Source: Escherichia phage EC.W2-6 | Direction: 5' to 3' (one strand) | Length of the DNA: 64,000 nucleotides | Sequence record: PP445229.1 | Shown: in pieces, positions 1-64,000 of the stretch | Position numbering within the stretch: position 1 is the first letter of the stretch | How the letters are laid out: each line of letters begins with the position of its first letter | Position numbers and translations under genes: made by a program | Notes under the pieces: model-generated | The model's input: the letters and a program-made list of their open reading frames with translations, nothing else | Database searches by the model: none | Told to the model about the DNA's origin: nothing

Positions 1-197
1 TTGAGAAAAGACAGGCTCTTCGGAGACTTGAAGCCAAGTATTTAATGCTACGGTGCAAAATCAATCGACATGAACGTTTCGTTGAAGCTGCACAATCTAA
101 AAACTTTGAATCATCAGTGGAGATGTTCAAGACCCAACTTTCTTTTTATAGGAAAGAACAGGAACAAGTGTGGGATGAAATTCGTTCGTTCTACTAA
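1..197 (+). CDS. hypothetical protein, 5'-truncated at window edge
   Basis: Frame-3 open reading frame running from the window edge to TAA at 195-197; preferred over the listed 70..258 ORF. Confidence 0.3.
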   Translation, partial: EKRQALRRLEAKYLMLRCKINRHERFVEAAQSKNFESSVEMFKTQLSFYRKEQEQVWDEIRSFY

Positions 198-223
198 GCT
201 CAAGGATTCCAAGGAGGAAGAGC

Positions 224-2014
224 ATGTCAAAGATCATTTTGGGAGACACAGGTTGTAAGGAATGTATCTCTCATGGTCGTGATAAAACCCACAACCACAT
301 GATTCTCTTCCGTAACGAAGAGACTGGTGAGGAGTGGGGAAGTTGTAACCGTTGTGGGAATTACGAAGTGTTCGAAAAGGGCACTACACCTACTCCAAAC
401 GAGAAGAAAGAGTTATCCCCTGAAGAGTTGAGAGAAGTCTTAGATGATTGCTTAGAGCTTCCTCAGGGTGAACTTACTCGCCGTTTAATCCCAAAAGCTG
501 TATCAGAGCGTTTTGAGTGTCGTATTGGCCTCAGTCAAACTGATGGTCAGACACCAGACAGTTACTTCTTTCCTCGTGAACGTGATGGAAACATTGTCGG
601 ATATGAGGTTAAGCTGCTAGATAGTAAGAAGTTCTATTACGTCGGCAGTGTGAAAGAAGCAGATTTGTTCGGTATGGCACAAGCTCAACGTGGAGATGTG
701 TACAACAAGAAGCTGTTCATTTTTGAAGACCCGCTATCCTGTATGTCAGGTTTCCATGTCCTTACAGCTTTTACAAATGCAACAAACATTAAACCAGCAT
801 GTGTTTCTTTACCGTTCGGTGCAGGTTCAATCTCTTCTGTGTTGTCTCGTAACCGAGACTTCGTAAATGGTTTTGAGGAGGTTGTGCTCTGCATGGACAA
901 CGATGATGCAGGTGAGATAGCTTTAACAAAAGGTCGTTCTTTATTCCCTCATGTTAAGTTTGCTCGTATTCCTAAAGGAACTTTCCCATACAACGGTGTG
1001 GAGAAAGAGATTAAGGATGCGAATGACATGCTTCTGTCTGGTCGTGGTCAAGAGTTATTCAACATTCTCAAGTACTCAGCAAAGCGGGAATCTCCTGCTG
1101 GAGCTGTAACAATCTTTGATTGTCTTGATGATGCTCTGAAGAAAGCGGAGTGGGGTATCCCATATCCGTGGAAGACTCTGAATGAGATGACCTTCGGTAT
1201 TCGATGGGGAGAGGTGGTAGCAATTGGTGGTGGAGTAGGGAGTGGTAAAACACTCATTGCTCACGAGCTGGTTGCCCATCTGTGCTTAGAGCATGGTTTT
1301 AATGGAGGTGGCTTCTTCTTGGAAGAGAAGGTAGGCATGTCTGTTAAGAACATTGCTGGTAAGTCAGCATCAATTCCTTTCCACCGACCTGATGTTGAAT
1401 ATGATGAGGAGGATTTGCGTAATGAAGCACTTCGTTATGCAGACAAATTCTTCTTGTATGACAACTTCGGACAGAACGAATGGGAAGACATTAAACAGTG
1501 TATCCGTTTCTGGGTAGTTGAAAACCAGTGTAAGTTTATCATCCTTGATAACATTACCGCTCTGGTATCTCATTTAACACCTTCAGAGATTAACACTGAA
1601 ATCAGTAAGATTGCTTCCGAGCTTGCTGGTATGTGTAAAGAGTTAGACTTTACCGCTTTCGTGCTATCTCACCTTAATGCTCCGGCAGGTGGTGCTCCTC
1701 ATGAAGAAGGTGGACAGGTACGTGAAGTGCAGTTCACTGGTTCTCGTTCCCTTATGCGTTGGTGTCAGTGTATCATTGGCTTTGAGCGCGACAAGCAAGC
1801 TGATGGCTTAGCTAAGAACCTCTCAGTCATTCGATTACTGAAAGAACGTAACTACGGTCAGACGGGTGTCTGCTATACTAAGTATATCAGTGAAACCGGT
1901 AGACTTGTAGAAAGGGAAGACTTTGAAGTTGATGAAGATAATCCATTCGTTTTAACTAACGGAGAGGATGCAGCTTCTCTCGTCAACCAAGCAGATGGAG
2001 CTTCACCGTGGTAA
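224..2014 (+). CDS. DNA primase/helicase (T7 gp4-like)
   Basis: N-terminal Cys4 zinc motif (CKEC...CNRCG), central TOPRIM-like region, Walker [10 protein letters not shown]; RBS AGGAGGA upstream. Confidence 0.9.
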
Positions 2015-2565
2015 AGAAAAAGAAGAAAGTGTTTGCATTCGATATCGAGAGTAATGCACTGTACGATGACATAACTAAAGTATGGTGTATTTACATCTTC
2101 AATGTTGAAACTGGTGAAAGGTGGGGCTATCGGCCTCACCAAATTGAAGACGGGATTCGTAAACTTACAGAAGCTGATGTGCTCGTTGGTCATAACATTA
2201 TTGACTTCGACTTACCTGCTCTGAAGAAGATGTATCCTTCTTTGATTAAATATCATTTTAACGTCTTTGACACTCTATGTCTTAGTCGATATCTTAAACC
2301 TGACCGTATTGGTGACAGTCCTGAGTATCCGAAAGGCGACCCTAGACATGGCCCAAGAGGTCATGGCTTGAAGCAGTGGGGTGAGTTCTTAGAGGAACTT
2401 AAAGGAGATTACGGTGAGCAAGAGGAAGCATGGGATGCTTTCACTGAAGATATGTTTGCTTATTGTGAACAGGACGTTAACTTAACCGTTAAGGTTTATA
2501 AATACTTGTGTGAACTCACAGGATTCGACCCTTACGACCCACCTTCATTATATTGGAAAATGTAA
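2008..2565 (+). CDS. 3'-5' exonuclease (DnaQ/PolA proofreading domain, stand-alone)
   Basis: DEDD motifs FDIESN (Exo I), HNIIDFD (Exo II), YCEQD (Exo III); start overlaps primase stop. Confidence 0.7.
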
Positions 2566-2566
2566 A

Positions 2567-3928
2567 ATGATTGTTATCCCGATTAACCAAATTGAAGATA
2601 AGGTTTCTCAACAACCTGATATCACTGTTGGTCGTCACTTCATTGAGCAATTGATTAATAACAACTTAATTCCAGACGGTATCTGTCCCATCATTACTGG
2701 TGGGGCTGTTCGAGATGCTGTGCTTAATAACACAGCTCCACATGACATTGATATCTTTATTGTCAGAGGACAAACACCAAGAACTCAAAACACATTCATC
2801 CCAACTGACCGTTGGCAAGCTCTTGGAAGAGAGATTGAAAGTAATGTGAAGGAATGGCTAGAGTCACAAGATATCGAGTATGCATCCCTTCTTGCTGAAG
2901 CTACGAACGAATCCTATGCTGGGGGTTCTCAATTAACATTCACTGATATTATTGAGTTTCAGTGGAATGGGGTTCGTATCCAATTCATGTTTAATTATCC
3001 TACTTCTATTGAAGAGGTATTGGATAATTTTCCTATGATGTGTCGTGGTGCGATGACTCTTGACAATTTATTCATGACTTCTCATGGGTATTTGGCTATG
3101 ACCGCCCCCTGTCCAGTGGTTGTTTCTAGTCGTGAAATCAGATACGTTCACAAGAAGTGGCCTAACTCGCAAGTATTGAGATTTTCCTCTCCAGCAGTTG
3201 CACATCAATACATGGCCCAAACTCGATATCTTCCCACACCCCAGCCGGTTAGTCATCTGGTTAATGGATTAGGTCAGGTTTCTCTTATTGAGGATACAAC
3301 AAGTGCTCAATATTGTGTTAACCGAGACATGAGTCGATTCTTTGGAATCCCTTATGAAGAGATTCAGTTAATGTCAAGCATTCATGGCTCTAGCCAGATT
3401 CGTGCATATTGGTCTGAAGGGTTGACAAACTTAACAACTAATACAGGAGGAGATCTCCTTGGTCGAGAAGATGAACCTAATCGGCACAATGCAATTGAAG
3501 GGGTGTTTGTAGCCCCTGCAATGCGCCGAGCACAAGAGTCACGAAGAGTAAGCCCTACTCGTAGAACATCTTTTGAAGAAGCTCTTGGTATTACAAGTGA
3601 TTCTATGGAGAGATGGATGGCTAGTCCTTCTCGTGGTCGTCCAAATGGTTTAACTGTTAGCGCACGTCAGTTCTCTGGTCAGGGTTTTGCTGTTGGTGAT
3701 ATCAACGCACCTGTTAGGGCTGTGTGGACTGATGAAGGTGTGGCCCAAGATGTGGCAGGTAGTCTTGATGTTCCTTCTCATGAGGAACTTGCTGAGACCA
3801 TCAGTCGAAATCTCGCTGACCGCTTTGTTGCTAACAACCCTGAAGTATTAGAACCTCAAACCCGCACAGTTCGGTTTGCCGATGAAGCGGGTCGTGGAAT
3901 CTCTTTTGACATGGAAACAAACAACTAA
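2567..3928 (+). CDS. nucleotidyltransferase, CCA-adding enzyme/poly(A) polymerase head-domain family
   Basis: GGAVRD...HDIDIFI matches the class II CCA/PAP head motif GGxVRD...DxD; ATG at 2567 adjacent to upstream stop. Confidence 0.55.
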   Translation: MIVIPINQIEDKVSQQPDITVGRHFIEQLINNNLIPDGICPIITGGAVRDAVLNNTAPHDIDIFIVRGQTPRTQNTFIPTDRWQALGREIESNVKEWLESQDIEYASLLAEATNESYAGGSQLTFTDIIEFQWNGVRIQFMFNYPTSIEEVLDNFPMMCRGAMTLDNLFMTSHGYLAMTAPCPVVVSSREIRYVHKKWPNSQVLRFSSPAVAHQYMAQTRYLPTPQPVSHLVNGLGQVSLIEDTTSAQYCVNRDMSRFFGIPYEEIQLMSSIHGSSQIRAYWSEGLTNLTTNTGGDLLGREDEPNRHNAIEGVFVAPAMRRAQESRRVSPTRRTSFEEALGITSDSMERWMASPSRGRPNGLTVSARQFSGQGFAVGDINAPVRAVWTDEGVAQDVAGSLDVPSHEELAETISRNLADRFVANNPEVLEPQTRTVRFADEAGRGISFDMETNN

Positions 3929-3937
3929 GGAATAAGA

Positions 3938-4471
3938 ATGAGTTTACTAGGAAGTGTTGAACTGCACGATGTAATTGACAATGGCTATCTGGATGCGGAG
4001 CATAAGTATGTTAACGCTGCTAGTGTGGATATCCGTATTGGTGATACTATCCTTGTTGAAGAACAGGCTGATGGCATCGTTGATATTGATGCGAAAGAGA
4101 ATCTTCAGTGGAAGGAAGTAAAGATTCCTGAAGAGGGTTTGGTTATCACTCCGGGTCAGTTCTTCTTGGCTCACTCTATGGAGGAGTTTAATCTTCCAGA
4201 TAACATCTCAAGTCTGTTTGTTCTGCGTTCATCTATGGCTCGTTGTGGTTTGAACCATCTCCACGCTGGGTGGGCAGACGCAGGGTTTAATAGCAGTAAG
4301 CTGACATTTGAATTCCATAACGTAACCAAGCATCATAGCTTACGAGTTCGTGCTGGTATGCGTGTTGGTCAGATGGTTATGTTTGAGCACTCTCATGCAG
4401 GGGAGCACTCCTATGCAGTGAAGGGTCGTTATAATAACTCTGAAGGTGTAGTTGCATCTAAAGGTGTGTAA
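3938..4471 (+). CDS. dcd: dCTP deaminase / dUTPase-family protein
   Basis: Motifs VDIRIGD, RSSMARCGL, GWADAGF and C-terminal KGRYNNSEGVVASK resemble Dcd. Confidence 0.8.
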   Translation: MSLLGSVELHDVIDNGYLDAEHKYVNAASVDIRIGDTILVEEQADGIVDIDAKENLQWKEVKIPEEGLVITPGQFFLAHSMEEFNLPDNISSLFVLRSSMARCGLNHLHAGWADAGFNSSKLTFEFHNVTKHHSLRVRAGMRVGQMVMFEHSHAGEHSYAVKGRYNNSEGVVASKGV

Positions 4472-4669
4472 ATGAAAAAGTGGATTGTTCGTGTACATGA
4501 TAACACGACTGGAGAGTTAGTAGCTGTAGATTTTGTTAAGACTCGAGAGCACGCACGTAGGGTCAAAAATCAATACAAATCTACTTTTAGACTTAATAAG
4601 GTTACACTAGGAAAAGCTATCGTGAATAGTGAAGGTGCTTTTTGTGTTAACAGTAAGGTTTATTATTAA
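4472..4669 (+). CDS. small protein, tandem paralog 1 of 3 (C-terminal KVYY)
   Basis: 65 aa; shares TR..AR..K core and C-terminal KV.YY with the next two ORFs. Confidence 0.45.
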   Translation: MKKWIVRVHDNTTGELVAVDFVKTREHARRVKNQYKSTFRLNKVTLGKAIVNSEGAFCVNSKVYY

Positions 4670-4878
4670 TGAGACCGATCACTATGAGACAATTTTGGTT
4701 AGCAAAGATTAAGTGGGCATCAGGTGGTATGACTATGACTGCACTACTCACTCGTCAACAGGCTCGAGATTTTAAAAAGTCTATGTTCAATGTAGACTTA
4801 ACTAAGAGCATCAGTATTCATAAGGCCAAGGAGTATTCTTCTGGTCGTGTTTATATCAGCGGAAAGGTACATTACTAA
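4669..4878 (+). CDS. small protein, tandem paralog 2 of 3
   Basis: 69 aa; TAATG stop-start overlap; ends GKVHY. Confidence 0.45.
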   Translation: MRPITMRQFWLAKIKWASGGMTMTALLTRQQARDFKKSMFNVDLTKSISIHKAKEYSSGRVYISGKVHY

Positions 4879-5087
4879 TGAAAAAGATGTGGGCTATTCA
4901 TGTTGTTTGGGATCTTGAGCAACACATGAGAAAAGATAACATCAAATTGTTTGACACTCGCAAAGAGGCTCGTATTGCTAAGAAACAGTTGAAGACTCTG
5001 GGCACAATAGTAAAAAGCGCTGACATACATCGCTGGTATGAAGACCCTAACACTGGTTCTTTTATGTCTAAAGTAATTTACTACTGA
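4878..5087 (+). CDS. small protein, tandem paralog 3 of 3
   Basis: 69 aa; TAATG overlap; ends KVIYY. Confidence 0.45.
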   Translation: MKKMWAIHVVWDLEQHMRKDNIKLFDTRKEARIAKKQLKTLGTIVKSADIHRWYEDPNTGSFMSKVIYY

Positions 5088-5111
5088 TTGGTAGTAGATA
5101 TGATAACTCTC

Positions 5112-5122
5112 AAATGTATATA
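5112..5122 (+). promoter_or_regulatory. candidate phage-specific promoter element (AATGTATA motif)
   Basis: AAATGTATATA about 40 nt upstream of ATG 5160. Confidence 0.3.
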
Positions 5123-5159
5123 GAGTACAATAAGAATTTGTATTTTACAGGAGAGAGTT

Positions 5160-5489
5160 ATGTTAGATTTGAGTAAAGTGGCCCCGCCCACTGAAGAGAT
5201 TACAAAATCCAAGGTGATGCAACAGTTTTATCATCGTGATATGCTTGGTCGCTTTATCAAGAATCGTGATGTTGTTGCTTGGTCTATTGGTAATCAGGGA
5301 TATCTGTTGAAGGTTCTTCAGGTTACAGGCTCAACTGCTAAGCGAGTTAAGGTGTATGACCCTGAAATGGGGCGTTCTAAGTCAGTAGACCCACAGAACT
5401 GCATCGTAATTACCCAGCAGGTAATGGATAATATTGCACGTAACGTTGCTAACTCAGTTGAACTTGATGGAGAAAACCCAAATGCATAA
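5160..5489 (+). CDS. hypothetical protein
   Basis: ORF with GGAGAGAG RBS; no recognisable motif. Confidence 0.4.
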   Translation: MLDLSKVAPPTEEITKSKVMQQFYHRDMLGRFIKNRDVVAWSIGNQGYLLKVLQVTGSTAKRVKVYDPEMGRSKSVDPQNCIVITQQVMDNIARNVANSVELDGENPNA

Positions 5490-6045
5490 GAATGTTTTTG
5501 ATTTACCTGAGATTGGTCGTGACAGTTATAGTATGTTAGACCGGTCTGATCTTTCAATCTCTCGCCTTGAAACAATGCAAGGCATGATTAGTGCAAACAG
5601 CCTAGAACACATCCTGAGCTGCTTACAAGCTAACATGGAACTATTGCATATCAAAGCTAAAAACTACCACTGGAACGTCTCTGGTGCAGGATTTCAGGGT
5701 GTCCATGGTATGTTTGATGAGCTGGAAGATTACGCACGACAGGTAGGAGATCGTATTGCTGAACGTATGCGTTACCACTGTGTTAAAGTGGATGCTACAG
5801 CAGCTAATTATCTTTCTCATGCTTGGTTCTCAGAGGGGAATGCTGATCTAGACATGGACGGTATGCTCTCTGATATGTGCATGACCTTGATGTGTATTAT
5901 TGAGAAGATGGATGAGTTTGATGGTGATTTAGCCTCCCACCCTGTCGATCAGAGTATGCTTCAAGAAATTAATGAAGGTCTTGGCAAGTATTGCTACTTC
6001 GTCAAGAGCAACATGTCCCATTCAAGTGGTGACGTGTCTTACTAA
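5482..6045 (+). CDS. Dps/ferritin-like protein
   Basis: KNYHWNVSGAGFQGVHGMFDE...DRIAER parallels the Dps ferroxidase region (HWN..G..F..VHE..D...AER); ATG at 5482 overlaps upstream stop. Confidence 0.55.
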   Translation: MHKNVFDLPEIGRDSYSMLDRSDLSISRLETMQGMISANSLEHILSCLQANMELLHIKAKNYHWNVSGAGFQGVHGMFDELEDYARQVGDRIAERMRYHCVKVDATAANYLSHAWFSEGNADLDMDGMLSDMCMTLMCIIEKMDEFDGDLASHPVDQSMLQEINEGLGKYCYFVKSNMSHSSGDVSY

Positions 6046-6105
6046 AACCTCCGCCCTGTCTCCTAACCCGAGGTGGGGCGAACTTATTTATAAGGATATA
6101 GATAT

Positions 6106-6285
6106 ATGTTATCAGCAATCGTATGGGGTATTTGGGCTATCTTTATTGGTGGTGGTATTTATTGGGCTTCTGGTAAGCTTATTGAAGAAACTCCTGATAA
6201 GAAAGGTGAAATTCAAACAGCATCAACCATCATGGTTATTGTAGCTGTTGTTATCCCGTTCCTACTTCACCTCCTGACTGCATAA
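6106..6285 (+). CDS. small membrane protein (two predicted TM helices)
   Basis: 59-aa ORF with AAGGA RBS, not in the supplied track; preferred over overlapping 5972..6244 frame. Confidence 0.35.
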   Translation: MLSAIVWGIWAIFIGGGIYWASGKLIEETPDKKGEIQTASTIMVIVAVVIPFLLHLLTA

Positions 6286-6293
6286 GGATTTAC

Positions 6294-6569
6294 ATGTCTA
6301 AAGTAATTAAGTTTTATAGCGATCAGTGTGCTCCATGTAAAGCAATGGCTCCTACCTTTGAGAAGGTTGTTAAGGAGTTTGATGTAGAAGTGGAAGAGAT
6401 TAACATCCTTGAAGGTGATGGTCGTGAACAAGCTGTTAAGTATGGTGTACGAAGTATCCCTGCTTTCGTTGTGCCTGACCGTAACAGTGGTGCGCACTAC
6501 AGCCTCTCCGGTATGCAGACTGAAGCAAACCTGAAAGCATTTTTGGACACAGCCCTGAGAAATAAGTAA
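6294..6569 (+). CDS. thioredoxin-like protein
   Basis: Active-site-like CAPCK (Trx WCGPCK) in a 91-aa protein. Confidence 0.7.
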   Translation: MSKVIKFYSDQCAPCKAMAPTFEKVVKEFDVEVEEINILEGDGREQAVKYGVRSIPAFVVPDRNSGAHYSLSGMQTEANLKAFLDTALRNK

Positions 6570-6584
6570 TAAGGATATTCACGG

Positions 6585-7241
6585 ATGAATGAACAACTAC
6601 AAGCAACATTAATCGAAGCTATGGGAAGTGATCGTAGCGTAGTAAACGCAGCTCGAGTTTCCTTTGGCGTAACCCGTGAAGGTGATTTAAATGAACGTGA
6701 TGAACGTCTCATCAACTTTCTCGCAAGAGAGAAGCATGTTACCCCATTCCGACACCCGCAAGTCAGTTTCCGATGCAAAGCACCTATCGCAATTGCGAGA
6801 CAGCTGGGCAAGCATCAGGTTGGATTCTCGTGGAACGAAATGTCCCGGCGGTATAAAGATGGAGCAGTTGAAGTCTTCATCCCTAAAGAGATTTTTGCGA
6901 GACCTTCGGACCTCCATGCAGGTTCAGGGATTCAACTCATCGACGGAGAGCGAGCTGAAGCATTAATGCTGATTAATGATGCATATGAAGCTTCTCTAGC
7001 AGCATATGACAAGTTGATTGAATTTATTGCACCAGAGCAGGCTCGATTTGTTCTTCCTCAGGGGATGATCACTGAGTGGGTGTGGACTGGTTCTTTGTAT
7101 GGCTGGTTTGAGTTGTGCCGTCAGCGACTCTCCTCTCACGCTCAATATGAAGTTCGAGTGTTTGCTAAATCTCTAGATGAAGAGATGGCTAAACTCTACC
7201 CAATCTCGTGGGCAGCTCTGAAGAAAACTTTGGAGAGTTAA
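6585..7241 (+). CDS. thyX: flavin-dependent thymidylate synthase-like (ThyX)
   Basis: AARVSFG N-terminus and ARQLGKH...SWNEMSRRY region resemble the ThyX signature (RHR...S.RY), with H replacing RHR. Confidence 0.6.
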   Translation: MNEQLQATLIEAMGSDRSVVNAARVSFGVTREGDLNERDERLINFLAREKHVTPFRHPQVSFRCKAPIAIARQLGKHQVGFSWNEMSRRYKDGAVEVFIPKEIFARPSDLHAGSGIQLIDGERAEALMLINDAYEASLAAYDKLIEFIAPEQARFVLPQGMITEWVWTGSLYGWFELCRQRLSSHAQYEVRVFAKSLDEEMAKLYPISWAALKKTLES

Positions 7242-7242
7242 A

Positions 7243-7491
7243 ATGGCTAGTAAAAGTATTTGGATTCTGAGTCGTGTTGAAGAGACAGACAGAGGGGAGT
7301 ACACAGAAGTGCTTTGCTCTTTCATTACATACCCCACAAAACAACAGCTTGAAGATGCTGGAGTAGAAATAAATCTTTCTCAATCTCTTTTTGATAAAAA
7401 GGTTTCCAAGTCAACAGCCCCATTCTTTGGTTATTACTACACACTTGATAGTTTGGAGCTACTGATGAATGATTCTTGTTTGGAGAATTAA
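7243..7491 (+). CDS. hypothetical protein
   Basis: ORF abutting thyX stop; no motif. Confidence 0.4.
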   Translation: MASKSIWILSRVEETDRGEYTEVLCSFITYPTKQQLEDAGVEINLSQSLFDKKVSKSTAPFFGYYYTLDSLELLMNDSCLEN

Positions 7492-7625
7492 TGTTGGAAG
7501 AAGATGACGATGTGTTCTGCACCAAGTGTGGGATGACAGTTGATGATGCATATGACCCAAGTGTAGAAATTTGTCCATGTTGCAGAGTATGTGAATATTG
7601 CTGTTCCCACAACTCAGAGGATTAG
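7491..7625 (+). CDS. small Cys-rich (zinc-ribbon-like) protein
   Basis: 44-aa ORF, CTKCG...CPCCRVCEYCC; TAATG overlap with upstream gene. Confidence 0.3.
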   Translation: MLEEDDDVFCTKCGMTVDDAYDPSVEICPCCRVCEYCCSHNSED

Positions 7626-7637
7626 CAGGAATTCCTT

Positions 7638-7871
7638 ATGAAGATAAAACATATTACAGATATTCAGGAGGCATTTAGAATGCTTCCTCGAAGAGAGAAA
7701 GATAAGATTAAGAAGCTTATTCAAGTCTATGGTCATACATCTGAAGGTGATGTAGATTATATGCCTGCCACTTTTAGAGAATGCGGAATTGCTCGTAATT
7801 TCACATTTGATCATAAAGTATTTCAGCAATTCGTTGACCACTGGAGAAAAGATGGAAAAGAAAGTCTGTAG
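7638..7871 (+). CDS. hypothetical protein
   Basis: ORF with RBS; no motif. Confidence 0.4.
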   Translation: MKIKHITDIQEAFRMLPRREKDKIKKLIQVYGHTSEGDVDYMPATFRECGIARNFTFDHKVFQQFVDHWRKDGKESL

Positions 7872-8037
7872 CTTCTGTAATAAAGAGAAGACTGTCGCCA
7901 ACTTTAAACCTAATCCTGTAACTGGTCTGACCCATGTCATGTGCCACTCTTGCAGGATATATCTTGAAACAAAACACACTATCAATAGATTGCATTATTA
8001 TCACCCAACAACATTCAAATTTAAGGTTGTGAAATGA
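7852..8037 (+). CDS. small zinc-finger protein
   Basis: CSFCN...CHSCR; internal ATG with GGAG RBS chosen over the listed 7789 start. Confidence 0.4.
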   Translation: MEKKVCSFCNKEKTVANFKPNPVTGLTHVMCHSCRIYLETKHTINRLHYYHPTTFKFKVVK

Positions 8038-8363
8038 TTGACAGTAATACATTTAGGACTTCAAATGGAAGTGAAATAAGTCCCGCTGAAGTAATCAATC
8101 GGCATAGAAGGCAATTGATCATCCATTCCTATTTGTATTACTGGTTGGATGACCCTATCTGGTCTGATGATAAATGGCAACAAGTTGCTAATGATCTAGT
8201 GGAGCTGCAAGCTCTGTATCCAGAGCCTACCGGAGTCTTTGACAGTGAGTTCAAAGATTGGGATGGTTCTACAGGGATGCACCTCCCACACAATGAGACT
8301 GTTGCTTGTATGGCGACAGCTGTTTACAGGATTCATAAAGATATGAACCATGAAGTGCTCTAG
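8034..8363 (+). CDS. protein resembling NAD-dependent DNA ligase N-terminal Ia domain (stand-alone)
   Basis: HSYLYYWLDDPIWSDDKWQQVANDLVELQALYPEP mirrors LigA Ia (HNYRYYVLDDPEISDAEYD...L.ELEA..PEL); no adenylation domain follows. Confidence 0.4.
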   Translation: MIDSNTFRTSNGSEISPAEVINRHRRQLIIHSYLYYWLDDPIWSDDKWQQVANDLVELQALYPEPTGVFDSEFKDWDGSTGMHLPHNETVACMATAVYRIHKDMNHEVL

Positions 8364-8535
8364 ATGTGAAGGAACAAACCTTCATTTAAGTAACAAGGTT
8401 ATCAGAGAGCTTGCCAAAGGCTCTCCAACCAAAGGGAAGAACAAACGATTTACTAACGTCAGGGTTTATACAGCAATCTGCAAAGACTGCTTAACTACTG
8501 AGTGTCATTACGAAGAAATTGGAGAGCGTAAATGA
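8350..8535 (+). CDS. small zinc-ribbon protein
   Basis: CSRCEG...CKDC; overlaps neighbours. Confidence 0.4.
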   Translation: MKCSRCEGTNLHLSNKVIRELAKGSPTKGKNKRFTNVRVYTAICKDCLTTECHYEEIGERK

Positions 8536-9269
8536 GTCGTCGTCAATCACGGAAAGAATCACGGAAAGACCTTCGTCGAGAAGCACTTGTTACTCGTAAG
8601 GGTAAGCGAGAGTATGAAGAGGTGGTTTTAGCAAAGCCTGTAGTCCCTCAGAACCAGTTTCAGTCTGAGCTACTCAATGCTATTAAGACTAAACAAGTTG
8701 TGTTCACAGACGCTCCTGCGGGCTGTGGTAAGACCTTTGTAATCACTTCCACGGTTATTGATGCACTGAAGAGTGGTAAGATTCAGAAGATCATCCTGAG
8801 TCGACCTTCAGTTGGCATGGGTAACTCTCTTGGGTTACTTCCGGGAGGAATGCGTGAGAAGTTTGAACCATACCTGATGCCTATCATTGATGTTATTACT
8901 CAGCGATACGGTAAGGGATTCTATGAATGCCAAATCGGAAATGGTAACATTGAATTTGTACCTCTGGAATATCTCCGTGGTCGCTCTTTCAACGATGCCA
9001 TTGTTATCGTAGATGAGTTCCAGAACACAACTAAGGATGAAGCCTTCTCCATCATGACTCGATTGGGAGAAACCTCTCAATTGTTCTGTATGGGTGATAC
9101 AAACCAGCATGATATGCGTGGTCGCGAGAGTGGTCTAACTTGGGCTACTAACTTTATTGATGAACACGATCTGTATGAGTTTGCTGAGATTGTAGATGGT
9201 GAATCAGATGATATTGTTCGTTCTGGTTTCTGTAAGGCGATTGTTAAAGCAATGGAAAAGAAAGCTTAA
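8532..9269 (+). CDS. phoH: PhoH-like ATPase
   Basis: Walker A DAPAGCGKTF and PhoH-like length/layout. Confidence 0.8.
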   Translation: MSRRQSRKESRKDLRREALVTRKGKREYEEVVLAKPVVPQNQFQSELLNAIKTKQVVFTDAPAGCGKTFVITSTVIDALKSGKIQKIILSRPSVGMGNSLGLLPGGMREKFEPYLMPIIDVITQRYGKGFYECQIGNGNIEFVPLEYLRGRSFNDAIVIVDEFQNTTKDEAFSIMTRLGETSQLFCMGDTNQHDMRGRESGLTWATNFIDEHDLYEFAEIVDGESDDIVRSGFCKAIVKAMEKKA

Positions 9270-9280
9270 ACAGTAACTTA

Positions 9281-9291
9281 TAATGTATACT
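9281..9291 (+). promoter_or_regulatory. candidate phage-specific promoter element (TAATGTATACT)
   Basis: Exact TAATGTATACT 35 nt upstream of ATG 9326, no sigma70 -35. Confidence 0.35.
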
Positions 9292-9325
9292 CCTTAGTGT
9301 ACACTGATATATTAAGGAGTTTTAA

Positions 9326-9643
9326 ATGGCAGATCATGTAGGAAAGAGAGATTATGCACAAGAAAGACGTACCGCAATTGCCCGTGGTGAGACAGGCGTT
9401 GGGAGCAAGAGCGGAGATGCTCAGCGCCACCGTGCACGTCGCATCGTTGAAAAGCGCGATGGAAAAGCTGCTGTCAGAGGTAAAGACGTTGGACACAAAC
9501 GAGCTGTCAAGTCTGGAGGCTCTAATGCGTCAAGCAACTTACGTGTTGAATCAGTCAGCTCAAACCGTTCAAACGGCGGCAAAAGTGGTGATCGAGCTGG
9601 AAAAGCAAACGGAGCTAGGAAGGGGGCGTTGAGTGGTTCTTGA
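9326..9643 (+). CDS. basic low-complexity protein (Gly/Ser/Arg/Lys-rich)
   Basis: AAGGAG RBS; codon pattern (cgt/ggt/gct/gtt) supports this frame over overlapping 9354..9632. Confidence 0.4.
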   Translation: MADHVGKRDYAQERRTAIARGETGVGSKSGDAQRHRARRIVEKRDGKAAVRGKDVGHKRAVKSGGSNASSNLRVESVSSNRSNGGKSGDRAGKANGARKGALSGS

Positions 9644-10124
9644 TGACACCTTATCTTACGATGCGGTCACAGGTAACCTATATTACACAAAATCTCCTAG
9701 CAAAGGAGTGATGTGGAACAAAAGCCACCCCGGAAAGATAGCTGGATGTATGATATCGAAAGGCTATATCGGTGTGTATTTCCAAGGAAGACGATGGAGA
9801 GCGCACCGACTTATAGCTACGCACTTTATACCAAACCCTAACAATTATCCAGAAGTCAACCACATCAATGGGATAAAAGACGATAATCGACTGGAGAATC
9901 TTGAATGGGTATCCGCTTCTGAAAACATACAACATTCCTTTGATACAGGGTTGAATAAAGGGCACACTCGTGACAATAACGGAATGACCAAATTATCCTC
10001 TGGAGATGTTGTAAAGATTAAACAGATGTATGTGAAGGGTTCTAGGGATTTTGGCTCTAGAGGTCTTGGTAAGTTGTTTGGCGTGAGCCATACAGCTATA
10101 CTCCATGCTTTAAAGGAGCTTTAA
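9633..10124 (+). CDS. HNH homing endonuclease
   Basis: AHRLIA...EVNHINGIKDDNRLENLEW...ENIQHS HNH-type motif. Confidence 0.7.
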   Translation: MVLDDTLSYDAVTGNLYYTKSPSKGVMWNKSHPGKIAGCMISKGYIGVYFQGRRWRAHRLIATHFIPNPNNYPEVNHINGIKDDNRLENLEWVSASENIQHSFDTGLNKGHTRDNNGMTKLSSGDVVKIKQMYVKGSRDFGSRGLGKLFGVSHTAILHALKEL

Positions 10125-10140
10125 GCTCATCGTAATATGA

Positions 10141-10168
10141 GGCTACCCAAATGGGTGGCCTTTTCTTT
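10141..10168 (+). terminator. intrinsic terminator
   Basis: GGCTACCC-AAAT-GGGTGGCC stem-loop followed by TTTTCTTT. Confidence 0.6.
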
Positions 10169-10203
10169 CATATAAACCAAAATAAACTTCTTAGGTAATA
10201 AAT

Positions 10204-10458
10204 ATGTCTATTGTAAAAATCGTAAATATTTTTGATGTAACCAGAGATGGCAAGATTGTTAAGTGGACTTTCACTAACCACCACAACAAATCAAACAAGA
10301 TCATCGAACGGATGATTGAGATTAACCCAAAAACAGCTCGCACTAACGTACTCCTTCGAGGAGCTGATGGAAAATTTATCTCTTATAAGAATAAGAACGT
10401 AGAAAAATCTTTCCGTGTTGCAGTAGAAAATCTCATCCCATTCCCTAAAGGAGTTTAA
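10204..10458 (+). CDS. hypothetical protein, tandem paralog A
   Basis: Shares KTARTNV(L/M)LR...GKFISY...PFP(K/R)G with next ORF. Confidence 0.45.
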   Translation: MSIVKIVNIFDVTRDGKIVKWTFTNHHNKSNKIIERMIEINPKTARTNVLLRGADGKFISYKNKNVEKSFRVAVENLIPFPKGV

Positions 10459-10459
10459 T

Positions 10460-10744
10460 ATGAATAAGTTAGCTATGGTTCAGATTCGAGACACATACCC
10501 TAACCGCCCGGAGCAGAAACCGCGTACTTGGTCTTATCTGTTGGCTGAAAGTAAGACTATTGACAAATACGCTGTAGGGATTGATGCTATTCCAAATAGT
10601 GTCACATTACTCCCTCACAAAACAGCCAGAACTAATGTAATGTTACGTGATAGCAAAGGTAAGTTTATCTCTTATCGTGATTCAAGAATCAATAATGAAA
10701 TTAAATCTGCTGTGGAATTTTTGATGCCATTCCCAAGAGGTTGA
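10460..10744 (+). CDS. hypothetical protein, tandem paralog B
   Basis: Paralog of 10204..10458. Confidence 0.45.
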   Translation: MNKLAMVQIRDTYPNRPEQKPRTWSYLLAESKTIDKYAVGIDAIPNSVTLLPHKTARTNVMLRDSKGKFISYRDSRINNEIKSAVEFLMPFPRG

Positions 10745-10747
10745 GTT

Positions 10748-10906
10748 ATGAAAGAGTATATTTACGTTGGTCAGCGGTGGTTCGGTGATGAATGGGAAGG
10801 TGGATACAGCGTTGTGAAAGCTTTTAAGTCTGAAGAAGATGCCAAGGCATGGGTCTTAAAAGATGACGTTGGCGAGAGAACTTACATTGAAGTAGAGGTG
10901 GAGTAG
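10748..10906 (+). CDS. small hypothetical protein
   Basis: 52-aa ORF, tightly packed between neighbours. Confidence 0.3.
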   Translation: MKEYIYVGQRWFGDEWEGGYSVVKAFKSEEDAKAWVLKDDVGERTYIEVEVE

Positions 10907-10907
10907 A

Positions 10908-11330
10908 ATGCCATTACCAGCTAGACACCAAAACCGTTTCTTAGTTCTTAAGTGGGATGATATCGAAATGAATCTCACTGAACATGAACTTGATTTGTTC
11001 CATGAACTACTGTCAGAGATTCGCTCTGGTATCCCTGAACGTCAGTATGTGGTTATCAGTGATAAGCACCCTCAAGAGTTTGAAGAAGCTTGGGGTATGA
11101 AGTTGGCTTACATTCAGAGAGCTATCCGAGAAAGAGAAGAAGTCGCTAACCAAAGGGTTGTGGCTCATTTAGTACGAGAGCAACCTCGTGAAGCTAGGGC
11201 TAACCATGCACCACCTCCACCTACTCCTCGGATAGTTGTTAACGGGGCGGTTAGGGCTTACAGTTATGAAGCTACCGCGTTAGATGTGATAGAAGATAAC
11301 CAAGCATTTACAGATTTACTTTACCAATAA
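10908..11330 (+). CDS. hypothetical protein
   Basis: ORF directly upstream of polymerase; no motif. Confidence 0.45.
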   Translation: MPLPARHQNRFLVLKWDDIEMNLTEHELDLFHELLSEIRSGIPERQYVVISDKHPQEFEEAWGMKLAYIQRAIREREEVANQRVVAHLVREQPREARANHAPPPPTPRIVVNGAVRAYSYEATALDVIEDNQAFTDLLYQ

Positions 11331-11346
11331 TTTAAAGGAGTATAAA

Positions 11347-13191
11347 GTGAGCAACCCGGACGCTCTTCCATTTTTGACAGAGATGACTGTCGCTGATATA
11401 ATCTCTAAGCAAGCAAAGCACGGAGTTAGTTTCAACCGAAGAAATGCTCGGTGGTATGTTCACCTCCTTAAAGAGATTATTGTTAATATTGACAGAGAGT
11501 TGATTCCTCTCTTACCTAAGATGAGATTAGATGGCTCTACTTATATGAAGCCGTTTAAGAAGTCTGGAGCTTTACAGAAGTGGCCTCAAGCTTATTGTGA
11601 TAGGGTTGGGCTGAAAAGAGAAGACATTGGTGGAGCATTCACCTGTGTCGAATATGTAGACTTTGATCCATCGAAAGATGCACGAGTTAAAGAAGCTCTT
11701 ATGGATGAGGGCTTTCTTCCTCCAGAGTTTAACGTATCTAAGAAGCCTTGGAATACTTTCGAAATTAAGAAAGATATGAGAAAGTATGGAACATACCAAG
11801 CATGGTATACTGCTTGGATGCGAGGTAATGCTAAACAGAAGCAGACAGCCGAGATGGTTGACGCTGATATTAGAAAGTTCTTAGAGAAGCATTTTCGGTT
11901 TAAAACTAAGAACTACATGAAGGCTTACGTATTTGGTTTGGGATTAAACCCTAATCGCCGTAATCCTGTAACGTTTGATGAGATTAAGAAAGCACTAGCC
12001 ACATCAAACAAGTGGCCTACAGCTCCTACAAACCTCGAGGAGACTCTTGAAGAAGGGTTAGGGGGTGAGCTAGGGAGTGTCGGAAGTTTGCTTAAGAGAC
12101 GCGTTGTGGCGGCTCACAGGCTAGGTCTTATCAGTGGACTCATAGCAAAGGAACGCGAAGATGGTAAACTTTCGGCAGAAGCTAACAGCTGCGCTACGCC
12201 GACTTTTCGATTCAAACATCGTATCGTGGTTAATATTCCCTCCCGTGGTCTGTTTGGTCACGAGTGTCGCAGTTTGTTTGAGTCTGACTATAACTCAGAC
12301 AGTGATCACTCTCGTCCTTTCGTTATTACTAACGTTGTTCCTGATGGTTGTTATATACGAAAAGGTACTAACGTAATTTACGAGAAAGGTAAGCCGGGGA
12401 AGAAAGACAAACCTGTAGGCGCTTACAAATATTACATACCCACTGGTAAAGAAGTATTCTTAGGGTATGATGGTTCTGGACTGGAACTTCGTATGCTCGC
12501 TCACTACCTCATTAAAGAGTGTAGGGATATGCTTGCTGAGGCAATTGAAGAGAACAACCCAGCTAAGAAAGCTCTGGCAGAACGTGGTTTAGCTTCTGCT
12601 ATTATGTATCGTGATATTCTCCTTGAAGGTGATATCCACTCCCACAACCAGAAACTTGCTGGTCTTCCTACTCGTGACAACGCTAAGACATTTATCTATG
12701 CATTCAACTACGGTGCTGGCGATGCTAAGCTTGGTTCAATTGTAGGTGGTGGGGCTGACGAAGGTTCAGTGATGCGAGCACGTTTCTTAGCAGAGAACCC
12801 ATGTATTGCAATCCTCATTGATCGTATGACAGAGAAAGCTGCTCAAGGATACTTGATTGGAGTTGATGGTCGTAAGATTACAATGAGACGGGATGCCACT
12901 GGTAAGGTTATGGTTCATAAAGCCCTTAACACACTCCTGCAATGTGCTGGTGCTGTTGTTATGAAATATGCTATGATGTTCCTTAACAAGTGGATTGAGA
13001 AAGATAAGGTTCGTTGTGCTAAGGTAATTGATATGCACGATGAAGGTCAATTCTCAGTAAACCGTAATGATGTACAGAAACTCAAAGAGCACACTGAGCT
13101 TTGTGTTAAGAAAGCTGGCGAGTATCTGAACATGGAATGTCCTCTGGCATCTGATTGTCAGATTGGACTTAACTGGATGCATACACACTAA
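11347..13191 (+). CDS. DNA polymerase, family A polymerase domain (T7 gp5-like)
   Basis: DGSGLELRMLAHY (motif A) and GDIHSHNQ...LPTRDNAKTFIYAFNYGAGDAKLG (motif B) closely match T7 gp5; GTG start with AAAGGAG RBS. Confidence 0.9.
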   Translation: MSNPDALPFLTEMTVADIISKQAKHGVSFNRRNARWYVHLLKEIIVNIDRELIPLLPKMRLDGSTYMKPFKKSGALQKWPQAYCDRVGLKREDIGGAFTCVEYVDFDPSKDARVKEALMDEGFLPPEFNVSKKPWNTFEIKKDMRKYGTYQAWYTAWMRGNAKQKQTAEMVDADIRKFLEKHFRFKTKNYMKAYVFGLGLNPNRRNPVTFDEIKKALATSNKWPTAPTNLEETLEEGLGGELGSVGSLLKRRVVAAHRLGLISGLIAKEREDGKLSAEANSCATPTFRFKHRIVVNIPSRGLFGHECRSLFESDYNSDSDHSRPFVITNVVPDGCYIRKGTNVIYEKGKPGKKDKPVGAYKYYIPTGKEVFLGYDGSGLELRMLAHYLIKECRDMLAEAIEENNPAKKALAERGLASAIMYRDILLEGDIHSHNQKLAGLPTRDNAKTFIYAFNYGAGDAKLGSIVGGGADEGSVMRARFLAENPCIAILIDRMTEKAAQGYLIGVDGRKITMRRDATGKVMVHKALNTLLQCAGAVVMKYAMMFLNKWIEKDKVRCAKVIDMHDEGQFSVNRNDVQKLKEHTELCVKKAGEYLNMECPLASDCQIGLNWMHTH

Positions 13192-13199
13192 GGTGAGTG

Positions 13200-13565
13200 A
13201 TGAAAGAAACCAATATCATCTACAGAACATTGAGATGTTTAGCTAAAGAGAGGGGGATGGAGGATTTCCTCCTCCAATATTATGAAATAACTAAGACTGG
13301 AATTTATCCAAAATGGTTTAGTGAAGATCACGGATTATGCTTCAACTTTCGCTGTTATAAGAGGTATTACTATTTCACAAAGCATTTAGATATTGACGAC
13401 ATGAAGAATATGTTTAATCAAGAAAAGTTTTTGGACCCAACATACCCATTCGGATGTTATCAATATTTTAGAGATAGGGAAAACGGGGCACATCATAAGA
13501 ATCCAAAACGACGGGCTTGGATTAAAGATACACTGAAAACTCTGTACAGTATTGAGGTTGAGTGA
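13200..13565 (+). CDS. hypothetical protein
   Basis: ORF with AAGGTG RBS. Confidence 0.4.
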   Translation: MKETNIIYRTLRCLAKERGMEDFLLQYYEITKTGIYPKWFSEDHGLCFNFRCYKRYYYFTKHLDIDDMKNMFNQEKFLDPTYPFGCYQYFRDRENGAHHKNPKRRAWIKDTLKTLYSIEVE

Positions 13566-13756
13566 TGAGTGTTCGTGGTTATTATGAATCTTGGGCCGTC
13601 TTCAGCGGTGGCTCCACTCTCGTAGCATTAAATGGTCAACTGTGTATCTTTGAGACAGAGAACTTAGCAATAACCAAAGCAGCAGAGCTAGTTCGAAAGT
13701 TTCCAAACAAGACATTCACAGTTAAAAGGATAGAAGTACCTGCATTGGTAGAGTGA
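13562..13756 (+). CDS. hypothetical protein
   Basis: ORF, ATGA overlap with upstream gene. Confidence 0.4.
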   Translation: MMSVRGYYESWAVFSGGSTLVALNGQLCIFETENLAITKAAELVRKFPNKTFTVKRIEVPALVE

Positions 13757-13820
13757 ATAAATAAGACGAATGAACTATTCTTATTGATTGGTTCGTAACA
13801 AGGAGATTGAAGTGGAAGAG

Positions 13821-13940
13821 ATGCCATCGGATTGGTGTTATCGTCAGAGCGCCATCTGTAATGAACAAGGTCGTCCTGATGAGGCTGAGTTCTATCTAGA
13901 GCTAGCCGAACTGTGGAAAGAACGAGAGGAGAAAGAGTGA
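13821..13940 (+). CDS. small hypothetical protein
   Basis: 39-aa ORF with AAGGAG RBS. Confidence 0.25.
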   Translation: MPSDWCYRQSAICNEQGRPDEAEFYLELAELWKEREEKE

Positions 13941-14107
13941 TGGAAGGTATTTACCGTAAACCGCCTCCAAAATATAACATCCTTTATACTGATGCAACAG
14001 GTGAGTTTAGAAGTGTGTTAGTTTACACGGATGAAGAACGAAACCAAATGGTTGCTGCTATTGAAGCCAATGGTGGTACAATCATGCGAATTTATAACAT
14101 AACATAA
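13940..14107 (+). CDS. small hypothetical protein
   Basis: 55 aa from internal ATG of listed 13913 ORF. Confidence 0.35.
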   Translation: MEGIYRKPPPKYNILYTDATGEFRSVLVYTDEERNQMVAAIEANGGTIMRIYNIT

Positions 14108-14116
14108 GGAATATCA

Positions 14117-14293
14117 ATGACTGCTTCTGAATTAAAAGAAACCCTATCCACTGAAGAAGGTAAAGCTTTCTTCTTATCTCAAGTACACTCTATGGGTAAA
14201 GATGCCCTTCGCCAAGCAGTCGTTGAGCTTACTGGTGTAGTGATTGACTTGAGTATTGAAAATGAAACACTTGAAGCTAAAGTGAACGGTTAA
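14117..14293 (+). CDS. small hypothetical protein
   Basis: 58-aa ORF with TAAGGA RBS, followed by terminator. Confidence 0.3.
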   Translation: MTASELKETLSTEEGKAFFLSQVHSMGKDALRQAVVELTGVVIDLSIENETLEAKVNG

Positions 14294-14298
14294 ATAAG

Positions 14299-14323
14299 AA
14301 GCTGCCTTCGGGCGGCTTTTCTT
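14299..14323 (+). terminator. intrinsic terminator
   Basis: AAGCTGCC-TTCG-GGCGGCTT then TTTCTT. Confidence 0.55.
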
Positions 14324-14339
14324 GTCTAAAGGATTTGAC

Positions 14340-14732
14340 ATGAATATTGGTTTAGATTATGATGACACTTACACAGCAGATAGACGTCTGTGGAGAGATG
14401 TGATAGGATTGATGAAAGGGTATGGACATGATGTAAGATTCGTGACTTTCCGTTTCTCAGAGCCTAATGGTTATGATAACGTGGATATCCTCTATGATGC
14501 AGAGACCCTGCAAATCCCTGTCATCTTTTGTAATGGTGTGCAGAAGGATGAGGTGTGTCGACAGTTAGGTTTCTTCGTCGATATCTGGATTGATGACTTC
14601 CCTGTTGGAATCCCCAAAAAGGACCACCTAGATGGTATGCTGAAGGGCGTAAGACTTAATGACCTTAGGGCAGCACCTCCTGTAGAAATAGCCGCTCCTG
14701 TGTACTCTGAAGAGCCTTTGGTGATTCGATGA
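14340..14732 (+). CDS. HAD-like phosphatase/nucleotidase (tentative)
   Basis: N-terminal IGLDYDDTYT (DxD motif I-like) and WIDDFP; AAAGGA RBS. Confidence 0.4.
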   Translation: MNIGLDYDDTYTADRRLWRDVIGLMKGYGHDVRFVTFRFSEPNGYDNVDILYDAETLQIPVIFCNGVQKDEVCRQLGFFVDIWIDDFPVGIPKKDHLDGMLKGVRLNDLRAAPPVEIAAPVYSEEPLVIR

Positions 14733-14896
14733 AGAAATATAGTGTATGGATTAACGAGGAAGAAGAAGGTTTTGATGAAGCTGGAGGGTGGGTGAATATC
14801 CTAAACACCGACGACATAGAAGAGGCCGAGAAGTGCGCCCTAAACTATAACTCTGGATATTATGAAAGAAATTGGGAATATGGGGAAGAAGAATGA
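14729..14896 (+). CDS. small acidic protein
   Basis: 55-aa ORF, ATGA overlap. Confidence 0.3.
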   Translation: MKKYSVWINEEEEGFDEAGGWVNILNTDDIEEAEKCALNYNSGYYERNWEYGEEE

Positions 14897-15114
14897 TTTG
14901 GGTTCACACTTATAGAATTGGAAAGAAAGGGCTTACTACTATTCATACCTCTGAAGACAGTGCTAAAGCATCTCAGGCTGTACTGAAAGGGAAGATCACA
15001 CCTTATGTAGTCGCTGAAGAAAAGAAGAGTCCTCCAGTTTTGGAATACTTAGGAACAGGTAAAGCTTATACAGCACTGGATGTTATTAACAACAAACAAG
15101 GAGATGTGGCATAA
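14893..15114 (+). CDS. hypothetical protein
   Basis: Internal ATG of listed 14872 ORF, ATGA overlap. Confidence 0.35.
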   Translation: MIWVHTYRIGKKGLTTIHTSEDSAKASQAVLKGKITPYVVAEEKKSPPVLEYLGTGKAYTALDVINNKQGDVA

Positions 15115-15116
15115 AA

Positions 15117-15332
15117 ATGGAATACATTGATAAATACTCAAGTGAAGACTCAACCAACGCTGAAGTTTTGTTCGTACTAAAAACAGACTGCCTCGAACAT
15201 GGTCAGCTCATTAACTTTATGGAGTTGGCAAAACTTAAAGAAGAGATTGATCAACTATACAGCGATGAGCAATCCAGATTACTTTCCCTGTCCCTGCTAG
15301 GTGACTTAACTTGTGATGGGTGTACTATCTAA
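15117..15332 (+). CDS. hypothetical protein
   Basis: ORF; no motif. Confidence 0.4.
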   Translation: MEYIDKYSSEDSTNAEVLFVLKTDCLEHGQLINFMELAKLKEEIDQLYSDEQSRLLSLSLLGDLTCDGCTI

Positions 15333-15341
15333 GAGGTCTTT

Positions 15342-15845
15342 ATGGCTGAAGTTTATTTTGCAGGGGATGGTCACTTAGGCCATCGCAACATCTGTAGTTT
15401 TCGTAAGCAATTTAAAACCATCGAAGAACACGACAAAGTAATCCTAGCTGCATTTGATCATGTAACTAAGCGTGATAAAATCTTCTTTACCGGTGATTGG
15501 GTGTTTGAAAAGTATGCCCTTGATATCATCGCTGAAGTAAGAGGAGAGAAGCATCTAGTCTTAGGAAACCATGACAGGTTAGAACTTCTCCCTGATATGA
15601 TGAAAGTCTTCCGTAGAATCTCTGGTGATTATAAATATAAAGAGTTTTGGGTAACTCATATTCCTATTCACACTGATGAGATGAGAGGAAAGTTTAACAT
15701 TTATGCTCATACACACAACCATGTAATTGATGATTGGAGATATTTCTGTACATCAATGGAGCAAATTGACTATAAAGCTGTTTCTCTGCAAGAGATTAGG
15801 AAGGTCTTTGATGAAAGAAGAAAAGAACAAGATCTCATTATTTAA
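15342..15845 (+). CDS. metallophosphoesterase (calcineurin-like)
   Basis: GDGHLGH, GDWV and GNHD motifs. Confidence 0.65.
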   Translation: MAEVYFAGDGHLGHRNICSFRKQFKTIEEHDKVILAAFDHVTKRDKIFFTGDWVFEKYALDIIAEVRGEKHLVLGNHDRLELLPDMMKVFRRISGDYKYKEFWVTHIPIHTDEMRGKFNIYAHTHNHVIDDWRYFCTSMEQIDYKAVSLQEIRKVFDERRKEQDLII

Positions 15846-16089
15846 AGAACCTGTAGTACATAAAGATTCTATCAGAGATCAATATAATGAGATGTTAAAG
15901 AAACAAGCTGATTCTAATCTTCGTTATCAGAGGATAGTAGAACAATCTAACTTTAAAGGTTTACTTGAATGGTAACTTATATCCTTTACTTTTTAGCTTT
16001 CTTAGGAATAGTCTTTTTATCTATTCTTATTGAATTTGGTTTAAGTAAGTTAGTTAATTATTTAGGTAATAAGTAATTAATATTCTTTT

Positions 16090-16155
16090 AAATAGAGAAT
16101 CAAAGTCCCTAGGAGTCCCTACAACCTAAATCAAGGATTCCTTAATTCTCTATTT
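16090..16155. repeat. inverted repeat (11-bp arms) in AT-rich intergenic region
   Basis: AAATAGAGAAT at 16090-16100 and its complement ATTCTCTATTT at 16145-16155. Confidence 0.5.
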
Positions 16156-16323
16156 TTATCTCGCAGGTGGCTCCTGCCCTTCGGTACTTGCAAGGGATTC
16201 TGTGAATTGCCCAATATACAAGCCTGCAATAACTTTATCAGCTATACAATATATACATTACTAGTGTGATATATCTACTACCAAAGATACTTATATTATA
16301 TAGTACTCTTATCGGTATAAGCG

Positions 16324-16334
16324 TAATGTATACT
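16324..16334 (+). promoter_or_regulatory. candidate phage-specific promoter element (TAATGTATACT)
   Basis: Exact TAATGTATACT 58 nt upstream of SSB gene. Confidence 0.35.
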
Positions 16335-16391
16335 ATACATAACCGCTCAAAGAGAGCAACAATCTTTCAAATTAAATAAGGAAATTAAAAT

Positions 16392-17138
16392 ATGTCTATG
16401 ATTCCAACTATCGCAACCGCTTCCCGTAAATCCAACTACGATGTAATCCCTGATGGTGAGTACGAAGCACGTATCGTTCGTGTAGTAGGTTTGGGTGTTC
16501 ACAATCGTGACCCTTGGATTGACCCGAAGACCAAAGCAGTGACTCCTAAGAATCCGGCTTTCCGTATGGATTTAGCTTTCGAGCTGATTGGTGTTGATGC
16601 TACTGGTAAAGATTCCGATGGTAAGGCATTAGAACCACGTCCAGCTTGCCAGTTCAAGAGCTATGATGTAAACCCACGAGCTAAGAACTCTGGTATTCTT
16701 GATCTTTGCAAGATGATTGACCCAAGTATTCAAGCACTGAAAGGTGATCTATCTTGGTTCAAGGATGTTCTGTTAGGTCAGCCTGTTAACATTCTGGTTA
16801 ACTCTTATACTAACAAAGCTGGTGAAGTTAAAAACTCCATCAAGACCATTTCTCCAATCCCAACCAAATATCGTGCAGCAGTTGGTGAAGCTCGTAGTCC
16901 TCTGGTATTCTTCGAACCATATGCTGAAACCGACGAGAACGTAGCATCCTACCAACTGATGTTCCCGTTCCAGCGCAACCTGCTTACTCAAGCTAATGAC
17001 GCTAAGAACATGCCTCTGGCTGGTCGTGAAATTACTCGTGCTTCTGAAACAGAGCAGAAAGAAGCTACTCCTTCAATCCCTACGATTGATAAAGAGCCTG
17101 CTTCTACTTACGAAGACGACAACGATAGCCCATTCTAA
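16392..17138 (+). CDS. single-stranded DNA-binding protein (T7 gp2.5-like)
   Basis: Acidic C-terminal tail ending in Phe (YEDDNDSPF), strong codon bias, own upstream region and terminator. Confidence 0.65.
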   Translation: MSMIPTIATASRKSNYDVIPDGEYEARIVRVVGLGVHNRDPWIDPKTKAVTPKNPAFRMDLAFELIGVDATGKDSDGKALEPRPACQFKSYDVNPRAKNSGILDLCKMIDPSIQALKGDLSWFKDVLLGQPVNILVNSYTNKAGEVKNSIKTISPIPTKYRAAVGEARSPLVFFEPYAETDENVASYQLMFPFQRNLLTQANDAKNMPLAGREITRASETEQKEATPSIPTIDKEPASTYEDDNDSPF

Positions 17139-17149
17139 TAACTCTCCTT

Positions 17150-17173
17150 GTTATAGCTTAGCCACCTCCGGGT
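17150..17173 (+). terminator. intrinsic terminator after SSB gene
   Basis: AGCCACC-TCCG-GGTGGCT then TTTTTT. Confidence 0.7.
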
Positions 17174-17195
17174 GGCTTTTTTCGTTGGAGACAAC

Positions 17196-17546
17196 ATGCA
17201 AAACACATTAAGTGATAACTTAGGGTTTATCGTTTTCTCAGCTCTTGTATTCTTTGGTGGTATGAAGTTTAACGAATATCAAACAGACAGCAGTAATCTG
17301 GACAAAGAGAAGCACCAGCAAGAGTTAGAGATTGAAAGAAGTAGAGCAGCTGATGAAGTTGCTCAGAGAGTTCTTACCGGTTTATCTAACTGGAAGAAGA
17401 ACACAGAAACCGTTTATAAAGAGATGCATTATGAGAAAACTAAACCAGTTTTTTATGATGTCTGCGCTAGTGATGACTATGTCCGCATGTTCAATGATCG
17501 ACAGCAGCAGGCAATCAATGCCCTTACCAACAAACCTAAAAGCTGA
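17196..17546 (+). CDS. candidate i-spanin (Rz-like)
   Basis: N-terminal TM helix then coiled-coil; overlaps next ORF in another frame. Confidence 0.45.
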   Translation: MQNTLSDNLGFIVFSALVFFGGMKFNEYQTDSSNLDKEKHQQELEIERSRAADEVAQRVLTGLSNWKKNTETVYKEMHYEKTKPVFYDVCASDDYVRMFNDRQQQAINALTNKPKS

Positions 17547-17690
17547 ATGCAGGGTTGACTTACCTTTTTTAGAGAGTGCTCAAGGAAAAGCACTAGCCAC
17601 TACGTTGGAGTGGTATCAGGACCAGTACACAGAATGTGCTGCCAATCACAATGGATTGTTAGAAGCTCTGAAAGAGCGTGGAATAGAATA

Positions 17691-17691
<1 letters not shown>
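17431..17691 (+). CDS. candidate o-spanin lipoprotein (Rz1-like)
   Basis: MRK...ALVMTMSAC lipobox-like signal; begins in +1 frame inside the preceding ORF. Confidence 0.4.
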
Positions 17692-19177
<1,486 letters not shown>

Positions 19178-19187
<10 letters not shown>

Positions 19188-20077
19188 ATGAAGAGGTAAA
19201 AGCTTTAAAGAAAGCTCTTGCAATTAAAATCAAACATTTAAATTTCGTCAGAGATGAGTTGGAGGAGCTATCCAACTTATCAGGATATGAGTTACAGAAT
19301 GAGCTTGTAGAGTTTCAAATCAATATTGATGGCGGTAAATACGTAGAAACAACTAGAGCGATTTTACCTAAAGTTACTGGTAACAAAACTTCTCCAGTAG
19401 ACTACTCACATGACCACACGGAGCAATTAGAAATGGAATCTCAAGGCAATCCAGCACTGACCAATATGGTGGGAGATTCCCATTATAAGCCTTTAGTAGT
19501 AATTCTTAATGGGCCTCCGGGTTGTGGTAAAGATACGATAGCCAATGCTTGGGTCAATGCCCATTCATACCATCACAATTATTCAACCAAATCCTTCAAG
19601 GAGCCAATGTACAAGGTAGCTGCTGCTGCACTAGGCATACCTCTAGAAAACTTTCTAGCACGCTATGAAGACCGTGAATGGAAAGAAAAACCTAGACCAG
19701 AATGGGGAGGGAAGTCTGTAAGAGATTTGATGATTTCTACAAGTGAAGACTTCTTAAAACCTATGTTTGGCAACAGCCATATGGGGGATCTTGCTGTAAA
19801 AAGCATCAAACAAGAAGGGTTAGGTCAGGATGATATTGTCATGTTTACTGACGGAGGTTTTGATGCAGAGGTACGAGAACTAGAAAAGAATTTCCATGTC
19901 CAAGTTGTACAAGTTCTTAGAGATGGTTGCTCTTTTGATGGAGACTCTCGCTCATATATTGAAGGCGAACAGAGAAAAACATATCTACTGTTTAATGACT
20001 CAACTATTGAATCAGCAGTATCAGATCTAGATTGGATTATTGCTCAAGCTCAGGATGATATTTATGGAAGAAGTTAA
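19178..20077 (+). CDS. deoxynucleoside monophosphate kinase (T4 gp1-like) with N-terminal coiled-coil extension
   Basis: P-loop NGPPGCGKDT and downstream blocks resembling T4 dNMP kinase. Confidence 0.6.
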
Positions 20078-20882
20078 GCTCCCTGAAGTTGCTATAGTGG
20101 ACGCTGACGTTCTTCGGTATGAAGTGGGCGCTCTTACTCAGGAGCATCCCTTTCTTGACACAGGACGTGTTCCAGTTGATTACAATTTCATGATTGAACG
20201 ACTTCAGTACAAGATCGATACAATCATAGCTCGCTCGGGTTGTAGTAAGGTTGTATTCTACTTCAGCGAAGGTGGTAACTTTCGTTTCGATGTTGCTAAG
20301 CAACAAGACTACAAGGCAAATAGACCTCCCGGAGAAAGACCTTTTCACTGGCAAAACGTTGGCGATTACATTAAAGCCAAGTACGAATATGTTGAGGTCT
20401 TTGGGAGAGAAGCTGATGATGCATTAGCTGAAAGGCAACGTAGGGATAAGAATACTATCATCTGTACTAGAGACAAGGATTTGTTGATAACTCCCGGATG
20501 GCATTATCGCTGGGCTTGTGGAGAAAGACAGAAAGAAGTACCTCCTCATTATGTATCTGACTTGGTATCATGGCAAAATTTCTTCTATCAAATGTTGATT
20601 GGGGATGGGACAGATAACATTCCCGGATGTGGTGAACGTAAAGAAGTTATGTGGGGCGGTAAGCTCCAGCTACGACGTCAAGGTGTCGGGAAGAAAGCAG
20701 CAGCTAGTCTGTTGGCTGGTGTTGCAGATAAGTGGACCATGTATCATATAGTACGAATGGAATATTATAAGAAGTTCGATACTGAAGATGAAGAGAAGAT
20801 GCTCGAGAATGCTCGGCTTCTCTTTGTTGGTCAGACTCCGGAAGACCTGTTCGACTGGACATGGTTAGATAAATCTTGGTAA
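20064..20882 (+). CDS. 5'-3' exonuclease / flap endonuclease (T7 gp6-like)
   Basis: VAIVDADVLRYE and IICTRDKDLLI resemble FEN motifs; start uncertain (20040-20064). Confidence 0.65.
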   Translation: MEEVKLPEVAIVDADVLRYEVGALTQEHPFLDTGRVPVDYNFMIERLQYKIDTIIARSGCSKVVFYFSEGGNFRFDVAKQQDYKANRPPGERPFHWQNVGDYIKAKYEYVEVFGREADDALAERQRRDKNTIICTRDKDLLITPGWHYRWACGERQKEVPPHYVSDLVSWQNFFYQMLIGDGTDNIPGCGERKEVMWGGKLQLRRQGVGKKAAASLLAGVADKWTMYHIVRMEYYKKFDTEDEEKMLENARLLFVGQTPEDLFDWTWLDKSW

Positions 20883-20895
20883 TAAGGATATTATA

Positions 20896-21075
20896 ATGGG
20901 TAAATTTGATTATCGTTCATATGATGAAAACTCCTCCAACCGTGAATCTCGTAAAGACCAAAAGATTAAACATCAACTGTTTGATCAGAGAACTGGTCGT
21001 ATTCCTCGTGAGGGTAAGGTGAGCCATCGTGTAAACAAACGAGTTTGGGAAGAAGCTGATTATGGCGAAGTCTGA
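20896..21075 (+). CDS. small basic hypothetical protein
   Basis: 59-aa ORF with AAGGA RBS; overlaps start of next gene. Confidence 0.25.
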   Translation: MGKFDYRSYDENSSNRESRKDQKIKHQLFDQRTGRIPREGKVSHRVNKRVWEEADYGEV

Positions 21076-21463
21076 GAAGACTCGCTGTAGTGGAATGTGG
21101 ACTGAAGCTCGTTACAACTCTTTCATCAAGTCAGGGATTCGTTCTCTGACTAGAAAGTGGAAGCCCATGTTCGATGCACTAGCAGACGCCAAGACAGAGC
21201 AGAAGATTAATCCAAAGACAGGAAGACTGGCAATGCACTTTAAATGTGCCATGTGTGGTTCTGACCACCCTGTAAAGGATATGGCTATTGACCACATAGA
21301 GCCTATAGTTCCCTTAGATCATGAAGCAACTTGGGATGAAATCATCTCTCGTGCTCTGTGTGAGAAAGAAGGTTTTCAGGTTCTATGTAAAGACCCTTGT
21401 CATAAGATTAAAACAAAAGAAGAGAATGATGCAAGAAAACAATTCAAAAAAGGAAATGAGTGA
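21062..21463 (+). CDS. HNH endonuclease
   Basis: CAMCGSDHP...DHIEPIV...LCKDPCHKIK HNH pattern. Confidence 0.65.
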   Translation: MAKSEKTRCSGMWTEARYNSFIKSGIRSLTRKWKPMFDALADAKTEQKINPKTGRLAMHFKCAMCGSDHPVKDMAIDHIEPIVPLDHEATWDEIISRALCEKEGFQVLCKDPCHKIKTKEENDARKQFKKGNE

Positions 21464-21683
21464 TGATCAAAAATCTACGCAACAAGTGCTTCGCTTTCGC
21501 TATCGCAATTGGAGAGGCGAGGTTGCTGACCGGTCCGTTATTCCACTCCGAACCTCCGTTGCTAGCTCCCGTTTTCATAACGGTGGCAAACCTTGTTGGA
21601 TTATGACAGCGATAGATGTAGAGAAAGATGAGATTCGAGAGTTCAAACTCTCTGACATTATTCAGTATTACGATTTAATCTAG
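21456..21683 (+). CDS. hypothetical protein
   Basis: Internal ATG of listed 21321 ORF overlapping HNH stop. Confidence 0.4.
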   Translation: MSDDQKSTQQVLRFRYRNWRGEVADRSVIPLRTSVASSRFHNGGKPCWIMTAIDVEKDEIREFKLSDIIQYYDLI

Positions 21684-22008
21684 GAACTGACATTATCACA
21701 CAAGCAGATAAAAATAAACTCTTCGACTTAATCCACGACCTATTAGAAGCTCAGAGCTTTATTGACAATGCCGATACTTGGGAGATGGAAGCAGCTGGAA
21801 AAGCTTTTGATGAAAGTGAAGAGAAACTTACTAATTTTATAAACACAATCTAGGAGGGTATATGAATGAAGAAGTTGTTATCCTTGGAAGTAAATCAGAT
21901 TGGTTCTATGGAGGCATCTCAGGATGCTTTGAAGATGAACATCCAGACTTCTGAAGAAAATTGGGATGTATGACGAATTTGATGGTTTTTAAAACTTAGA
22001 AACAAATA

Positions 22009-22041
22009 AAGCCCCTTCCTTTCGGTTGGGGCTTTTCTTTT
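22009..22041. terminator. bidirectional terminator between convergent blocks
   Basis: AAGCCCC...GGGGCTT hairpin flanked by A/T runs on both sides, at the junction of + and - blocks. Confidence 0.6.
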
Positions 22042-22042
22042 A

Positions 22043-25000
22043 TCACTCCTTAGGTCGAACTCTTACACGGAGTCTCGATTGACGCTTACTGCGTTCAAGC
22101 TTCTCTGACAATGAGCCACGTTTAATCTTAGGCTTCCCTTCGTCATTAAACTTCTCCAAGAACTGCAAGTACTCAGTACGATTTGTTGTCTTGTAAGAAG
22201 GAATCTTGATATCAGGGTTCTCTTCAATCACACGTCTCATCTTCGCTACATCATCCCTACCAAGCAACTTACTCTTAGCCTGTTCAGCTGTAGAACCAAA
22301 GATCTTCTCCAGTGCTCTGGATTTGTTACCACCTGCGGAAGAAGCACCAAGTTTAGCAATGGCAGAGTAATCATCAGCACTAAACCAAGCTACTGGATTA
22401 TCACCATACTTCTTCTTGTTTTCAGCAGCAGTCTGCAATGCACGTACAAAGCGACGGTTGTTACCAGCCTTATCTGCACCATGAACCCTGTCTAAAACTT
22501 CAGCCACACTAGCTAATTCATCCAAGCTCTTCCCGCTTAAGAAAGCTTTCTCTACTTTATCAGCAAAGACCTCTTCCTGTTGTTTAATGCTTTCCAAGAT
22601 ATCAGAATTTGCTTGAGATTTTTCATCATCAGGTAGAGCAGAACGAATCTTCTCCATCTCCAATTCTTCCTCTTGCAGTTTCTTAATATCAGAGTCAACC
22701 TTCTGAGCCTCCTCAATAGCCTTCCTAGTATCCGCATCCAAGTTATCAAGCTTACCTTCAGTATCTCCAGTAACCTTAACAATCTCTTTCTCGATAGGAG
22801 TCATTGATTCGTACTTCTTAGCAAACTTCTCAACATCAGCTTCGATACGAGAACGAGCATTCTGATGTTCAGTAGGAGTCATAGGTTTCTCAAGAAGTGC
22901 ATAACGGTTGTCCATATAGGAACCAGCAAACGCTTCAGCATCCTCTCTAGATATGCCCTTATCTTCCATAGTACGCATCAGGCGGCGATGAATGTCATCA
23001 CGTTGACGTTGTACTGCCATAAGATCATTCTCACGCTCTTGGGCCGCTTTAAGCTCTTCACTGCGCTTAACTCTCTTGTCCACATCAAACTTACGGTTCA
23101 TCTCTTCCGCTTGCTCGTACATCTTGTTCCACTTGGCCTGACGAGCATCTTCCTCTGCATCAGTTAAACGACGCTGACGATCAAGGTAATCTGACTCGGC
23201 GTTGTGGATACGTTCAATGTAACTACGGAACTTCTCTGGAGGAACTGGAGAGTTCTTGTCATGGTGAGCAGCCAACTGTTTCAATGTACGAGATTCCTGA
23301 GCCTCACGAACAGGTTTAGGTAAACCTTCCATCATCTTCTCAATCTCACTCTTCTGAGCTGCAATAGCCTCTAAAGTTTTACGTTCATTCTCAACAGCAG
23401 CCTTAGCATCTGAACGAGCCTGAGCCTTTTTCCTGAGGGTAGCAAGACGTTCTTCACGAGCCTGTAAGTGCTTAGCAGCAGCTTCGTACTGAGAGTTCTT
23501 GTTAGCTTTGTTGAAGGCATTCACTTCTCTGTTGTAGGTGTTAATAAACCCATCCCAAATATCCTTCATCTGACCAACTTCCAAAGCCTCTTCCCTACCA
23601 GCCTTCTCTGAAGATTTAAACTTCCCATCTACAAAGTCATTCATCAGCTTACGCATAGCATCTTTCTGAGCAGGACGTAAAGGTTCTGAATCAATCAAAG
23701 CATCAATCTCAGACTGAAGCTCTTTCTTCTGATCAACCAGTTTAGGAGCATCTTTCTTATCGAAAGCTTTGTTCTCTTCTAGAGCTTGTTGGTACAGTCT
23801 ATCAAACTCATCCTCACGCTGCTTCTGATACAACCTTTCAGCACGACGTTTCAGACTATCCAAGTTAGTTACGTTCCCACCTAAACCTTTCTCTTCAGCA
23901 CGTAATGCCTTAGTAGCAATGTCTTCTGGCAGACCACGTTCTTTAACCCATTCAGCAAAATTAGTTCGTACAGTGTTGTTCTTAGCAGTAGCAATACCTT
24001 GCTGAGAGGCCAGCTGGTTACGAGCCATTTCTTCATGACGTTCAGTGTTGATAGCATTATCTTCCTGACGAATACGACGCATCAGTTCCTTAGGATCGCC
24101 TTTATAAGCCAAGAAGTTTTCAGCAGTAGCTTTAGCTTTAGCAGCCTTAGAGTACAGAGAACGAGCAAAGCGTTCTGCACGATCTTTAGTAGCCTGACGA
24201 GCAGCACTAGACATAGCAGCTAAACGTTCTACACCACTTGCCGGTTTAACGTCCTGTACAGCTTCCTTAGGAGCTTTAGGAGCACGAGCAGGTAACGGCT
24301 CAGCTTTGACTGTTGGTTCCTCTACGGTTGGTTCTGGAGCCTGTGCGGCCTCTTCTTGAGCACGTTGCTGTTCCATTGCACGACGCTCCTCTAGAGGGTT
24401 ACGAGCAGGGAGAGGTTCAGCCTGTGGAGCTTGTTCGACCGGAGCTTCTTGAGCTGCTGCTGCCTCTTCTTCAGCTCGACGCTGTTCAGCCTGACGGATA
24501 GCGCGTCTTTGCGCAACTAAATCACGAGCTGTGAGAGGGGTTTCTTGAGGAGTAGAAGAAGGAAGATTTTCTTCCGTCACAGTACTAGAAGAAGGCTCCC
24601 GAACCGGTTCGGTTTCCACGTCATTTTGCGTCTTAAATTTAATGTCATCAACAACTGGTTCTTCTTCCATCTTAGCACGAGCTTCATCAGCAGTAGATTT
24701 AGCACGAGCAACTTCCAAATCACCACGAGCCAGAGAGCGGATAGCTTCACTATTAGACTCTTGTTGCTTAACACGTTGAGAACGGGCACGCTGAGAAGAG
24801 AAGCGATTCAGAGCATATTTAGCAGCACCGAGAGTGTTCATCACCAGACTAGGAGAAGAAGCCTCACGGAATCCATCATCAGTCAAGGAAGTCCAACCAC
24901 GATCTTGGTTGCTCATGAATTTAGCTGTATTGTTCAGAGTATAAGCATCTTGAATAGGATTAAAACCTTCAGGCATACCTTTCAGTTTCTTCAACCCACC

Positions 25001-26464
25001 AATAGCTTTCTTCATCTCTGGAGAAACATTATCAGCCATCTTCTGTAGTTCAGCAGCTTTCTCTACAAAGTTATTAAAGTCTTCGCCATCACGAGCTTTG
25101 AATCGATTTGCTTCATTGTAGAAAGTCTTGTAAGCATCAATGAAATCACGGTCGGCTTGTGTACGGTTCTTAATATCAATCGGACTACCAGTAAAATCAC
25201 CAGAAGCTCGGAGAGAGGTTAATTCACGATCTAGATTATCTAGAACATCTGTAAGAGCTTTCGTGTTGTCTTTGGTGTAGTCAGCCATTGCATCCTTCAT
25301 AGCAACAGCCTGCTTCTGGTTGTGCTCGTTATCAGCGAATGCTTTACCACGAGTCTTAGCAGGAGAAGCTAAAGGGTTGAGGCCCGGAATGTTGGAATGT
25401 TCTTTCTGAATGGAAGCAGCTTTCTCAGCACGAGCTTGGTCAGTATTAAGAATACGCTGAGCAGCAGGAGAGTCTACAGCAACAGCATCTGTAATACGGA
25501 ATCCATTCTCATCCAGAAGGTTCAGAGCAGAAGCAGCGTTAGCAGTTTCAGCTTTAGAGTAAGCTTCTTTCAGTTCATCAATATTCTTAGCACTACGAAT
25601 TAGTTCATCATCAGCAGCAATATCAGTCTTCGCATACTCTGGAGTGTTCTTGAAGACAGTAGAATCCGGACGGTTAATCAAACCATGAACCCCACCAACT
25701 GCACCACCGAATGCAGCACCCATAGCACCTTCTTCGATAGCACCTTCTAATACATTAGCAAAGGTTGTATCATCTCCATGCTTGTTCTGAGCTTCAGCAG
25801 CACCTACAAGAGCGCCACCTTTAGCACCAGCCACTGCGTTAGTAGCAACGTTCTGACCAATACGTCCAAGTGTGGACTCAGCTGTACCAACAGCGCCCGG
25901 AAGGATTCTCTGAGCCGCATAGTTAGCACCACCAACTAAGGCTGCATCTAGAATAGATTTATCTTCCCCCTCTTCAGGGGTTTGGTCTGCATATGCACGA
26001 CCTGTCTCACGACCTGCGATGATAGCAGCAGCAGCCAATGGGTTAGCAACAGTCATACCAATATCACCAGCAACGCCAGCATACTGACCTACAGTTTTAC
26101 CAATCCCATCCTCAATCTTATCCATACGTTCTTTCAGAAGATTCTGAGAGTTCTCTTGGATACGCTTACCATAACTAGTTTGTGCTCCAGCTAGATTCTC
26201 ACCAATCTCAACTAAACCACCAATACCTTTAGCAGCACTAGCTGCAATATTTGCACCACCAGATTGAAGAGCATTTGACACACCTTGAGCAAACTCACCT
26301 ATAGCACCACGTTCTTCTTGTTGTGGTTGTGCTACTGGCTGTTCCTCAGGAATAGAGCCACCTGCTGCCTTATATTGTTCTCTCATTTGAGCTTGTTGCT
26401 CCGGAGAGGCATTCAGATACGCAGGAGCTTTGGAAGCTTCTTCCCACGGTTTAATGTTAGCCAT
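22043..26464 (-). CDS. large internal virion/ejection protein (1473 aa)
   Basis: Gly/Ala-rich N-terminus, long coiled-coil, AEPLPAR repeats; AAGGAGA RBS before ATG at 26464; last gene of late operon. Confidence 0.6.
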   Translation of the reverse strand: MANIKPWEEASKAPAYLNASPEQQAQMREQYKAAGGSIPEEQPVAQPQQEERGAIGEFAQGVSNALQSGGANIAASAAKGIGGLVEIGENLAGAQTSYGKRIQENSQNLLKERMDKIEDGIGKTVGQYAGVAGDIGMTVANPLAAAAIIAGRETGRAYADQTPEEGEDKSILDAALVGGANYAAQRILPGAVGTAESTLGRIGQNVATNAVAGAKGGALVGAAEAQNKHGDDTTFANVLEGAIEEGAMGAAFGGAVGGVHGLINRPDSTVFKNTPEYAKTDIAADDELIRSAKNIDELKEAYSKAETANAASALNLLDENGFRITDAVAVDSPAAQRILNTDQARAEKAASIQKEHSNIPGLNPLASPAKTRGKAFADNEHNQKQAVAMKDAMADYTKDNTKALTDVLDNLDRELTSLRASGDFTGSPIDIKNRTQADRDFIDAYKTFYNEANRFKARDGEDFNNFVEKAAELQKMADNVSPEMKKAIGGLKKLKGMPEGFNPIQDAYTLNNTAKFMSNQDRGWTSLTDDGFREASSPSLVMNTLGAAKYALNRFSSQRARSQRVKQQESNSEAIRSLARGDLEVARAKSTADEARAKMEEEPVVDDIKFKTQNDVETEPVREPSSSTVTEENLPSSTPQETPLTARDLVAQRRAIRQAEQRRAEEEAAAAQEAPVEQAPQAEPLPARNPLEERRAMEQQRAQEEAAQAPEPTVEEPTVKAEPLPARAPKAPKEAVQDVKPASGVERLAAMSSAARQATKDRAERFARSLYSKAAKAKATAENFLAYKGDPKELMRRIRQEDNAINTERHEEMARNQLASQQGIATAKNNTVRTNFAEWVKERGLPEDIATKALRAEEKGLGGNVTNLDSLKRRAERLYQKQREDEFDRLYQQALEENKAFDKKDAPKLVDQKKELQSEIDALIDSEPLRPAQKDAMRKLMNDFVDGKFKSSEKAGREEALEVGQMKDIWDGFINTYNREVNAFNKANKNSQYEAAAKHLQAREERLATLRKKAQARSDAKAAVENERKTLEAIAAQKSEIEKMMEGLPKPVREAQESRTLKQLAAHHDKNSPVPPEKFRSYIERIHNAESDYLDRQRRLTDAEEDARQAKWNKMYEQAEEMNRKFDVDKRVKRSEELKAAQERENDLMAVQRQRDDIHRRLMRTMEDKGISREDAEAFAGSYMDNRYALLEKPMTPTEHQNARSRIEADVEKFAKKYESMTPIEKEIVKVTGDTEGKLDNLDADTRKAIEEAQKVDSDIKKLQEEELEMEKIRSALPDDEKSQANSDILESIKQQEEVFADKVEKAFLSGKSLDELASVAEVLDRVHGADKAGNNRRFVRALQTAAENKKKYGDNPVAWFSADDYSAIAKLGASSAGGNKSRALEKIFGSTAEQAKSKLLGRDDVAKMRRVIEENPDIKIPSYKTTNRTEYLQFLEKFNDEGKPKIKRGSLSEKLERSKRQSRLRVRVRPKE

Positions 26465-26531
26465 AACGTCTCCTTTTATAAATAAAAATGTCCTACCCCC
26501 TATATACATTATAGAAGGCAGGACTTAGGTC

Positions 26532-28187
26532 TTATTGAGTAAACCAGCTAGTGTCTTCGACAGCTGATAAAGCACCATTGAGCTTAGGATTGGTTGCTGC
26601 ACCACCAACTGCTTCTTCTGCTTGTTCAGAGAAAACACCTAGAGGGTCATAGAAACCACCAGAAGGGATTGCACGGTTAACCAATGCAGTAGCTCTCTTC
26701 TTATCCATACCAGAACCGATGTAAGCTTCAATCGTAGCTCTCTTAGCATCAGCAACACCTTTCATTGCAGAGGTGTGACCAACGTTAGCTTGCTTACGAG
26801 CATAAGCAAGAGCAGAATCAGTAGGACGCCATCCAGATTTCAGTGCAAACTTGTTGCCAACACGAACGAAGATTGATGGGTCTTCTGCAAAGTGCCCCAA
26901 GTCTTCTTCGGTAAGAGAACGAGTAGCACCGATTTCAGCCCTTGCGGAGTTCATGATAGCCTGCATGTAAGCAGAACGAGCTGTCTGATAGTCTTTATCC
27001 TTAACAGCCTTATCAGCCAAATCCAAGTCTTTGTTAGACTGGTTAAACAGGCCACCTTTCTCTGCCCACTGCTTAGCAACCGTACCTTCAGCTGTATTCT
27101 GAGCAAGACGAACTTCTTTCGGGTTAAAGTTAAAACTCTGAGCAGCTTGTTCAGCACGTTCAGCCTTAACCTTATCACGATAACCAATCAACTCTTTCTG
27201 ACGTTCAAAGTTCATGTTAGCTCTTTCTTCAGCGGCACGACGAGTTTCATCAGCACGCTCACGCATAGTTTGCTCTTGAATCTGTTGACGTCTATCCCAT
27301 TCAGCATTTTGTCGTTCTTCACGAGCAGCATACAACGCTTCTTTCTGAGCAGGGTCTACAGCTCTCATCTTCAGTAGAGATGGGTCTCCGTTAGCAATAG
27401 CAGCTGCAATCGAGTCTTGAGAGAAGCCTTGTTCAATCAGAGCATCACGGTTAGCTTCCAGTTGCTTCTTAGTCTCATCTTGATTAGCCATTCCCTGACC
27501 AATCTGGAAAGCTTCAATAGGAGACTTACCTGACATAATGGAAAGACCTACACCCATCAAACCTGTGTAGAAACTAGAGTTCTGATAGAATGGTTCTTTC
27601 TGTAGCTTGTTCCAAGCTTCCGAAGGGTCTTTAGCTTTCGCAACTTGCAAGATATCATTGTTAACACGTTCCTGATCTTTAGCACGAGTAGCAGCAGCCA
27701 TTCCATCACCAGTATCTTGTCCTTGAGCAAGAGTATTAATCACACCTTGTGCCTGTTCCACCTGAGAAGGAGTAAACTCCATAGGACCAGCTTCTAACGG
27801 TTTAGTAGGAGGTGTTACCGGAAGAGGGTCACTAGGCATAAGCCCAGCATCCTGTAAACCTTGATCAGTGGATAGGTTAGGGTTAGACGCTACAGGGGCC
27901 GGTGCTCCAATATCAATACCTTGAAGACTTGTAGGAGTTCCTTGATTCTGCTGTTCCATAAGACGTTGCTGGAATCCCGGATTAACCATAGCAGTCTGAT
28001 CTTCTTCTGCCTGAGAGACAAGACCCGCAAGAGATGAAGGTACAGCAGGACGTTGATACATAGAAATATCTGCTGTCTGAGTTGGTCTAGCCATATAAGG
28101 AGAGGCCGAAGCCGCTCCCGGATTAACACCATAGAAAGTATTTCTCGGGTCACGACTTCTGACCTGAGCGTAAGTTGTCTGTTGCAT
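26532..28187 (-). CDS. virion structural protein (551 aa)
   Basis: Late-operon ORF with AGGAGA RBS; coiled-coil central region. Confidence 0.5.
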   Translation of the reverse strand: MQQTTYAQVRSRDPRNTFYGVNPGAASASPYMARPTQTADISMYQRPAVPSSLAGLVSQAEEDQTAMVNPGFQQRLMEQQNQGTPTSLQGIDIGAPAPVASNPNLSTDQGLQDAGLMPSDPLPVTPPTKPLEAGPMEFTPSQVEQAQGVINTLAQGQDTGDGMAAATRAKDQERVNNDILQVAKAKDPSEAWNKLQKEPFYQNSSFYTGLMGVGLSIMSGKSPIEAFQIGQGMANQDETKKQLEANRDALIEQGFSQDSIAAAIANGDPSLLKMRAVDPAQKEALYAAREERQNAEWDRRQQIQEQTMRERADETRRAAEERANMNFERQKELIGYRDKVKAERAEQAAQSFNFNPKEVRLAQNTAEGTVAKQWAEKGGLFNQSNKDLDLADKAVKDKDYQTARSAYMQAIMNSARAEIGATRSLTEEDLGHFAEDPSIFVRVGNKFALKSGWRPTDSALAYARKQANVGHTSAMKGVADAKRATIEAYIGSGMDKKRATALVNRAIPSGGFYDPLGVFSEQAEEAVGGAATNPKLNGALSAVEDTSWFTQ

Positions 28188-28200
28188 ATTTATCTCCTAA

Positions 28201-29169
28201 TTAAGTACTAGCCAACCCACCGATTACACCCCCAGCTAATGCACCCCAAGGCCCAAAGGAAGAGCCAGCTGCTGCACCACTCATAGCTCCACCAAGGAAA
28301 CCACCTTTGCCACCAGATGTTTTAGTAGTTGTAGTTTGTCCGAGAGCACCGTTAAGTACACCTGCTGCACCGAGTTGGTTATTGATATCTTGCCATCCCC
28401 AATTAGCTGCGTTCTGAGCATTCTGGTAGGCATTATCATATTCATTCTGTTGTTGCTGTTGTTGCTGCAACCCTGCATTCCATTGATTCATTATTTGCTG
28501 TTGAGACAAATTAGCACCCTGCTGACCTAGGTTAGAAAGGTTAGAACCAATATTAGAAAGACCAGAGAGAGCAGCTGCCTGATTCTGTCTATTACCAGAG
28601 AGGATGCTTTCAGCTTGGCTAATAGCCGAGTTATAGGCACTATTGGTAATATCTGTTGCTTGGCCTTGCATCTGATTCAGAGCATCACCTTGGGCAAAAG
28701 ACTTAGCCATACGAGCACCTGAACCTTGTTGACCAGCAAACTGTTGAGCTAACTGAGGAAGAGCATTACGTGCCAAGTTCTGTTGAACCTGTTCATTATT
28801 AGCTGTAATGGCTGCTTGCACAGCGTCATCATCATACAGTTGACCAGCGAGAGCACCAATCTGCTCTCCAGTAATCCCACCTTGTCCAGAGAGGCTCTGA
28901 TAACCTTTATAGGCATTATCTAGATAACCCAAGCCTTGACCTGCTGCATCCATATACTGCTGTGAGAGAGTACCTAGAGCGCCAGATTGTGCTAGGTTGT
29001 TAAGTGCCTCTGTCTGATTGTTATTAAACCCTACATTGTCACGATAAACATAATCCCCTGAACTAGTATTACCAATCTGTTGGTTAAGCTGGTCAATATA
29101 CTGTTGAATGTATTCAGGGCGAATCATTTGGGAAGTAGTTTTACTACCCCCGCCTCCGAAAAGTCCCAT
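28201..29169 (-). CDS. Gln/Asn-rich virion protein with C-terminal Gly-zipper segment (paralog A)
   Basis: Starts MGLFGGGGSKTTSQ, Q/N-rich, ends GGAMSGAAAGSSFGPWGALAGGVIGGLAST; AAGGAG RBS. Confidence 0.5.
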   Translation of the reverse strand: MGLFGGGGSKTTSQMIRPEYIQQYIDQLNQQIGNTSSGDYVYRDNVGFNNNQTEALNNLAQSGALGTLSQQYMDAAGQGLGYLDNAYKGYQSLSGQGGITGEQIGALAGQLYDDDAVQAAITANNEQVQQNLARNALPQLAQQFAGQQGSGARMAKSFAQGDALNQMQGQATDITNSAYNSAISQAESILSGNRQNQAAALSGLSNIGSNLSNLGQQGANLSQQQIMNQWNAGLQQQQQQQNEYDNAYQNAQNAANWGWQDINNQLGAAGVLNGALGQTTTTKTSGGKGGFLGGAMSGAAAGSSFGPWGALAGGVIGGLAST

Positions 29170-29181
29170 ATCAAATCTCCT

Positions 29182-30234
29182 TTAGTTTGCTCCAAATGCC
29201 CCTAAGACACCACCTAAGATATTACTACCTGCTGTGGATAACCAGTTAGACTGACCTTTCTGTTGAGAAAGATTAGAACCACCAATCATAGGACCAGCCA
29301 TTCCAGATTGCCCACCTGAGTTGTTATAGGAACTCCAAGCATTCTGAGTCTGTTGATTAGGAGAGAAAGCACCCATACGACCTGCAATACCTAATCCAGT
29401 GATACCAGCACCTAGGAGCTGTTGTCCAGTATTAACCCCCGGAGCAGCATTCTTAATCGTGTACCCAGCCATTGGGCTTACACTATTTAATACATTAAGT
29501 TGGTTGTTAAGCTGATTCCACCTATACTGTTGAGAGCCAATAGCGTTCTGCCAATTAATATCAGCTTGAGCTTGGGCTTGTTGCTGTTGTAGATTACCAG
29601 CCATGAGTTGATTCTGGATAGCTTGTTGAGTTGCCTGAACACCTTGAGCACCAAGATTGAGATTCTGTCCAGCCAATCCTGACTGAGCACCAAGTAAGCC
29701 CCTCTGGAAGTTTTGGTCTTGTTGAAGAGCACTGATTCCCATATTCTTGCCACTGATAGTACGAGCTAAGTTTGTATTAGCACTGTTCAGAGCAGCACCT
29801 TGAGCAGCAGCTCTACGGAGAGAGCCTGAATCAGAACCATTTCCGAGGGATACATTGGAAGCTGCCTTACTAGTCGCTTGAGCAAGAGCTGAGTTATTCA
29901 ATCCTTTACTAAAGTTATTAACACCATCAGCAGTTAGACCACCACCATTGACAATATTCTGATACTGCTGTGCAAGAGAGTTTAATTGGTCCAACCCTTG
30001 CTGTGTACGAGGCGTGTACATATCAGCCAATTGCTTCTGAGTAGTAGAAGCTGCTAAGTTGTTCAGAGCACCCTGTTGGTTGCCATTAAACCCAGCCAGT
30101 TGTTGGGAGATGAATCCCGGATCGTTGTTCTGCATATTCTGAGCATTAGCAACAATCTGCTTCAGCAGGGCATCAACCTGAGAGGAAGGGGCCACTGTGG
30201 TTTTGCTAGAAGCTGATTTTCCAAATAAAGACAT
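29182..30234 (-). CDS. Gln/Asn-rich virion protein with C-terminal Gly-zipper segment (paralog B)
   Basis: Starts MSLFGKSASSKTT, Q/N-rich, ends AGSNILGGVLGAFGAN; AAGGAGG RBS. Confidence 0.5.
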   Translation of the reverse strand: MSLFGKSASSKTTVAPSSQVDALLKQIVANAQNMQNNDPGFISQQLAGFNGNQQGALNNLAASTTQKQLADMYTPRTQQGLDQLNSLAQQYQNIVNGGGLTADGVNNFSKGLNNSALAQATSKAASNVSLGNGSDSGSLRRAAAQGAALNSANTNLARTISGKNMGISALQQDQNFQRGLLGAQSGLAGQNLNLGAQGVQATQQAIQNQLMAGNLQQQQAQAQADINWQNAIGSQQYRWNQLNNQLNVLNSVSPMAGYTIKNAAPGVNTGQQLLGAGITGLGIAGRMGAFSPNQQTQNAWSSYNNSGGQSGMAGPMIGGSNLSQQKGQSNWLSTAGSNILGGVLGAFGAN

Positions 30235-30253
30235 AAGTCCTCCTTAAAGATTA

Positions 30254-31036
30254 TTACTTTACACCAATGCTAGCCAGACGTCTGAGCACTGCTTGTGTTT
30301 GTGGACTGTACTGAGAACCTGCTGCATGTGGTGCACTTGCCCTCTGAACTGTTTGAGAAGTGGGAGGTTTACCAGCAAGCATAGCAGCTACCCCTAATAC
30401 TGCATTACCAAAGTTCTGTTGAGGTTTCTGATTTTCGCCTTCCTGCACTTCATCAGAGTAAAACTCTACTGGATTTCCACCTAAAGCACCTGTCTTAGAA
30501 GCAGCAATCTCTGCCTGAGTTGGAGCTTGTGCGGCCTTCTCTCTATCTAACAAGTCAGGACTAAACTGATTGACTGGTTGAACAGCTTGCAAAGCTCCAA
30601 CAGGGTTAGCAATCTGAGAAGCTGCATCACCATAGAAAGGAAGAAAGTGTTTATTGTTCATGGAGTCAAGAGCTTGTGGAGTAAACCCCTTTTTACCAGC
30701 GAACATTTGCTTAGCTCCACCGATACCTTCTGAATAACCAACCATTGCTTTCTTAACATCACCATTAAAAGCTTTTAAGTTATCTCTTATGTAACGAGCG
30801 CCCATATCAATATTCTTTGCTGGGTCAAGTCTATCTTCTAGTTTGTAACCGTAATCTTTAGCCAACCCTTTACTGATCTGCATTAAACCTACAGGACCAG
30901 TTCCAGAGGCCACTGTAGGACGACCACTGGACTCTCTTTGGATGACAGCATGAATCAAAGCAGCAGGAATCCCATACTTCTTTGAAGCTTGCTGTACCAT
31001 TGGGTCTAGTTCTTCGATACCCATTCTGATTGCCAT
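30254..31036 (-). CDS. lytic transglycosylase (SLT domain) virion protein
   Basis: RESSGRP...GLMQIS SLT motif. Confidence 0.75.
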   Translation of the reverse strand: MAIRMGIEELDPMVQQASKKYGIPAALIHAVIQRESSGRPTVASGTGPVGLMQISKGLAKDYGYKLEDRLDPAKNIDMGARYIRDNLKAFNGDVKKAMVGYSEGIGGAKQMFAGKKGFTPQALDSMNNKHFLPFYGDAASQIANPVGALQAVQPVNQFSPDLLDREKAAQAPTQAEIAASKTGALGGNPVEFYSDEVQEGENQKPQQNFGNAVLGVAAMLAGKPPTSQTVQRASAPHAAGSQYSPQTQAVLRRLASIGVK

Positions 31037-31045
31037 AATATCTCC

Positions 31046-32080
31046 TTATTGTATACTCCTGAATATCTTTCTAGCATCTAATATTGGAATACTTAACCCG
31101 AGGGCACCACCCCCTCCTAAATCATATTGACTACTCCAAGAGTAAATCATCCTTCCGAAACCTGTACCGAAAGAAGAGCCATTCATCATGTGAGATCTTG
31201 TGTGTTGAAAATACCAACCACTAGCCTTGCCTCTTATTGCTCCTGCTCCGTAAGATAGTGGTATCATTGGATAGGCCAGAGATGTGTTACCGCCACTCAT
31301 AGGCATAAATCCCTCAACACTAAAAGGGGTTCTATATGTAGAAAATACACACTGAGACCCATTTGGAGAGAAGATATTTAAACCACCATTGTGGGTTGGT
31401 ACTCCAGAACCATCACAGAAGACGGCAATTCTAACACCACCAATGTATCCTGTTTGGTTTGTGTTACCATTATCATGAGACCTGTTCTGGTACACATAAA
31501 CAACCCTATTGGATGGATTGTATAGCAGCCCTGCTCCACCGTTACTCCAATTCGCGTAGACAGTTGCTCGGCTCATATCAAAACCACCAATATCTGGTAT
31601 TTGAAGAGAACCATTTATGTCACCCTCCCAAGCCCAAATACATTGACCAACAACCCCAGAATCGGATATTGAGAAATAGTCAGCAGAGTTGGAGAATGTG
31701 ATTCCATAATTCCTGTTAGCTCTAGGCCATATTTGATACACATTAAAAGCCATATCAAATACCCAACCGTTTACATTATAGTCCATAGTAACTCTGAAGG
31801 TTGAGTTATTAATAACAGATATATCCGTTATCCAATACACATCAGACGTTACGTTAGGAGGTATGTATCTCTCCCAAACAACAGACCCTGTTGGAACTAC
31901 AACTATCTGACCACTACCATCCCAACCACTTATAGGCAAGTCACAGGTATTTCCACTAAAAGAGAAATTCCCACTGACTCTATTTCTGAGTTGAGGGAAT
32001 GTGCTACCACTATCGATGTAAATATCAGCAGGTGCCGCTGGACCCGGACCAACCGGGCGTGTCCATATTCCATATGCCAT
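31046..32080 (-). CDS. virion/tail-associated protein
   Basis: Late-operon ORF with GGGAG RBS; Gly/Asn/Ser-rich. Confidence 0.5.
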   Translation of the reverse strand: MAYGIWTRPVGPGPAAPADIYIDSGSTFPQLRNRVSGNFSFSGNTCDLPISGWDGSGQIVVVPTGSVVWERYIPPNVTSDVYWITDISVINNSTFRVTMDYNVNGWVFDMAFNVYQIWPRANRNYGITFSNSADYFSISDSGVVGQCIWAWEGDINGSLQIPDIGGFDMSRATVYANWSNGGAGLLYNPSNRVVYVYQNRSHDNGNTNQTGYIGGVRIAVFCDGSGVPTHNGGLNIFSPNGSQCVFSTYRTPFSVEGFMPMSGGNTSLAYPMIPLSYGAGAIRGKASGWYFQHTRSHMMNGSSFGTGFGRMIYSWSSQYDLGGGGALGLSIPILDARKIFRSIQ

Positions 32081-32081
32081 G

Positions 32082-33050
32082 TTACCAACTCCCTATTCTT
32101 ATGCGAAGAGTTCCACTCCCATCATAAAAATCTATTCTATTACCATTCATCCACAACTGAGAACCACCTGTACCACCCATAACAAAATCACCACCAACAG
32201 TAAGTCTCCAGTTAGAACCCCACATAGAACCAGCAGTGATTTTATCCGCTGATAAGTTCTGAATCTGAGCATTGGAGATAGATACGTTATCAATCTGTGC
32301 CCATTGGATCCTAGCGTTGGCAATCTGAGCAGTTGTGATGTTGACGTTCTTTATGTCAGCGAATTCCATCCTAGCTCGCCCACCCTCAAATACGAAGGGG
32401 GTATTCCCAGAGCTGCCATCACCAACAATAAATTTGTTAGCTGTTACTTGGAATTGACTGTTTGTTCCGTTGTTAGTTAACTTGACCCCAGCATATCTTC
32501 CGTTGACTGTAGAGTTAACACCCCACGTAGCTTCATACTCAGAGAGTTTCATATACTGAGAAAGGCTTCCGTTGATATTTTGCAGTTCTGTCTGAACAAG
32601 AGCAATCTCTTGACCTTGATCGTTAACAATACCTTCTACTGTCTGAATTTTAGTTGTGTTACCTTCGATGCTGGTCTTAAAACCAGATACAGTGCTTTCT
32701 AGCTTCACAGGGGGTTGAACAGAATTATCCCAAATGTCCTCAGTGGACAGGTTCCCCATCTGGGTTTGGATATCTGCAATAGCTGTTTCTATCTCTGTAG
32801 TAATTCTATTCTCAAGCTCATCAAATTGTAGATTCATTGCATTAAGAGCTTTAATACGAACATCAATCTCTTCGTGAATTTCATCTATAGCTTGGAACAT
32901 TTGGTTAGTAGCTGTGCTAACTTTTTGTAATTCATCATACACGGCTACGTTATATGTTTCTGTGTCCTGTACATTATTGAGAAACCCAACGTTGTACGGG
33001 AGTGTGGTGTTGTTGCGACCAGTGTTCTTACGAAAACCACCTGCACCCAT
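32082..33050 (-). CDS. tail-fibre-like protein
   Basis: Coiled-coil N-half then beta-rich repeats (ISNAQIQNLSADKI); start at internal ATG 33050 with GGAGGA RBS. Confidence 0.5.
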   Translation of the reverse strand: MGAGGFRKNTGRNNTTLPYNVGFLNNVQDTETYNVAVYDELQKVSTATNQMFQAIDEIHEEIDVRIKALNAMNLQFDELENRITTEIETAIADIQTQMGNLSTEDIWDNSVQPPVKLESTVSGFKTSIEGNTTKIQTVEGIVNDQGQEIALVQTELQNINGSLSQYMKLSEYEATWGVNSTVNGRYAGVKLTNNGTNSQFQVTANKFIVGDGSSGNTPFVFEGGRARMEFADIKNVNITTAQIANARIQWAQIDNVSISNAQIQNLSADKITAGSMWGSNWRLTVGGDFVMGGTGGSQLWMNGNRIDFYDGSGTLRIRIGSW

Positions 33051-33093
33051 AAGTTCCTCCAAAACAATAAAAGGGGCACGAAGCCCCTTGTTG

Positions 33094-36000
33094 TTATCTC
33101 CGCCCGCCAACAGCAAACTCTATCGTTAAACCATTGATAGCAGCATTACTATTAACATCATTATCTATAACATTATAGAAAAGGTATGGATGGTTCAGTC
33201 TCACCGAGACATGCCTGTCAACACCGATCGTATATGTCTTAGATGTGTGTGGGTGTCCATATTCATTTGAGAATTGACTACCACCAGCTTCAAATATGTA
33301 AGTACCTGAACCAGTTGTCTGAGGTCGGAACCTGTTAATATGCTTCTGATTCCACTCATTCGTCACATTATCAAAATCTATACCAGTCCTCTCCAACCTC
33401 ATTTCCAGAGGCTTCTCTATAACAACATCATTTAGCCTGTCATAGAAGTAATCAAGAGCACCTACATCCACTTGATAGAATCCCTTCAAGAATGAACCTA
33501 CTATCGTAACCCTCTGTCTAAAGTTTGTTGCATCCTTTCTCCAAACGAGTTCTTTAATAGATGGGTCATCCCAAGTGATTTCTTGGAAGTCAGACCAGAT
33601 TGGACCTCTTTCTAAAACAGGAGGATCAACCAGACCAATACACTGAGCATATGGGATAGTACGGAATGACCAAGTATCAAACTCGTAGTTCCATACAGCA
33701 GCTTTAGTACAAGCGAAGCTTTCTTTTGGCTCTCCCGGACCTACGTACAGAACCCAAACTTCTTTCTTATCCTGATGCAAATGCACTCGAGTTGCTAGAG
33801 GGTTAACCAGACATACCTCGTTAATCAGCATATTCTTAACACGGTTAGATGCAATTGACTTCTTAGTTGCACCGTTGTGTAAGATTACATCGTTCTGAGT
33901 AACTACGAAGTGACTACCTTCTACTTCAACCACACACTCAGGAGCAAGGATACCAGAGTCGTTAAAGAGCTTCTTGAACATTAGAGGTTGGTACGTGTTA
34001 TTAGTCGGAGAACCAATATACGTTTCAAACTCTGTATAAACGAACAAGTAATCTTTAAGAGGTAGGATATCAATCAAGCTACCATTAGAATCTGCTAAGT
34101 CAATGTAACCAGCATACCCATTCTCTAGAGCCTGAGTCTGCCCTACGATGTTAGAAGCTAAGTCCGAAGACACAACTCGATCATAGGCAAAGTCATCCCA
34201 CAGTGTAGGAGCCTTGTTCTCATTGGCAAAGTTAGACCAACGAAGACGAAGCGGGTAGTTAGTGGTAACACCAGAAGCATTAGCCTCTCTCATATTCAGA
34301 GCAAAAAGACGGTTGTTAAAAGATCTTACTCTCTCACATTTCCAGTTAAACTTCTTGACTGAAGGGTTTCCATCACTATCCACCACTGTTTGCTCACCCC
34401 ACCCCGGAAGGTCTACAAAGTATTCTGATTCGAATTCTTTTACCTGAGGAGTTTCATAGTGAGTTGTAGCAACTGCACAGTTAGAGATAACAGCGTGATA
34501 CCAAGGGTAGTCATCAAAAGCATCGTAATCCTTCTGAGTCATCTGACTGACAGTACATGTTACGTTAATCTCTCCTTTACGAAGAGCAACCAGTTTGATA
34601 GATTTACCAGTGACTGAAGTTGTAGAAACATAACCAGTTTTATCAACAGACCACTGATAAGAGTACTCACCTTCTGGAGAAGCTGTGGCTGTAATGACAA
34701 CCTCTTCACCAACATCAAGAGAAGCGCTGACAATATCTAAGGTTACAGATGACAAAGGGGTTGCCAGTAAAGAAGCTCTTGCAAAACCTTCAATGTCATT
34801 CACGTTAGAGTAGTCATAGAAGTTATTACCTTCGTACATCCCTGACGTATCAATACCGGATGTAGGCTCAGCAAAATAAACCGTCTCTTCACTTTCAGGA
34901 GGAGTTACTACTTCTTCCTCTTGAGTTTCTACTGACTCTGACACAGGAGCAGCAAATGCCATAGAACTTGTTCTCATTGTTCTTCCAGCTAAATCTACAC
35001 GTACAGTACAGACAGCAACCCTGTTGCCTTCTTCAGTGGTAGCTGTAATCTCAGTAAAGCCAGCAAGTAAAGCGTTGATCGTCCCTTGTGTGCTAGTCCC
35101 TGATACTGTTGCAATATTTGGATTAGAAGAGGTCCAAGTAATATTTTGATTAGGGGCGTTAGCAGGAGAAAGGGTAGCAGTTAAGATATACTGAGAACCT
35201 CTACTCACAATAACATCTGACTGGCTTAAAGAGATACTATCAATCTGAGGGATGGAAACAACCTCACAAGAAGCAGTCTTAGTTCCGTTATCAGCAGTGA
35301 TTGTTACATTACCTTCTCCATTCGCTGTAATGACAGCAGTTAAAGAATTGGCGTTAGGGGTTACGGATACAATAGAAGCGTTATTGCTGGACCAAGTTAC
35401 AGGAGTCTTGCCAGTAACAGCCGTGAGAGTAGTAGTCCCTCCTTTACGAATTGTAACAGTGTCTTGACTCAAGAAGATGCCTGAATCACCGTCGATGATA
35501 TTAACAGCAATCTGAGCCACTACGGATTCGTTGGCAGTAGAGATAGTTACTACAAGATTACCTTCTTTCTCAAAAGATGTTAGAGTAGCAAGTTTAGAGT
35601 CACTAGGGTCTACCGTAATACTTCCATAGGATGAGTTACTAACCTCCCAAATAAGATCAGTATTGTTAGCATCAGCAGGGAGAAGAGAAACCTCTAGATT
35701 CTTGGTCTGATTGAAGTTCATTGAGATAGTTGATTCTTTAGGAACGATCTGAGAAACAACTGGATAAATCTTAATTGAGGCAGAAGCCTTCTTAGTGACT
35801 GTAGCAACCTTACGGCTAATATCAGTCAAGCTTTCATCTGTCAGTTTATATAACTTCTTATCCGTACCTACAACAAGAAAGCTATTACCTGCGCTATAAT
35901 AATCGAAAGGCATAGAAACGAAAGACAGAGGGGTTAAATCCTTATCTTCATCTACATAAGAAAGAGGGGCATTGCCCCCCGTCTTAAATACTCTCTGCTC

Positions 36001-36111
36001 AACAAATCGAGCATTTATAGCATTAGTGAAAGCATTAGGAGCTAAGTCTGTCGGAGCCTGATCAGCGATAATGCCTACAGCACCTAGTGACTTTATTGGA
36101 TACAGCGCCAT
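33094..36111 (-). CDS. large structural protein with Ig-like (Big_2-type) repeats
   Basis: 1005 aa with several Thr/Ser/Val-rich Ig-like repeat units; AAGGAGGA RBS. Confidence 0.6.
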   Translation of the reverse strand: MALYPIKSLGAVGIIADQAPTDLAPNAFTNAINARFVEQRVFKTGGNAPLSYVDEDKDLTPLSFVSMPFDYYSAGNSFLVVGTDKKLYKLTDESLTDISRKVATVTKKASASIKIYPVVSQIVPKESTISMNFNQTKNLEVSLLPADANNTDLIWEVSNSSYGSITVDPSDSKLATLTSFEKEGNLVVTISTANESVVAQIAVNIIDGDSGIFLSQDTVTIRKGGTTTLTAVTGKTPVTWSSNNASIVSVTPNANSLTAVITANGEGNVTITADNGTKTASCEVVSIPQIDSISLSQSDVIVSRGSQYILTATLSPANAPNQNITWTSSNPNIATVSGTSTQGTINALLAGFTEITATTEEGNRVAVCTVRVDLAGRTMRTSSMAFAAPVSESVETQEEEVVTPPESEETVYFAEPTSGIDTSGMYEGNNFYDYSNVNDIEGFARASLLATPLSSVTLDIVSASLDVGEEVVITATASPEGEYSYQWSVDKTGYVSTTSVTGKSIKLVALRKGEINVTCTVSQMTQKDYDAFDDYPWYHAVISNCAVATTHYETPQVKEFESEYFVDLPGWGEQTVVDSDGNPSVKKFNWKCERVRSFNNRLFALNMREANASGVTTNYPLRLRWSNFANENKAPTLWDDFAYDRVVSSDLASNIVGQTQALENGYAGYIDLADSNGSLIDILPLKDYLFVYTEFETYIGSPTNNTYQPLMFKKLFNDSGILAPECVVEVEGSHFVVTQNDVILHNGATKKSIASNRVKNMLINEVCLVNPLATRVHLHQDKKEVWVLYVGPGEPKESFACTKAAVWNYEFDTWSFRTIPYAQCIGLVDPPVLERGPIWSDFQEITWDDPSIKELVWRKDATNFRQRVTIVGSFLKGFYQVDVGALDYFYDRLNDVVIEKPLEMRLERTGIDFDNVTNEWNQKHINRFRPQTTGSGTYIFEAGGSQFSNEYGHPHTSKTYTIGVDRHVSVRLNHPYLFYNVIDNDVNSNAAINGLTIEFAVGGRR

Positions 36112-36120
36112 AATTCCTCC

Positions 36121-36924
36121 TTAGCTAATACGTCTCCAAATGTGAGCTGCTCTGAATGGTGGCAAAGTGTTAATAGGTTGACGAGAGATATCATCACGAC
36201 CAAGACTTACACTACCAGAGATTGTATGAGTGTGAGTATCATTATCAGTTCTCTGACTGTATCCACCACCCGGACTATACCAGTTTGGCGAGCTGTTATG
36301 ACCACTAGCATCTCCACGACCAAATACCATGTTGTGACTGTGAGTATTACTGGATAGAGAGAAGCTGGAGCCATTAACTGTCATCAAAGGTACGTTCTCA
36401 GTTCGAATAGTATTGAAGACACGACCACCAGTACCACCTGCTTGGAACTCAACTCTCTGAGCATTAGGGACAGAACCATCAGGGTTTACTACACCAGTAC
36501 CCATGATAACACCAGTCACTTTAGCCCAAGAGCCAAACCCTAAGGAGATGGAATCACCGGGGTTAATATCTTCTTCAGTGATGTAGTAAGAACCAATTCG
36601 ATAGAGCTTATTCTCCATCCAGTTCTTCATGAACGCTTCCATCTGGCCTTTAGTAACAACATCCTTGTCACCAGTTCCCGGAGTAACGTTCTTGATCATA
36701 AGACCACCAACATCCATTGAATCACCAGTAAACTTGAGCTTCTCTGACATAATCTTAAAGGTGTCAGAATCTATATCAACTGGTTCTGTAACATTGGGGA
36801 ATGTGTTCTGTAACGTTTGTTTAATGAGGCGGATTTGAGCCGCCCCTTCGTAGATGTAATCCCTGTCTCTAGGATAGAGCGGGTTTAAGTCGGTAATAAC
36901 TACCGCATTAGTTTCGATAGCCAA
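36121..36924 (-). CDS. virion protein (apparent TTG start)
   Basis: Reading frame begins with TTG preceded by GGAGGTG RBS; no ATG at this position. Confidence 0.45.
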   Translation of the reverse strand: MAIETNAVVITDLNPLYPRDRDYIYEGAAQIRLIKQTLQNTFPNVTEPVDIDSDTFKIMSEKLKFTGDSMDVGGLMIKNVTPGTGDKDVVTKGQMEAFMKNWMENKLYRIGSYYITEEDINPGDSISLGFGSWAKVTGVIMGTGVVNPDGSVPNAQRVEFQAGGTGGRVFNTIRTENVPLMTVNGSSFSLSSNTHSHNMVFGRGDASGHNSSPNWYSPGGGYSQRTDNDTHTHTISGSVSLGRDDISRQPINTLPPFRAAHIWRRIS

Positions 36925-36936
36925 AAGGCACCTCCA

Positions 36937-37428
36937 TTAATATTTACCTTCGGTGTAAAGATTAGCTTCTGCAACTCTTCTATTATGAAGACCCTGACTT
37001 CTCTGCTTCTCTCCCTTGACCGTTATTTTATCCCAACGAAGAAATTCGGAATAAACATCCCCCTTAACATCTCCATTGATTACCTTCCTTAACTTAGATG
37101 TGCTCAAAGCCCCACTGCCAACATTGAAGTTGAAAGAAGTGAGTGCATCAAACTCATGAACTAGTAAAGGAACCTTTATGTTCTTCTGAGTAGCACGAAC
37201 AGAGTCTTGTGTGTCTCTATCTAGCAGAGCTAGACAATCCTCTATAGAATACGTTAATCCTTGTCTAACCGGATAACCATTCATATCGCGCGTAGCCCCT
37301 ACACATATAGTCCAGATACCTGCGGAATCTTTATAAGCCTTGGTTCTCATACCCTCATGCTTCATGATGAATTCCATTCCAGCTGGGCTTAAGTTTAATT
37401 GTACAGGTGGCAATGCGGCGTTATCCAT
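36937..37428 (-). CDS. endolysin, GH24 (T4 lysozyme-like)
   Basis: MKHEGMRTKAYKDSAGIWTICVGAT matches the lysozyme E...D...T catalytic block. Confidence 0.8.
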   Translation of the reverse strand: MDNAALPPVQLNLSPAGMEFIMKHEGMRTKAYKDSAGIWTICVGATRDMNGYPVRQGLTYSIEDCLALLDRDTQDSVRATQKNIKVPLLVHEFDALTSFNFNVGSGALSTSKLRKVINGDVKGDVYSEFLRWDKITVKGEKQRSQGLHNRRVAEANLYTEGKY

Positions 37429-37457
37429 TTCTAACCTCCTTTTGTAGTCCCTTTAAA

Positions 37458-37676
37458 TTAAGGTAGTATCTTTCTCAGAGCGTTAGATTCAGCATCAGGG
37501 CAAATAACAACTAAGTTATTTTGAATTGTTCTCTGCTTGCATTGAGAGCTAAGCTTCTCTACTGGAGCAGGGACAGTTACTAATGGATGAACTGCGCCTA
37601 CAGGAACTGCGGTGGATACCACAACACCTGCGCCTAAACATATTAAACCATATGCAGCTTGTTTCATCATTTTCAT
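37458..37676 (-). CDS. small membrane/secreted protein (possible holin or lysis accessory)
   Basis: N-terminal hydrophobic segment AAYGLICLGAGVVVSTAV; adjacent to endolysin. Confidence 0.4.
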   Translation of the reverse strand: MKMMKQAAYGLICLGAGVVVSTAVPVGAVHPLVTVPAPVEKLSSQCKQRTIQNNLVVICPDAESNALRKILP

Positions 37677-37688
37677 TTGAGTGTCTCC

Positions 37689-37697
37689 TATATATTA
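37689..37697 (-). promoter_or_regulatory. candidate late promoter element (TAATATATA, minus strand)
   Basis: One mismatch to TAATGTATA; between terminator 37747-37766 and gene start 37676. Confidence 0.25.
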
Positions 37698-37746
37698 ACC
37701 TCTTGGGATATAGTAGTTTCATTACTTATTCACCAGTTTTACTCCT

Positions 37747-37766
37747 AAAAGCCCCCGAAGGGGCTT
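37747..37766 (-). terminator. intrinsic terminator after tail fibre gene
   Basis: GCCCC-CGAA-GGGGC hairpin; T-run on minus strand. Confidence 0.6.
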
Positions 37767-37769
37767 ATC

Positions 37770-39938
37770 TCACTTCTCTGCTAACTTCGCTTCTAGAACT
37801 TCAATACGCTTCAGCAGATCTTGAACAACCTGCATGGTATCTAAAAGCATTGGAGTTGCATCCAACTCTTTCTGTTCCTGCTCTACCCCATCGTTGTCAT
37901 GGAATTTACGAGTTTTAACATAAAGAGGTTCAACTTTCTCTGCCTGCTGTGCAATGATACCACGACGAGTTCTTCCTTGATTATCATTGTTGTACACAAA
38001 CGATTTGAAATCCAAACCTTTTATCGCACGAATTGCTTCATCAGGAGAGATATCTTGGATGTTATGTTTCAACTTTTCATCAGATACAGGATTCATAGCA
38101 AGAGTATAAGTTCCGGTTGAACTTGGCTGCCAAGTGTAGTAGTAAATCTCGTTCCTGTTTGGTCGGAGAGTTAAACGACAACCATATTTGTTGTCTTCAT
38201 CTCCCGAAACATGCCAACAGGAATCAGCAAAAGATCCAGCATCATTGTGAATCATCCCTACATGGGTAGTAGTTTTGTATCCACCTTGGGATGCTTGGGA
38301 AGCACTCAGTATAGAGTTAAAAGAGTAGTTAGCACCAACCCCTTGGTTGTCTATAGAAAACGTCCCTCTGCGACTTCCTGTTTCACTCCAAGACATCAAT
38401 GTTCTAGACCGAGCAACATATCTATCAGAGTTCAGGGTTCCAGAATCGTCAAAAGCTAATTGCTTGGTAACTCCTTTGGTTTTATTATAAACATTGATAA
38501 TCCCATAATAAGCTCCGTCGATATAAGCATCAGTTTGGAGCGTAGTAGAGGCTTCTACTTCTGAACCTATTTTATATTCAGAAACAACTGAACCGCTAGT
38601 TACCCTAGTTCCACCAGCAGGACGGTTTGCATCACTGTTAATAACTGACCAAGAGGTGTTAGCAGCAGTAAAACCTCCATGAGCACGAATAGTCCAAACA
38701 CCTACAAAGTTACGGGTCAGAATCTCCTCAGTGGAGCGACCATAAATAGGACTGGAACGCGATGCGTCAAAGTTTGTGGATATGTATTTACCTCCAGCCC
38801 CCACTGGAGCCACATCGTCTGTAGAGGTGATTGATTGAATTGCCCCGTTAGTCGCCACCTGCCCCGGAGCGGAGGCTAGTGTTACCATTGTGTGAGGGGA
38901 CGCATATGTGATATTCGGTGCAGCAGAATCAAACACTTGGCCATTTGCAGCAGAATTACCACCATCACCACGGCCATATAAAGCTCTCAGTGACCCCTCT
39001 TGGATACCATTTCGGTCAGGAACACGGAAAGTTGTTGTACCATTTCCGGTAGAATACCTACCCCTCTGATAGATATTAGACAACCAAAGAGAGTCTTCAA
39101 TTGGGGATAGCAGTTGTGCATAAGCCCATAAATCTGGGTAGTCAGCACGATTCAAAAGCTGCCCATCCGACACAACCTCAAAAGCTGGGATGAAAGCTCG
39201 ACTGTCACGTAAATGGAAATCACCAATACCAAAGTTAGAGATACCGCTCATCGTAGGACCACCAGAGCCACCACCACTGTTTCGAAGCTGTCTCAAAGTA
39301 ACCGCATCATAATCACCAACTGCATCAGGGACAGTTACTGGTTGAGTGAAAGTAACTTTCTGTGTGAGCTGTTTGATATCAGAGTTAATCCCTGTACGAG
39401 TAACACCTACCGTACGACCTTTAGAGTCTTTAACATAAGAACCAATTGCAGCAAAAGGCAAATCCTCAATCTCAGGACGGTAACGTTTAGAATAAACTGG
39501 ATACTTAGTTTCTACCCCAGAGTCATTCTGGTCAACAACCTGAAGACGACCAGCAGAATGAATCTCTACACCTTGAACTGAAGAGGCATAACTACCAATC
39601 TTGATTGAGTTATCAGTAGTAACTTTCATCATATCAACTGATTCTACACCATTAGCTCCAGTAGAACGGAATGGGGTATCATTAACAACCCAAGGGTCTT
39701 CTCGGAACAGCGCACCAGACATAATAGGTTGAATCGAATCCAGCACAAAATCTTTAGATGCACCCTCTGTTTTAGTTTGATAGGTAGCAGCTGCGTCGGT
39801 TTTCTGTAAATATTTTCCGGTGAGGTTAATAGCTCCAGTCTGTCCATCTACAGTAGAAACCCCAACAACAGCCGCGTCTCTGGTTACAACCACATGAGGC
39901 ATCATTATACCAGATTTGGGCATTAATTCTCTAGACAT
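37770..39938 (-). CDS. tail fibre/tailspike with C-terminal S74 intramolecular chaperone domain
   Basis: C-terminal SDEKLKHNIQDI...GLDFKSFVY matches the self-cleaving chaperone (S74) motif. Confidence 0.8.
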   Translation of the reverse strand: MSRELMPKSGIMMPHVVVTRDAAVVGVSTVDGQTGAINLTGKYLQKTDAAATYQTKTEGASKDFVLDSIQPIMSGALFREDPWVVNDTPFRSTGANGVESVDMMKVTTDNSIKIGSYASSVQGVEIHSAGRLQVVDQNDSGVETKYPVYSKRYRPEIEDLPFAAIGSYVKDSKGRTVGVTRTGINSDIKQLTQKVTFTQPVTVPDAVGDYDAVTLRQLRNSGGGSGGPTMSGISNFGIGDFHLRDSRAFIPAFEVVSDGQLLNRADYPDLWAYAQLLSPIEDSLWLSNIYQRGRYSTGNGTTTFRVPDRNGIQEGSLRALYGRGDGGNSAANGQVFDSAAPNITYASPHTMVTLASAPGQVATNGAIQSITSTDDVAPVGAGGKYISTNFDASRSSPIYGRSTEEILTRNFVGVWTIRAHGGFTAANTSWSVINSDANRPAGGTRVTSGSVVSEYKIGSEVEASTTLQTDAYIDGAYYGIINVYNKTKGVTKQLAFDDSGTLNSDRYVARSRTLMSWSETGSRRGTFSIDNQGVGANYSFNSILSASQASQGGYKTTTHVGMIHNDAGSFADSCWHVSGDEDNKYGCRLTLRPNRNEIYYYTWQPSSTGTYTLAMNPVSDEKLKHNIQDISPDEAIRAIKGLDFKSFVYNNDNQGRTRRGIIAQQAEKVEPLYVKTRKFHDNDGVEQEQKELDATPMLLDTMQVVQDLLKRIEVLEAKLAEK

Positions 39939-39978
39939 TTAAATCTCCTTAAAGCCCCCCGAAGGGAGCATTGTTAAA

Positions 39979-42537
39979 TTACTCAGAAGGCATTTCAACA
40001 CGAACTGAAATAAAAGCATCACTCGGGATATCAATAGGATCACCGTCAGAAAAACCTTCTATCTCATTTCTAGAAAAAACCGGAGAGGTTGGATGGGTTC
40101 TGTGATAGGTTTTAACTAAAATAGAACCATCTTCTTTAATCTCATAGTCCAGCCAAACCCTAGGTTGTTTGTTGCGGTCAGTAGGGATTTCAAAGCCGCC
40201 GTCAATGCCTCCCCATTTTGCATCTGCGTTTAAGCCAAGGCAACCGGTAATCAAGTACTCACCAACACCTTGCCGAATGACATTAACCCCCTCAGATTCC
40301 TCGTTCGTCTCATATCGACCGTCGGAGTAAATATGAACTACCGGAGATGCCGCTTTGATAAATCCGTTTACATCAACAGTGGTGTTTTTGTTTGTAAGAC
40401 AATGGACATATTTTATTGTTCCGTCTGCAATCTTTATTGCGTAAGATATGCGACCGTATTGTGAGGCTTCGCCACCAGACCCTGCATATGACACACCGTG
40501 GGCAATCCAGAAGTTAGTATCCTCTGGCTGCATATACCAGTAGCAGTTAAACAAGTCTAAAGTAAACAGGCCGTTCCCGGAGGCATGTTGGACACGATCC
40601 CCAGTACCACCTACGCCTGAATTTGCTGGGGTGTTACTTAGCGCTCCAATATTGAACCTTGCACCAGCAGCATCTCCAGCCCCTGTCCCACCATTAGCAA
40701 TAGGTACATTATCCAGAGTAGAAACACTTCCCAACCCTAGATTAGAACGAGCACTAGCAGCATTTTTAGCTCCAGTGCCTCCTCTTTCAACACCTAGAGC
40801 CAAATCGCCAACTCTTCCAGGCGAGGTACTGTAACATCCCCACCCATTATTATCCACAAAGAGGTAGGTTTCTTTGTTAGGAGATAGTAATCTACTCTCC
40901 CCAGAGGCTTGATCAACTCTATCTATAGATAAATTGGAACGAGCAGCATCAACAGTAGTTGCCCCTGTACCACCATTAGCTATAGGAATTGTGTTGAGTG
41001 TAGCTATGGAGCTTAGACCTAGATTAGAACGAGCACTAGCAGCGTCTTTAGCTCCAGTGCCTCCTTGTGTGACAGACAGTGCTGTAGTGAGTCCCGTGAG
41101 GGATGTTATATCAGAGTTTGTACCAGAAGCGGCAGCACCTAAAATTGATCTGGAGATGTTCACATTACCAGTAATCTCATCAGGAGCTTGGTTATTTACA
41201 GTAACAACATAAGGTTTCTGAGCCTGTACAGACCCATTGTACTGAGAGTCTTTATCAGAATCTGGTGCTCTTATTGCCTCCCCTCCAGTCCAATCAGGAA
41301 GTCGAATGTTGATAAAATTAGTAGAATCTGCATCGGTAATACCATCTGCCAATTTACCCCAAGAGAAGTATTGTTTAGCCCCTGCTTGCCATTCAGTTTC
41401 AGAAACAACAGGAAGTTGTCCACTGACAAGGGATGGGCCTAAATCTGAAGCAGACTCTTTAGACACTAGACGACCATCGGCTGGAAGAACGCCCGGATAG
41501 GAGATATTCTTTGTTGGGTCATAAGGGAACATTACCATCTCACCAAGATATAGAGAAGGGTTTCCTGTTGGAATGGTAATGTCAATATTACCACTGGAGT
41601 CTGGAGAACGGGAATTAACAGTAAGAATTCTACCTTCAGTTTTAACAGGAGTTAATGTTTTGTTAGCAGCAACAGTATAAAATTCATACTTAGTAGCTTC
41701 CCAAACTAAGACCTTCTCACCAACTTGGCGATACTGAGCGTCAGCATCAGCTTCTGCTTTAGATTGATATGTCTTGGTGGTTTTATCAAACTTGTCATTA
41801 ATCTCTTGACGACTGTACTGAGCAACGTTCAGAACATTTCCTAAACCTACCGTCTCTTTGTTAAGCGTTAGAGCAACCTCTCCATCAAGAGCTGGACCGC
41901 CGTTAATAGAGACAGAACGGACAGATGGGATTAAGTTAGCAATGTTATCTAGAGTAGTTTTGTGGACGGTGTTGTCATCTTTGTCAACATAGAAACCTAA
42001 ATCACCTAGCTCTGGAACACCTGTAGGTGCTGTATCCAAATCCTTAACAGAACCATCTTTTCCGGGATCACCTTCTGGAATACCTAAAGAGATTACACCA
42101 GTGTTAGGATTAAAAGAGCCAGTAGCTGGAGTTCCCGGAGGGAGAGTTGTTACATCAACAGACATTCCTAACAGAACATCAAGCTGATTCTGGACTTCAA
42201 TAAGTTTTTGGTTAATGAGAGCAACGGCATTATTAGCATCCGATACTGCTGCGTTGGTTTGGGCAATCAGAGTCATCAAACGAGCATCTTGATCCTTAAA
42301 ATCCTGCTTAAGATCTTCAATATCCTGCTTCATCAGAACACCCTGTTGATATAGACGCTCTACTTCAGCGATTAAATCATCAATTGTACCAAACTTAGAT
42401 TCTGCTAGCAGTGCCCAATATTTGGAGTCAGCTGCATATTCTGCTGCTTGCTTGTAAGCTCCGATAGAGCCTTCAGTAGCACCAAACTGCCCAACGTTAT
42501 TCACTGCATCAGGTGCTTGGTTATTATAAACGATCAT
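39979..42537 (-). CDS. tail fibre protein with internal repeats
   Basis: Two copies of GGTGAK.AASARSNLGL...IANGGTGA repeat; coiled-coil N-terminal region. Confidence 0.7.
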   Translation of the reverse strand: MIVYNNQAPDAVNNVGQFGATEGSIGAYKQAAEYAADSKYWALLAESKFGTIDDLIAEVERLYQQGVLMKQDIEDLKQDFKDQDARLMTLIAQTNAAVSDANNAVALINQKLIEVQNQLDVLLGMSVDVTTLPPGTPATGSFNPNTGVISLGIPEGDPGKDGSVKDLDTAPTGVPELGDLGFYVDKDDNTVHKTTLDNIANLIPSVRSVSINGGPALDGEVALTLNKETVGLGNVLNVAQYSRQEINDKFDKTTKTYQSKAEADADAQYRQVGEKVLVWEATKYEFYTVAANKTLTPVKTEGRILTVNSRSPDSSGNIDITIPTGNPSLYLGEMVMFPYDPTKNISYPGVLPADGRLVSKESASDLGPSLVSGQLPVVSETEWQAGAKQYFSWGKLADGITDADSTNFINIRLPDWTGGEAIRAPDSDKDSQYNGSVQAQKPYVVTVNNQAPDEITGNVNISRSILGAAASGTNSDITSLTGLTTALSVTQGGTGAKDAASARSNLGLSSIATLNTIPIANGGTGATTVDAARSNLSIDRVDQASGESRLLSPNKETYLFVDNNGWGCYSTSPGRVGDLALGVERGGTGAKNAASARSNLGLGSVSTLDNVPIANGGTGAGDAAGARFNIGALSNTPANSGVGGTGDRVQHASGNGLFTLDLFNCYWYMQPEDTNFWIAHGVSYAGSGGEASQYGRISYAIKIADGTIKYVHCLTNKNTTVDVNGFIKAASPVVHIYSDGRYETNEESEGVNVIRQGVGEYLITGCLGLNADAKWGGIDGGFEIPTDRNKQPRVWLDYEIKEDGSILVKTYHRTHPTSPVFSRNEIEGFSDGDPIDIPSDAFISVRVEMPSE

Positions 42538-42546
42538 ATTATCTCC

Positions 42547-43299
42547 TTATACACGAGAAGTACGAATACCATAAATATCAGGCAAGCTGCTCTGAAGCCG
42601 AGTCATGTTATTCGGAATTGCGATAGGTGAACCTGAGTACTCTTGTTTCTTATTCTGCTCTACCATTTCATCAAGGATAGCTTTTCCTAATGCTGACCAT
42701 TTCTGAACACCGTTATCATCTTGAACAAAGAGACAAGCATGACGTAGGGTGAAGTACAGAAGAAGTTCTGGTGCGATAGTAAGAATAGCACTGGTATCTG
42801 TATCTTCGTGGAATTCCGGTGGGTCTGCATAATAGCTAAGAATCACTGAGTTTTCTGCTGGAATTAAAGGGCTTCCATCATCAGGATAAACAGGAGTATC
42901 TGCTTCAATACTAGGGTAGAAAATGAAACGACTCCCGAAACGAGCAAAGTTAACAGGTTGGTTATTCCAGTGAGATGGATTAATTGTTCCATGCTGTCTA
43001 CGATAGCTAATCTCCTCAGGAGAGGTTACTTGGAAGATTGTACCATCTTTGGCTCTCATCATCCATTGAGCTTCTAAGTAATCAGGAGGAATATAAGCTA
43101 CTCCATCTTTGATATCTAAATACACTTCTTTTTCCAGAGGAGGAATACGTAAGTTACGATAAATCTCTTTCTCTGCAAAGTTAATAAAGTTTGGAATTTG
43201 ATTAACAAATTCATCGTCGTCCCTATCTGCCCAGAGGGCCACGGCCTTCTTTAGCCACCCATAGGTATTGATGGGGTATTGAACATCTGGCATTGCCAT
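42547..43299 (-). CDS. virion structural protein (possible adaptor/fibre-associated)
   Basis: Position between capsid and fibre genes; no motif. Confidence 0.45.
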   Translation of the reverse strand: MAMPDVQYPINTYGWLKKAVALWADRDDDEFVNQIPNFINFAEKEIYRNLRIPPLEKEVYLDIKDGVAYIPPDYLEAQWMMRAKDGTIFQVTSPEEISYRRQHGTINPSHWNNQPVNFARFGSRFIFYPSIEADTPVYPDDGSPLIPAENSVILSYYADPPEFHEDTDTSAILTIAPELLLYFTLRHACLFVQDDNGVQKWSALGKAILDEMVEQNKKQEYSGSPIAIPNNMTRLQSSLPDIYGIRTSRV

Positions 43300-43332
43300 A
43301 GGTTGTCCTCCTTGTTATATGTAGACAAAGAA

Positions 43333-43341
43333 TATACATTA
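43333..43341 (-). promoter_or_regulatory. candidate phage-specific late promoter element (TAATGTATA, minus strand)
   Basis: Reverse complement reads TAATGTATA, between terminator 43371-43393 and gene start 43299. Confidence 0.35.
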
Positions 43342-43370
43342 CACACTAGCTTGTATAGGTCTTAAAACGA

Positions 43371-43393
43371 AAAAACCCCGCCCGAAGGCAGGG
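43371..43393 (-). terminator. intrinsic terminator after capsid/decoration genes
   Basis: Minus strand CCCTGCC-TTCG-GGCGGGG followed by TTTTTT. Confidence 0.65.
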
Positions 43394-43400
43394 TCTGATT

Positions 43401-43913
43401 TTAAGCAGGTGTTACACCAGTAAAAGTGCATGTTGCATTGATGGACGGGTCAGCTGTCAAACTTGCTTGAACAGTAACTTCGCCACTTGCAGCAGCATCT
43501 AAGGTTAACGCACCAGCGGCGCTTACTGTACCGGCTTCTGTAGGAGTTACAACAAACGTGTAATCCGCAGCAGCAGAGTTAGTTACAGTAAACATGGTAG
43601 TGAAATTAGTGGAAGAACCACCAGTTTTACCCGTAATTGGACCCTTAGCTACAATAGTAGGAGCAGGAGCAACAATTTCAGAAATGGTTGCTGTACCAGA
43701 AACACCTTCTAAAGTTGCAGTAATGGATACATCAGTGGATTGAGACGCACTCGGAGCAGTATACAAACCAGACTGAGTGATAGAACCACCTCCTGTCACT
43801 GACCAAGTAAAGCCAGTTGTTTCGGTAGAACCATCACTTTTCTCCGCGCTTGCAGTGAACTGCCGAGTAGCCCCTGTCTCTAGACTTGCTAAAGACGCAG
43901 GGCTAACAGTCAC
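43401..43913 (-). CDS. Ig-like domain protein (possible capsid decoration)
   Basis: Thr/Ala/Ser-rich beta-strand repeats immediately downstream of capsid gene. Confidence 0.5.
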   Translation of the reverse strand: MTVSPASLASLETGATRQFTASAEKSDGSTETTGFTWSVTGGGSITQSGLYTAPSASQSTDVSITATLEGVSGTATISEIVAPAPTIVAKGPITGKTGGSSTNFTTMFTVTNSAAADYTFVVTPTEAGTVSAAGALTLDAAASGEVTVQASLTADPSINATCTFTGVTPA

Positions 43914-43924
43914 ACTGTCTACTG

Positions 43925-44983
43925 TTACGCCGCCACCTTTCCCGCAGCAGTGAACAGAACGCCGGAAGCATACGGGTTGCGGTGACGCAGACCAACTTCC
44001 ATTTCAATCATCCACTTCTCGTAAGAACCGTCTTTAGCCAGTTCAGTACGTTTCGGAGCACGCAGAACCATCTGAGTCCAGTCAGCGCTACGGAAGAAGT
44101 AAACTGCATCGGTAGGCATCCAACGGTTAACGATGATTTTGTAGCTCTGGCCCAGCGGGTCAGTGATGCTGTTAACTTCGTAGATGAACTGCTTGGTGTT
44201 CTCAAAGATACGCTTACGTGAACCCTGAGTATTTTCTTGCAGACCAGCAAAGATCTTAGCATGAGCCGGGTTAATCATGATGATATCTGCTTCAGAACCA
44301 GCGGTATACAGTTGCAGAGTCATATCAAAGATATCAGCTTCGTCGAAACCAATGTTAGTGGTCGGGTTAGAAGCATTCTGTGCAACTTTAACAGTTACTG
44401 CACCAGTGTCCGGGTCAGCAGGACCATTCTTGGTCTTGTCAACAACGCCACCAGCCAGACCACCGTGAGCACACAGGAACTGGAATGCACCAGTCTTACG
44501 AGCTGCATGGGTGTCATTCAGACCAACAACAGCAGGATCAGTTGCAGAGTTAGTCAGATACTGGTCAGCCAGAACGTCGGTACGAGCCTGACCGGACAGA
44601 AGGATTTTCTCGAGGTCACGCTTGATCTCTTTACCTTTCTTCTCCAGCTGATACATCAGTTCACGACCACGACCGTAGTTAGCGGTGGTGTTAGCAGTAT
44701 CAGAAACACGAACAACCTTACGCAGAATCTGAGTAACGTTAGATTTGATAACAGTCGGTTTCATTTCACCGTCTTCAGCACGAGAGCCTTCGACGTGTGC
44801 GTTATTACCGTCAACGCTTGCCAGTGCATCGGTCTGCCAGCTAAAGATAGTCTGGTTGATAGACTCTTTACCGGTCATAGATACGAACGGGGTATCCTGA
44901 GGGGACAGAACAGAAATCCAGTTAGCAAAAGAAAGTTTTTTACCATTCTGGTCATACGATACAAATAAAGTTGGATTAGCCAT
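43925..44983 (-). CDS. major capsid protein
   Basis: 352 aa, strong high-expression codon bias, located between scaffold and decoration genes. Confidence 0.65.
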   Translation of the reverse strand: MANPTLFVSYDQNGKKLSFANWISVLSPQDTPFVSMTGKESINQTIFSWQTDALASVDGNNAHVEGSRAEDGEMKPTVIKSNVTQILRKVVRVSDTANTTANYGRGRELMYQLEKKGKEIKRDLEKILLSGQARTDVLADQYLTNSATDPAVVGLNDTHAARKTGAFQFLCAHGGLAGGVVDKTKNGPADPDTGAVTVKVAQNASNPTTNIGFDEADIFDMTLQLYTAGSEADIIMINPAHAKIFAGLQENTQGSRKRIFENTKQFIYEVNSITDPLGQSYKIIVNRWMPTDAVYFFRSADWTQMVLRAPKRTELAKDGSYEKWMIEMEVGLRHRNPYASGVLFTAAGKVAA

Positions 44984-45024
44984 GTTATGTTAGCTCCTAT
45001 ACTATTAATAATTTAATTTGTCGA

Positions 45025-46101
45025 TTAATCTACGAGGAATTTGAATGCGTCTTCGTGACTAACGCGACCCTCTGCGAATGCCTTGGCAACCTTAGCGTTG
45101 TCGGGCTTATTGGAAGTGCGAGACTTTGCAGCATCAGACTTCACAACCTTGCGTGGAGCACCGGGACGTTTAATCTTAGCCATCACCTGTTGCTTACCTT
45201 TATCAAATTGGTATGCTTTGTGGAGAGCTAGGAAAATAGACGGACGGTTTTCCTTCAATACTTCTTCTTCAGTAGCACCTAAGTCAATTGCGTATTGCAT
45301 TAAGTTTTGATATAAGTTTTCATCCCAATTTGGAATCTCACGTTTCAGAATATTAACACATTCAATACTCTTGGCTTGGAAAGCTTCCTGCTCTTTAGCT
45401 GCTGCTTCCTGCTTAATACGGACCTGAGCCTGTTCAAGCTGTTGACGGCGAGCTGTGTACTTCTCTAGGAAACGTTTGTTTTCAACATATGCTTGAGGAT
45501 CTTCTACTGCAAGCTTGTCCCAATCAAAACCGTTATAATCTTCAATTACTCGGTCTGCTTCTAAAGACGCTAGTTCTAATACATCCTTCAAACCTACTAC
45601 ACGTTCCTCGAATGCTTCCATATGACGCTGAAGAGTTGATTCTCGTTCTGTCATATCAGCACCAGTAAGATAGCCATTAGAAAGTTCTTCAATAGTCATC
45701 TCACGTCCATCAGGAAGGGTGATAACGGTTTCGTAGTCTACATCAAAGACTTCACCTTCACCGTCAGCAGAATCATCTTCATACTCTGCATCGCTTGAAT
45801 CTTCTTCCTCTTGTTCTTCTGCTTCAGAGGATTCGTCTTCATCTTCTTCGACTTCGCCTTCCTCTTCACGATCTTCCCAACCATCTTCATCTTCGAACTT
45901 AAGCTCATCGCTTTCACCGAGAAGGTCGGTATCAAAGTCGAAATCGTCACCGTCTTTTTCCGGGAACTCATCGTCAATGTCCACTTCTGGTTCTTGTTCA
46001 GATTCTAATCGACCGAGTTCTTCTTTGAAAGAACCTTTCAGGTCATCCAGTTGGAGGAAAGATTTAAAATCGTTCGGGTCAATATAATTATCTTGTGGCA
46101 T
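45025..46101 (-). CDS. scaffolding protein
   Basis: Highly acidic Glu/Asp-rich N-half, helical C-half; between portal and capsid. Confidence 0.55.
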   Translation of the reverse strand: MPQDNYIDPNDFKSFLQLDDLKGSFKEELGRLESEQEPEVDIDDEFPEKDGDDFDFDTDLLGESDELKFEDEDGWEDREEEGEVEEDEDESSEAEEQEEEDSSDAEYEDDSADGEGEVFDVDYETVITLPDGREMTIEELSNGYLTGADMTERESTLQRHMEAFEERVVGLKDVLELASLEADRVIEDYNGFDWDKLAVEDPQAYVENKRFLEKYTARRQQLEQAQVRIKQEAAAKEQEAFQAKSIECVNILKREIPNWDENLYQNLMQYAIDLGATEEEVLKENRPSIFLALHKAYQFDKGKQQVMAKIKRPGAPRKVVKSDAAKSRTSNKPDNAKVAKAFAEGRVSHEDAFKFLVD

Positions 46102-46337
46102 TATGAAACATCTCCTGCACTATTGATAGCAGCTTTTATGACCTCTTTTAAGCTACCAACCATTTTATACTTTTGATAACAATCTTCGCGTTTCTTATTC
46201 TCATGAGGTTCTGTTTGAACTATCTCTGTCATGAGTCTTTCTTTCAATGCCTCTAATGCTGCGTCAAGACTGCCGTTAAGGTTGAGAGCCGCCAAAGCGG
46301 CGGCGTGCTCTTTATTAAATTGATGTCTAATGTTCAT
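46101..46337 (-). CDS. hypothetical protein
   Basis: 78-aa ORF overlapping neighbours. Confidence 0.4.
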   Translation of the reverse strand: MNIRHQFNKEHAAALAALNLNGSLDAALEALKERLMTEIVQTEPHENKKREDCYQKYKMVGSLKEVIKAAINSAGDVS

Positions 46338-46346
46338 TCGACGTCC

Positions 46347-48590
46347 TTAGTTTTTACTTCCAAGACGTTTGCCTGGAATCCGTGAATCTTTGAGAGAAGC
46401 TTGTTGCTCTTTCTTAGTTACATTAGCTTCTTTCTTTTGGAGTTCCAAAGTTTTATCCTGAACACGAGCTTGCTGAACAATCTTCTCTTGGTCTACCTGA
46501 TGCTCCATAACCATCTGCAATTCTTTCAGTACAGACTCATACTGACGGACCTGCTGTTGCATAAGAGCTAACTTGTGCTTAGCTTGTTCCAGAGTAGCAT
46601 TGTTATCCTCTTTACGGTTTTCCAGAGTCATAGCATCTGCTGCATTTTCTTGCTTGAACTGCAACTCTTCCTGACGCAGACTTAATTCATCCGCAGCTTT
46701 CTGCTGTTCGAATGTAGTACGTTCACGTTGGTCGAATGCATCAGCAATCATCTTCTGAGAAGAAGCCTGTACGTTCTCAACCTGTGCTTTAGTCATCTCG
46801 AGTTGGAGGATTTCCATTGGAGACGGCTCAGGAGGCTGATACTGTTCCAGAGGCAGTAAGTATTTATGAGTGTCCTTAATACCCATCAACTCAAAGATCT
46901 GTGCAGTCATGTAACGGTCTTGCTCCAAACCGAAGAGAGGTGCTAACTGTGCATCTGCTGCAATCAGCTGTTTCAAGCTAATCAGTTTCTGTGCACGTTC
47001 TGCTTTCTCATTAGGAGAGATAGCTACAACAACTTGAAGATTGTGACGAGCTGGCAATTGTTTCGGATTTACCTGAACCATACCACGAGGGGTTTGTACC
47101 TCAATAGGAACTTCACCATTTTCTCTGATAAGGCTGTAAATACCACGCATCAATTCAACCATACCATTGTGAGCAATGTTACGACATACCATACGGAGAC
47201 GGTTCTGTGCAGCATTCATCATCAAGCCTACAGTTGCATAAGCGTTATCATTCTTAAACACATCAGGGTTGATACCCATGCCTAGTTTGGTTACACCTGT
47301 ACGTGTCTCTTTAAGCTCCTCAGACATGCCTAGGAGGCCGTCAATACCTTGAGGTAGGTTATGGTATGGGAACAGGTCAATAGCGTCCTGACGTTCCATT
47401 TCAACCACTCCACCGGGACGGTTATCAAGCAGAGAGCGACGGTCGTATGCACCAACAAGAGCTTTGTATCGACCATAGTTAGCATTGTTGACGTTATCAA
47501 TATAACCACGAACTAACGCGGTACGTAAATCTTGAATATCTTTCGTAATGTCATAGACCGATTGACCATAGAAGGAACCCGGAATCGGATATGGGCAGAA
47601 GGTTACAAACGGAATGTGAGTTACTTCTTCAGTGTGAAGGATATGCTCACCAGCTTGGATAACCTGATAGAGTTTAGACTCTTTATTCTTATCTAGAACA
47701 CCAGTACGAATGTAGTGCTCGTAAACCCAAACCATAGAAGCGATATCTTCGGTATCTGTACCAATATCAGCATCAATATCTTGACGCCAGTCAGTACGAG
47801 ACCAAGCAACTGTAGATTGAGTAGTATCCATCGTGTCTGTCCAGTCGTTGAATGCTTCAATCTCATCTTTAGGGAAGCCCATAGCAACCAGATCTTCTTT
47901 AGAACGACGTACACGATGACAGAAGTATTGTGCATCTGCAAAAGAGGTAGCATGTTCATCAACAAAGATTTGCTCTGAAGGAACATATTCAACTTTCACA
48001 CGTTTAACAGTTTGTTCGTAAGTAACTTTAACATCGACTGTACCGTCTTCATTTTCTTCAGTGAAGACTTCCAGATTCTTGAGTCCACCAGCTTCTAATC
48101 CCTGAACATATGCAGCCAATGCTTCCGGTGGTACACCTTCAGCTTCTTCAGTTTGAGTAGAAGTTTGTTCATCCCAATAATACTTGATAAAAGAGTTACG
48201 AGTAACTAGACATTCTTGTGCAGCAGAAGAGATAATATTGTATCCCGGATTATCACGCAGAAGAATTTGGTTAACTAATTTAGTTGCTACATCAGCAGCA
48301 TCAGAATCCTGTTGGTTGTCAGCTACGAAAGTAACTGCTTCATCACCAGAACAGAATACGTTAATAATATCTTGCAATGTACCGTTAACAGATTCCCAAA
48401 CAGTACGATCTACCCAACTAGAGCTGCCAGCAGTTACTGGTGCAGGTAAGTTACCATAGAAATATTCCCAAGCTTCACGAGCATAGCCCTTAACAGCCAT
48501 GTCCACGTAACCTTGAGCGTAATTAAAACGACGTTGAAGGTCAACACGTAACTCGTCCAACACCTCTTCACTATATTTTTGCTTAGCCAT
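46347..48590 (-). CDS. portal protein
   Basis: 747 aa, directly downstream of large terminase, C-terminal coiled-coil with basic tail. Confidence 0.65.
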   Translation of the reverse strand: MAKQKYSEEVLDELRVDLQRRFNYAQGYVDMAVKGYAREAWEYFYGNLPAPVTAGSSSWVDRTVWESVNGTLQDIINVFCSGDEAVTFVADNQQDSDAADVATKLVNQILLRDNPGYNIISSAAQECLVTRNSFIKYYWDEQTSTQTEEAEGVPPEALAAYVQGLEAGGLKNLEVFTEENEDGTVDVKVTYEQTVKRVKVEYVPSEQIFVDEHATSFADAQYFCHRVRRSKEDLVAMGFPKDEIEAFNDWTDTMDTTQSTVAWSRTDWRQDIDADIGTDTEDIASMVWVYEHYIRTGVLDKNKESKLYQVIQAGEHILHTEEVTHIPFVTFCPYPIPGSFYGQSVYDITKDIQDLRTALVRGYIDNVNNANYGRYKALVGAYDRRSLLDNRPGGVVEMERQDAIDLFPYHNLPQGIDGLLGMSEELKETRTGVTKLGMGINPDVFKNDNAYATVGLMMNAAQNRLRMVCRNIAHNGMVELMRGIYSLIRENGEVPIEVQTPRGMVQVNPKQLPARHNLQVVVAISPNEKAERAQKLISLKQLIAADAQLAPLFGLEQDRYMTAQIFELMGIKDTHKYLLPLEQYQPPEPSPMEILQLEMTKAQVENVQASSQKMIADAFDQRERTTFEQQKAADELSLRQEELQFKQENAADAMTLENRKEDNNATLEQAKHKLALMQQQVRQYESVLKELQMVMEHQVDQEKIVQQARVQDKTLELQKKEANVTKKEQQASLKDSRIPGKRLGSKN

Positions 48591-48613
48591 CTATTCTCTC
48601 CCTCGGTTGATAG

Positions 48614-48644
48614 CTTAAATAAAAGAAGGGAGGACAAACCTCCC
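48614..48644 (-). terminator. possible attenuator hairpin between terL and portal
   Basis: GGGAGG-TTTGT-CCTCCC followed by T-rich run on minus strand. Confidence 0.3.
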
Positions 48645-48651
48645 CCTTACT

Positions 48652-50193
48652 TTAGTAACTCTGATTCCATCTGCTTACGTTTGCCTCATACAGAGAAGCA
48701 CTTCCGTAGCTAACGTCATGCTTAGAGCGACCACGATGTGTAACAGAGCACGCTGAATAGCGCATTGCATCCATTAAGTCATCATGTTCTTTAATAATCT
48801 TACCAACCTTACGGTGATATCTAGCTTTCTCTTCGAATAGCTTAGCATTAGCGGCTGTGTTAAAGATTTTAAAGCGTCCACTCATCATTCTTTCTCGGAT
48901 ATCTGTGATTCCCGGTTCTACAAAGAAGTTCTTTTTACCATCCATTCCAATTTTGTTGTAGAAGGTCTCACTCTGTACGTTAACTCCTGCATTCTTATAG
49001 AATTGAGCAACAGATGAGCCACTACCTTTCTCAATATTGTCCGCATCGTGCGGTAGGATGACAGGAATCCACTGACCACGACCATTAATAGCTGGAGCAT
49101 GATACACTGGAGTAAAGCCACCTTCTTTATATGAGTCGTAAACATAGATAGTATCCGTGTTTGCATCGTAAGCTGTCCAAACAGCAGCAGTTGGGTGATC
49201 AATACCAATATCAATTGCACAGACACGTTTCCACGTATCAGGAATTTCGAATGGTTCACATTTAATTGTGTCATCCGATACATCATAAATCAAACCACTT
49301 CCTAACAATGGCATACCTTTCGAACGCATCTCTAACTGCCACGCTGGAATACCTTCAGTCATATCTTTTATATCTTGGTCAGTGATATGTCCACCTAGGT
49401 CTGCATGAGCATCCCACCAAGAAGCGTTCTGGAAATATAGAGAACCTGTGTTCTCATCCCCTTCGCCTTTCATAAATTTATCTACCAGTTCAGTTAAACC
49501 GTTCTCTGGTGTAGCTGTAATTGTAACTAGACCTTTAGTTGTGAGTGTACGTGTGACGCACTGTGCGAATATAGCCATAGACTCGTATGGATCTTCTTCG
49601 TCTAACCAAATGTAGTCAACTGTTGCACCCATCAATGTGTGTTCACCCTGTTGGGTTGAACGGAATTCTAATGTACTTAAACCGTCAAACTCCCCTCTCT
49701 CATTTTGATGTTTGATTTGTACGATTTGAAGTTTGTTACCATCTCGTTCTATCGTGTCAATGACGATAGCATCACGAGGAATGACACCTGTCCCCAATAA
49801 GTTTGTATCCTTTCCGATAGGTGTACCAAACAATTCCTTTTGCAATACTTTCCTTGTGGAATCCCCTGTAATACCAACTGCCCATGCTAAGATAGGTCTT
49901 TTAAATTTATATCCTGTCCACCAAGTTGGGTAGCGACCTGTGACATGACAAGCAAACTCGTATGCCTCGCTATAAGATTTACCAACACGGTTCGCTGCAC
50001 ACAAGAATCTAAAGCGATGCTTCAATCCTGCTGCATAAAATTTCTTTTGGAAGTCATACGCCTTGAAAGACAAAATCTTATTATACTTCCTCCATTGGTC
50101 ACGCTCTTTCAACATATTCAATAGTGCTTTCTTTTCCTCTACACTAAGATTGTTACCAGTTAGAGCTTCATAAATTTGTTTATCTAATGACAT
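48652..50193 (-). CDS. terminase large subunit
   Basis: Walker A-like AANRVGKS, Walker B IWLDEE, C-terminal nuclease-like region. Confidence 0.85.
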   Translation of the reverse strand: MSLDKQIYEALTGNNLSVEEKKALLNMLKERDQWRKYNKILSFKAYDFQKKFYAAGLKHRFRFLCAANRVGKSYSEAYEFACHVTGRYPTWWTGYKFKRPILAWAVGITGDSTRKVLQKELFGTPIGKDTNLLGTGVIPRDAIVIDTIERDGNKLQIVQIKHQNERGEFDGLSTLEFRSTQQGEHTLMGATVDYIWLDEEDPYESMAIFAQCVTRTLTTKGLVTITATPENGLTELVDKFMKGEGDENTGSLYFQNASWWDAHADLGGHITDQDIKDMTEGIPAWQLEMRSKGMPLLGSGLIYDVSDDTIKCEPFEIPDTWKRVCAIDIGIDHPTAAVWTAYDANTDTIYVYDSYKEGGFTPVYHAPAINGRGQWIPVILPHDADNIEKGSGSSVAQFYKNAGVNVQSETFYNKIGMDGKKNFFVEPGITDIRERMMSGRFKIFNTAANAKLFEEKARYHRKVGKIIKEHDDLMDAMRYSACSVTHRGRSKHDVSYGSASLYEANVSRWNQSY

Positions 50194-50262
50194 ACTTCCT
50201 CCAGTTTAAAAATAGAAAAGGGAAAGTCCCTTCGTCAAAGAACCTCCCCTTCTTTCCTTTAC

Positions 50263-50736
50263 TTAACTCTCGTCCGCTTCCTCCCCCTTTTCAGCGTCCT
50301 CAGAGTTGTCTTCTTCTGGAGGCATAACGTCGATACCAAGTGCTCCAGTCAAGAAGTCCTTGATTTGTGCATTCAATGATTCTTCGTTGATTACATTCTC
50401 TTCCTCAATCTTAACTTCAACAGAGGCCGCCTTAGGATATACCAGATCTGCAACTTTTGATGCAGCCTTGAATCTAAGATCAGGTGGAATATTAGGATCT
50501 TCGTAAATTTGAATTAACACTTCATCAGGAGACAAATGACTTGCAGCAACACGGTCCAACATTAATTGTGTCAGTTTACCTCTACTACCTCTGGGTCGTC
50601 CGAATTTATTTCCCTTTTGAAACTTCCCATTGCTTGGGTTCATACCACGGCCTTCAAGTTCTTCCGTTACTCCGGGTAATCTTCCTGTAATCTCAGCTAC
50701 CTGTGCAGGCGTGAGTTCTCCGTTTTCTCCAAACAT
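50263..50736 (-). CDS. terminase small subunit (putative)
   Basis: 157 aa immediately upstream of large terminase; acidic C-terminus. Confidence 0.45.
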   Translation of the reverse strand: MFGENGELTPAQVAEITGRLPGVTEELEGRGMNPSNGKFQKGNKFGRPRGSRGKLTQLMLDRVAASHLSPDEVLIQIYEDPNIPPDLRFKAASKVADLVYPKAASVEVKIEEENVINEESLNAQIKDFLTGALGIDVMPPEEDNSEDAEKGEEADES

Positions 50737-50792
50737 TTTATACTCCTTCTACATTATCAACAACACAAAAAGCCTCCCAACGGAGGCAAATA

Positions 50793-51425
50793 TTACTTAC
50801 AATCACCAACGGACAGGTTAAACATCTTACCTAGAGCAATCGTCTCACCTTCCCACGGAAGTTCTGCACCCTTCTCTTCCTCTAAAAGAATAGAGCCGTC
50901 GACCAAAAATTTTTCGTAGTCTCGCAGTGCGTCGTCTACTAGCTCACTCTTGTGAATCCATGTAATTGTTTCTGTACCATCCTCTTCGATTCTAACATCA
51001 CGATGCCATTCATCTTTGGAGGTAATATAATCATGGAGCATTTCGTATTCAGCTTCTTCAATCATCTCAATCATTGCACGAGCATAGTCAGGGAGGTGAT
51101 CATGTTTAGTAGATTCGTATTCAACTACTTCCAGAGTAGAAGGCTTAGCCCGTGCAACTTCTTCAAGTACTTTTGAGCGATCTTTGTAGTAGTTCTCATA
51201 TTTATCACCAATAGTACCGACTTGAAGTCCACGGTATTGTTCTACTAAACTCATCATATCTTTCTTCTCCGTAATAGTTGGTTTAAGAATACTTCCACTA
51301 TATAAATCTTGTACAGCCAATCCTGAAACATTTCCCATAGTTTCTAAATGCTGTAAGCTACAACCAGATCGACATAGCTGTGAATTGTAATCGTTAAGGT
51401 CCATCGCTTGGATTAAATTATTCAT
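50793..51425 (-). CDS. hypothetical protein
   Basis: Start at internal ATG 51425 with AGGGAGA RBS. Confidence 0.45.
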   Translation of the reverse strand: MNNLIQAMDLNDYNSQLCRSGCSLQHLETMGNVSGLAVQDLYSGSILKPTITEKKDMMSLVEQYRGLQVGTIGDKYENYYKDRSKVLEEVARAKPSTLEVVEYESTKHDHLPDYARAMIEMIEEAEYEMLHDYITSKDEWHRDVRIEEDGTETITWIHKSELVDDALRDYEKFLVDGSILLEEEKGAELPWEGETIALGKMFNLSVGDCK

Positions 51426-51672
51426 TTGTATCTCCCTTGCTGTAATCTTTGTATGTTTCTTTTCTGTAAGTGCGGAATGCTCTGAAGAAGAGCCAACCAA
51501 AACTACTTACATCAATTGTAATATCGAAATCTGTTTCATCATCTAAATCAACAAGACGGCCTAAGCAAGTAGCTTCCATCCCTTCTTCAGAGTCACTGTT
51601 GACCACGAAAGCGTATGTCTCCGTTCTGAACCGAGGCACCATCTCTGATAAAAAGTCTAGTACTAAATTCAT
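51418..51672 (-). CDS. hypothetical protein (first gene of late operon)
   Basis: GAGGAGA RBS; acidic 84-aa product. Confidence 0.4.
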   Translation of the reverse strand: MNLVLDFLSEMVPRFRTETYAFVVNSDSEEGMEATCLGRLVDLDDETDFDITIDVSSFGWLFFRAFRTYRKETYKDYSKGDTNE

Positions 51673-51696
51673 AATTCTTCTCCTCTGAATAAGAGT

Positions 51697-51978
51697 ATAA
51701 AGGGCACATCATAAGACCTACCCGTAAAGGCCACCTCACATTAACACCCGTGAGAATACCTGTATTCATTTTCGTAGTCTTCTTCAGAGAAGCTACCGTA
51801 TTCATCTTCTGTCATACATCCCTCTGATAAAGTTAAGACATAAAGGGGACGTCATCTTTGATGACTACTTCACATTAAGGCACCCCCATAAAGGCCATGT
51901 CACGTTAAGGCCTATCCATCCATGTGCTGTGTTTAAGCTTACCACATTTACTACATCTCCAAGTGGACTTATAAAGGG
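51697..51978. repeat. three degenerate ~135-bp direct repeats (ATAAAGGG / CACATTAA units)
   Basis: ATAAAGGG at 51697, 51840, 51971, each followed by related CCCGTAA / CACATTAA segments. Confidence 0.5.
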
Positions 51979-52264
51979 TGTGAACTCTTTCATCCCCGTA
52001 AGCTTTGCGTATCCGATAGTACTCATGATCACATTTGAATTGCTTAATGATTAACTTAATTTTCCACATAAGTTCTCTTTCAACCTTATATATAAGAGTT
52101 TAAAATACAGATTTATAAAAAATAAAGATGTATATATCTGTTTAAAATTCTGATTTGACCGAGTGGGGCTAGCCGCTCGCCGCGCGTTTCCTAAAAGGGG
52201 GGAGTCCTCATTTAAAAAAGGGTTATTGGCAATGCCTTTACACCTCCTTCCACGTTCCAACCTT

Positions 52265-52327
52265 TCCCCGTGCCTACTCCCCGTTATTCTTTCCCCGTGT
52301 ATACCATCCTATTCATTAGCTACCCGT
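52265..52327. repeat. short direct repeats (T/C)CCCGT array
   Basis: TCCCCGT at 52265, 52278, 52292 and TACCCGT at 52321. Confidence 0.5.
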
Positions 52328-52636
52328 TTATTTAGTACCCCTTTAGAGAGTGAGAGAAAGGCTATACTCTGATAAGGCACAATCATAACAGGTCTAATAA
52401 TACCGTATTGTTACCGTTCAGCTCCCCATAGTTTGAATGTAAATAGTTTCAATAGTAATGATTATGAGTGCAATAATGATGTATGTATTAATTAAGTGGA
52501 TGATTGTAATTCTTTTAATAATTGCTTTTATTCTTTTCTTTTTCAGCGTGCCTTTGTGAGCGTAGCGAACGTCTTTGATGTTTGAGTTATACAATTATTT
52601 AAGTGGTATATTATTACCGCACTATCTTGCTATGTT

Positions 52637-52720
52637 TCCCCGTGGTCTACCCTGCGGTTGTATGCTCCCCGTGTCCTGGTCTGTTGGTCTGCTACCCGTA
52701 GCACCAGCGTAACACCCGTA
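52637..52720. repeat. short direct repeats CCCCGTG / ACCCGTA array
   Basis: TTCCCCGTG 52637, CTCCCCGTG 52665, TACCCGTA 52693, CACCCGTA 52713. Confidence 0.5.
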
Positions 52721-52836
52721 GGATTAGTGTTATAAAGTAACAATAGCTAGTAAGCTGATTCTCTGAGTATGGAAGGTTTAGTAAATTAAATTCCTTTAGT
52801 TTTCAGTGAGTTATAAGAAAGTTAGAAAATAAATGG

Positions 52837-52864
52837 TTGACAGGTTTTTCCTTTATTATATAGT
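52837..52864 (+). promoter_or_regulatory. sigma70-type early promoter
   Basis: TTGACA, 16-nt spacer, TATAGT; spacer TTTTCCTTTAT shared with promoter at 55090. Confidence 0.5.
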
Positions 52865-52908
52865 TGCGATTGTAATTTGTAGTTTTCATCAACCATAAGG
52901 AATATCAA

Positions 52909-53781
52909 ATGTCTAAAGTAGCAATTAACCACTTGAACAAAGCAAACGAAAGCCTTTCCTCTTTAGGCTTAACCGTTGGTAGTCCTGATGCGTGGATGGA
53001 AAACGAAAGCGCACGTAAAGGATTCAAAAACTCTGTAATGCTGGCTTGCTTGATCATTAATTCTACTGCGAACGCCTTACAGTGTGAAGATGAAAGCACG
53101 TTCAAAGAGAATGGCTTTACCGATATACAGGACGCTATCAACTGTTACATTCAGGCAAATTTGGATAGCTGGAATCAGAAAGATTGGCCTGAGTCATGCC
53201 GTGATGTGAAAGCTGAATTATCCCGCTTGTCTGTCATGGTTGAAGCATGGAACAAGAAAAACAAGAAACAACCAATCAAGCCTACTGTTGCAAGTAAGAT
53301 TATGAAGTCTGTTAATCTGGCAAGTTATGCACTGGTTGCAGCTATCGGTGTTAGTGCACTGGTCACGTCTCTTTCTGATAAGGCTATCGCTAGTCCTGCT
53401 CCTGCAACTGATGCGGCTAGTGTCTTCTCTAGTTCCATCAATAAGGGTTGGATGATTTGCAACGGTGCGGATAGTGACGGCAATAATATCGTGCTAAAGA
53501 TGAAATTTAGCAACGTAACAAATGATGGAGTTCTCTTTCAATCTAAAACGTTAGATAATCAGCCTAACAGTGATCTAGTTCTCAAGCGTACTGATAACGA
53601 TGCGGATATGGTGACATTTGGCACTGTACAACGTTATGAAGACGTTAAAGCTGTAACCAACCTAGTGAGCTATGGCCCGATCAATGAGTCGATGATCGCC
53701 ACCACGGTTTACAATAACGCTGATAATGCTGTTTATACTGTTCACGTTAATTTAGCCAACTGCATTAAGGCTAGTAAGTAA
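52909..53781 (+). CDS. early protein, unknown function
   Basis: First ORF downstream of a sigma70-like promoter; central hydrophobic helix. Confidence 0.5.
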   Translation: MSKVAINHLNKANESLSSLGLTVGSPDAWMENESARKGFKNSVMLACLIINSTANALQCEDESTFKENGFTDIQDAINCYIQANLDSWNQKDWPESCRDVKAELSRLSVMVEAWNKKNKKQPIKPTVASKIMKSVNLASYALVAAIGVSALVTSLSDKAIASPAPATDAASVFSSSINKGWMICNGADSDGNNIVLKMKFSNVTNDGVLFQSKTLDNQPNSDLVLKRTDNDADMVTFGTVQRYEDVKAVTNLVSYGPINESMIATTVYNNADNAVYTVHVNLANCIKASK

Positions 53782-53805
53782 ATAACCTATTTTGGGAGTG
53801 TAAAA

Positions 53806-54069
53806 ATGGCTATCAAAGAAATTAAGTTATCTAATGGCTTTTCTTGTTTTGTTGGTGGAAGCTCTATCCTGTTTAATACACTTGATGGTCAGATAACGTT
53901 ACCTGTTATCACTTTTTGCAGGATGGAATATCAGCCTCTTAAAGATTGGCTAGCCTTTGCTGATTTTGAAATTACCCGTGAAGACTTCAAATCAATCTAT
54001 ATTGACGGTGATTTATCACTGGCTAACCTGCTCAATCATGGACTAATTAAGGGTGATATTAATGGGTAA
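53806..54069 (+). CDS. early hypothetical protein
   Basis: ORF with GGGAG RBS. Confidence 0.45.
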   Translation: MAIKEIKLSNGFSCFVGGSSILFNTLDGQITLPVITFCRMEYQPLKDWLAFADFEITREDFKSIYIDGDLSLANLLNHGLIKGDING

Positions 54070-54316
54070 TGAAACAATCGCACTGATTGACACGCACAAT
54101 TACGGTGGCGTTACGCTCTCCTTTGATGAGTCAATCGACTACACTTATTTGTCCTTTCTAACTAAGGGTGAAATAAAAACTATTAGCTTTCCTGCGGTCT
54201 ATTTAGTACAGGATTATCTCACTATTGGGAAGTATTTAGCCCAACGCGGGATTCTTCTGTCGCTGGAAGAAGTGGAACAGGTTAGCGTAGCATTTTTTGG
54301 CGAGGATAGCAACTAG
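54062..54316 (+). CDS. early hypothetical protein
   Basis: ATG at 54062 preferred over GTG 54053. Confidence 0.4.
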   Translation: MGNETIALIDTHNYGGVTLSFDESIDYTYLSFLTKGEIKTISFPAVYLVQDYLTIGKYLAQRGILLSLEEVEQVSVAFFGEDSN

Positions 54317-54420
54317 TGATTCATGATTATTTTTGGCGTTGCTTGTTCGTTGTTACAGTGGCGTTATTCGTCGCTGATATGCTTTATTCTTATATTCTCT
54401 AACTATAGGTGATTATTATC

Positions 54421-54786
54421 ATGGGTATTATCAAATTTGTAGTAAAAGTATTCGTGGGCTTCTTCCTTGTCGTTCTCCTGCTGGGTGTGCTCCTATCGGC
54501 TATGGGTAGCGTTAAGGCTGCAACATTCTCCCCTGCTACGGTGGAAGGTTTACAGTGCACCTATTTGATAGAAAATTATGATACCGGTAAAAAGTCACCT
54601 AAAGTTATTATTTTGCATGTAAATGATTTCGATCATGTGCAATCAGATAGTAAAACTATTCTACTGGTAAATGAAACTACTGGTAAACAAATCACGGTCG
54701 ATCACTTGATGCGCTCATCGTTAACGCTCTTTGATGAGTCCATGAATGAAATGGCATCCGGTAATGGTCAATGTGTAAATCCATAG
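54421..54786 (+). CDS. early secreted/membrane protein
   Basis: N-terminal signal/TM (FVVKVFVGFFLVVLLLGVLLSA); followed by terminator. Confidence 0.45.
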   Translation: MGIIKFVVKVFVGFFLVVLLLGVLLSAMGSVKAATFSPATVEGLQCTYLIENYDTGKKSPKVIILHVNDFDHVQSDSKTILLVNETTGKQITVDHLMRSSLTLFDESMNEMASGNGQCVNP

Positions 54787-54863
54787 GCTTAATCTTTCTC
54801 CTGTATTGTGCCGTAGTCATGCCTATGGTCATAATTTATCTGATGCTTTAAATCCTTCCTGTA

Positions 54864-54890
54864 AGCCTCCTAGTGAGGCTTTTCTCTTTT
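54864..54890 (+). terminator. intrinsic terminator
   Basis: AAGCCTC-CTAGT-GAGGCTT then TTCTCTTTT. Confidence 0.6.
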
Positions 54891-55089
54891 ATGAGGTGAT
54901 TGTATGCCTTACTCCCTTTTAGCTCGTTGTGGTGCGTTACAGGCCGCTTATTATTGCTTTACAAGCCGTTTTCTATGATGTATCACGCGCCCCCGCTCTT
55001 TTACCTCCTGATTTCTTCCGGTGTCCTACCGACAATAAAATAAATTCCTTTATAAAACAGTGAGATGAAAAATAATTTGAAAAAAGGGT

Positions 55090-55117
55090 ATTGACATGAT
55101 TTTCCTTTATAGTAATA
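55090..55117 (+). promoter_or_regulatory. sigma70-type early promoter
   Basis: TTGACA, 16-nt spacer, TAATAT. Confidence 0.55.
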
Positions 55118-55296
55118 TGAATCCCGTAGTAAGCAGTAAGTAACAACAAGTAGTAAAAACTCCTCGATAGGTGATTAGCATCACGGTAAAAGGCTTCAAC
55201 GGGGAGCGGTAGGAATACCGACAGTAAGACGCACAATGAAGGTGCTACGCTCTTTAAAAATCAGGCTAGAAAGTGAAAATATTCTTAAAAAGAGTA

Positions 55297-55325
55297 TTGA
55301 CACCGAAAACAGCCTGATTCATAAT
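55297..55325 (+). promoter_or_regulatory. sigma70-type early promoter
   Basis: TTGACA, 17-nt spacer, CATAAT; near-duplicate of promoter at 55599. Confidence 0.55.
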
Positions 55326-55443
55326 AAGCACTCAGTCAGCGATGACTTAAAAAATCCCGCTCTTTAAAAACTTATCATCTTGCCTTTTCGCATAGATTCA
55401 CGCGAGATAAGGGAAAAGAATAAAAGAAGATGATAAAAAAGAG

Positions 55444-55472
55444 ATTGACAAGCTAACACGATGTGTTAAGCT
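55444..55472 (+). promoter_or_regulatory. possible sigma70-type promoter (weak -10)
   Basis: TTGACA with poor -10 (AAGCTG) at 17 nt. Confidence 0.25.
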
Positions 55473-55598
55473 GTAAATGCTACACCGCTCTTTAACAATA
55501 TGAATCATAAGTTAAGCATCACCGCTTAATCTTCAATCAAATAAAGCTGATTGATATATCCTCCCAATAGCGGGAACGACGAAAAAGATTAAAAAGTG

Positions 55599-55627
55599 GT
55601 TGACAGCGAAAACAACATGATTCATAA
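55599..55627 (+). promoter_or_regulatory. sigma70-type early promoter
   Basis: TTGACA, 17-nt spacer, CATAAT. Confidence 0.55.
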
Positions 55628-56549
55628 TGAGCACTCACTAAGCAAATCACCGCTTCAGTGAAAAGCGTAACAACGGCTAACAGTTGCATAGTGTGAGAAA
55701 GCACACTGATAGATTTACCGCTCTTTAATAATTTAAACATTCTCCTATATCGGTTGAATATGTTAGATGATAATAACCATCGGATAACATACCAGATAAA
55801 ACGGTGTAAGATTCTCTAAACTATCAGAGAAAACAATCTTATAATCCCTTGCTGGAAACGTCACCACTGATAAACGGATTCATTGAGTGTACGCAAAGAT
55901 TTAAGCTAATCGCCCACGGTTAAGGGTAGCGGCGGTCATCGCTAACAAGGCGCTACAGTGAAAGAAGTTAATCAGGGTAGGCAAGCCCGAAGAATTAACG
56001 CTCAATTGAGAGCGGCGGGGAGTGGTTAAAAAGTGGCAAATTGCTATTTAACAATAAGGTTTAGTGTGAACGTTTACGATGTGAATGATTTGAGGCCACT
56101 ATTGATGGCGTACATAGTCAGTTTATGTAGTAAACTTGCCGAAAGATATAAAACGTCAGAACATTAGACGGTCAATGACTCTTTCACAATAGCATCCCGT
56201 TGTGGGCGATGGCTAGTGATTGAGAGTTGATACAAAAGGATAGGCGAGAGCGAAAGCAAAGTAGACGATATTGCCGACGGTTACAATAAACGTAACTAAT
56301 TAGAGTCGGACGCACTGCCTTATTGTGATGATTGATCATCGCTATCAGGTCGGCTTCGTTTATAGCGACTAATTAAAGATACCAGATGAAACATCACGGA
56401 TAAGGGGGCGGCAAGGTTAACTCCTGATAAGACCGCCCCGCTTACCTATAACTACTTAACAACGAGTGGTTATAGTTAAGTTAATAGTGACTTAAACAAG
56501 CTCATAGAGAGCGGGGCAATAGCGCCCTTACAAGTGAAAGGTGAATATC

Positions 56550-57449
56550 ATGGCTAAAATCTTTACTCTGGTTAACGAATCCGGTTTTAATGCTCTGGCT
56601 AACAACATTCGCAGTAATAACGCGGCGATCAAACAAGATGTTTCTAACTTCCTGTTAGGGCACTTACAGCACTTCCGCAGTAATGGTAAGAAGCTGGACG
56701 TATTGCAGTCGGCGGTTGACTTTCTGTTAACTGAACGTTTCCGTGATATGGATGTTATTGCCACTGCAATTACTTTCTTAACTCCTATCAAGTTTAACAC
56801 CGATGCGGCAAATGGTCGTAAAAAGTGGATTAATCTGGAAGGTGAGGCGAAAGCTAAAGAAGACGCGAAAGAAGCGCAAATTAAAACCAAAATGGAACAA
56901 AACCGCGCTCGCTGGTCAAATGCTTTCGAGAATTTTGCTTTAGGCCGTGAAATTGAAGTTGATAATCCTAACTTTTACAAGGGTTGCAATGACAACGTGG
57001 CGGCACACCTGCAAATCCCGGCGAAAAACAAGGAAGATTTTAATCAGGATATTTACGCTTTAGTTGAACGCTTGAATGCAATCCGTATTGAAGCCAAATT
57101 ATTGGCTGATGAGCGCAATGGTGCTACCAGCGATAACACTATCGCCTTAAGTGAAGAAGTGGGCAAAGTTAAGAAGTCATTCGACTCGCTCATCAAGAAA
57201 GTCACGGCCTCAACGGTAGCGATCTCTGATAACTACCTGATGAACGCATCAAGCAAGGAATTAGAATCACTCGATTCATACGCTGATGAAATGGAAAAGA
57301 CTGTTGCAGCTATGCAGGAGAAGTTAGAAAGTCTGCGCGGTCGTATCTCTTCAACGGTTGCTACCCGTACCGAACAAGCTGCGAAAGCAGAAGAGGAAGA
57401 AGTATTGCGTAAAGCGGCTGAAATTATGGCGGCACGTCAAGCGGCATAA
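56550..57449 (+). CDS. early protein, unknown function (300 aa, helical)
   Basis: AAAGGTG RBS; first ORF after tandem promoter array and long leader; terminator follows. Confidence 0.55.
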   Translation: MAKIFTLVNESGFNALANNIRSNNAAIKQDVSNFLLGHLQHFRSNGKKLDVLQSAVDFLLTERFRDMDVIATAITFLTPIKFNTDAANGRKKWINLEGEAKAKEDAKEAQIKTKMEQNRARWSNAFENFALGREIEVDNPNFYKGCNDNVAAHLQIPAKNKEDFNQDIYALVERLNAIRIEAKLLADERNGATSDNTIALSEEVGKVKKSFDSLIKKVTASTVAISDNYLMNASSKELESLDSYADEMEKTVAAMQEKLESLRGRISSTVATRTEQAAKAEEEEVLRKAAEIMAARQAA

Positions 57450-57472
57450 GTAAGACAATTTAAATAAACATA

Positions 57473-57506
57473 AGGTGCTATCTTAACGGGTAGCGCCTTT
57501 TCTTTT
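57473..57506 (+). terminator. intrinsic terminator
   Basis: AGGTGCTA...TAGCGCCT stem then TTTCTTTTAT. Confidence 0.5.
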
Positions 57507-57560
57507 ATCAGTGCATTGATTCAGTGCATTAATCAAAGAATTTAATCAAAGGTGATGATC

Positions 57561-57779
57561 ATGTTAATTACGCATACCACGATTTATAGGAATCTTGTCA
57601 ACGGTCAACATTACCGCCTATCTAAAAAATATGGCGTTGAATGTAAATGTATTATTACCGGTGAATGGTATCCGTCACCAATGAAGATTGAAACATTGGA
57701 ACGTGAAGCGATCAGCTATATTATCACGCAAGAAACAACGTTAGGCCGTATCTTAAGAAAGTTGGGATTGAGAAAATGA
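57561..57779 (+). CDS. early hypothetical protein
   Basis: ATG at 57561 with AAAGG RBS. Confidence 0.4.
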   Translation: MLITHTTIYRNLVNGQHYRLSKKYGVECKCIITGEWYPSPMKIETLEREAISYIITQETTLGRILRKLGLRK

Positions 57780-58000
57780 TATTCAGTAATAATTTTGGCA
57801 AGTGTCCTATTTGTGAGAAACATCGCAGCACGGGAAACCATCGCAAATGTAGTAAGATATTACAGCGCCAACGTGATAACAACCATTGGGATACTGTACA
57901 CGCTAATCAGCGTAAAGAAGAAGTTAAAGAAATGGCTGTTAAAGCATCCTTTGCCCAATCCACCCGTATTGAACACATCCAAAGGTATCAAGCATTATGA
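57776..58000 (+). CDS. early small Cys/His-containing basic protein
   Basis: CPICEKH...HRKC; ATGA overlap. Confidence 0.4.
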   Translation: MIFSNNFGKCPICEKHRSTGNHRKCSKILQRQRDNNHWDTVHANQRKEEVKEMAVKASFAQSTRIEHIQRYQAL

Positions 58001-58206
58001 TCACTAATATTTCAGAGTTTAAGAAAGCGCCTTCTCGTCTGTTAGGTCGTCGTGTTGTGTATCTTTATAGCAATAAAGGTAAAGCTACAACTGGACGAAT
58101 TACAACAGTAAGTAGTGTTACTAAAGGTTTGCTCAAGTTATGTGTAGCTATGGACGATGGTACAATCCTGCTACGCAGTTGGAAGTCATTTAGTTTACTC
58201 GATTAA
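57997..58206 (+). CDS. early hypothetical protein
   Basis: ORF, ATGA overlap. Confidence 0.4.
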   Translation: MITNISEFKKAPSRLLGRRVVYLYSNKGKATTGRITTVSSVTKGLLKLCVAMDDGTILLRSWKSFSLLD

Positions 58207-58275
58207 GTTATTTGTTCAAGCCTGTCACCTTGATGGGCTTGCCCGATATAATTTATCACTAAAAGGAATAAGGTT

Positions 58276-58719
58276 GTGGCTAAATCTAAAATCAGCATGA
58301 AGGGCGGGCGTTGTTTTTCTATATCTGAACTGGAGAAAGAGAATCCAAAGGCAACCAATCACGTCAGCAAGCGTAGTTTAAAACGTCGTGCTGCAAAGGC
58401 TGAAGCTGAATCCCATATCCCTTCTAGTGTGGCAAAACGTGTAGGCCATCGTGTCCATCGTGCTGATGCGTTATTGTTAGCCGATCATAAACGTTCTTTG
58501 TTAAAGAGCGGGGGAGCAAAAACAGAAGAGGAGAAGAAGTTAGAAATCTTCTGTAATGGTCGCACCCGTGGTAAACAGAAGTTTAAGGGTAGCACGAAAG
58601 ACCCGCAGGCTTTTCCTAAGACAAGCCAGTGCGCACCTGATGTTTTCTACGCAGACAGTAAACACAAGTGGGGCGTTGAAAAATACATTGATCCCATCAA
58701 AGAGGCGAGGGTAAAATGA
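58276..58719 (+). CDS. early basic protein (GTG start)
   Basis: AAAAGGAATAAGG RBS then GTG; Lys/Arg-rich. Confidence 0.45.
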   Translation: MAKSKISMKGGRCFSISELEKENPKATNHVSKRSLKRRAAKAEAESHIPSSVAKRVGHRVHRADALLLADHKRSLLKSGGAKTEEEKKLEIFCNGRTRGKQKFKGSTKDPQAFPKTSQCAPDVFYADSKHKWGVEKYIDPIKEARVK

Positions 58720-58889
58720 TTTATTCAGAGATTCTAAATAAAGTCAGAGAGATGCGGCAAGGTGATGCAGTAGTTGATGTTCTGGTCCATCTGGTAGCAT
58801 CCTTGCAAGAAGAAAACGAATTGGTTAAACAAGAAAACAAGGCATTAAGGAAGGCAATAAGTAACCTCTCCAATAGCCTCTCTTTTTAG
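58716..58889 (+). CDS. small coiled-coil protein
   Basis: 57-aa ORF, ATGA overlap; two terminators downstream. Confidence 0.3.
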   Translation: MIYSEILNKVREMRQGDAVVDVLVHLVASLQEENELVKQENKALRKAISNLSNSLSF

Positions 58890-58945
58890 TACTATGACGC
58901 TCTTTCTGTCGCGTCGTGCCCTCTCCCCATTTGAAGCTTCCGCAT

Positions 58946-58968
58946 AGCCGCCTTTGAGCGGCTTTTTG
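58946..58968 (+). terminator. intrinsic terminator
   Basis: AGCCGC-CTTTGA-GCGGCT then TTTTTG. Confidence 0.55.
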
Positions 58969-59030
58969 CGTTGCTGTAAGTGCATTTGCGAGTGTATTTA
59001 TAGCAACGGTCATGTGTTGCTTTCAGGTTT

Positions 59031-59056
59031 GCCCCGGCTACGGCTGGGGCTTTTTT
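59031..59056 (+). terminator. intrinsic terminator
   Basis: GCCCCGGC-TACG-GCTGGGGC then TTTTTT. Confidence 0.7.
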
Positions 59057-59105
59057 ATGCCCGTAAAACAGGAGGTATCAAGTTCTGATAACAACGGCAC
59101 AGCTA

Positions 59106-59495
59106 ATGTTGACATTGACTATTTATTATGAGGCAGGGAATCAGCCAACCGCATGTAAGGCTTTAGTTGCGGATACCGTGATAAATAGAATGGCCCAACG
59201 AAAACTGACCGCTGAACAGGTGATAAGACAAAAGAACCAGTTTGAGTGGATTCCGGTACTATTAAAACAGGAGAAACCTTATAAACGTTATGTAAAGCTG
59301 ATTCGTGATAAAAATCCGATGACTAAGCAAGCCATTGGAGAAAGCGAGCGGCTGGCTAAACGTGCCCTTAAGAAGAATTATGTTCCGCTGTACAGTGGGA
59401 CTTACTTTCAGAGTAAGAGCGAAGGGGTGCCAAAATGGTATGCCAATCCTATGTATTGTGGTGATTTAGTATTTGATAATAGCTCTAGGGAATAA
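59106..59495 (+). CDS. SleB/CwlJ-like cell-wall hydrolase domain protein (tentative)
   Basis: YYEAGNQP...KALVADTVINR and ...KWYANPMY resemble Hydrolase_2 family blocks. Confidence 0.45.
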   Translation: MLTLTIYYEAGNQPTACKALVADTVINRMAQRKLTAEQVIRQKNQFEWIPVLLKQEKPYKRYVKLIRDKNPMTKQAIGESERLAKRALKKNYVPLYSGTYFQSKSEGVPKWYANPMYCGDLVFDNSSRE

Positions 59496-59694
59496 TCACT
59501 AGTGCCAGATTTGACAAACTAAATTCCTTTATAAACCAACCACTTAGTAAATTTATTGAAAAAGATGGTAGTATTCTGGGACTATGGGTAATGCTCTGTA
59601 TATAGACCCTTTGAAAATTTCTTAGAAAATAAGTTTACTAAATATAACTTACTTAAATAATATTACTTTTAATCTCTGATAAAGGGTAAATAAT

Positions 59695-59991
59695 ATGACT
59701 TTAGAAGTATATAAATTCCTTTTTGTAAGCTGTTTAACTATCAGCGTTCTAGGATTTATTGTTCTAAGAAACAAAGCAGCAAGCTGGGAAAGAATGTATA
59801 AATCCCTAGTCCGAGTGGATGAGATGTATAATGAGAAGGTTAAAGTAACACTCAACGATCTTATTATGCAAGTTGAGGACAGAAACAAGCGTCTTCAGAA
59901 CCTCAATCACGAAGTGTTACGCCTTGCTCGTGCTAATGAAGACTTGCGAATAGCTATTGCTAAGCAGCAGGAGATTAACAGTGATAATTGA
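59695..59991 (+). CDS. membrane-anchored coiled-coil protein
   Basis: N-terminal TM (FLFVSCLTISVLGFIVL) then heptad-rich region. Confidence 0.4.
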   Translation: MTLEVYKFLFVSCLTISVLGFIVLRNKAASWERMYKSLVRVDEMYNEKVKVTLNDLIMQVEDRNKRLQNLNHEVLRLARANEDLRIAIAKQQEINSDN

Positions 59992-59992
59992 T

Positions 59993-60217
59993 ATGAACAA
60001 CGCCCCAAAGGTTTTAACTCTTGGGGATTTAGAATCAGGTGATGTATTCCAGTTCCCTCTGGATGGGGAGAATTACTATATGTTATCTAGTCAGAAGTTT
60101 GGGACAACAGACAAGAGAAGTTATATCAATCTTTCCTGTGGCGTTATTGCAACGGATGAAGGTAATACAGTCATCAAGAAGGTCAGCAATGCTCGGCTTA
60201 CCAATAAGGTGGATTAA
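59993..60217 (+). CDS. small protein, GD(V/L)F paralog family member 1
   Basis: LTLGDLESGDVFQF; internal ATG fits family N-terminal length. Confidence 0.45.
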   Translation: MNNAPKVLTLGDLESGDVFQFPLDGENYYMLSSQKFGTTDKRSYINLSCGVIATDEGNTVIKKVSNARLTNKVD

Positions 60218-60219
60218 CA

Positions 60220-60456
60220 GTGAAAGTTAATATTAAATCCGATCGTACAATGCTTCGCTTAAACAACATGAAGCCGGGCGTTCTATTTGAGCGTAAAGAA
60301 TCCCTTTACATTAGAACCGACACATTGTACGCAGACAATTATGTCAACTGTGTTGATGTGGTAACTGGAAAGCTCATTCCTTTTAAACGGGATGAAGTCT
60401 GCCAAGTACGCAGCGATCTCCACATAACTAACATAGAGGCTAAAGATGAAGATTGA
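60220..60456 (+). CDS. small protein, paralog family member 2 (divergent)
   Basis: MKPGVLFERKESLYIRTDTLYADNYVNCVDVVTGKL. Confidence 0.45.
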   Translation: MKVNIKSDRTMLRLNNMKPGVLFERKESLYIRTDTLYADNYVNCVDVVTGKLIPFKRDEVCQVRSDLHITNIEAKDED

Positions 60457-60703
60457 TTTGAAGGTAAATGAACCATCTTTGTGTGTTGGTGATCTCAAAC
60501 TTGGAGATGTATTCCAAATCAGGGAAACACGAGCAGATTTCTACATGGTTGTTCAGCTATTTACCTCACAGATTGAAGAGACCAAGCCTTCTGATGGGGG
60601 TTGTGTCGTCCTTAGTCTGACAAATAAGCAAGTCCTTAAGCTTAGCTCGAAAAGCAAGGTTGTTCTTCTTCATGATGTTGTTATTACTAACAAGGGCAAG
60701 TAG
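60446..60703 (+). CDS. small protein, paralog family member 3
   Basis: LCVGDLKLGDVFQI. Confidence 0.45.
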   Translation: MKIDLKVNEPSLCVGDLKLGDVFQIRETRADFYMVVQLFTSQIEETKPSDGGCVVLSLTNKQVLKLSSKSKVVLLHDVVITNKGK

Positions 60704-60922
60704 ATGGAAATTAAAGTAGTTGATTATCCTAAATATGCAAATGCAGAAGATGTTAAAGGTGGTGATGTTTTCTCTTACGACAGACGTTTCTGGCTGATGT
60801 TAGAAGATAAAACTCCCGATGGTTTATGTAAGGCCGCCAATCTGAACAGCGGTTCTGTTGAAGTCTTCGGTCTATCAACCACTGTTATGCCACGCCCTGA
60901 TCTGTGTTTATCCCAAAAGTAA
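60704..60922 (+). CDS. small protein, paralog family member 4
   Basis: GGDVFSYDRRFWLMLEDKTPDGLCKAANLNSGSVEVFG. Confidence 0.45.
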   Translation: MEIKVVDYPKYANAEDVKGGDVFSYDRRFWLMLEDKTPDGLCKAANLNSGSVEVFGLSTTVMPRPDLCLSQK

Positions 60923-61280
60923 CATCGACTTATAGCCCTTGTGTTTATCAGAGGGCTATGTGAGGGTGTTCCTCATTAACTTATTAATTCAGGCATATGC
61001 CACACCGCTAGGGAGAGCTTGCTCGAACATCCGGTGTTAGACTAAAACCTGTTCAATTTCGGTAGACTTTCCACTACGTAGGGGTACGTATTGGTTTGGG
61101 ATTCAGGAGATCTCCTAGGGGTAGGAGGTCTTCACCAGTTGGGATAAGAGATAGCTCTAGAACCTGAACTCTTAGGCAGAGAGGGTCGGCAATGAGTACG
61201 AGGTCAGAATTAGCCTCCTGACTAGGGCTATCCCTTATATCAACTGGCAATAATGCCTCCACTAATAAAGAGAGAACGTT

Positions 61281-61421
61281 ATGAAGAAGTCAACCAAGAG
61301 TATGAACCGTCCTGAGCGTATGGATGCAGTAGCAAATGGTGCACTGAAGATCGAGTCTGCCATGCTGCGTCTGATGGGTAACATCCGTAAGCGTCAAGGT
61401 GGTTGGGTTTACAATAACTGA
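61281..61421 (+). CDS. small basic protein (46 aa)
   Basis: ORF with strongly biased codons after a 350-nt structured non-coding stretch; terminator-like hairpin follows. Confidence 0.3.
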   Translation: MKKSTKSMNRPERMDAVANGALKIESAMLRLMGNIRKRQGGWVYNN

Positions 61422-61634
61422 TTTAATAAAAGGCTGCCTAGAAATAGGTGGCCTTTGTTGTTTTAATTAAGGGTCAACTCTTACTTAAACTAACAACGGG
61501 TGTATGGTATTGACAGGCATCGGCACGGAACTTGTTACCAACAAGGTTGGCGAATCAAGACCTCTGTGAAGCTCCGAAGAAATCAAGGCAGGTTCGACTC
61601 CTGCTCCCCGACCAAATCAGCAAGAGGTGCTTAT

Positions 61635-61988
61635 ATGAGAAGCATGGTTAAAGATTGGGTAACTAAATCAGGTCTTCGTGCTGTGATTATGCACATGAAC
61701 GACTCCCACTTTTGTGGATATGTAGAGCTACCAGACAGCTTAAAACATAAAAACTTCACCGGATATAACGGGAATGAAGAAGTTTGTTATGTAAGTGTTC
61801 ATGGTGGTGTCACATGGCAAGATACCCTTGAAGAGATGGATGGTTTAGATACAATCGGATTTGATTGTGCCCATGCAGGTGATAAGACACGGTTCAACCC
61901 TAACGGGGTTCCAAGAACAGAAACGTTCTGCATCAACGAATGCGAACAAATGGCTGAACAACTAAGAGATCTCGAATCAAATGTCTAA
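61635..61988 (+). CDS. hypothetical protein
   Basis: Internal ATG with GAGGTG RBS preferred over listed 61500 start. Confidence 0.4.
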   Translation: MRSMVKDWVTKSGLRAVIMHMNDSHFCGYVELPDSLKHKNFTGYNGNEEVCYVSVHGGVTWQDTLEEMDGLDTIGFDCAHAGDKTRFNPNGVPRTETFCINECEQMAEQLRDLESNV

Positions 61989-62157
61989 GCAAACAATCAA
62001 ACATACGCAAGCTGGTTACTCTTATATCAACTCTCCTTGTTGTGGTGCTCGTGTGAATCTGGTTAAGGAAGAGGTTCGTATCGTTCAGCGTGGCGCTACT
62101 GTTGTTCGTTCATGCTGTGTCTGTGGTAATGACATTTTTATCAAAGGTAAAGTATGA
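61981..62157 (+). CDS. small zinc-ribbon protein
   Basis: 58 aa, CCGAR...CCVCG; overlaps both neighbours. Confidence 0.3.
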   Translation: MSKQTIKHTQAGYSYINSPCCGARVNLVKEEVRIVQRGATVVRSCCVCGNDIFIKGKV

Positions 62158-62405
62158 AAAACTTCCAAGCTGCACCAATAACTAAAGTGATCGAAGTTGA
62201 CGGTGTAATGATGACTGTTCCTCTGAACACTCGTTACATTGCAATTGACAAGATGGGCTATGTATGGGCTTGGAAGATCAAGCCTAGTTATAACGCACTG
62301 TTTGATGAGTTTGTTTGTACTGGTACTTACAGTCCTACATTCTTGGGTTTATTTGGAGAGTTTGATGGTAAGCATAAAATCATCACTCTCCCTGCTTGTG
62401 CTTGA
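62154..62405 (+). CDS. hypothetical protein
   Basis: ORF, ATGA overlap. Confidence 0.4.
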   Translation: MKNFQAAPITKVIEVDGVMMTVPLNTRYIAIDKMGYVWAWKIKPSYNALFDEFVCTGTYSPTFLGLFGEFDGKHKIITLPACA

Positions 62406-62412
62406 GGTTATT

Positions 62413-62577
62413 ATGTTCAAGTGGTTTAAACGTTTCTTCCATCTCCATGATTGGGAGACAATAAAAGAAATTCGTTTACACATATATAATGAGATTGGTC
62501 AAATAGAAGACACAGGTACTCGTTATATACTTCGATGTAAAACATGTGGTCATATCACCAAGCGAGATATGATCTAA
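62413..62577 (+). CDS. small zinc-binding-like protein
   Basis: 54 aa with GAGGT RBS; C-terminal CKTCGH. Confidence 0.35.
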   Translation: MFKWFKRFFHLHDWETIKEIRLHIYNEIGQIEDTGTRYILRCKTCGHITKRDMI

Positions 62578-62585
62578 ATAATTCT

Positions 62586-62661
62586 GCGCTCTTAGCTCAA
62601 TGGATAGAGCAGTAGCCTTCTAAGCTATTGGTTACAGGTTCGAGTCCTGTAGGGCGCACCA
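62586..62661 (+). tRNA. tRNA-Arg (anticodon UCU), CCA encoded
   Basis: Cloverleaf by hand: 7-bp acceptor GCGCTCT/AGGGCGC, D-arm GCTC/GAGC, anticodon stem GTAGC/GCTAT with loop CTTCTAA, T-arm ACAGG-TTCGAGT-CCTGT, then ACCA. Confidence 0.85.
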
Positions 62662-62801
62662 CATTTAGGGCTAGTATGGGTGCGGCACCAGAGTTAGTGT
62701 ATCCCTGTTGAGGCAAGTGCTTTTATAACAGTGGGAATTACTTTCTTAGTGAGCTTCTGGTTCGATTCCAGATAGTCCACCAAATCTAATAGGAGGTAAT
62801 T

Positions 62802-63101
62802 ATGAGTTGGGGTGGTGTAATATCCTTAATCTGTATCTTCCTTGTCTGTATAGCCCTTACAGGCTGCGTACAGAGTCGTCCTGATGGATGGTGTGCAGTA
62901 GCAGTGGAAGGTGTTTGTGTTTCTCGCTGGCATAAAGGTAAGAAGGTTCCTTCTGGTGAAATTGATATGCGCTGGAACGGAGCAACCTGCTCTAATGCTA
63001 ACCCTTCTATCAACGAAGAGAAATCTACACCGGATAATGTTGTGATTGATACAGCGTTGTGGTGTGGTGGCTCTGTAACAACAACCGGTAAGGAGTGGTA
63101 A
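62802..63101 (+). CDS. lipoprotein (Cys-rich)
   Basis: Signal peptide with lipobox IALTGC; TAGGAGGT RBS. Confidence 0.5.
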   Translation: MSWGGVISLICIFLVCIALTGCVQSRPDGWCAVAVEGVCVSRWHKGKKVPSGEIDMRWNGATCSNANPSINEEKSTPDNVVIDTALWCGGSVTTTGKEW

Positions 63102-63102
63102 T

Positions 63103-63351
63103 ATGACAGCTCATTATTGGAATACAAAGAAGCTTCTTGAGGAGATGGCTGGGGGTAGTAGAGTACAGCTAATCTCTATGCTTCGAATGGATGCTCGCTC
63201 TTTACGCTTTCAAGTGAAGATTGGTAACTTCAGCGATGGTCTTTATTATACCTTGAAGGAAAGAATTAAGAAAACTCACTTCATCATGTACGGAATCAAA
63301 CCGAGAACGTACGTTAACTACATGTATTGGGATACATGCTACGATAGTTGA
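63103..63351 (+). CDS. hypothetical protein
   Basis: ORF abutting previous stop. Confidence 0.4.
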   Translation: MTAHYWNTKKLLEEMAGGSRVQLISMLRMDARSLRFQVKIGNFSDGLYYTLKERIKKTHFIMYGIKPRTYVNYMYWDTCYDS

Positions 63352-63358
63352 GGCTATT

Positions 63359-63580
63359 ATGAAATTAGATTCTAAACAATCACTTAAAACTGTTGAACTA
63401 TCCACCCTTCCAAATGGAAGTATTTTTGGTCATGATAAACACTTCTGGATTAAAACAGACTACTTGAACGATGGGTATATCACCTGTGTCAATCTTTGGA
63501 ATGGCTCAGTGGATGGCTACCGCCCTAGTGCAAAAGTAGTCCCTCAGCCTGATGCAAAAGCTATAGGTTTGGTCTACTAA
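63359..63580 (+). CDS. small protein, paralog family member 5
   Basis: HDKHFWIKTDYLNDGYITCVNLWNGSVDGY parallels 60704..60922. Confidence 0.45.
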   Translation: MKLDSKQSLKTVELSTLPNGSIFGHDKHFWIKTDYLNDGYITCVNLWNGSVDGYRPSAKVVPQPDAKAIGLVY

Positions 63581-63589
63581 GGAGTTCAT

Positions 63590-63763
63590 ATGAGCTGTTA
63601 TGGTGGAGGTGAAGTTTATGATGACGATGATATGGAATCTAATGGGGAATGCCCTGATTGCGGGTGTGAGACGTTTGATGGTGTATCAGTATATCCTGCC
63701 TGTAGTTACTCACCAGTGATCTGTAAAACATGTGGTGATCAGCCATGTGACCAATCTTGTTAA
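63590..63763 (+). CDS. small Cys-rich acidic protein
   Basis: 57 aa with four CxxC-like pairs; AAGGAG RBS. Confidence 0.3.
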   Translation: MSCYGGGEVYDDDDMESNGECPDCGCETFDGVSVYPACSYSPVICKTCGDQPCDQSC

Positions 63764-63772
63764 GAGGTTAAT

Positions 63773-64000
63773 ATGGACGGAGAAATGGTTTCATATATAG
63801 CCATGACCTACTTGGTAGGTTGGTGGGTTGCAGTGTTGGTGGTGAAGTGGTGCTTCAAGAGAGGGAAGTTTAAAACTTTCCTACATACTCCTTGGGGGAA
63901 CCCTGACGAAACTGCAATGTGGGTTGTGATCTTCTTCTGGCCTGTTATCTTATTATTCTTTATCATCTTCCCAATCCTACTACTATTTGACACTGTATTA
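63773..64000 (+). CDS. membrane protein, 3'-truncated at window edge
   Basis: GAGGT RBS; two hydrophobic helices; open to window end. Confidence 0.4.
   Translation, partial: MDGEMVSYIAMTYLVGWWVAVLVVKWCFKRGKFKTFLHTPWGNPDETAMWVVIFFWPVILLFFIIFPILLLFDTVL

Follow-up and report, generated by a model that had tools for sequence, protein, structure and literature searches.

A leaderless SleB/CwlJ-type (Hydrolase_2) protein encoded in the early operon of Escherichia phage EC.W2-6

The early, host-RNA-polymerase-transcribed operon of Escherichia phage EC.W2-6 contains a gene whose product is a leaderless single-domain protein of the SleB/CwlJ (Hydrolase_2) family, the orthologue of phiEco32 gp117 and SU10 gp116. 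We analysed this gene within a window of 64,000 nucleotides (the whole stretch examined, from sequence record PP445229.1). The reading we favour, tentatively and at a probability of about 0.4, is that the product is a low-abundance cytoplasmic lytic transglycosylase of the SleB type that would stay inert until the holin opens the membrane and would then help the GH24 endolysin. The protein is a real, correctly recognised and already annotated member of its family in a well-known phage genus; what is added here is a corrected start codon, a context of attenuated expression, the distinction between leaderless and signal-bearing architectures, and conservation of the gene independent of the canonical endolysin.

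Domain assignment and fold

The coding region lies at the following positions of the window:
59106..59495, plus strand: open reading frame in the form annotated in GenBank, 129 aa, ATG start
59085..59495, plus strand: likeliest coding region, CTG start, 136 codons plus stop, Hydrolase_2
59130..59132, plus strand: GAG, coding for the glutamate predicted to be catalytic (E9 in the 129-aa form, E16 in the 136-aa form)

A megablast search with positions 58000-61000 gave 100% full-length identity to Escherichia phages EC.W8-1 (PQ030848.1, in which a position equals the window position plus 3000) and EC.W14-3, and 85-96% identity to about 100 further genomes in the group of phiEco32 and SU10 (Kuravirus, Gordonclarkvirinae). 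The EC.W8-1 record labels the product of the reading frame at 59106-59495, XDJ04181.1, 'hypothetical protein'. Both phiEco32 gp117 (YP_001671862) and SU10 gp116 are 100% identical to it, over the 129 aa as well as over the 136-aa extended frame; they occupy the same position in the early cluster, and their records start at the ATG. The domain assignment is already public at annotation level: UniProt entry A0A0B4N207 (SU10 gp116) is named 'Cell wall hydrolase SleB domain-containing protein', and the GenBank records of ShigP1, Paul, EcP-vB and XT18 state 'cell wall hydrolase'.

The sequence-only reading had noted a resemblance to the Hydrolase_2 (SleB/CwlJ) family and named a profile search as one way to check it. 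That search returned Pfam PF07486 (Hydrolase_2) at 32.2 bits (E 1.7e-7) against a gathering cut-off of 27 bits, over residues 13-114 of the product and positions 2-85 of the 100 in the profile, and homologues bear precomputed PF07486 matches. The product also matched PHROG 12974, a family of unknown function, over its full length (E 1.7e-89), and the 'endolysin' family phrog_938 weakly (E 1.9e-7); an NCBIfam search gave no meaningful match. With the single sequence, phmmer against the PDB found only noise; a profile built from 33 diverse family members had as its sole PDB matches the SleB catalytic domains 4F55 (E 4.3e-16) and 4FET (E 1.6e-15). An AlphaFold2 model built on the 33-sequence family alignment reached a mean pLDDT of 91.7 and a pTM of 0.88, and Foldseek matched it in the PDB to the same two SleB structures only (probability 1.00, TM 0.56-0.63, about 135 columns), the next match having an E of 2.8. 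Among the viral models of the BFVD library the SU10 protein ranked top, followed by dozens of phage 'SleB' models. The Hydrolase_2 assignment is thus confirmed, well beyond chance.

The Kuravirus protein shares with Bacillus SleB (4F55, 4FET) the fold, the N-terminal helix-Glu-helix core and the position of the catalytic glutamate. Whereas SleB carries, besides a signal peptide, a peptidoglycan-binding domain at its N-terminus and has the muramic-delta-lactam spore cortex as its substrate, the Kuravirus protein is a bare catalytic domain, about 16% identical to SleB, with an extra helical segment (residues ~55-95) and a leucine in place of the histidine of the SleB motif 'GKHIFC'. Bacillus CwlJ, judged by description, is likewise a single-domain, leaderless Hydrolase_2 protein of similar size, but it is a spore-coat protein that Ca-dipicolinate activates, a context that has no counterpart in a coliphage. 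The catalytic glutamate of CwlJ superposes on that of SleB (PMC12331253).

Predicted active site

Only two columns are invariant in the 33-sequence alignment, whose mean column identity is 23%: the glutamate encoded at 59130-59132 and an arginine 19 residues after it. Positions holding Y, V, Q, F and W are nearly invariant. The glutamate, at the end of helix 1, is unchanged in both family alignments, sits in a strictly conserved 'IYYEAGNQP' motif and pairs with the glutamate of 'YGES' in the SleB structures 4F55 and 4FET; we take it to be the counterpart of the published catalytic residue, E157 in B. cereus and E151 in B. anthracis, with which the chain-offset arithmetic is consistent. A catalytic glutamate has been reported as essential in SleB (PMC12331253). 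A glutamate in the equivalent position is required for toxicity to E. coli in the Type VI secretion effector T6EC3, which has the SleB fold but differs from the phage protein in being delivered into a rival's periplasm and paired with an immunity protein, and in not coming from a phage (PMC11148199). The toxicity of T6EC3 indicates that the SleB fold can act on ordinary Gram-negative murein.

The C-terminal part of the domain departs from the family pattern. SleB ('GKHIFC') and most relatives keep the histidine of a 'GxHxFY/C' motif, a secondary motif that is not known to define the family; in the Kuravirus clade and its nearest relatives this histidine is replaced by leucine ('CGDLVF'), and the same proteins have 'YFQS' where many relatives show 'YFH'. 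Because the histidine is lost and the Pfam match ends at position 85 of 100, full catalytic competence is not certain.

The start codon

The ribosome-binding sequence upstream of the two candidate starts is:
59070..59075, plus strand: Shine-Dalgarno sequence AGGAGG, 9 nt before the CTG at 59085 and 30 nt before the ATG at 59106

Every Kuravirus genome in the alignment has a purine-rich Shine-Dalgarno sequence (AGGAGG or GGGGG) with this spacing. The seven codons 5' of the annotated ATG, which encode LITTAQL, vary only synonymously (ACA/ACG, GCA/GCC) among eight Kuravirus/Suseptimavirus genomes, and the ATG itself is replaced by CTT in the ECBP2-like, SU7, 4E8 and MLP3 genomes. At the codon equivalent to the CTG, a relative with 72% identity, encoded on a metagenomic contig of 96 kb, has a TTG start with AAGGAGG upstream; a TTG start also occurs in a more distant relative. 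Read from the CTG, the N-terminus (M-ITTAQLMLTLTIYYE) is in register with those of relatives such as 'MISTAVLYIALTTYHE', 'MISTAVLY..' and 'MLTTAALL..', and in the AlphaFold model residues 4-17 lie in helix 1 with pLDDT above 90, so that the N-terminal extension would form the first turns of that helix. Given an extension that varies only synonymously, the TTG starts in relatives and an N-terminus in register, we conclude from the alignments and the model that the true start is most likely the CTG at 59085, 21 nt upstream of the ATG at 59106. The product would then be a 136-aa protein with a computed mass of about 15.8 kDa and a pI of about 9.7, and its predicted N-terminal peptide would be (f)MITTAQLMLTLTIYYEAGNQPTACK.

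Initiation at CTG is very weak in E. coli, which implies a low dose of the protein. The start codon also matters in practice. Certain database records begin at a later methionine and give a product of 101 aa that is without the catalytic glutamate, and the structure-library model of one such shortened entry fails to superpose (TM 0.28); cloning the protein as an enzybiotic from these annotations would yield a truncated protein.

Early transcription and the upstream hairpins

The signals upstream of the gene are:
55297..55318, plus strand: sequence identical to the -35 and spacer of an early sigma-70 promoter of SU10, located about 3.8 kb before the gene
55600..55621, plus strand: second match identical to an SU10 early sigma-70 promoter (SU10 Table S2)
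58946..58963, plus strand: first terminator-like hairpin, with a 6 bp stem and TTTTTG after it
58970..59007, plus strand: perfect 17-bp hairpin between the two terminator-like sites
59031..59056, plus strand: strong intrinsic-terminator-like site, GC-rich 8-bp stem GCCCCGGC/GCTGGGGC and a T6 run

Placement of the gene on the early strand, as had been proposed from the letters of the window, agrees with these promoters and with the literature on both model phages: in SU10 the early class comprises CDS69-125, a block that includes this gene (PMC4281155), and the corresponding block of phiEco32 is described as an early cluster (PMC8948821).

The second terminator-like site ends 14 nt before the Shine-Dalgarno sequence, and folding of the hairpin region gives -66.6 kcal/mol (z = -3.66 relative to shuffled sequences). 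The site at 59031-59056 is kept in most Kuravirus genomes; the annotation of phage 4E8 has two terminators at the equivalent place and a promoter downstream of the gene, and in Salmonella phage 7-11 an annotated terminator also precedes the homologue. phiEco32 and ShigP1 are without the upstream hairpins because another gene is inserted there, so these structures are common in the group, not universal. An Rfam search around the gene gave nothing near threshold, the sub-threshold matches all falling on the terminator hairpins.

In the interval from the terminators to the gene, a generic scan for sigma-70 promoters found none, and the promoter of the phage sigma factor gp36, 'TAATGTATA', does not occur upstream of the gene; the nearest site with one mismatch lies inside the next gene, and matches across the window are no commoner than expected by chance. 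With no promoter-like site between the terminators and the gene, expression depends on read-through. Judged from these signals, the terminator-like hairpins and the CTG start together look like a deliberate attenuation of the gene's expression.

Purifying selection

So damped a gene might be an evolutionary leftover: a former endolysin of prolate podophages, made redundant when the holin-GH24 pair was acquired, barely expressed and functionless. The weak CTG start, the terminators directly upstream, the missing promoter of its own and the lost C-terminal histidine motif would all suit such a relic, as would the failure of mass spectrometry to detect the protein in SU10 lysate material (PMC4281155). 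The pattern of substitution makes it a highly improbable account. The homologous gene was found in 127 phage records and is nearly full length in 118 of them; of about 100 Kuravirus genomes, nearly all have the reading frame free of frameshifts and stops; and dN/dS is 0.07-0.17 across Kuravirus lineages at a dS of up to about 1, so the gene is maintained by strong purifying selection. Conservation extends to the Shine-Dalgarno sequence and to the frame of the N-terminal extension, and phage 7-11 has an M15 endolysin too, so the homologue was probably never a sole endolysin.

Lysis and entry genes of the phage

Elsewhere in the window the phage encodes:
36937..37428, minus strand: GH24 (T4-lysozyme-type) endolysin, Pfam Phage_lysozyme 111.8 bits, PHROG endolysin
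37458..37676, minus strand: holin adjoining the GH24 endolysin, phrog_11161, E 2.6e-49
30254..31036, minus strand: SLT-domain internal virion protein (entry lysin), Pfam SLT 83.4 bits
17196..17691, plus strand: overlapping two-component spanin pair, i-spanin 17196-17546 and o-spanin lipoprotein 17431-17691

The GH24 endolysin is soluble, with no N-terminal membrane or SAR segment and no hydrophobic segment; the holin has a hydrophobic segment at residues 6-37. The i-spanin matches the Rz-like spanin family phrog_1152 (E 5.6e-37), the o-spanin has the lipobox MSAC, and phiEco32 is among the listed phages with two-component spanins (PMC6139136). The SLT protein also matches PHROG transglycosylase / internal virion protein and is labelled 'internal protein' in EC.W8-1. 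The phage therefore has every component of a canonical lysis system as well as an entry lysin, with the Hydrolase_2 protein as a third enzyme; the suggestion of the sequence-only reading that three peptidoglycan-active proteins may coexist is borne out by the GH24, SLT and Hydrolase_2 domains found in the window.

The Hydrolase_2 protein shares with a canonical holin-dependent endolysin that it is soluble and signal-less; it has neither the late expression of such an enzyme nor the linkage to holin and spanins, its gene lying in the early operon while the holin and GH24 genes are at 36.9-37.7 kb on the opposite strand and the spanins at 17.2-17.7 kb. A 98-aa protein with a membrane segment and a coiled coil is encoded just downstream (59695-59991), and we considered it as the i-spanin of a hidden lysis cassette. 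This was rejected: no o-spanin partner lies nearby, and the bona fide Rz-like/lipoprotein pair is at 17196-17691.

Localisation

No signal peptide or lipobox is present in the protein, nor any SAR domain or membrane segment; its 19-residue hydropathy peaks at 0.61. The N-terminal stretch was considered as a SAR domain and rejected, as its uncharged run is only 15 residues long (mean hydropathy 1.14) and has no basic n-region, and as it forms the core helix 1 of the modelled fold. Relatives on viral contigs that are about 30% identical are 146-217 aa long and carry a hydrophobic N-terminal leader before the 'CLAxNIYYEAGNQ' helix; these signal-bearing proteins have the equivalent of helix 1 in addition to their leader. 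With no export signal or membrane segment, the Kuravirus protein would have no independent access to murein early in infection.

This bears on the role first suggested for the gene, early remodelling of the wall or control of superinfection. The early-class location speaks for such a role, as does the fact that the SLT entry lysin and the GH24 endolysin already cover the classical ones. The protein, however, has no route to the periplasm before the holin is triggered, and an unregulated SleB-like activity there would amount to premature lysis, since E. coli rounds and bursts when a SleB-like effector is active in its periplasm (PMC11148199). The PADLOC library of defence systems gave no match between the Hydrolase_2 protein and a defence or exclusion model, and expression is damped rather than boosted. 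We hold wall remodelling and superinfection control to be very unlikely; access at lysis by way of the holin, or a role in the cytoplasm, fits the anatomy of the protein better.

Packaging in the virion, or ejection as an entry lysin, would be another way to reach murein, and a small, basic muralytic domain is what some phages package. The gene, however, is in the early operon and outside the structural module, and the SLT-domain internal protein already fills the entry role. Particle preparations of SU10 yielded 34 detected proteins, among them the 27.5 kDa 'internal virion protein' gp20; CDS116, the orthologue of the Hydrolase_2 protein, was not one of them (PMC4281155). That the SU10 protein went undetected in the particle preparation argues that it is not an entry enzyme, and we give a virion-associated lysin next to no probability.

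Relatives with a different endolysin

When 1.84 billion representative proteins were searched exhaustively with a profile, 76 relatives were found at E up to 1e-3, many of them 130-147 aa long with the match beginning at about residue 8-10. Homologues occur in other, related prolate (C3) podophages: 7-11 gp111, GAP52 gp091 and the homologue in Privateer, each about 141 aa long and 32-36% identical to the Kuravirus protein, are Hydrolase_2 proteins without a leader and lie on the early/middle strand. They differ in having canonical 'YFH/GxHYF' C-terminal motifs, a Pfam score of 61.7 bits and ATG starts, and in that an M15 peptidase is the designated endolysin of these phages, against GH24 in Kuravirus. 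The homologues in Salmonella phage 7-11, Cronobacter phage GAP52, Proteus phage Privateer and others of these podophages are often labelled 'endolysin'. We considered whether 7-11 and GAP52, which are without a GH24 cassette, have this homologue as their only endolysin, and rejected this because 7-11 gp050 is an M15 peptidase; the authors of the Privateer description, too, designate a peptidase as the endolysin. The SleB-type gene is thus retained across lineages whose main endolysin differs (GH24 or M15).

Other leaderless relatives adjoin genes for ProQ-like proteins, DksA/TraR-type zinc-finger proteins and dCTP deaminase/dUTPase, not lysis cassettes.

Possible roles of the protein

In the reading that we favour, the Hydrolase_2 protein would be made in small amounts in the cytoplasm, where it would meet no glycan-strand substrate and so be harmless, and the terminators and the weak start codon would keep an enzyme that may be toxic at a low level. 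Once the inner membrane is opened by the holin at the close of infection, the basic 15.8 kDa protein would escape together with the soluble GH24 endolysin and, as a lytic transglycosylase, would cleave MurNAc-GlcNAc bonds, acting as an accessory endolysin. The exit is feasible: a GH24 endolysin without a SAR domain means that the holin must pass folded cytoplasmic proteins of about 18 kDa, and the 15.8 kDa protein could therefore leave by the same route. The SleB family membership and fold, the invariant glutamate and arginine, the purifying selection, the lack of a leader and the signals of attenuated expression are all consistent with such an enzyme. The pI of 9.7 also fits, a high positive charge being typical of Hydrolase_2 lysins from Gram-negative phages (PMC8223927), and signal-bearing phage homologues are toxic or lytic when expressed (PMC7344957).

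Several observations weigh against an accessory endolysin. Unlike a lysis gene, the gene is early and lies 22 kb away from the genes for holin and endolysin; cleavage of glycan strands would duplicate the bond specificity of GH24, with unclear benefit; and the Kuravirus clade has lost the histidine of the C-terminal motif, the Pfam match stopping short as described above. The leaderless relatives elsewhere lie among early or nucleotide-metabolism genes. Finally, 7-11, GAP52 and Privateer keep the homologue alongside a different main endolysin, which argues for a distinct, non-redundant job that is not necessarily lysis.

Several of these points suggest the main alternative, which we consider possible though unlikely: by analogy, the protein may have a non-lytic role in the cytoplasm during host takeover, either binding or regulatory or acting on soluble muropeptides or wall precursors, any cleavage of the wall at lysis then being secondary. 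T7 lysozyme, gp3.5, is a cytoplasmic amidase of the early/middle phase with a second function as a regulator of T7 RNA polymerase. A cytoplasmic role would suit a leaderless protein encoded in an early operon among small genes of the takeover type, retained in prolate podophages whichever endolysin they have, GH24 (Kuravirus) or M15 (7-11, Privateer), and it would suit the ProQ-like, DksA/TraR-type and dCTP deaminase/dUTPase neighbours of the leaderless relatives; the clade-specific loss of the C-terminal histidine and the helical insert could reflect a changed function. Against it, the strict conservation of the catalytic glutamate and of 'IYYEAGNQP' is what would be expected of an enzyme that cuts glycans, and no cytoplasmic molecule is known to bear the MurNAc-(1,4)-GlcNAc bond cut by lytic transglycosylases. 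A broader proposal, which we judge unlikely, is that the gene belongs to the conserved core of the prolate (C3) podophages, persisting with either canonical endolysin (GH24 or M15 peptidase), and is expressed early at a deliberately tiny dose, from a CTG or TTG start downstream of terminators, for a separate, non-redundant intracellular or timing function. If so, the function would go beyond that of a second endolysin, for example in sensing or processing soluble muropeptides or in regulating a machine of the host or the phage, as T7 lysozyme does.

SleB-domain second lysins in other phages

Many phages of Gram-negative hosts carry a SleB-domain 'second lysin' away from the lysis cassette. phiEco32 and SU10, as well-studied genetic and structural models, are convenient for asking what the leaderless SleB proteins do. 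In Vequintavirinae/Certrevirus the SleB-like proteins CB7_83 and CR3_087 coexist with another endolysin and lie outside the main lysis cassette (PMC7344957); SleB-domain 'second endolysins' distant from the holin are described in T5-like Salmonella phages (PMC11180984) and in Phapecoctavirus (PMC10793346). CB7_83 has a signal peptide, is followed by a candidate holin and is toxic on expression, whereas the Kuravirus protein has neither a leader nor an adjacent holin.

Genes flanking the hydrolase gene

The early-operon gene for the SleB/CwlJ-type (Hydrolase_2) hydrolase has the following neighbors in the window:

58276-58719, plus strand: very basic 147-aa protein, PHROG 11641, upstream of the hydrolase gene
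59695-59991, plus strand: 98-aa protein, PHROG 12154, directly 3' of the hydrolase gene
59981-60922, plus strand: four small ORFs in a row, 72-85 aa each, matching overlapping PHROGs 9955, 7832 and 6570

A single membrane segment occupies the N-terminus of the 98-aa protein (residues ~3-26), and its heptad-rich tail resembles a coiled coil, a topology similar to that of Rz proteins. It had no match in Pfam or PADLOC, and the name "DNA helicase" that it is given in GenBank and in PHROG 12154 looks spurious. The order of Hydrolase_2 gene, ~200 bp gap and membrane/coiled-coil gene is also kept in L088, a 96 kb metagenomic contig with a 72% identical hydrolase, where the latter gene lies at 6620-6904. 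Upstream, synteny of the 147-aa basic protein gene is likewise kept in this distant relative (4927-5373), whereas a 57-aa coiled-coil ORF (58716-58889) located between that gene and the terminator-like hairpins is present in the window only. The four small ORFs downstream all share a G(D/E)VF motif around residue 20 and appear to be early-gene paralogs arranged in tandem.

Lipoproteins and spanin-like genes

Lipoprotein genes were found both in the early region and in the middle-gene block, the latter as part of a spanin pair distant from the holin-endolysin pair:

62586-62661: tRNA-Arg(TCT), adjoining the early lipoprotein gene
62802-63101, plus strand: 99-aa early-region lipoprotein, lipobox LTGC, Pfam Phage_lipoprotein PF24052 (122 bits)
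17196-17546, plus strand: Rz-like i-spanin, phrog_1152
17431-17691, plus strand: 86-aa o-spanin-like lipoprotein, lipobox MSAC, overlapping the i-spanin

The counterpart of the early lipoprotein in phiEco32 is gp106 ("putative phage lipoprotein"). The sequence-only reading had raised a role for the hydrolase in superinfection control; should a gene of this region exclude superinfecting phage at all, the lipoprotein would be a more plausible candidate than the hydrolase. In the EC.W8-1 record the o-spanin-like ORF is shortened to 57 aa (record 20518-20691), and the lipoprotein signal is lost.

Cronobacter phage GAP52 has a further lipoprotein two genes 3' of its Hydrolase_2 gene (4627-5175; 182 aa, lipobox LLGC). 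Its Gly/Ala-rich, weakly hydrophobic segment close to the C-terminus and very basic tail are reminiscent of a unimolecular spanin or, alternatively, of a membrane protein of the glycine-zipper type.

Start sites and names in deposited annotations

In the SU7 and MLP3 phage records the hydrolase is annotated from an internal Met as a 101-aa protein (locus 467-772), a form that contains neither helix 1 nor the catalytic Glu. The BFVD model of the truncated EP335 entry (A0A2Z3DJI5) did not superpose on the full-length hydrolase fold (TM 0.28). Four short ORFs of the EC.W8-1 record, PQ030848.1, have names implausible for their size and position, which are probably over-transferred labels (record coordinates, 3000 higher than those of the window):

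8482-9045: "integrase", 187 aa
13204-13458: "autotransporter adhesin", 84 aa
56806-57069: "DNA polymerase B region", 87 aa
57421-57786: "terminase", 121 aa, early region

What the first reader, a model, noticed from the sequence alone, without database searches (positions are those of the whole stretch)
59993..60922. Tandem array of diverged small paralogs (GDVF family) in the early region, with a fifth copy at 63359-63580
Four consecutive 73-85-aa ORFs plus one more 2.4 kb downstream share a core (GD(V/L)F ... Y/FW ... N.SG.V) but are otherwise highly diverged. Tandem, rapidly diversifying small early genes are typical of host-takeover or anti-defence arsenals. No function is recognisable.
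Basis: seen in the sequence. Interest (0 to 1): 0.65.

Follow-up and report, generated by a model that had tools for sequence, protein, structure and literature searches.

The report
Expanded small beta-barrel phage early-gene family
Five small early genes of this phiEco32-like E. coli phage are true diverged copies of one gene, each encoding a tiny SH3-like beta-barrel of unknown function from a large uncharacterised phage family, so they are good candidates for host-manipulation screens but no new mechanism is shown.

Summary
The window is a Kuravirus (phiEco32/SU10-like) phage, 100% identical to Escherichia phage EC.W14-3. The five ORFs exist and are homologous. Shuffle-tested pairwise scores link them transitively. 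An HMM built only from 54 non-Kuravirus relatives picks exactly these five out of 1005 window ORFs.

Corrections and extensions:
- Copy A most likely starts at GTG 59981, not ATG 59993.
- Three more copies lie just beyond the window end, giving at least 8 per genome.
- Related phages carry 3-11 copies, and the tandem array itself holds 0-5.

AlphaFold models of copies D and C give the same five-stranded SH3-like barrel. The nearest solved folds are EF-P/eIF5A domain I and uL2, but only weakly, and profile comparison finds no sequence relationship to EF-P.

The family is large: about 817 clusters at 50% identity, including N4 gp21 and PaP3 ORF65. It is absent from Pfam and NCBIfam, and its PHROGs are all "unknown function".

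Orthologues are under purifying selection (dN/dS 0.02-0.3), with cassette-like replacement at some slots. "Rapidly diversifying" is therefore only partly right. The most likely role, non-enzymatic binding modules for host takeover or anti-defence, is inferred, not shown.

A conserved, covarying ~358-nt RNA-like element directly downstream may be the more novel feature.

The parts
59981..60217 (+). Orthologue of SU10 gp114. Absent from phiEco32 and EP335. SkaterBoy and 1-6af carry a 36%-identical variant in this slot.
   Evidence: ORF. EC.W14-3 annotation maps to 59981-60217. GGAG at 59970-59973; the start overlaps the upstream gene by 11 nt. HMM E = 2.4e-13 with a profile lacking all Kuravirus sequences. 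Ortholog data.
60220..60456 (+). Copy B (78 aa, GTG start). Orthologue of phiEco32 gp115 and SU10 gp113.
   Evidence: AAGGTGG lies 7 nt upstream. HMM E = 1.4e-15. 90-97% identical across Kuravirus, dN/dS 0.06-0.17.
60446..60703 (+). Copy C (85 aa), with a longer beta2-beta3 loop. Orthologue of phiEco32 gp114 and SU10 gp112. Overlaps B by 11 nt.
   Evidence: GAGG lies 6 nt upstream. HMM E = 7e-12. AF2 model pLDDT 78 with the same five strands. SkaterBoy, phiEco32 and EP335 carry 55-58%-identical alleles.
60704..60922 (+). Copy D (72 aa). Orthologue of phiEco32 gp113 and SU10 gp111. Its start abuts the stop of C (TAGATG).
   Evidence: HMM E = 3.9e-17. AF2 pLDDT 86.3, five-stranded barrel. 96-99% identical in most relatives, dN/dS 0.02-0.07.
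63359..63580 (+). Copy E (73 aa). Orthologue of phiEco32 gp104 and SU10 gp102. Found in eight of the nine genomes examined (all but ECBP2), including LAMP, which lacks the array.
   Evidence: GAGG lies 5 nt upstream. HMM E = 1e-19. dN/dS 0.00-0.10. Present in LAMP.
55091..55628 (+). Cluster of three sigma70-like promoters (two are TTGACA-17-CATAAT) that probably drive the early operon containing the array. Assignment is inferred.
   Evidence: The SU10 paper places three sigma70 promoters in the spacer between genes 120 and 121, upstream of the early genes.

Best explanation
The five ORFs are functional paralogues. With three more copies just past the window end, the genome carries at least eight. 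Each encodes one ~72-85-aa domain that folds into a five-stranded SH3-like (KOW/Tudor-type) beta-barrel. They sit in the sigma70-driven early operon of a Kuravirus phage, and their overlapping or abutting start and stop codons suggest translational coupling.

The family-wide conserved positions are a glycine and a phenylalanine at strand 1, the aromatic pair in strand 2, the N-L-x-x-G turn and a valine in strand 5. These look like fold-maintaining residues. There is no conserved polar or catalytic constellation. The beta2-beta3 hairpin, the termini and the surface differ between copies.

The most likely working model is therefore a set of non-enzymatic binding modules. Each copy would bind a different host (or phage) macromolecule early in infection, as accessory host-takeover or anti-defence factors. 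The set would be built by tandem duplication and reshuffled by cassette exchange.

What is shown: paralogy, coding selection, the predicted fold, copy-number variation and the breadth of the family.

What is inferred: early expression, the binding function and the targets.
For: - Homology.
- Real genes: dN/dS 0.02-0.3 for orthologues. Shine-Dalgarno motifs and 11-nt or 0-nt junctions between genes.
- No catalytic signature: across 62 diverse members only G20, F23, G50 and V61 are nearly invariant.
- Accessory character: the array holds 0 copies in LAMP, 2 in XT73, 3 in phiEco32, EP335 and ECBP2, 4 in this phage, SU10 and 1-6af, and 5 in SkaterBoy. Totals are 3-11 per genome.
- Early class.
- Not virion proteins: none is among the 34 proteins found by SU10 proteomics.
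- Breadth: 817 representative clusters at E <= 1e-3 (a few are probably false, e.g. P0114). N4 gp21, PaP3 ORF65 and many BFVD phage proteins are members.
- Open niche: Gordonclarkvirinae resist restriction-modification (RM) systems without any known inhibitor or DNA modification pathway (PMC11990801).
Against: - No binding partner, phenotype or expression measurement exists for any member. Literature searches found none.
- The SH3-like fold is generic and does not predict a target.
- Fold matches to solved structures are weak: no Foldseek PDB hit at E <= 1e-3, and TM about 0.5.
- Strong purifying selection, and the near-universal presence of copy E, fit a housekeeping role in the phage cycle as well as they fit an arms-race role.
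- No match in PADLOC.
Confidence: 0.5

Rival explanations
1. The copies are nucleic-acid- or ribosome-directed KOW/EF-P-domain-I-like modules. They would bind RNA, DNA or the translation apparatus (or EF-P-modifying enzymes) rather than act as protein inhibitors of defence systems.
For: - The Foldseek PDB list is headed almost entirely by EF-P/eIF5A domain I (its best-scoring hits, E from 4e-3, 15-24% identity), with uL2 further down.
- One member gives a weak EFP_N Pfam hit at E = 0.056.
- A Bacteroidota chromosomal protein fuses a SprT-like metalloprotease domain to five tandem copies of this domain, each with a strongly basic beta2-beta3 hairpin (KKGEKKRTRY).
Against: - hhalign of the 62-sequence family profile against E. 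coli EF-P domain I gives 0.15% probability.
- The family has no conserved Lys/Arg at the hairpin tip that defines EF-P/eIF5A.
- The window copies are not basic: pI 4.9-8.6, net charge -2.5 to +1.7.
Confidence: 0.2
2. The paralogues work together as subunits of one hetero-oligomeric assembly, rather than as independent binders with separate targets.
For: - At least 12 of the best 150 representatives are natural two-domain fusions of this domain ('Rosetta-stone' pattern).
- Copies are adjacent and translationally coupled here, and also in an unrelated 42.6-kb phage contig.
Against: - Copy number varies freely. The array is absent in LAMP, and N4 (in its first 22 kb) and PaP3 carry a single copy.
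- Slots are swapped independently of each other.
- No multimer prediction could be run.
Confidence: 0.12
3. The copies serve the phage's own programme (for example regulating phage transcription, replication or assembly) rather than manipulating the host.
For: - Strong purifying selection, with copy E found in eight of the nine genomes examined (absent only from ECBP2).
- In an unrelated phage contig, two copies sit directly after a sigma-factor gene.
Against: - Most copies are dispensable in some relatives.
- None was detected in the SU10 particle preparation.
- The known phiEco32 transcription factor gp79 is helical and unrelated.
Confidence: 0.13
4. The similarity is chance or low complexity, or the ORFs are non-functional remnants.
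For: - Four of the ten pairwise comparisons are not individually significant.
- Only two residues are invariant among the five copies.
Against: - Profile E-values of 1e-19 to 7e-12 from a model that contains no Kuravirus sequence, with a clean gap to the next ORF.
- dN/dS far below 1.
- Confident and concordant AF2 models.
Confidence: 0.02

Closest known systems
PHROG families 6570, 7832, 9955, 16423 (also 8365, 7431, 10911), all 'unknown function'
   Same: The window copies and their distant relatives hit these profiles. Best E-values run from 1e-48 to 4e-6 for the four named families; the three in brackets hit only weakly (9e-4 to 9e-3). Single proteins cross-hit several of the families, so together they form one superfamily.
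   Different: PHROGs splits the family into several clusters and assigns no function. The paralogous expansion in Gordonclarkvirinae is not recorded there.
Phage N4 gp21 (74 aa) and Pseudomonas phage PaP3 ORF65 (79 aa)
   Same: Both are sequence-level members: E = 1.5e-15 (N4 gp21) and 5.5e-7 (PaP3 ORF65) with the family HMM. Both are also structural matches in BFVD. They are the same size, single-domain, and lie in non-structural gene blocks.
   Different: Each is a single copy in its genome (for N4, only the first 22 kb was scanned). No function is published for either in the library searched.
EF-P / eIF5A N-terminal KOW-like domain and uL2 C-terminal domain (translation-protein SH3-like fold)
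   Different: No profile-level sequence similarity. No conserved modified Lys/Arg at the hairpin tip. No following OB domains. Not basic. The scores are barely above those for Tudor, CarD and PWWP domains.
RNA-polymerase-binding Tudor/SH3-like modules (CarD/TRCF-RID, UvrD/PcrA C-terminal domain, NusG/Spt5 KOW)
   Different: Similarity is at fold level only. No sequence relationship was tested or found, and there is no evidence that the phage proteins bind RNA polymerase.
phiEco32 gp79 (small early/middle RNAP-binding transcription factor of the same phage group)
   Same: A small, non-enzymatic protein of the same phage group that reprogrammes the host by binding. It is a precedent for the proposed mode of action.
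   Different: gp79 is alpha-helical and unrelated in sequence. It is a single-copy gene.

Membership tests
Small phage beta-barrel superfamily (PHROGs 6570/7832/9955/16423) | Significant match to the family profiles | tested here: met
   Four of the five copies hit phrog_7832. The best hits are 1.4e-48 (16423), 1.6e-36 (9955) and 7.7e-33 (6570). An HMM free of Kuravirus sequences gives E = 1e-19 to 7e-12 for all five.
Small phage beta-barrel superfamily (PHROGs 6570/7832/9955/16423) | Single ~70-85-aa domain with the pattern MKI..., G-D-V-F, aromatic pair, N-L-x-T-G, V | tested here: met
   Alignments A1-A3. G20, F23, G50 and V61 are at least 90% conserved across 62 members.
SH3-like small beta-barrel fold (KOW/Tudor/translation-protein SH3-like) | Five antiparallel strands forming a small barrel | tested here: met
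KOW motif family (Pfam KOW / NusG-type) | Match to the KOW sequence profile | tested here: not met
   No KOW hit for any of the 62 members at E <= 0.1.
EF-P / eIF5A domain I | Sequence-profile similarity to the EF-P N-terminal domain | tested here: not met
   hhalign of A3 against E. coli EF-P residues 1-76 gives probability 0.15%. The EF-P sequence was checked against PDB 3a5z/6enj. Only one of 62 members has a weak EFP_N hit, E = 0.056.
EF-P / eIF5A domain I | Conserved modifiable Lys/Arg at the tip of the beta3-beta4 hairpin (by fold topology this is the hairpin called beta2-beta3 in the phage family), followed by OB-fold domains | tested here: not met
   The hairpin is the most variable segment of the family and has no conserved basic residue. 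The proteins end after the barrel.
DNA-mimic anti-restriction proteins (Ocr/ArdA type) | Strongly acidic surface with a large net negative charge | tested here: not met
   Net charge at pH 7 is -2.5 to +1.7 and pI is 4.9-9.2 for copies A-H.
Known anti-defence or defence protein families | Match to a curated model | tested here: not met
   No PADLOC hit for 62 members. PADLOC models defence systems rather than anti-defence proteins; no dedicated anti-defence library was available. Nothing in Pfam or NCBIfam.
Early (sigma70-dependent) gene class of phiEco32-like phages | Located downstream of the sigma70 promoters, with no gp36-type promoter (tAATGTAtA) in between, and transcribed early | tested here: inconclusive
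   Position and promoters fit. The only near-consensus gp36 motif on the + strand nearby is GAATGTATA at 59792, which has one mismatch and lies inside a gene. The phiEco32 macroarray data themselves could not be read.

The most novel reading that the evidence does not exclude
The eight paralogues are a diversified panel of SH3-like 'binder' proteins. Each would neutralise a different host immunity or housekeeping target. Together they could account for the so far unexplained broad resistance of Gordonclarkvirinae to restriction-modification and most other tested defence systems. If so, the widespread family (N4 gp21, PaP3 ORF65, hundreds of metagenomic clusters) would be a new general scaffold for phage counter-defence. 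A sharper variant is that the proteins mimic EF-P/eIF5A domain I and target the translation apparatus.
Probability: 0.12. Interest if true: 0.75.

Novelty: new member of a known kind. Interest (0 to 1): 0.4.

Why it matters
If the copies are host-directed binders, this is a compact, naturally diversified scaffold with many ready-made variants to screen for inhibitors of bacterial defence or essential processes. Each genome carries 8-11 copies and there are hundreds of clusters elsewhere.

It would also give a first handle on the almost entirely unannotated early region of Gordonclarkvirinae. These are therapeutically used, broad-host-range phages whose resistance to restriction is unexplained (PMC11990801).

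Practically, the analysis merges several PHROGs into one superfamily. It also gives names to N4 gp21, PaP3 ORF65 and phiEco32 gp91, gp95-98, gp104, gp109 and gp113-115.

As it stands, this is an uncharacterised domain family with a generic fold. That is useful, but not surprising to a phage biologist.

Tried and rejected
- **Pfam, NCBIfam and PADLOC scans** of the five copies and of 62 diverse members gave no credible hit.
- **PDB search by sequence profile** gave nothing below E = 0.18.
- **EF-P homology** was rejected at the sequence level by hhalign.
- **gp79-like RNAP binder** was rejected because gp79 is helical.
- **DNA mimicry** was rejected on charge.
- **Virion component** is unsupported by the SU10 proteomics.
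- **The search for related loci with the broad alignment** failed because no stretch was conserved enough.
- **The afdb50 fold library** was unavailable.
- **tblastn of distant members against the phage collection** found only Kuravirus-type hits or none.
- **The word-indexed protein search** reached only Kuravirus-like relatives. Only the exhaustive HMMER scan showed the wider family.
- **P0114** (1315 aa, eight matched stretches) looks like a false positive from cadherin-like repeats.
- **Literature searches** for N4 gp21, Kuravirus anti-defence and phiEco32 early-protein toxicity found nothing on this family.
- **A sixth copy in the window:** the weak hit at 49409-49612 (E = 0.023, small HMM) did not recur with better profiles.

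Full report
**Identity of the window**

Bases 59000-64000 are 100% identical to Escherichia phages EC.W14-3 and EC.W8-1. They are 91-96% identical to SU10, YF01, SkaterBoy_Bas90 and other Kuravirus phages of the Gordonclarkvirinae (phiEco32-like, C3-morphotype podoviruses). GC skew shows that the 52-64 kb block is transcribed rightwards.

**Checking the observation**

The ORF listing returns all five ORFs. Every public record examined annotates them as hypothetical proteins.

- Pairwise Smith-Waterman scores against 1000 shuffles are clearly significant for D-E (z = 15.5), B-E (11.2) and A-C (7.1). They are moderately significant for A-D, C-D and B-C (z = 4.0-4.4), and not significant for the other four pairs. 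The five are therefore connected transitively.
- A stricter test used an HMM built only from 54 non-Kuravirus metagenomic relatives. It recovers exactly the five ORFs out of 1005 window ORFs of at least 30 aa (E = 1e-19 to 7e-12). The next ORF scores E = 0.54.
- One caveat applies. Those 54 sequences were originally retrieved with a profile seeded from Kuravirus copies, so the test is leave-out rather than fully independent.

Gene starts and junctions:

- Copy A is best started at GTG 59981, as in the EC.W14-3 annotation. GGAG lies 7 nt upstream, and the resulting N-terminus MIIDM matches the family's MKIDL.
- Every copy has a Shine-Dalgarno-like motif 5-7 nt upstream.
- The junctions are tight. 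The upstream gene overlaps A by 11 nt. A and B are 2 nt apart. B and C overlap by 11 nt. C and D abut (TAGATG).

**More copies than reported**

With a broader 62-sequence profile, the same phage shows three further members just beyond the window end. In EC.W14-3 locus coordinates these are 10865-11110, 11113-11361 and 11826-12068, where window base 64000 corresponds to locus position 10001. That makes at least eight paralogues (A-H). H is significantly similar to all the others (z = 4.7-15) and acts as a hub.

Copies per early region in relatives:

| Phage | Copies |
|---|---|
| LAMP | 3 |
| ECBP2 | 6 |
| 1-6af | 8 |
| XT73 | 8 |
| SU10 | 9 |
| phiEco32 | 9 (gp115, 114, 113, 109, 104, 98-95) |
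| SkaterBoy | 10 |
| EP335 | 11 |

The tandem array itself lies between a conserved 98-aa gene and a conserved non-coding element. It holds 0 copies in LAMP, 2 in XT73, 3 in phiEco32, EP335 and ECBP2, 4 in this phage, SU10 and 1-6af, and 5 in SkaterBoy.

**Selection**

Nei-Gojobori estimates against five relatives give dN/dS of 0.02-0.3 for every copy wherever dS is measurable. Copies B, D and E are 90-100% identical within Kuravirus. These are real genes under purifying selection.

Some slots carry very different variants in other genomes:

- A: 36% identity in SkaterBoy and 1-6af, and absent from phiEco32 and EP335.
- C: 55-58% identity in SkaterBoy, phiEco32 and EP335.
- D: 69% identity in 1-6af.
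- H: about 30% identity in three genomes.

The pattern is old paralogues, conserved orthologues, and gain, loss and replacement of cassettes. It is not continuous rapid divergence.

**Fold**

AlphaFold2 with family alignments gives confident models for D (pLDDT 86.3, pTM 0.72) and C (pLDDT 78.2). Both have five beta-strands in the same order. C's extra residues form a long, low-confidence beta2-beta3 loop.

- The Foldseek PDB list is headed almost entirely by EF-P/eIF5A domain I. However, no hit reaches E <= 1e-3 and TM is about 0.5.
- hhalign of the family profile against E. coli EF-P domain I finds no relationship, with probability 0.15%.

The fold class is secure as a prediction. A specific relationship to EF-P is not.

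**The wider family**

An exhaustive HMMER scan of 1.84 billion representatives finds 817 clusters at E <= 1e-3.

- Nearly all are 67-85-aa single-domain proteins.
- At least a dozen of the top 150 are two-domain fusions.
- One is a Bacteroidota chromosomal protein with a SprT-like metalloprotease domain followed by five basic repeats of this domain.
- One 1315-aa hit looks spurious.
- N4 gp21 (E = 1.5e-15) and PaP3 ORF65 (E = 5.5e-7) are members.
- BFVD adds proteins from Klebsiella, Proteus, Erwinia, Serratia, Aeromonas, Vibrio and Yersinia phages.
- In an unrelated 42.6-kb phage contig, two copies sit side by side after a sigma-factor gene.

Pfam, NCBIfam, PADLOC and PDB sequence search have no model for the family. 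PHROGs splits it into at least six 'unknown function' families that cross-hit each other.

**Expression class**

The SU10 paper assigns CDS 69-125 to the early class, with three sigma70 promoters between genes 120 and 121. The window copies A-D are the orthologues of SU10 gp114-111. The YF01 paper says the same for the right-hand block.

The window has strong sigma70-like sites at 55091, 55297 and 55600. No exact gp36-type promoter lies in the early block. None of the family was among the 34 proteins detected in a crude SU10 particle preparation. Early expression is therefore well grounded by position, but I did not see direct measurements.

**Interpretation**

Across 62 diverse members only four positions are at least 90% conserved: G20, F23, G50 and V61. 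By their placement in strands and turns they look structural, although this is an inference. Charge is unremarkable, with pI 4.9-9.2. There is no catalytic signature.

The most economical reading is a non-enzymatic binding scaffold whose surface has been diversified. It would be deployed early in infection and would be largely dispensable, as expected for accessory host-takeover or anti-defence factors. [quoted passage not shown] That leaves room for such factors but proves nothing.

Three rivals remain open:

- A nucleic-acid- or ribosome-directed KOW/EF-P-like role.
- A hetero-oligomeric assembly, suggested by the fusions.
- A phage-internal regulatory role.

**Side finding**

The 358 nt immediately after copy D (60923-61280) are about 96% identical across six phages from two genera (Kuravirus and Nieuwekanaalvirus), although the neighbouring genes have dS of 0.2-1.5. 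The element occurs in 98 phage records, all from E. coli or Shigella phages with Gordonclarkvirinae-sized genomes, and only in 76-77-kb contigs of IMG/VR.

- It folds better than shuffled sequences (z = -3.2).
- A nine-sequence alignment supports 87 base pairs. Twelve of them show compensatory changes, against 4.1 +/- 1.3 in shuffles and at most 4 in register-shifted controls.
- Shorter variants lack the tip of one long hairpin.
- Many G-U pairs fit the + (early transcript) strand.
- One helix pairs CUUUC with the GAGAG Shine-Dalgarno region of the next ORF, at 61281.
- Rfam has no match, even at E <= 10.

This looks like an undescribed structured RNA, either a leader or a non-coding RNA. It may deserve more attention than the paralogues.

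**Verdict**

The thing itself is a new, expanded member set of an uncharacterised but widespread small SH3-like phage protein family. Interest is moderate.

Noticed in passing
window 60923-61280 (+), directly after copy D: A conserved non-coding element of about 358 nt, 96% identical across six phages from two genera, while the flanking genes have dS of 0.2-1.5. The predicted structure has 87 pairs, 12 with compensatory changes (shuffles 4.1 +/- 1.3; shifted registers at most 4). G-U pairs favour the + strand. One helix sequesters the Shine-Dalgarno region of the 46-aa ORF at 61281. Some phages carry a short form of about 300 nt. No Rfam match even at E <= 10. Found only in Gordonclarkvirinae-type phages. 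Candidate novel structured RNA, either a leader or a non-coding RNA.
   Followed up: partly
window 59695-59991 (+): The 98-aa gene just upstream of the array is annotated 'DNA helicase' in many records. Its sequence shows an N-terminal hydrophobic segment and a coiled-coil-like C-terminal half, and it is far too small to be a helicase. This is probably a propagated misannotation. It is conserved even in LAMP, which lacks the array.
   Followed up: no
L004 3583-5019 / L005 8001-9437 (Bacteroidota chromosome, P0120): A cellular 478-aa protein fuses a SprT-like metalloprotease domain to five tandem, strongly basic repeats of the same small barrel domain. The repeat region has no Pfam model. This suggests a nucleic-acid-binding version of the domain in bacteria.
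   Followed up: partly
window 63590-63763 (+), just after copy E: A 57-aa, very acidic, Cys-rich ORF (CPDCGC...CKTCGDQPCDQSC) that looks like a small zinc-binding protein. It is under strong purifying selection (dN/dS 0.00-0.04 at dS 0.8-2.3) across the five relatives compared.
   Followed up: no
L017 (PaP3) 32292-38613 vs L010 (phiEco32) 1931-10101: PaP3 (Bruynoghevirus) and phiEco32-like phages share the same early-region enzyme cluster: amidoligase, COOH-NH2 ligase, glutamine amidotransferase, an S6-glutaminyl-transferase-like ATP-grasp enzyme and gamma-glutamyl cyclotransferase. In both, a run of small ORFs lies transcriptionally upstream of the cluster, and in each phage that run includes a member of the barrel family.
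   Followed up: no
window 62586-62661 (+): tRNA-Arg (anticodon TCT) embedded among the small early genes and conserved across the group.
   Followed up: no

Follow-up and report, generated by a model that had tools for sequence, protein, structure and literature searches.

Two unrelated structured RNA elements in the early operon of a phiEco32-like coliphage: a covarying intercistronic domain and a predicted tRNA top-half mimic

Two small stable RNAs of phage T4, species 1 (rnaC) and species 2 (rnaD), adjoin tRNA-Arg among the phage tRNA genes and carry a canonical T arm near the 3' end, which in rnaC reads CCGGG-UUCGAAU-CCCGG and is accompanied by long hairpins. The tRNA-like domain of tmRNA and the alanine minihelices stack an acceptor stem onto a T arm, carry A73 and CCA, and lack an anticodon; G3.U70 is the alanine identity pair. 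The put RNAs of phage HK022 are two paralogous folded modules located 5' of terminators in early transcription units, with stems that differ and loops that are kept; they are about 70 nt long, consist of two stem-loops and stand just past promoters. The early RNase III hairpins of phage T7 are paralogous internal-loop hairpins between the genes of an early polycistronic RNA, and the CsrB/RsmZ sponges are hairpin chains of about 350 nt with repeated G-rich loops. These are the described systems that come closest to the RNA elements reported here.

Gordonclarkvirinae, which serve in phage therapy work, are among the most often isolated coliphages. The early region of these phages is almost wholly annotated as “hypothetical”, and the two elements described here, A and B, add unannotated RNA elements to it. 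The BASEL study found the subfamily to be unusually resistant to known defence systems (PMC11990801). The window, the whole 64-kb stretch of DNA that was analysed, belongs to a Kuravirus, a phiEco32-like coliphage, and matches Escherichia phages EC.W14-3 and EC.W8-1 at 100% identity. An earlier note had flagged positions 60923-61634, which sit in the rightward early operon. The flagged stretch consists of two unrelated RNA elements, A and B, separated by a small real gene and its terminator; the two have different phylogenetic distributions and no relation to each other. Neither is listed in a database. In every GenBank record inspected they are unannotated or mis-annotated as small CDSs, and published work on phiEco32 transcription, 7-11 transcription and Kuravirus mentions neither. 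A gathering-threshold scan of the whole window with Rfam 15 returned a single match, the genuine tRNA-Arg(TCT) at 62586-62661 on the + strand (ARAGORN; Rfam 72.4 bits). A host origin was sought for A and B in 5,426 complete E. coli genomes, with zero matches. Protein family searches with the flanking genes gave families of unknown function and none of known function.

Element A (60923-61280, + strand) is a conserved non-coding structured RNA domain, bounded by the stop codon of an upstream small gene (60920-60922) and by a 46-aa gene; the equivalent in phiEco32 lies between phi32_113 and phi32_112. It is present in about 100 Gordonclarkvirinae genomes. In an alignment of 17 of these, the gap holding A measures 358 nt in ten genomes; in the remaining seven it is about 300 nt. 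RNAalifold predicts 80 pairs from this alignment, and 99.2% of the pair cells (80 pairs, 17 genomes) can pair. Both sides have changed in 16 of the 80 pairs; slid controls give 0-3 such pairs and shuffles 6.7±1.9, none of 500 shuffles reaching 16. G.U accounts for 10.8% of the pair cells, and the proportion paired is 99.2% when A is read as the + strand and 88.6% when read as the minus strand. A is assigned to + strand RNA because the G.U cells fit that strand only. Covariation in relatives had been named beforehand as a test for the whole stretch; it is strong for 60923-61280 and, for B, consistent in four variants. The GC richness that had been claimed for both flanks is clear for B (53.4%) and only modest for A (46.1%), the window standing at 42.1%; A falls in the top ~10% of 358-nt windows, and in the top ~5% within the early region.

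A is a string of eight hairpins with covarying stems. The first, P1 (60931-60960; UUAUAGCCCUU / GAGGGCUAUG with a 10-nt loop), is supported by the alignment and by pair counts and begins 9 nt past the upstream stop codon, after an invariant AAGUAAC junction. The earlier note had picked out a hairpin at 60932-60959; its core is present, ATAGCCCT (60933-60940) pairing with AGGGCTAT (60952-60959), and flanking U-A and U.G pairs extend it to 10 bp (60931-60940 / 60951-60960). Hairpin hp2 (60961-60975, UGAGG-GUGUU-CCUCA) is invariant in A and is followed by an AU-rich single-stranded linker of variable sequence in the alignments (60976-60991). A small hairpin, GGC-AUAU-GCC (60992-61001), has changed on both sides in two of its three pairs and reads GCC...GGC in the A of Suseptimavirus. 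Next comes a hairpin with a conserved 7x7 internal loop (61002-61037), in which CUAGGGA (61008-61014) lies opposite GAACAUC (61025-61031) between a lower stem (61002-07/61032-37) and an upper stem (61015-18/61021-24). The single-stranded segment at 61038-61066 has a near-invariant 5' half (UAGACUAAAACCUGU) and a variable 3' part. Hairpin 1 (61067-61099), identified by RNAalifold and pair counts, ends in an invariant UA-GGGG-UA tip (UACGUA GGGG UACGUA), and its stem positions run through the series C-G / U-G / U-A and C-G / U-A; hairpin 2 (61106-61133, 12 bp) has the same tip, with 4 of 12 pairs changed on both sides. In the long hairpin (61137-61245) the closing AGUU/AACU is invariant and 6 of 12 stem pairs have changed on both sides, and the apical ~65 nt (61159-61223) are swapped for a short tip in seven of the 17 relatives. 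The last hairpin, GGCA-AUAA-UGCC (61246-61257), just 5' of the ribosome-binding region, is invariant and hence gives no covariation signal. A long-range anti-SD helix and an extended base of P1, both proposed by RNAalifold, were rejected; the helix shows no covariation and clashes with hp2, which the paralogue described below supports.

Unpaired positions of A are also conserved, 78 of the 131 fully aligned unpaired columns being invariant. The parts that never change are the CUAGGGA/GAACAUC internal loop, the two UA-GGGG-UA tips and the single-stranded UAGACUAAAACCUGU. Being invariant, the loops offer no covariation handle for tertiary contacts. Repeated elements had been noticed in this part of the stretch, and they amount to four CTAGGG(G)-type motifs (CTAGGGA at 61008, TAGGGGTA at 61079 and at 61116, CTAGGGC at 61222), which are loops of conserved hairpins. 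TAGGGGTA occurs only three times in the 64 kb, two of them within A, each as a hairpin loop. A genome-wide role for CTAGGG or TAGGGGTA was considered and dropped, there being no enrichment (YTAGGG, 41 found and 49 expected). No Rfam family matches A at E<=10 in a scan of 60500-62800. Pattern searches of IMG/VR and metagenomes for homologues of A outside kuraviruses gave only kuravirus-like contigs at 79-97% identity, and BLAST matches to the most divergent member stay within the subfamily.

As the earlier note had stated, 60923-61280 holds no plausible open reading frame: stops occur in all three forward frames, and a 62-aa minus-strand frame (61074-61262) is not conserved, since it spans the segment that is replaced, roughly 60 nt shorter, in seven of 17 relatives. 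That A and B act as DNA (an origin, packaging or integration site) or encode small proteins is scarcely credible. Some records do annotate short CDSs over A or B, and a GTG-initiated frame (61500-61988) traverses B into the next gene, but the annotated mini-CDSs are inconsistent between records, the GTG in B has no ribosome-binding site, and A tolerates indels of 1-2 nt in the 17-genome alignment as well as the shorter replacement. On these points, together with the stops, coding potential was rejected for both elements. Against a role as DNA stand the strand-specific, G.U-dependent pairing of A and the lytic habit of the phages, with no annotated integrase in the regions inspected.

The 5' module of A, comprising P1, hp2, the AU-rich linker, the small hairpin and the CUAGGGA/GAACAUC-loop hairpin, has a second copy, A', ~5 kb downstream and past base 64000. 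A' was first recognised in EK010 by local BLAST and by eye, and it is found in 104 records, including Salmonella phages 7-11, SE131 and SeKF_80. Every A-bearing Gordonclarkvirinae genome has A', giving two paralogues per genome. The family is defined here by AGUAAC, P1, hp2, the AU linker, the small hairpin and a CUAGGG(A/C)/(G/A)AACAUC-loop hairpin, and A and A' contain all of these in that order. In an alignment of five A and four A' sequences, 99.5% of the cells of the module common to both can pair; both sides differ in 7 of its 23 pairs, slid controls giving 0-2. A P1-type hairpin also opens A', with one compensatory U-A to A-U change in 7-11. The counterpart of hp2 in A' has different, compensating stems (GAGUU/GACUC, GAGCU/GGCUC, GAGUUA/UAACUC), and the small hairpin reads CCC-GUAU-GGG in A' and GCC-GUAU-GGC in the A' of 7-11. 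In the internal-loop hairpin, the loop sequences are kept in A, A' and 7-11 and the stems are rewritten: the lower stem reads ACACCG/CGGUGU, CCGAUG/CGUCGG or UCGGUG/CGCCGA, and the upper stem GAGC/GCUC, GAGG/CCUC or GAGAC/GUCUC. A covariance model of the module (R1) scores 151.7 bits at 60917-61048, recovers both A and A' in the three loci spanning both sites (EK010, ECBP2, NJ01) and detects no second copy within the 64-kb window. A and A' form an RNA family supported by covariation, with two copies per genome, that is conserved also in a second phage family.

The genes 5' of A and of A' match phrog_6570, and both copies usually follow a small gene of this group; in some phages the preceding gene comes from another family (phrog_3566, a phi32_116 homologue or a membrane protein). 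A search for related loci with the gene upstream of A returned three known genomes and no others. Coupling of the upstream stop codon to translation was rejected, as the frames before A' stop at other positions. A' runs directly into an intrinsic terminator. It precedes a terminator and not a gene, a placement no less fitting for a released non-coding RNA than for a leader.

Downstream of A, the 46-aa frame of the earlier note proved to be a real gene (61281-61421, + strand; phi32_112 homologue, phrog_13305, E 6e-28). In 15 kuravirus relatives the product keeps both its length and its N-terminus, MNRPERMDAVANGALK; the N-terminus recurs in a 51-aa homologue of a distant Salmonella phage, and the variable sites show a third-position bias (31/18/16). 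Salmonella phage PKM.Hi.22.6 has a gene-112 homologue that is not preceded by A, so gene 112 does not need A. The hairpin that had been seen after this gene is part of a strong intrinsic terminator (61429-61466, + strand, from a terminator scan), with a 12-bp stem and tetraloop at 61429-61456 followed by the U-rich tail GTTGTTTT. It is kept, with loop variation, in all relatives and is annotated as a terminator in phage 4E8.

A is probably an intercistronic domain for protein recognition or processing. It would act in cis as a “punctuation” domain of the early polycistronic RNA, in which P1 and hp2 would cap the upstream message, the AU-rich linker would be the probable entry point of an endonuclease, and the invariant loops would form a recognition platform for a phage or host protein. 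Through this protein, the gene-112 message, which ends at the terminator at 61429-61456, would be controlled in its stability or its translation. Taken jointly with the predicted excision of B as a tRNA top-half mimic, a cis-acting A is the best explanation of the locus, and it is given about an even chance. It is somewhat unlikely that A, with A', is instead a stable trans-acting non-coding RNA freed from the early transcript, its repeated G-rich loops serving as a CsrB-like sponge for a phage or host protein, with no action on its own message. A is indeed a string of hairpins with invariant loops, its apical domain can be exchanged, as peripheral stems can in RNP RNAs, each genome has two paralogues, and A' ends in an intrinsic terminator as an sRNA or a 3'-UTR-derived RNA would; but A has no terminator of its own and continues into the ribosome-binding site of gene 112, a promoter scan found no promoter directly 5' of it, and its G-rich loops number only two to four and lack the GGA motif of CsrA sites.

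By analogy with HK022 put, the 5' module of A and A' could also be a cis RNA that alters RNA polymerase so that it passes downstream terminators. Two paralogous structured modules do lie within one co-directional early operon, each 100-400 nt 5' of a strong terminator, and genes continue past the terminator at 61429-61456 though no good promoter follows it. This reading is nevertheless quite improbable: several + strand terminators (57472, 58946, 59031) stand upstream of A, and the module is much larger than the put RNAs and has no known similarity to them. It is very improbable that A serves as a riboswitch-like operator, a leader that senses a ligand or is coupled to translation and hides the ribosome-binding site of gene 112. 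A lies immediately 5' of a gene, has many invariant unpaired bases, and RNAalifold pairs UCCUC (60970-74) with GAGAGA (61270-75); however, this helix never varies and so shows no covariation, and it competes with hp2, which is conserved with compensating stems in A', where no such partner exists. In addition, A' stands before a terminator and not a start codon, and no Rfam riboswitch matches A.

Element B (61497-61614, + strand), on the other side of the terminator, is a 118-nt tRNA-like RNA with a cloverleaf-like topology, as judged by folding and by comparison with phages 7-11 and SeKF_80. Its features identify it as a predicted tRNA “top-half” mimic, consisting of an acceptor stem, a T arm and an encoded ACCA. 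The 5' strand of the acceptor, CGGG (61497-61500), pairs with CCCG (61607-61610), and a discriminator A and an encoded CCA, read from the sequence, complete the 3' strand (61607-61614); the stem has only four Watson-Crick pairs, then U.C, and the ACCA is present and conserved. The T arm (61587-61605, GGCAGG-UUCGACU-CCUGCU) has a canonical T loop and contains, at 61588-61604, the 5-bp stem and UUCRANY loop of a tRNA T arm. Here every part described in the earlier note was found: GCAGG (61588-92), TTCGACT (61593-99), CCTGC (61600-04) and then TCCCCG-A-CCA to 61614. A 58-nt irregular hairpin (61520-61577) takes the place of the anticodon arm, with a tip hairpin CCAAC-AAG-GUUGG (61538-61550), and there is neither an anticodon loop nor a canonical D arm.

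The absence of a complete cloverleaf was also borne out, as ARAGORN and Rfam call no tRNA or tmRNA. For a tRNA, RF00005 gave no match at E<=10 over 61497-61614 and the Rfam gathering scan none, and ARAGORN with default and relaxed settings produced only forced models with artificial introns, so that a tRNA or intron-containing tRNA was rejected. For a tmRNA, ARAGORN -m returned nothing, RF00023 did not match, and B has G3-C70. An anticodon-like hairpin, CUUG-UUACCAA-CAAG, was discarded on finding it broken in 7-11. The TTGACA box that the earlier note had reported at 61511-61516 is present, but there is no usable -10, the hexamers at 16-18 bp being TTGTTA, TGTTAC and GTTACC, and the promoter scan gave no site at this place. 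The sigma consensus of phiEco32 is TAATGTATA (PMC4331800), and it is not matched at this TTGACA. The box is part of the B RNA and not a promoter.

B belongs to a 127-nt insert that separates the terminator from the ribosome-binding site of the following gene, and it occurs at this place in only four kuraviruses. An imperfect 10-nt direct repeat flanks it, with the left copy (AAACTAACAA) at 61487-61496 and the right copy (AAATCAGCAA; AAATTAACAA in pEC-N1203-2Af.1) at 61614-61623, as seen by comparison of filled and empty sites. The GAGG after the right repeat is that ribosome-binding site, the gene having its ATG at 61635, and in the B-less sites of phiEc_1, 4E8 and phiEco32 AAACTAACAA is followed directly by GAGG. 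The Salmonella phages 7-11 and SeKF_80, which are otherwise unlike these kuraviruses, also carry B at 93% identity, and the homology is confined to the segment from ACGGG (61496) through GACCAA (61615); in 7-11 it is likewise intergenic. Of 50,697 phage records, only 7 contain B. Pattern searches of IMG/VR returned 7-11 itself and one chance match, those of genome contigs four matches in unrelated MAGs that were taken as chance, and the metagenome scan was empty. High identity of this kind could simply mean recent transfer. The comparison indicates that B has passed horizontally between kuraviruses and Moazamivirus phages, which are unrelated phage families. Of the two possibilities offered at the outset, structured RNAs or a tRNA remnant, the first holds for the stretch and the second needs refining: B is a discrete insert common to unrelated phages and not a tRNA leftover decaying in place.

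All eight differences between B and the 7-11 copy preserve the fold. There are only four sequence variants, and covariation is seen at a single stem pair: in the T stem, C-G in B is replaced by U-A in 7-11 and SeKF_80, a compensatory change. The other differences fall in loops or give G.U. All three bases of the tip loop differ in 7-11 (GUA), the tip stem is kept, and two C to U changes lie opposite G. The computed fold stability of B is no better than that of shuffled sequence (z = -0.04).

Element C (62668-62782, + strand), outside the flagged range and directly 3' of tRNA-Arg, is a further tRNA-like RNA. It has an acceptor GGGCUA/UAGUCC with G3.U70, A73 and CCA, and a T arm at 62756-62772, and has in common with B its size, a 5' GUAUGG and a 3' ACCAAAUC. 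C occurs at an identity of at least 95% in about 29 Gordonclarkvirinae records and is unannotated among the matches listed; the BASEL kuravirus Bas90 also has it. At the joint where B is inserted, SE131 has two different mini tRNA-like RNAs, both bearing G3.U70, A73 and CCA; the second of these matches the Rfam tmRNA model RF00023 at 25.9 bits (E 3e-8), where the gathering score is 47, and the match is confined to the acceptor and T arm.

It is unlikely that B is a functionless scar, either a decaying tRNA pseudogene or a recombination by-product that hitch-hikes between co-infecting phages. Its rarity (seven records), its unremarkable folding energy, its imperfect acceptor stem and its position at a joint where kuraviruses carry differing inserts would all suit a scar, and recency alone could explain the 93% identity. 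On the other hand, the homology stops exactly at the predicted RNA ends and all eight differences spare the helices, one pair being compensatory; SE131 and pSal-SNUABM-01 have other complete acceptor/T-arm/CCA mini-RNAs at the same locus, and the similar element C is kept in ~29 genomes. The mini-RNAs at that locus, the retention of C and the fold-sparing differences argue for repeated selection for a B-like shape. A functional B would probably be excised by tRNA-processing enzymes: RNase P would cut the early transcript at C61497, 3' trimming to CCA61614 would release the RNA, and it would accumulate as a stable small RNA, like T4 species 1 RNA, whose targets would be factors that recognise tRNAs by their acceptor/T-arm/CCA end.

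B, C and the SE131 RNAs can be regarded as a set of interchangeable mimics of the tRNA acceptor and T arm. If such mimics are decoys or processing signals, the known use of tRNA-like RNAs by phages would extend beyond complete tRNAs. A wider proposal, decidedly unlikely, is that the phiEco32 group has two undescribed classes of functional RNA, with A/A' as a new regulatory RNA and B, C and the SE131 RNAs as tRNA decoys. A and A' would then bind a protein or the polymerase and govern the passage or stability of early transcripts at terminator-bounded blocks. The tRNA-like RNAs would be fast-evolving, horizontally exchanged “top-half” decoys, some of them alanine-acceptor-like, that soak up host factors recognising or modifying tRNA acceptor/CCA ends. 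Defence toxins of the CapRel or MenT type would be examples of such factors. If the decoys are real, the translation apparatus would be protected during infection.

Compared with the systems described at the outset, A and A' resemble the put RNAs in being paralogous modules 5' of terminators in early transcription, with stems that differ and loops that are kept, although A is 358 nt long and lies deep in an operon. A is like the CsrB/RsmZ sponges in length and in its chain of hairpins, but its loops are GGGG or CUAGGGA and not A(N)GGA, they are present in few copies, and A lacks both a promoter and a terminator of its own. Within A, the hairpin with the internal loop, having 6+4 bp around its 7x7 loop, is shorter than typical RNase III substrates, and A differs from the T7 hairpins in having seven further hairpins and conserved single strands; it shares with them the placement between early genes, and a role in defining the ends and stability of messages, as the T7 hairpins would have, is conceivable for A too. 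B, C and the SE131 RNAs have the build of a tmRNA tRNA-like domain or an alanine minihelix, and G3.U70 is found in C and in the two SE131 elements, whereas B has G3-C70 and has neither the tag reading frame nor the pseudoknot series of tmRNA. With T4 rnaC and rnaD, alignment shows the T loop to be shared and no further homology; B and C encode ACCA with a paired acceptor stem, which is not obviously so in rnaC, and B is not next to a tRNA gene. In other respects the T4 RNAs resemble B and C: like them, they are not an Rfam family, the sizes fall at 115-139 nt, C likewise adjoins tRNA-Arg, and in B and C, too, long hairpins replace the D and anticodon arms ahead of a canonical T arm.

It is well supported that the stretch flagged in the earlier note contains a new family of structured RNA, represented by element A (60923-61280, + strand). 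Escherichia phages EC.W14-3 and EC.W8-1 share 100% identity with the window over 60600-62000, and about 100 other Kuravirus and Suseptimavirus genomes (Gordonclarkvirinae), phiEco32 included, share 82-93%; in phiEco32, phi32_113 and phi32_110 flank the counterpart of the flagged stretch. Element A, an RNA element of the early polycistronic transcript, starts where a gene ends. Genes around 60600-62000 run on the + strand in the early region, and near-consensus sigma-70 promoters cluster 5' of them at 52.8-55.6 kb. Four such promoters are found at 52837-55628 (+), with TTGACA and, after 16-17 bp, TATAGT, CATAAT or TAATAT; three are inside an ORF-poor stretch at about 54.8-56.5 kb, and they are probably the early promoter cluster of the genome end. 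Directly 5' of element A, four of five small paralogous ORFs (72-86 aa, + strand, phrog_6570/9955/16423 group) stand in tandem at 59957-60217, 60220-60456, 60446-60703 and 60704-60922, the fifth being at 63359-63580. A GDVF-like motif is common to most of the five.

The earlier note described 60923-61280 as GC-rich, structured and without a plausible ORF, and this description holds. GC content is 46% here and 53% in the tRNA-like element B (61497-61614) compared to 42% for the whole window, the hairpin at 60932-60959 and the repeated CTAGGG(G) motifs (four) are present, and stops occur in all forward frames. Relatives show 1-2-nt indels and, in one segment, a replacement that is shorter by about 60 nt, and the gap from the upstream gene to the following 46-aa gene measures 358 nt (10 of 17 genomes) or about 300 nt (the other seven). 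Given these stops, indels and the shorter segment, element A is non-coding for protein. In the 17-genome alignment, RNAalifold predicts 80 pairs and pairing is kept in 99.2% of cells. Changes on both sides affect 16 pairs, compared to 6.7±1.9 in shuffles (0/500 reaching 16) and 0-3 when the partner is slid by 1-3 columns. Compensatory changes include GGC...GCC to GCC...GGC, UACGUA/UACGUA to UAUGUA/UACAUA, and GGAGAUCUCC/GGAGGUCUUC to GGAGACUUCC/GGGAGUCUUC, and the stem of the long hairpin has been rewritten in several different ways. As G.U accounts for about 11% of paired cells, the structure exists only on the + strand, which is the transcribed one. Among fully aligned unpaired columns 78 of 131 are invariant, which points to tertiary or protein contacts and not mere spacer.

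The predicted fold is a chain of hairpins. It begins with P1 (60931-60960) and hp2 (60961-75), which an AU-rich linker joins to a 3-bp hairpin (60992-61001). Next come a hairpin whose 7x7 internal loop reads CUAGGGA/GAACAUC (61002-37) and a single strand conserved in its 5' half. The hairpins at 61067-99 and 61106-33 share the same UA-GGGG-UA tip; a long hairpin (61137-61245), the tip of which is replaceable, a 4-bp hairpin (61246-57) and the ribosome-binding region complete the chain. RNAalifold also proposed that UCCUC pairs over a long range with the ribosome-binding site; this alternative has no support, and comparison with a paralogue shows that hp2 is real.

This paralogue, A', came to light when BLAST matches at two places per record were followed by a local search in phage EK010, which gave a second copy of P1. 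In EK010 it is a 241-nt intergenic stretch (13388-13631 of the extracted locus) with its parts in the same order as in A: AGUAAC, P1, hp2, AU-rich linker, small hairpin and a hairpin with the same internal loop, after which it diverges and ends in an intrinsic terminator. A' occurs in 104 records, comprising every Gordonclarkvirinae genome and, at 68-70% identity, the Salmonella phages 7-11, SE131 and SeKF_80 (Moazamivirus). Positions of A', outside the window, are 61826-62050 in EC.W14-3 (PP496998; L044:501-725 in the extracted locus), 440-685 of the 7-11 locus, upstream of the endolysin gene, and an expected position of about 66.07-66.29 kb in the window's own phage. Among A, A' and the 7-11 A', the internal loop retains its sequences, but the stems on either side of it have been rewritten (ACACCG/CGGUGU, CCGAUG/CGUCGG or UCGGUG/CGCCGA in the lower one); compensating changes also occur in the small hairpin and hp2. 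In a joint alignment 99.5% of cells pair, with two-sided changes in 7 of 23 pairs versus 0-2 when slid. Searched with a covariance model of the module, the window gives a single copy, and the three loci spanning the two sites (EK010, ECBP2 and NJ01) each give A as well as A'. The upstream gene belongs to the phrog_6570 small-protein group for A in the window and for A' in EC.W14-3 and 7-11, and is a different gene in other phages; gene and RNA were probably duplicated together. Members of the phrog_6570/9955/16423 group also lie 5' of A' in other genomes. The invariant AAAACCUGUU of A (61043-61052) is complementary at 9/10 positions to the invariant AGCAGGUUAU of A' (L044 ~645-656), which within A' is predicted to pair with the linker UAACCU; the complementarity may be a coincidence or a sign of an A:A' contact.

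In both copies a strong terminator follows within 100-400 nt, and in A the loops are conserved and the stems variable. The best inference is that A acts in cis as an intercistronic domain, in which P1 and hp2 would cap the upstream message, the AU-rich linker would be an exposed cleavage site, and the element would serve as a protein-recognition platform that decides what becomes of the gene-112 message 3' of it. The chief alternative is that the RNA is released and acts in trans, with which the sRNA-like terminator at the end of A' agrees. A put-like antiterminator or a riboswitch-like operator is less likely. Salmonella phage PKM.Hi.22.6 has a gene-112 homologue without A, and A is therefore not an obligatory part of that gene. 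Gene 112 itself, the 46-aa ORF (61281-61421), is real, with a phrog_13305 match, conserved length and N-terminus and third-position bias, and the hairpin noted 3' of it is a strong intrinsic terminator. This terminator opens a conserved cassette (61429-61496, +), continuing with TTAATTAAGGGNCAACTCTTACTTAAACTAACAA and GAGG, which lies 5' of different genes in different kuraviruses and is the insertion site of element B. The cassette resembles a recombination joint, and a weak promoter (TTAATT, 17 bp, TAAACT) may lie within it.

In most kuraviruses the match to the window stops at about 61496-61502. The next 120 nt, which cover element B, match only four kuraviruses and Salmonella phages 7-11 and SeKF_80 (93% identity), which are otherwise dissimilar to the window and in which B is again intergenic. 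Comparison of filled with empty sites (phiEc_1, 4E8, phiEco32) defines B as an insert of 127 nt. On its left is AAACTAACAA and on its right the ribosome-binding site (GAGG) of the next gene, and the insert ends 3' in AAATCAGCAA or AAATTAACAA, an imperfect repeat of the left flank. Homology with 7-11 runs from ACGGG to GACCAA, the ends of the predicted RNA. A GTG-initiated ORF at 61500-61988 is artefactual; the genuine start codon is ATG 61635, after GAGG at 61624-27. At B's site phage ES17 carries a different insert of about 80 nt (1160-1240 of its locus), not tRNA-like, bounded by the 12-nt inverted repeat AGGTAAATCACC...GGTGGTTTACCT.

The canonical T arm followed by TCCCCG-A-CCA is present as described, and the lack of a complete cloverleaf is borne out by ARAGORN and Rfam scans, which call only the genuine tRNA-Arg (62586-62661); none of their tRNA or tmRNA models recognises B. 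The predicted fold has a 4-bp acceptor stem (CGGG/CCCG), a small hairpin at the D-arm position, a 58-nt irregular hairpin at the anticodon-arm position, a 9-10-nt linker and the T arm with A-CCA. The TTGACA box exists, within the small hairpin, but has no -10 partner as a promoter. All eight differences from 7-11 are structure-neutral: a compensatory T-stem pair (C-G to U-A), one T-loop change, three of three tip-loop bases, and two C-to-U changes each opposite G. Weak points are a fold stability no greater than that of shuffles (z = -0.04), the small number of sequence variants (four) and the short acceptor stem.

In SE131 the same joint, where 7-11 has B, carries a stretch of about 300 nt in place of B and the following small gene. 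The first 206 nt of it (603-808 of the locus) contain a tandem of mini tRNA-like RNAs, 63 and 59 nt long, separated by an 84-nt spacer with a hairpin and a possible H-type pseudoknot. In both RNAs the acceptor stem is 6-7 bp long and includes G3.U70, and a T arm, A73 and CCA are present. The second recurs in phage pSal-SNUABM-01 and scores 25.9 bits (E 3e-8, under the gathering score) against the Rfam tmRNA acceptor/T arm. A T-loop motif scan of the window gave a third site, element C (62668-62782, +; 115 nt), directly 3' of tRNA-Arg, with acceptor GGGCUA/UAGUCC including G3.U70 (alanine or tmRNA type), A73, CCA and a canonical T arm. C is called by neither ARAGORN nor Rfam, is found at an identity of at least 95% in about 29 Gordonclarkvirinae records (unannotated among the matches listed) and is missing from phiEco32. 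The 3' ACCAAAUC is common to C, B and the second SE131 RNA. The earlier note had offered a tRNA remnant as one reading of B. Different sequences with the same acceptor/T-arm/CCA shape at equivalent loci argue for selection of the shape and against B being a dead remnant; B is a horizontally mobile tRNA mimic, one of a wider set. As to function, we infer that these RNAs would be excised by RNase P with 3' trimming and would target factors recognising the top half of tRNAs; they may be decoys or processing signals for the message 3' of them, or have another role.

GenBank records leave these RNA elements blank or overlay them with short hypothetical CDSs, and the phiEco32, 7-11 and Kuravirus papers, as far as searchable, do not mention them. 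No Rfam 15 family matches A, E. coli genomes hold no match, and neither BLAST nor pattern scans found A outside Gordonclarkvirinae. A/A' is without counterpart among described RNA families; in position and design it recalls HK022 put RNAs, T7 intercistronic RNase III sites and sponge RNAs. By analogy, B and C appear to add new cases to the phage tRNA-like stable RNAs typified by T4 species 1. The closest described analogues of the set are T4 species 1 and 2 RNAs, encoded beside T4 tRNA-Arg; T4 rnaC, which has no known function, also has long hairpins together with a canonical T arm. There is in addition a resemblance of C and the SE131 elements to the tRNA-like domain of tmRNA.
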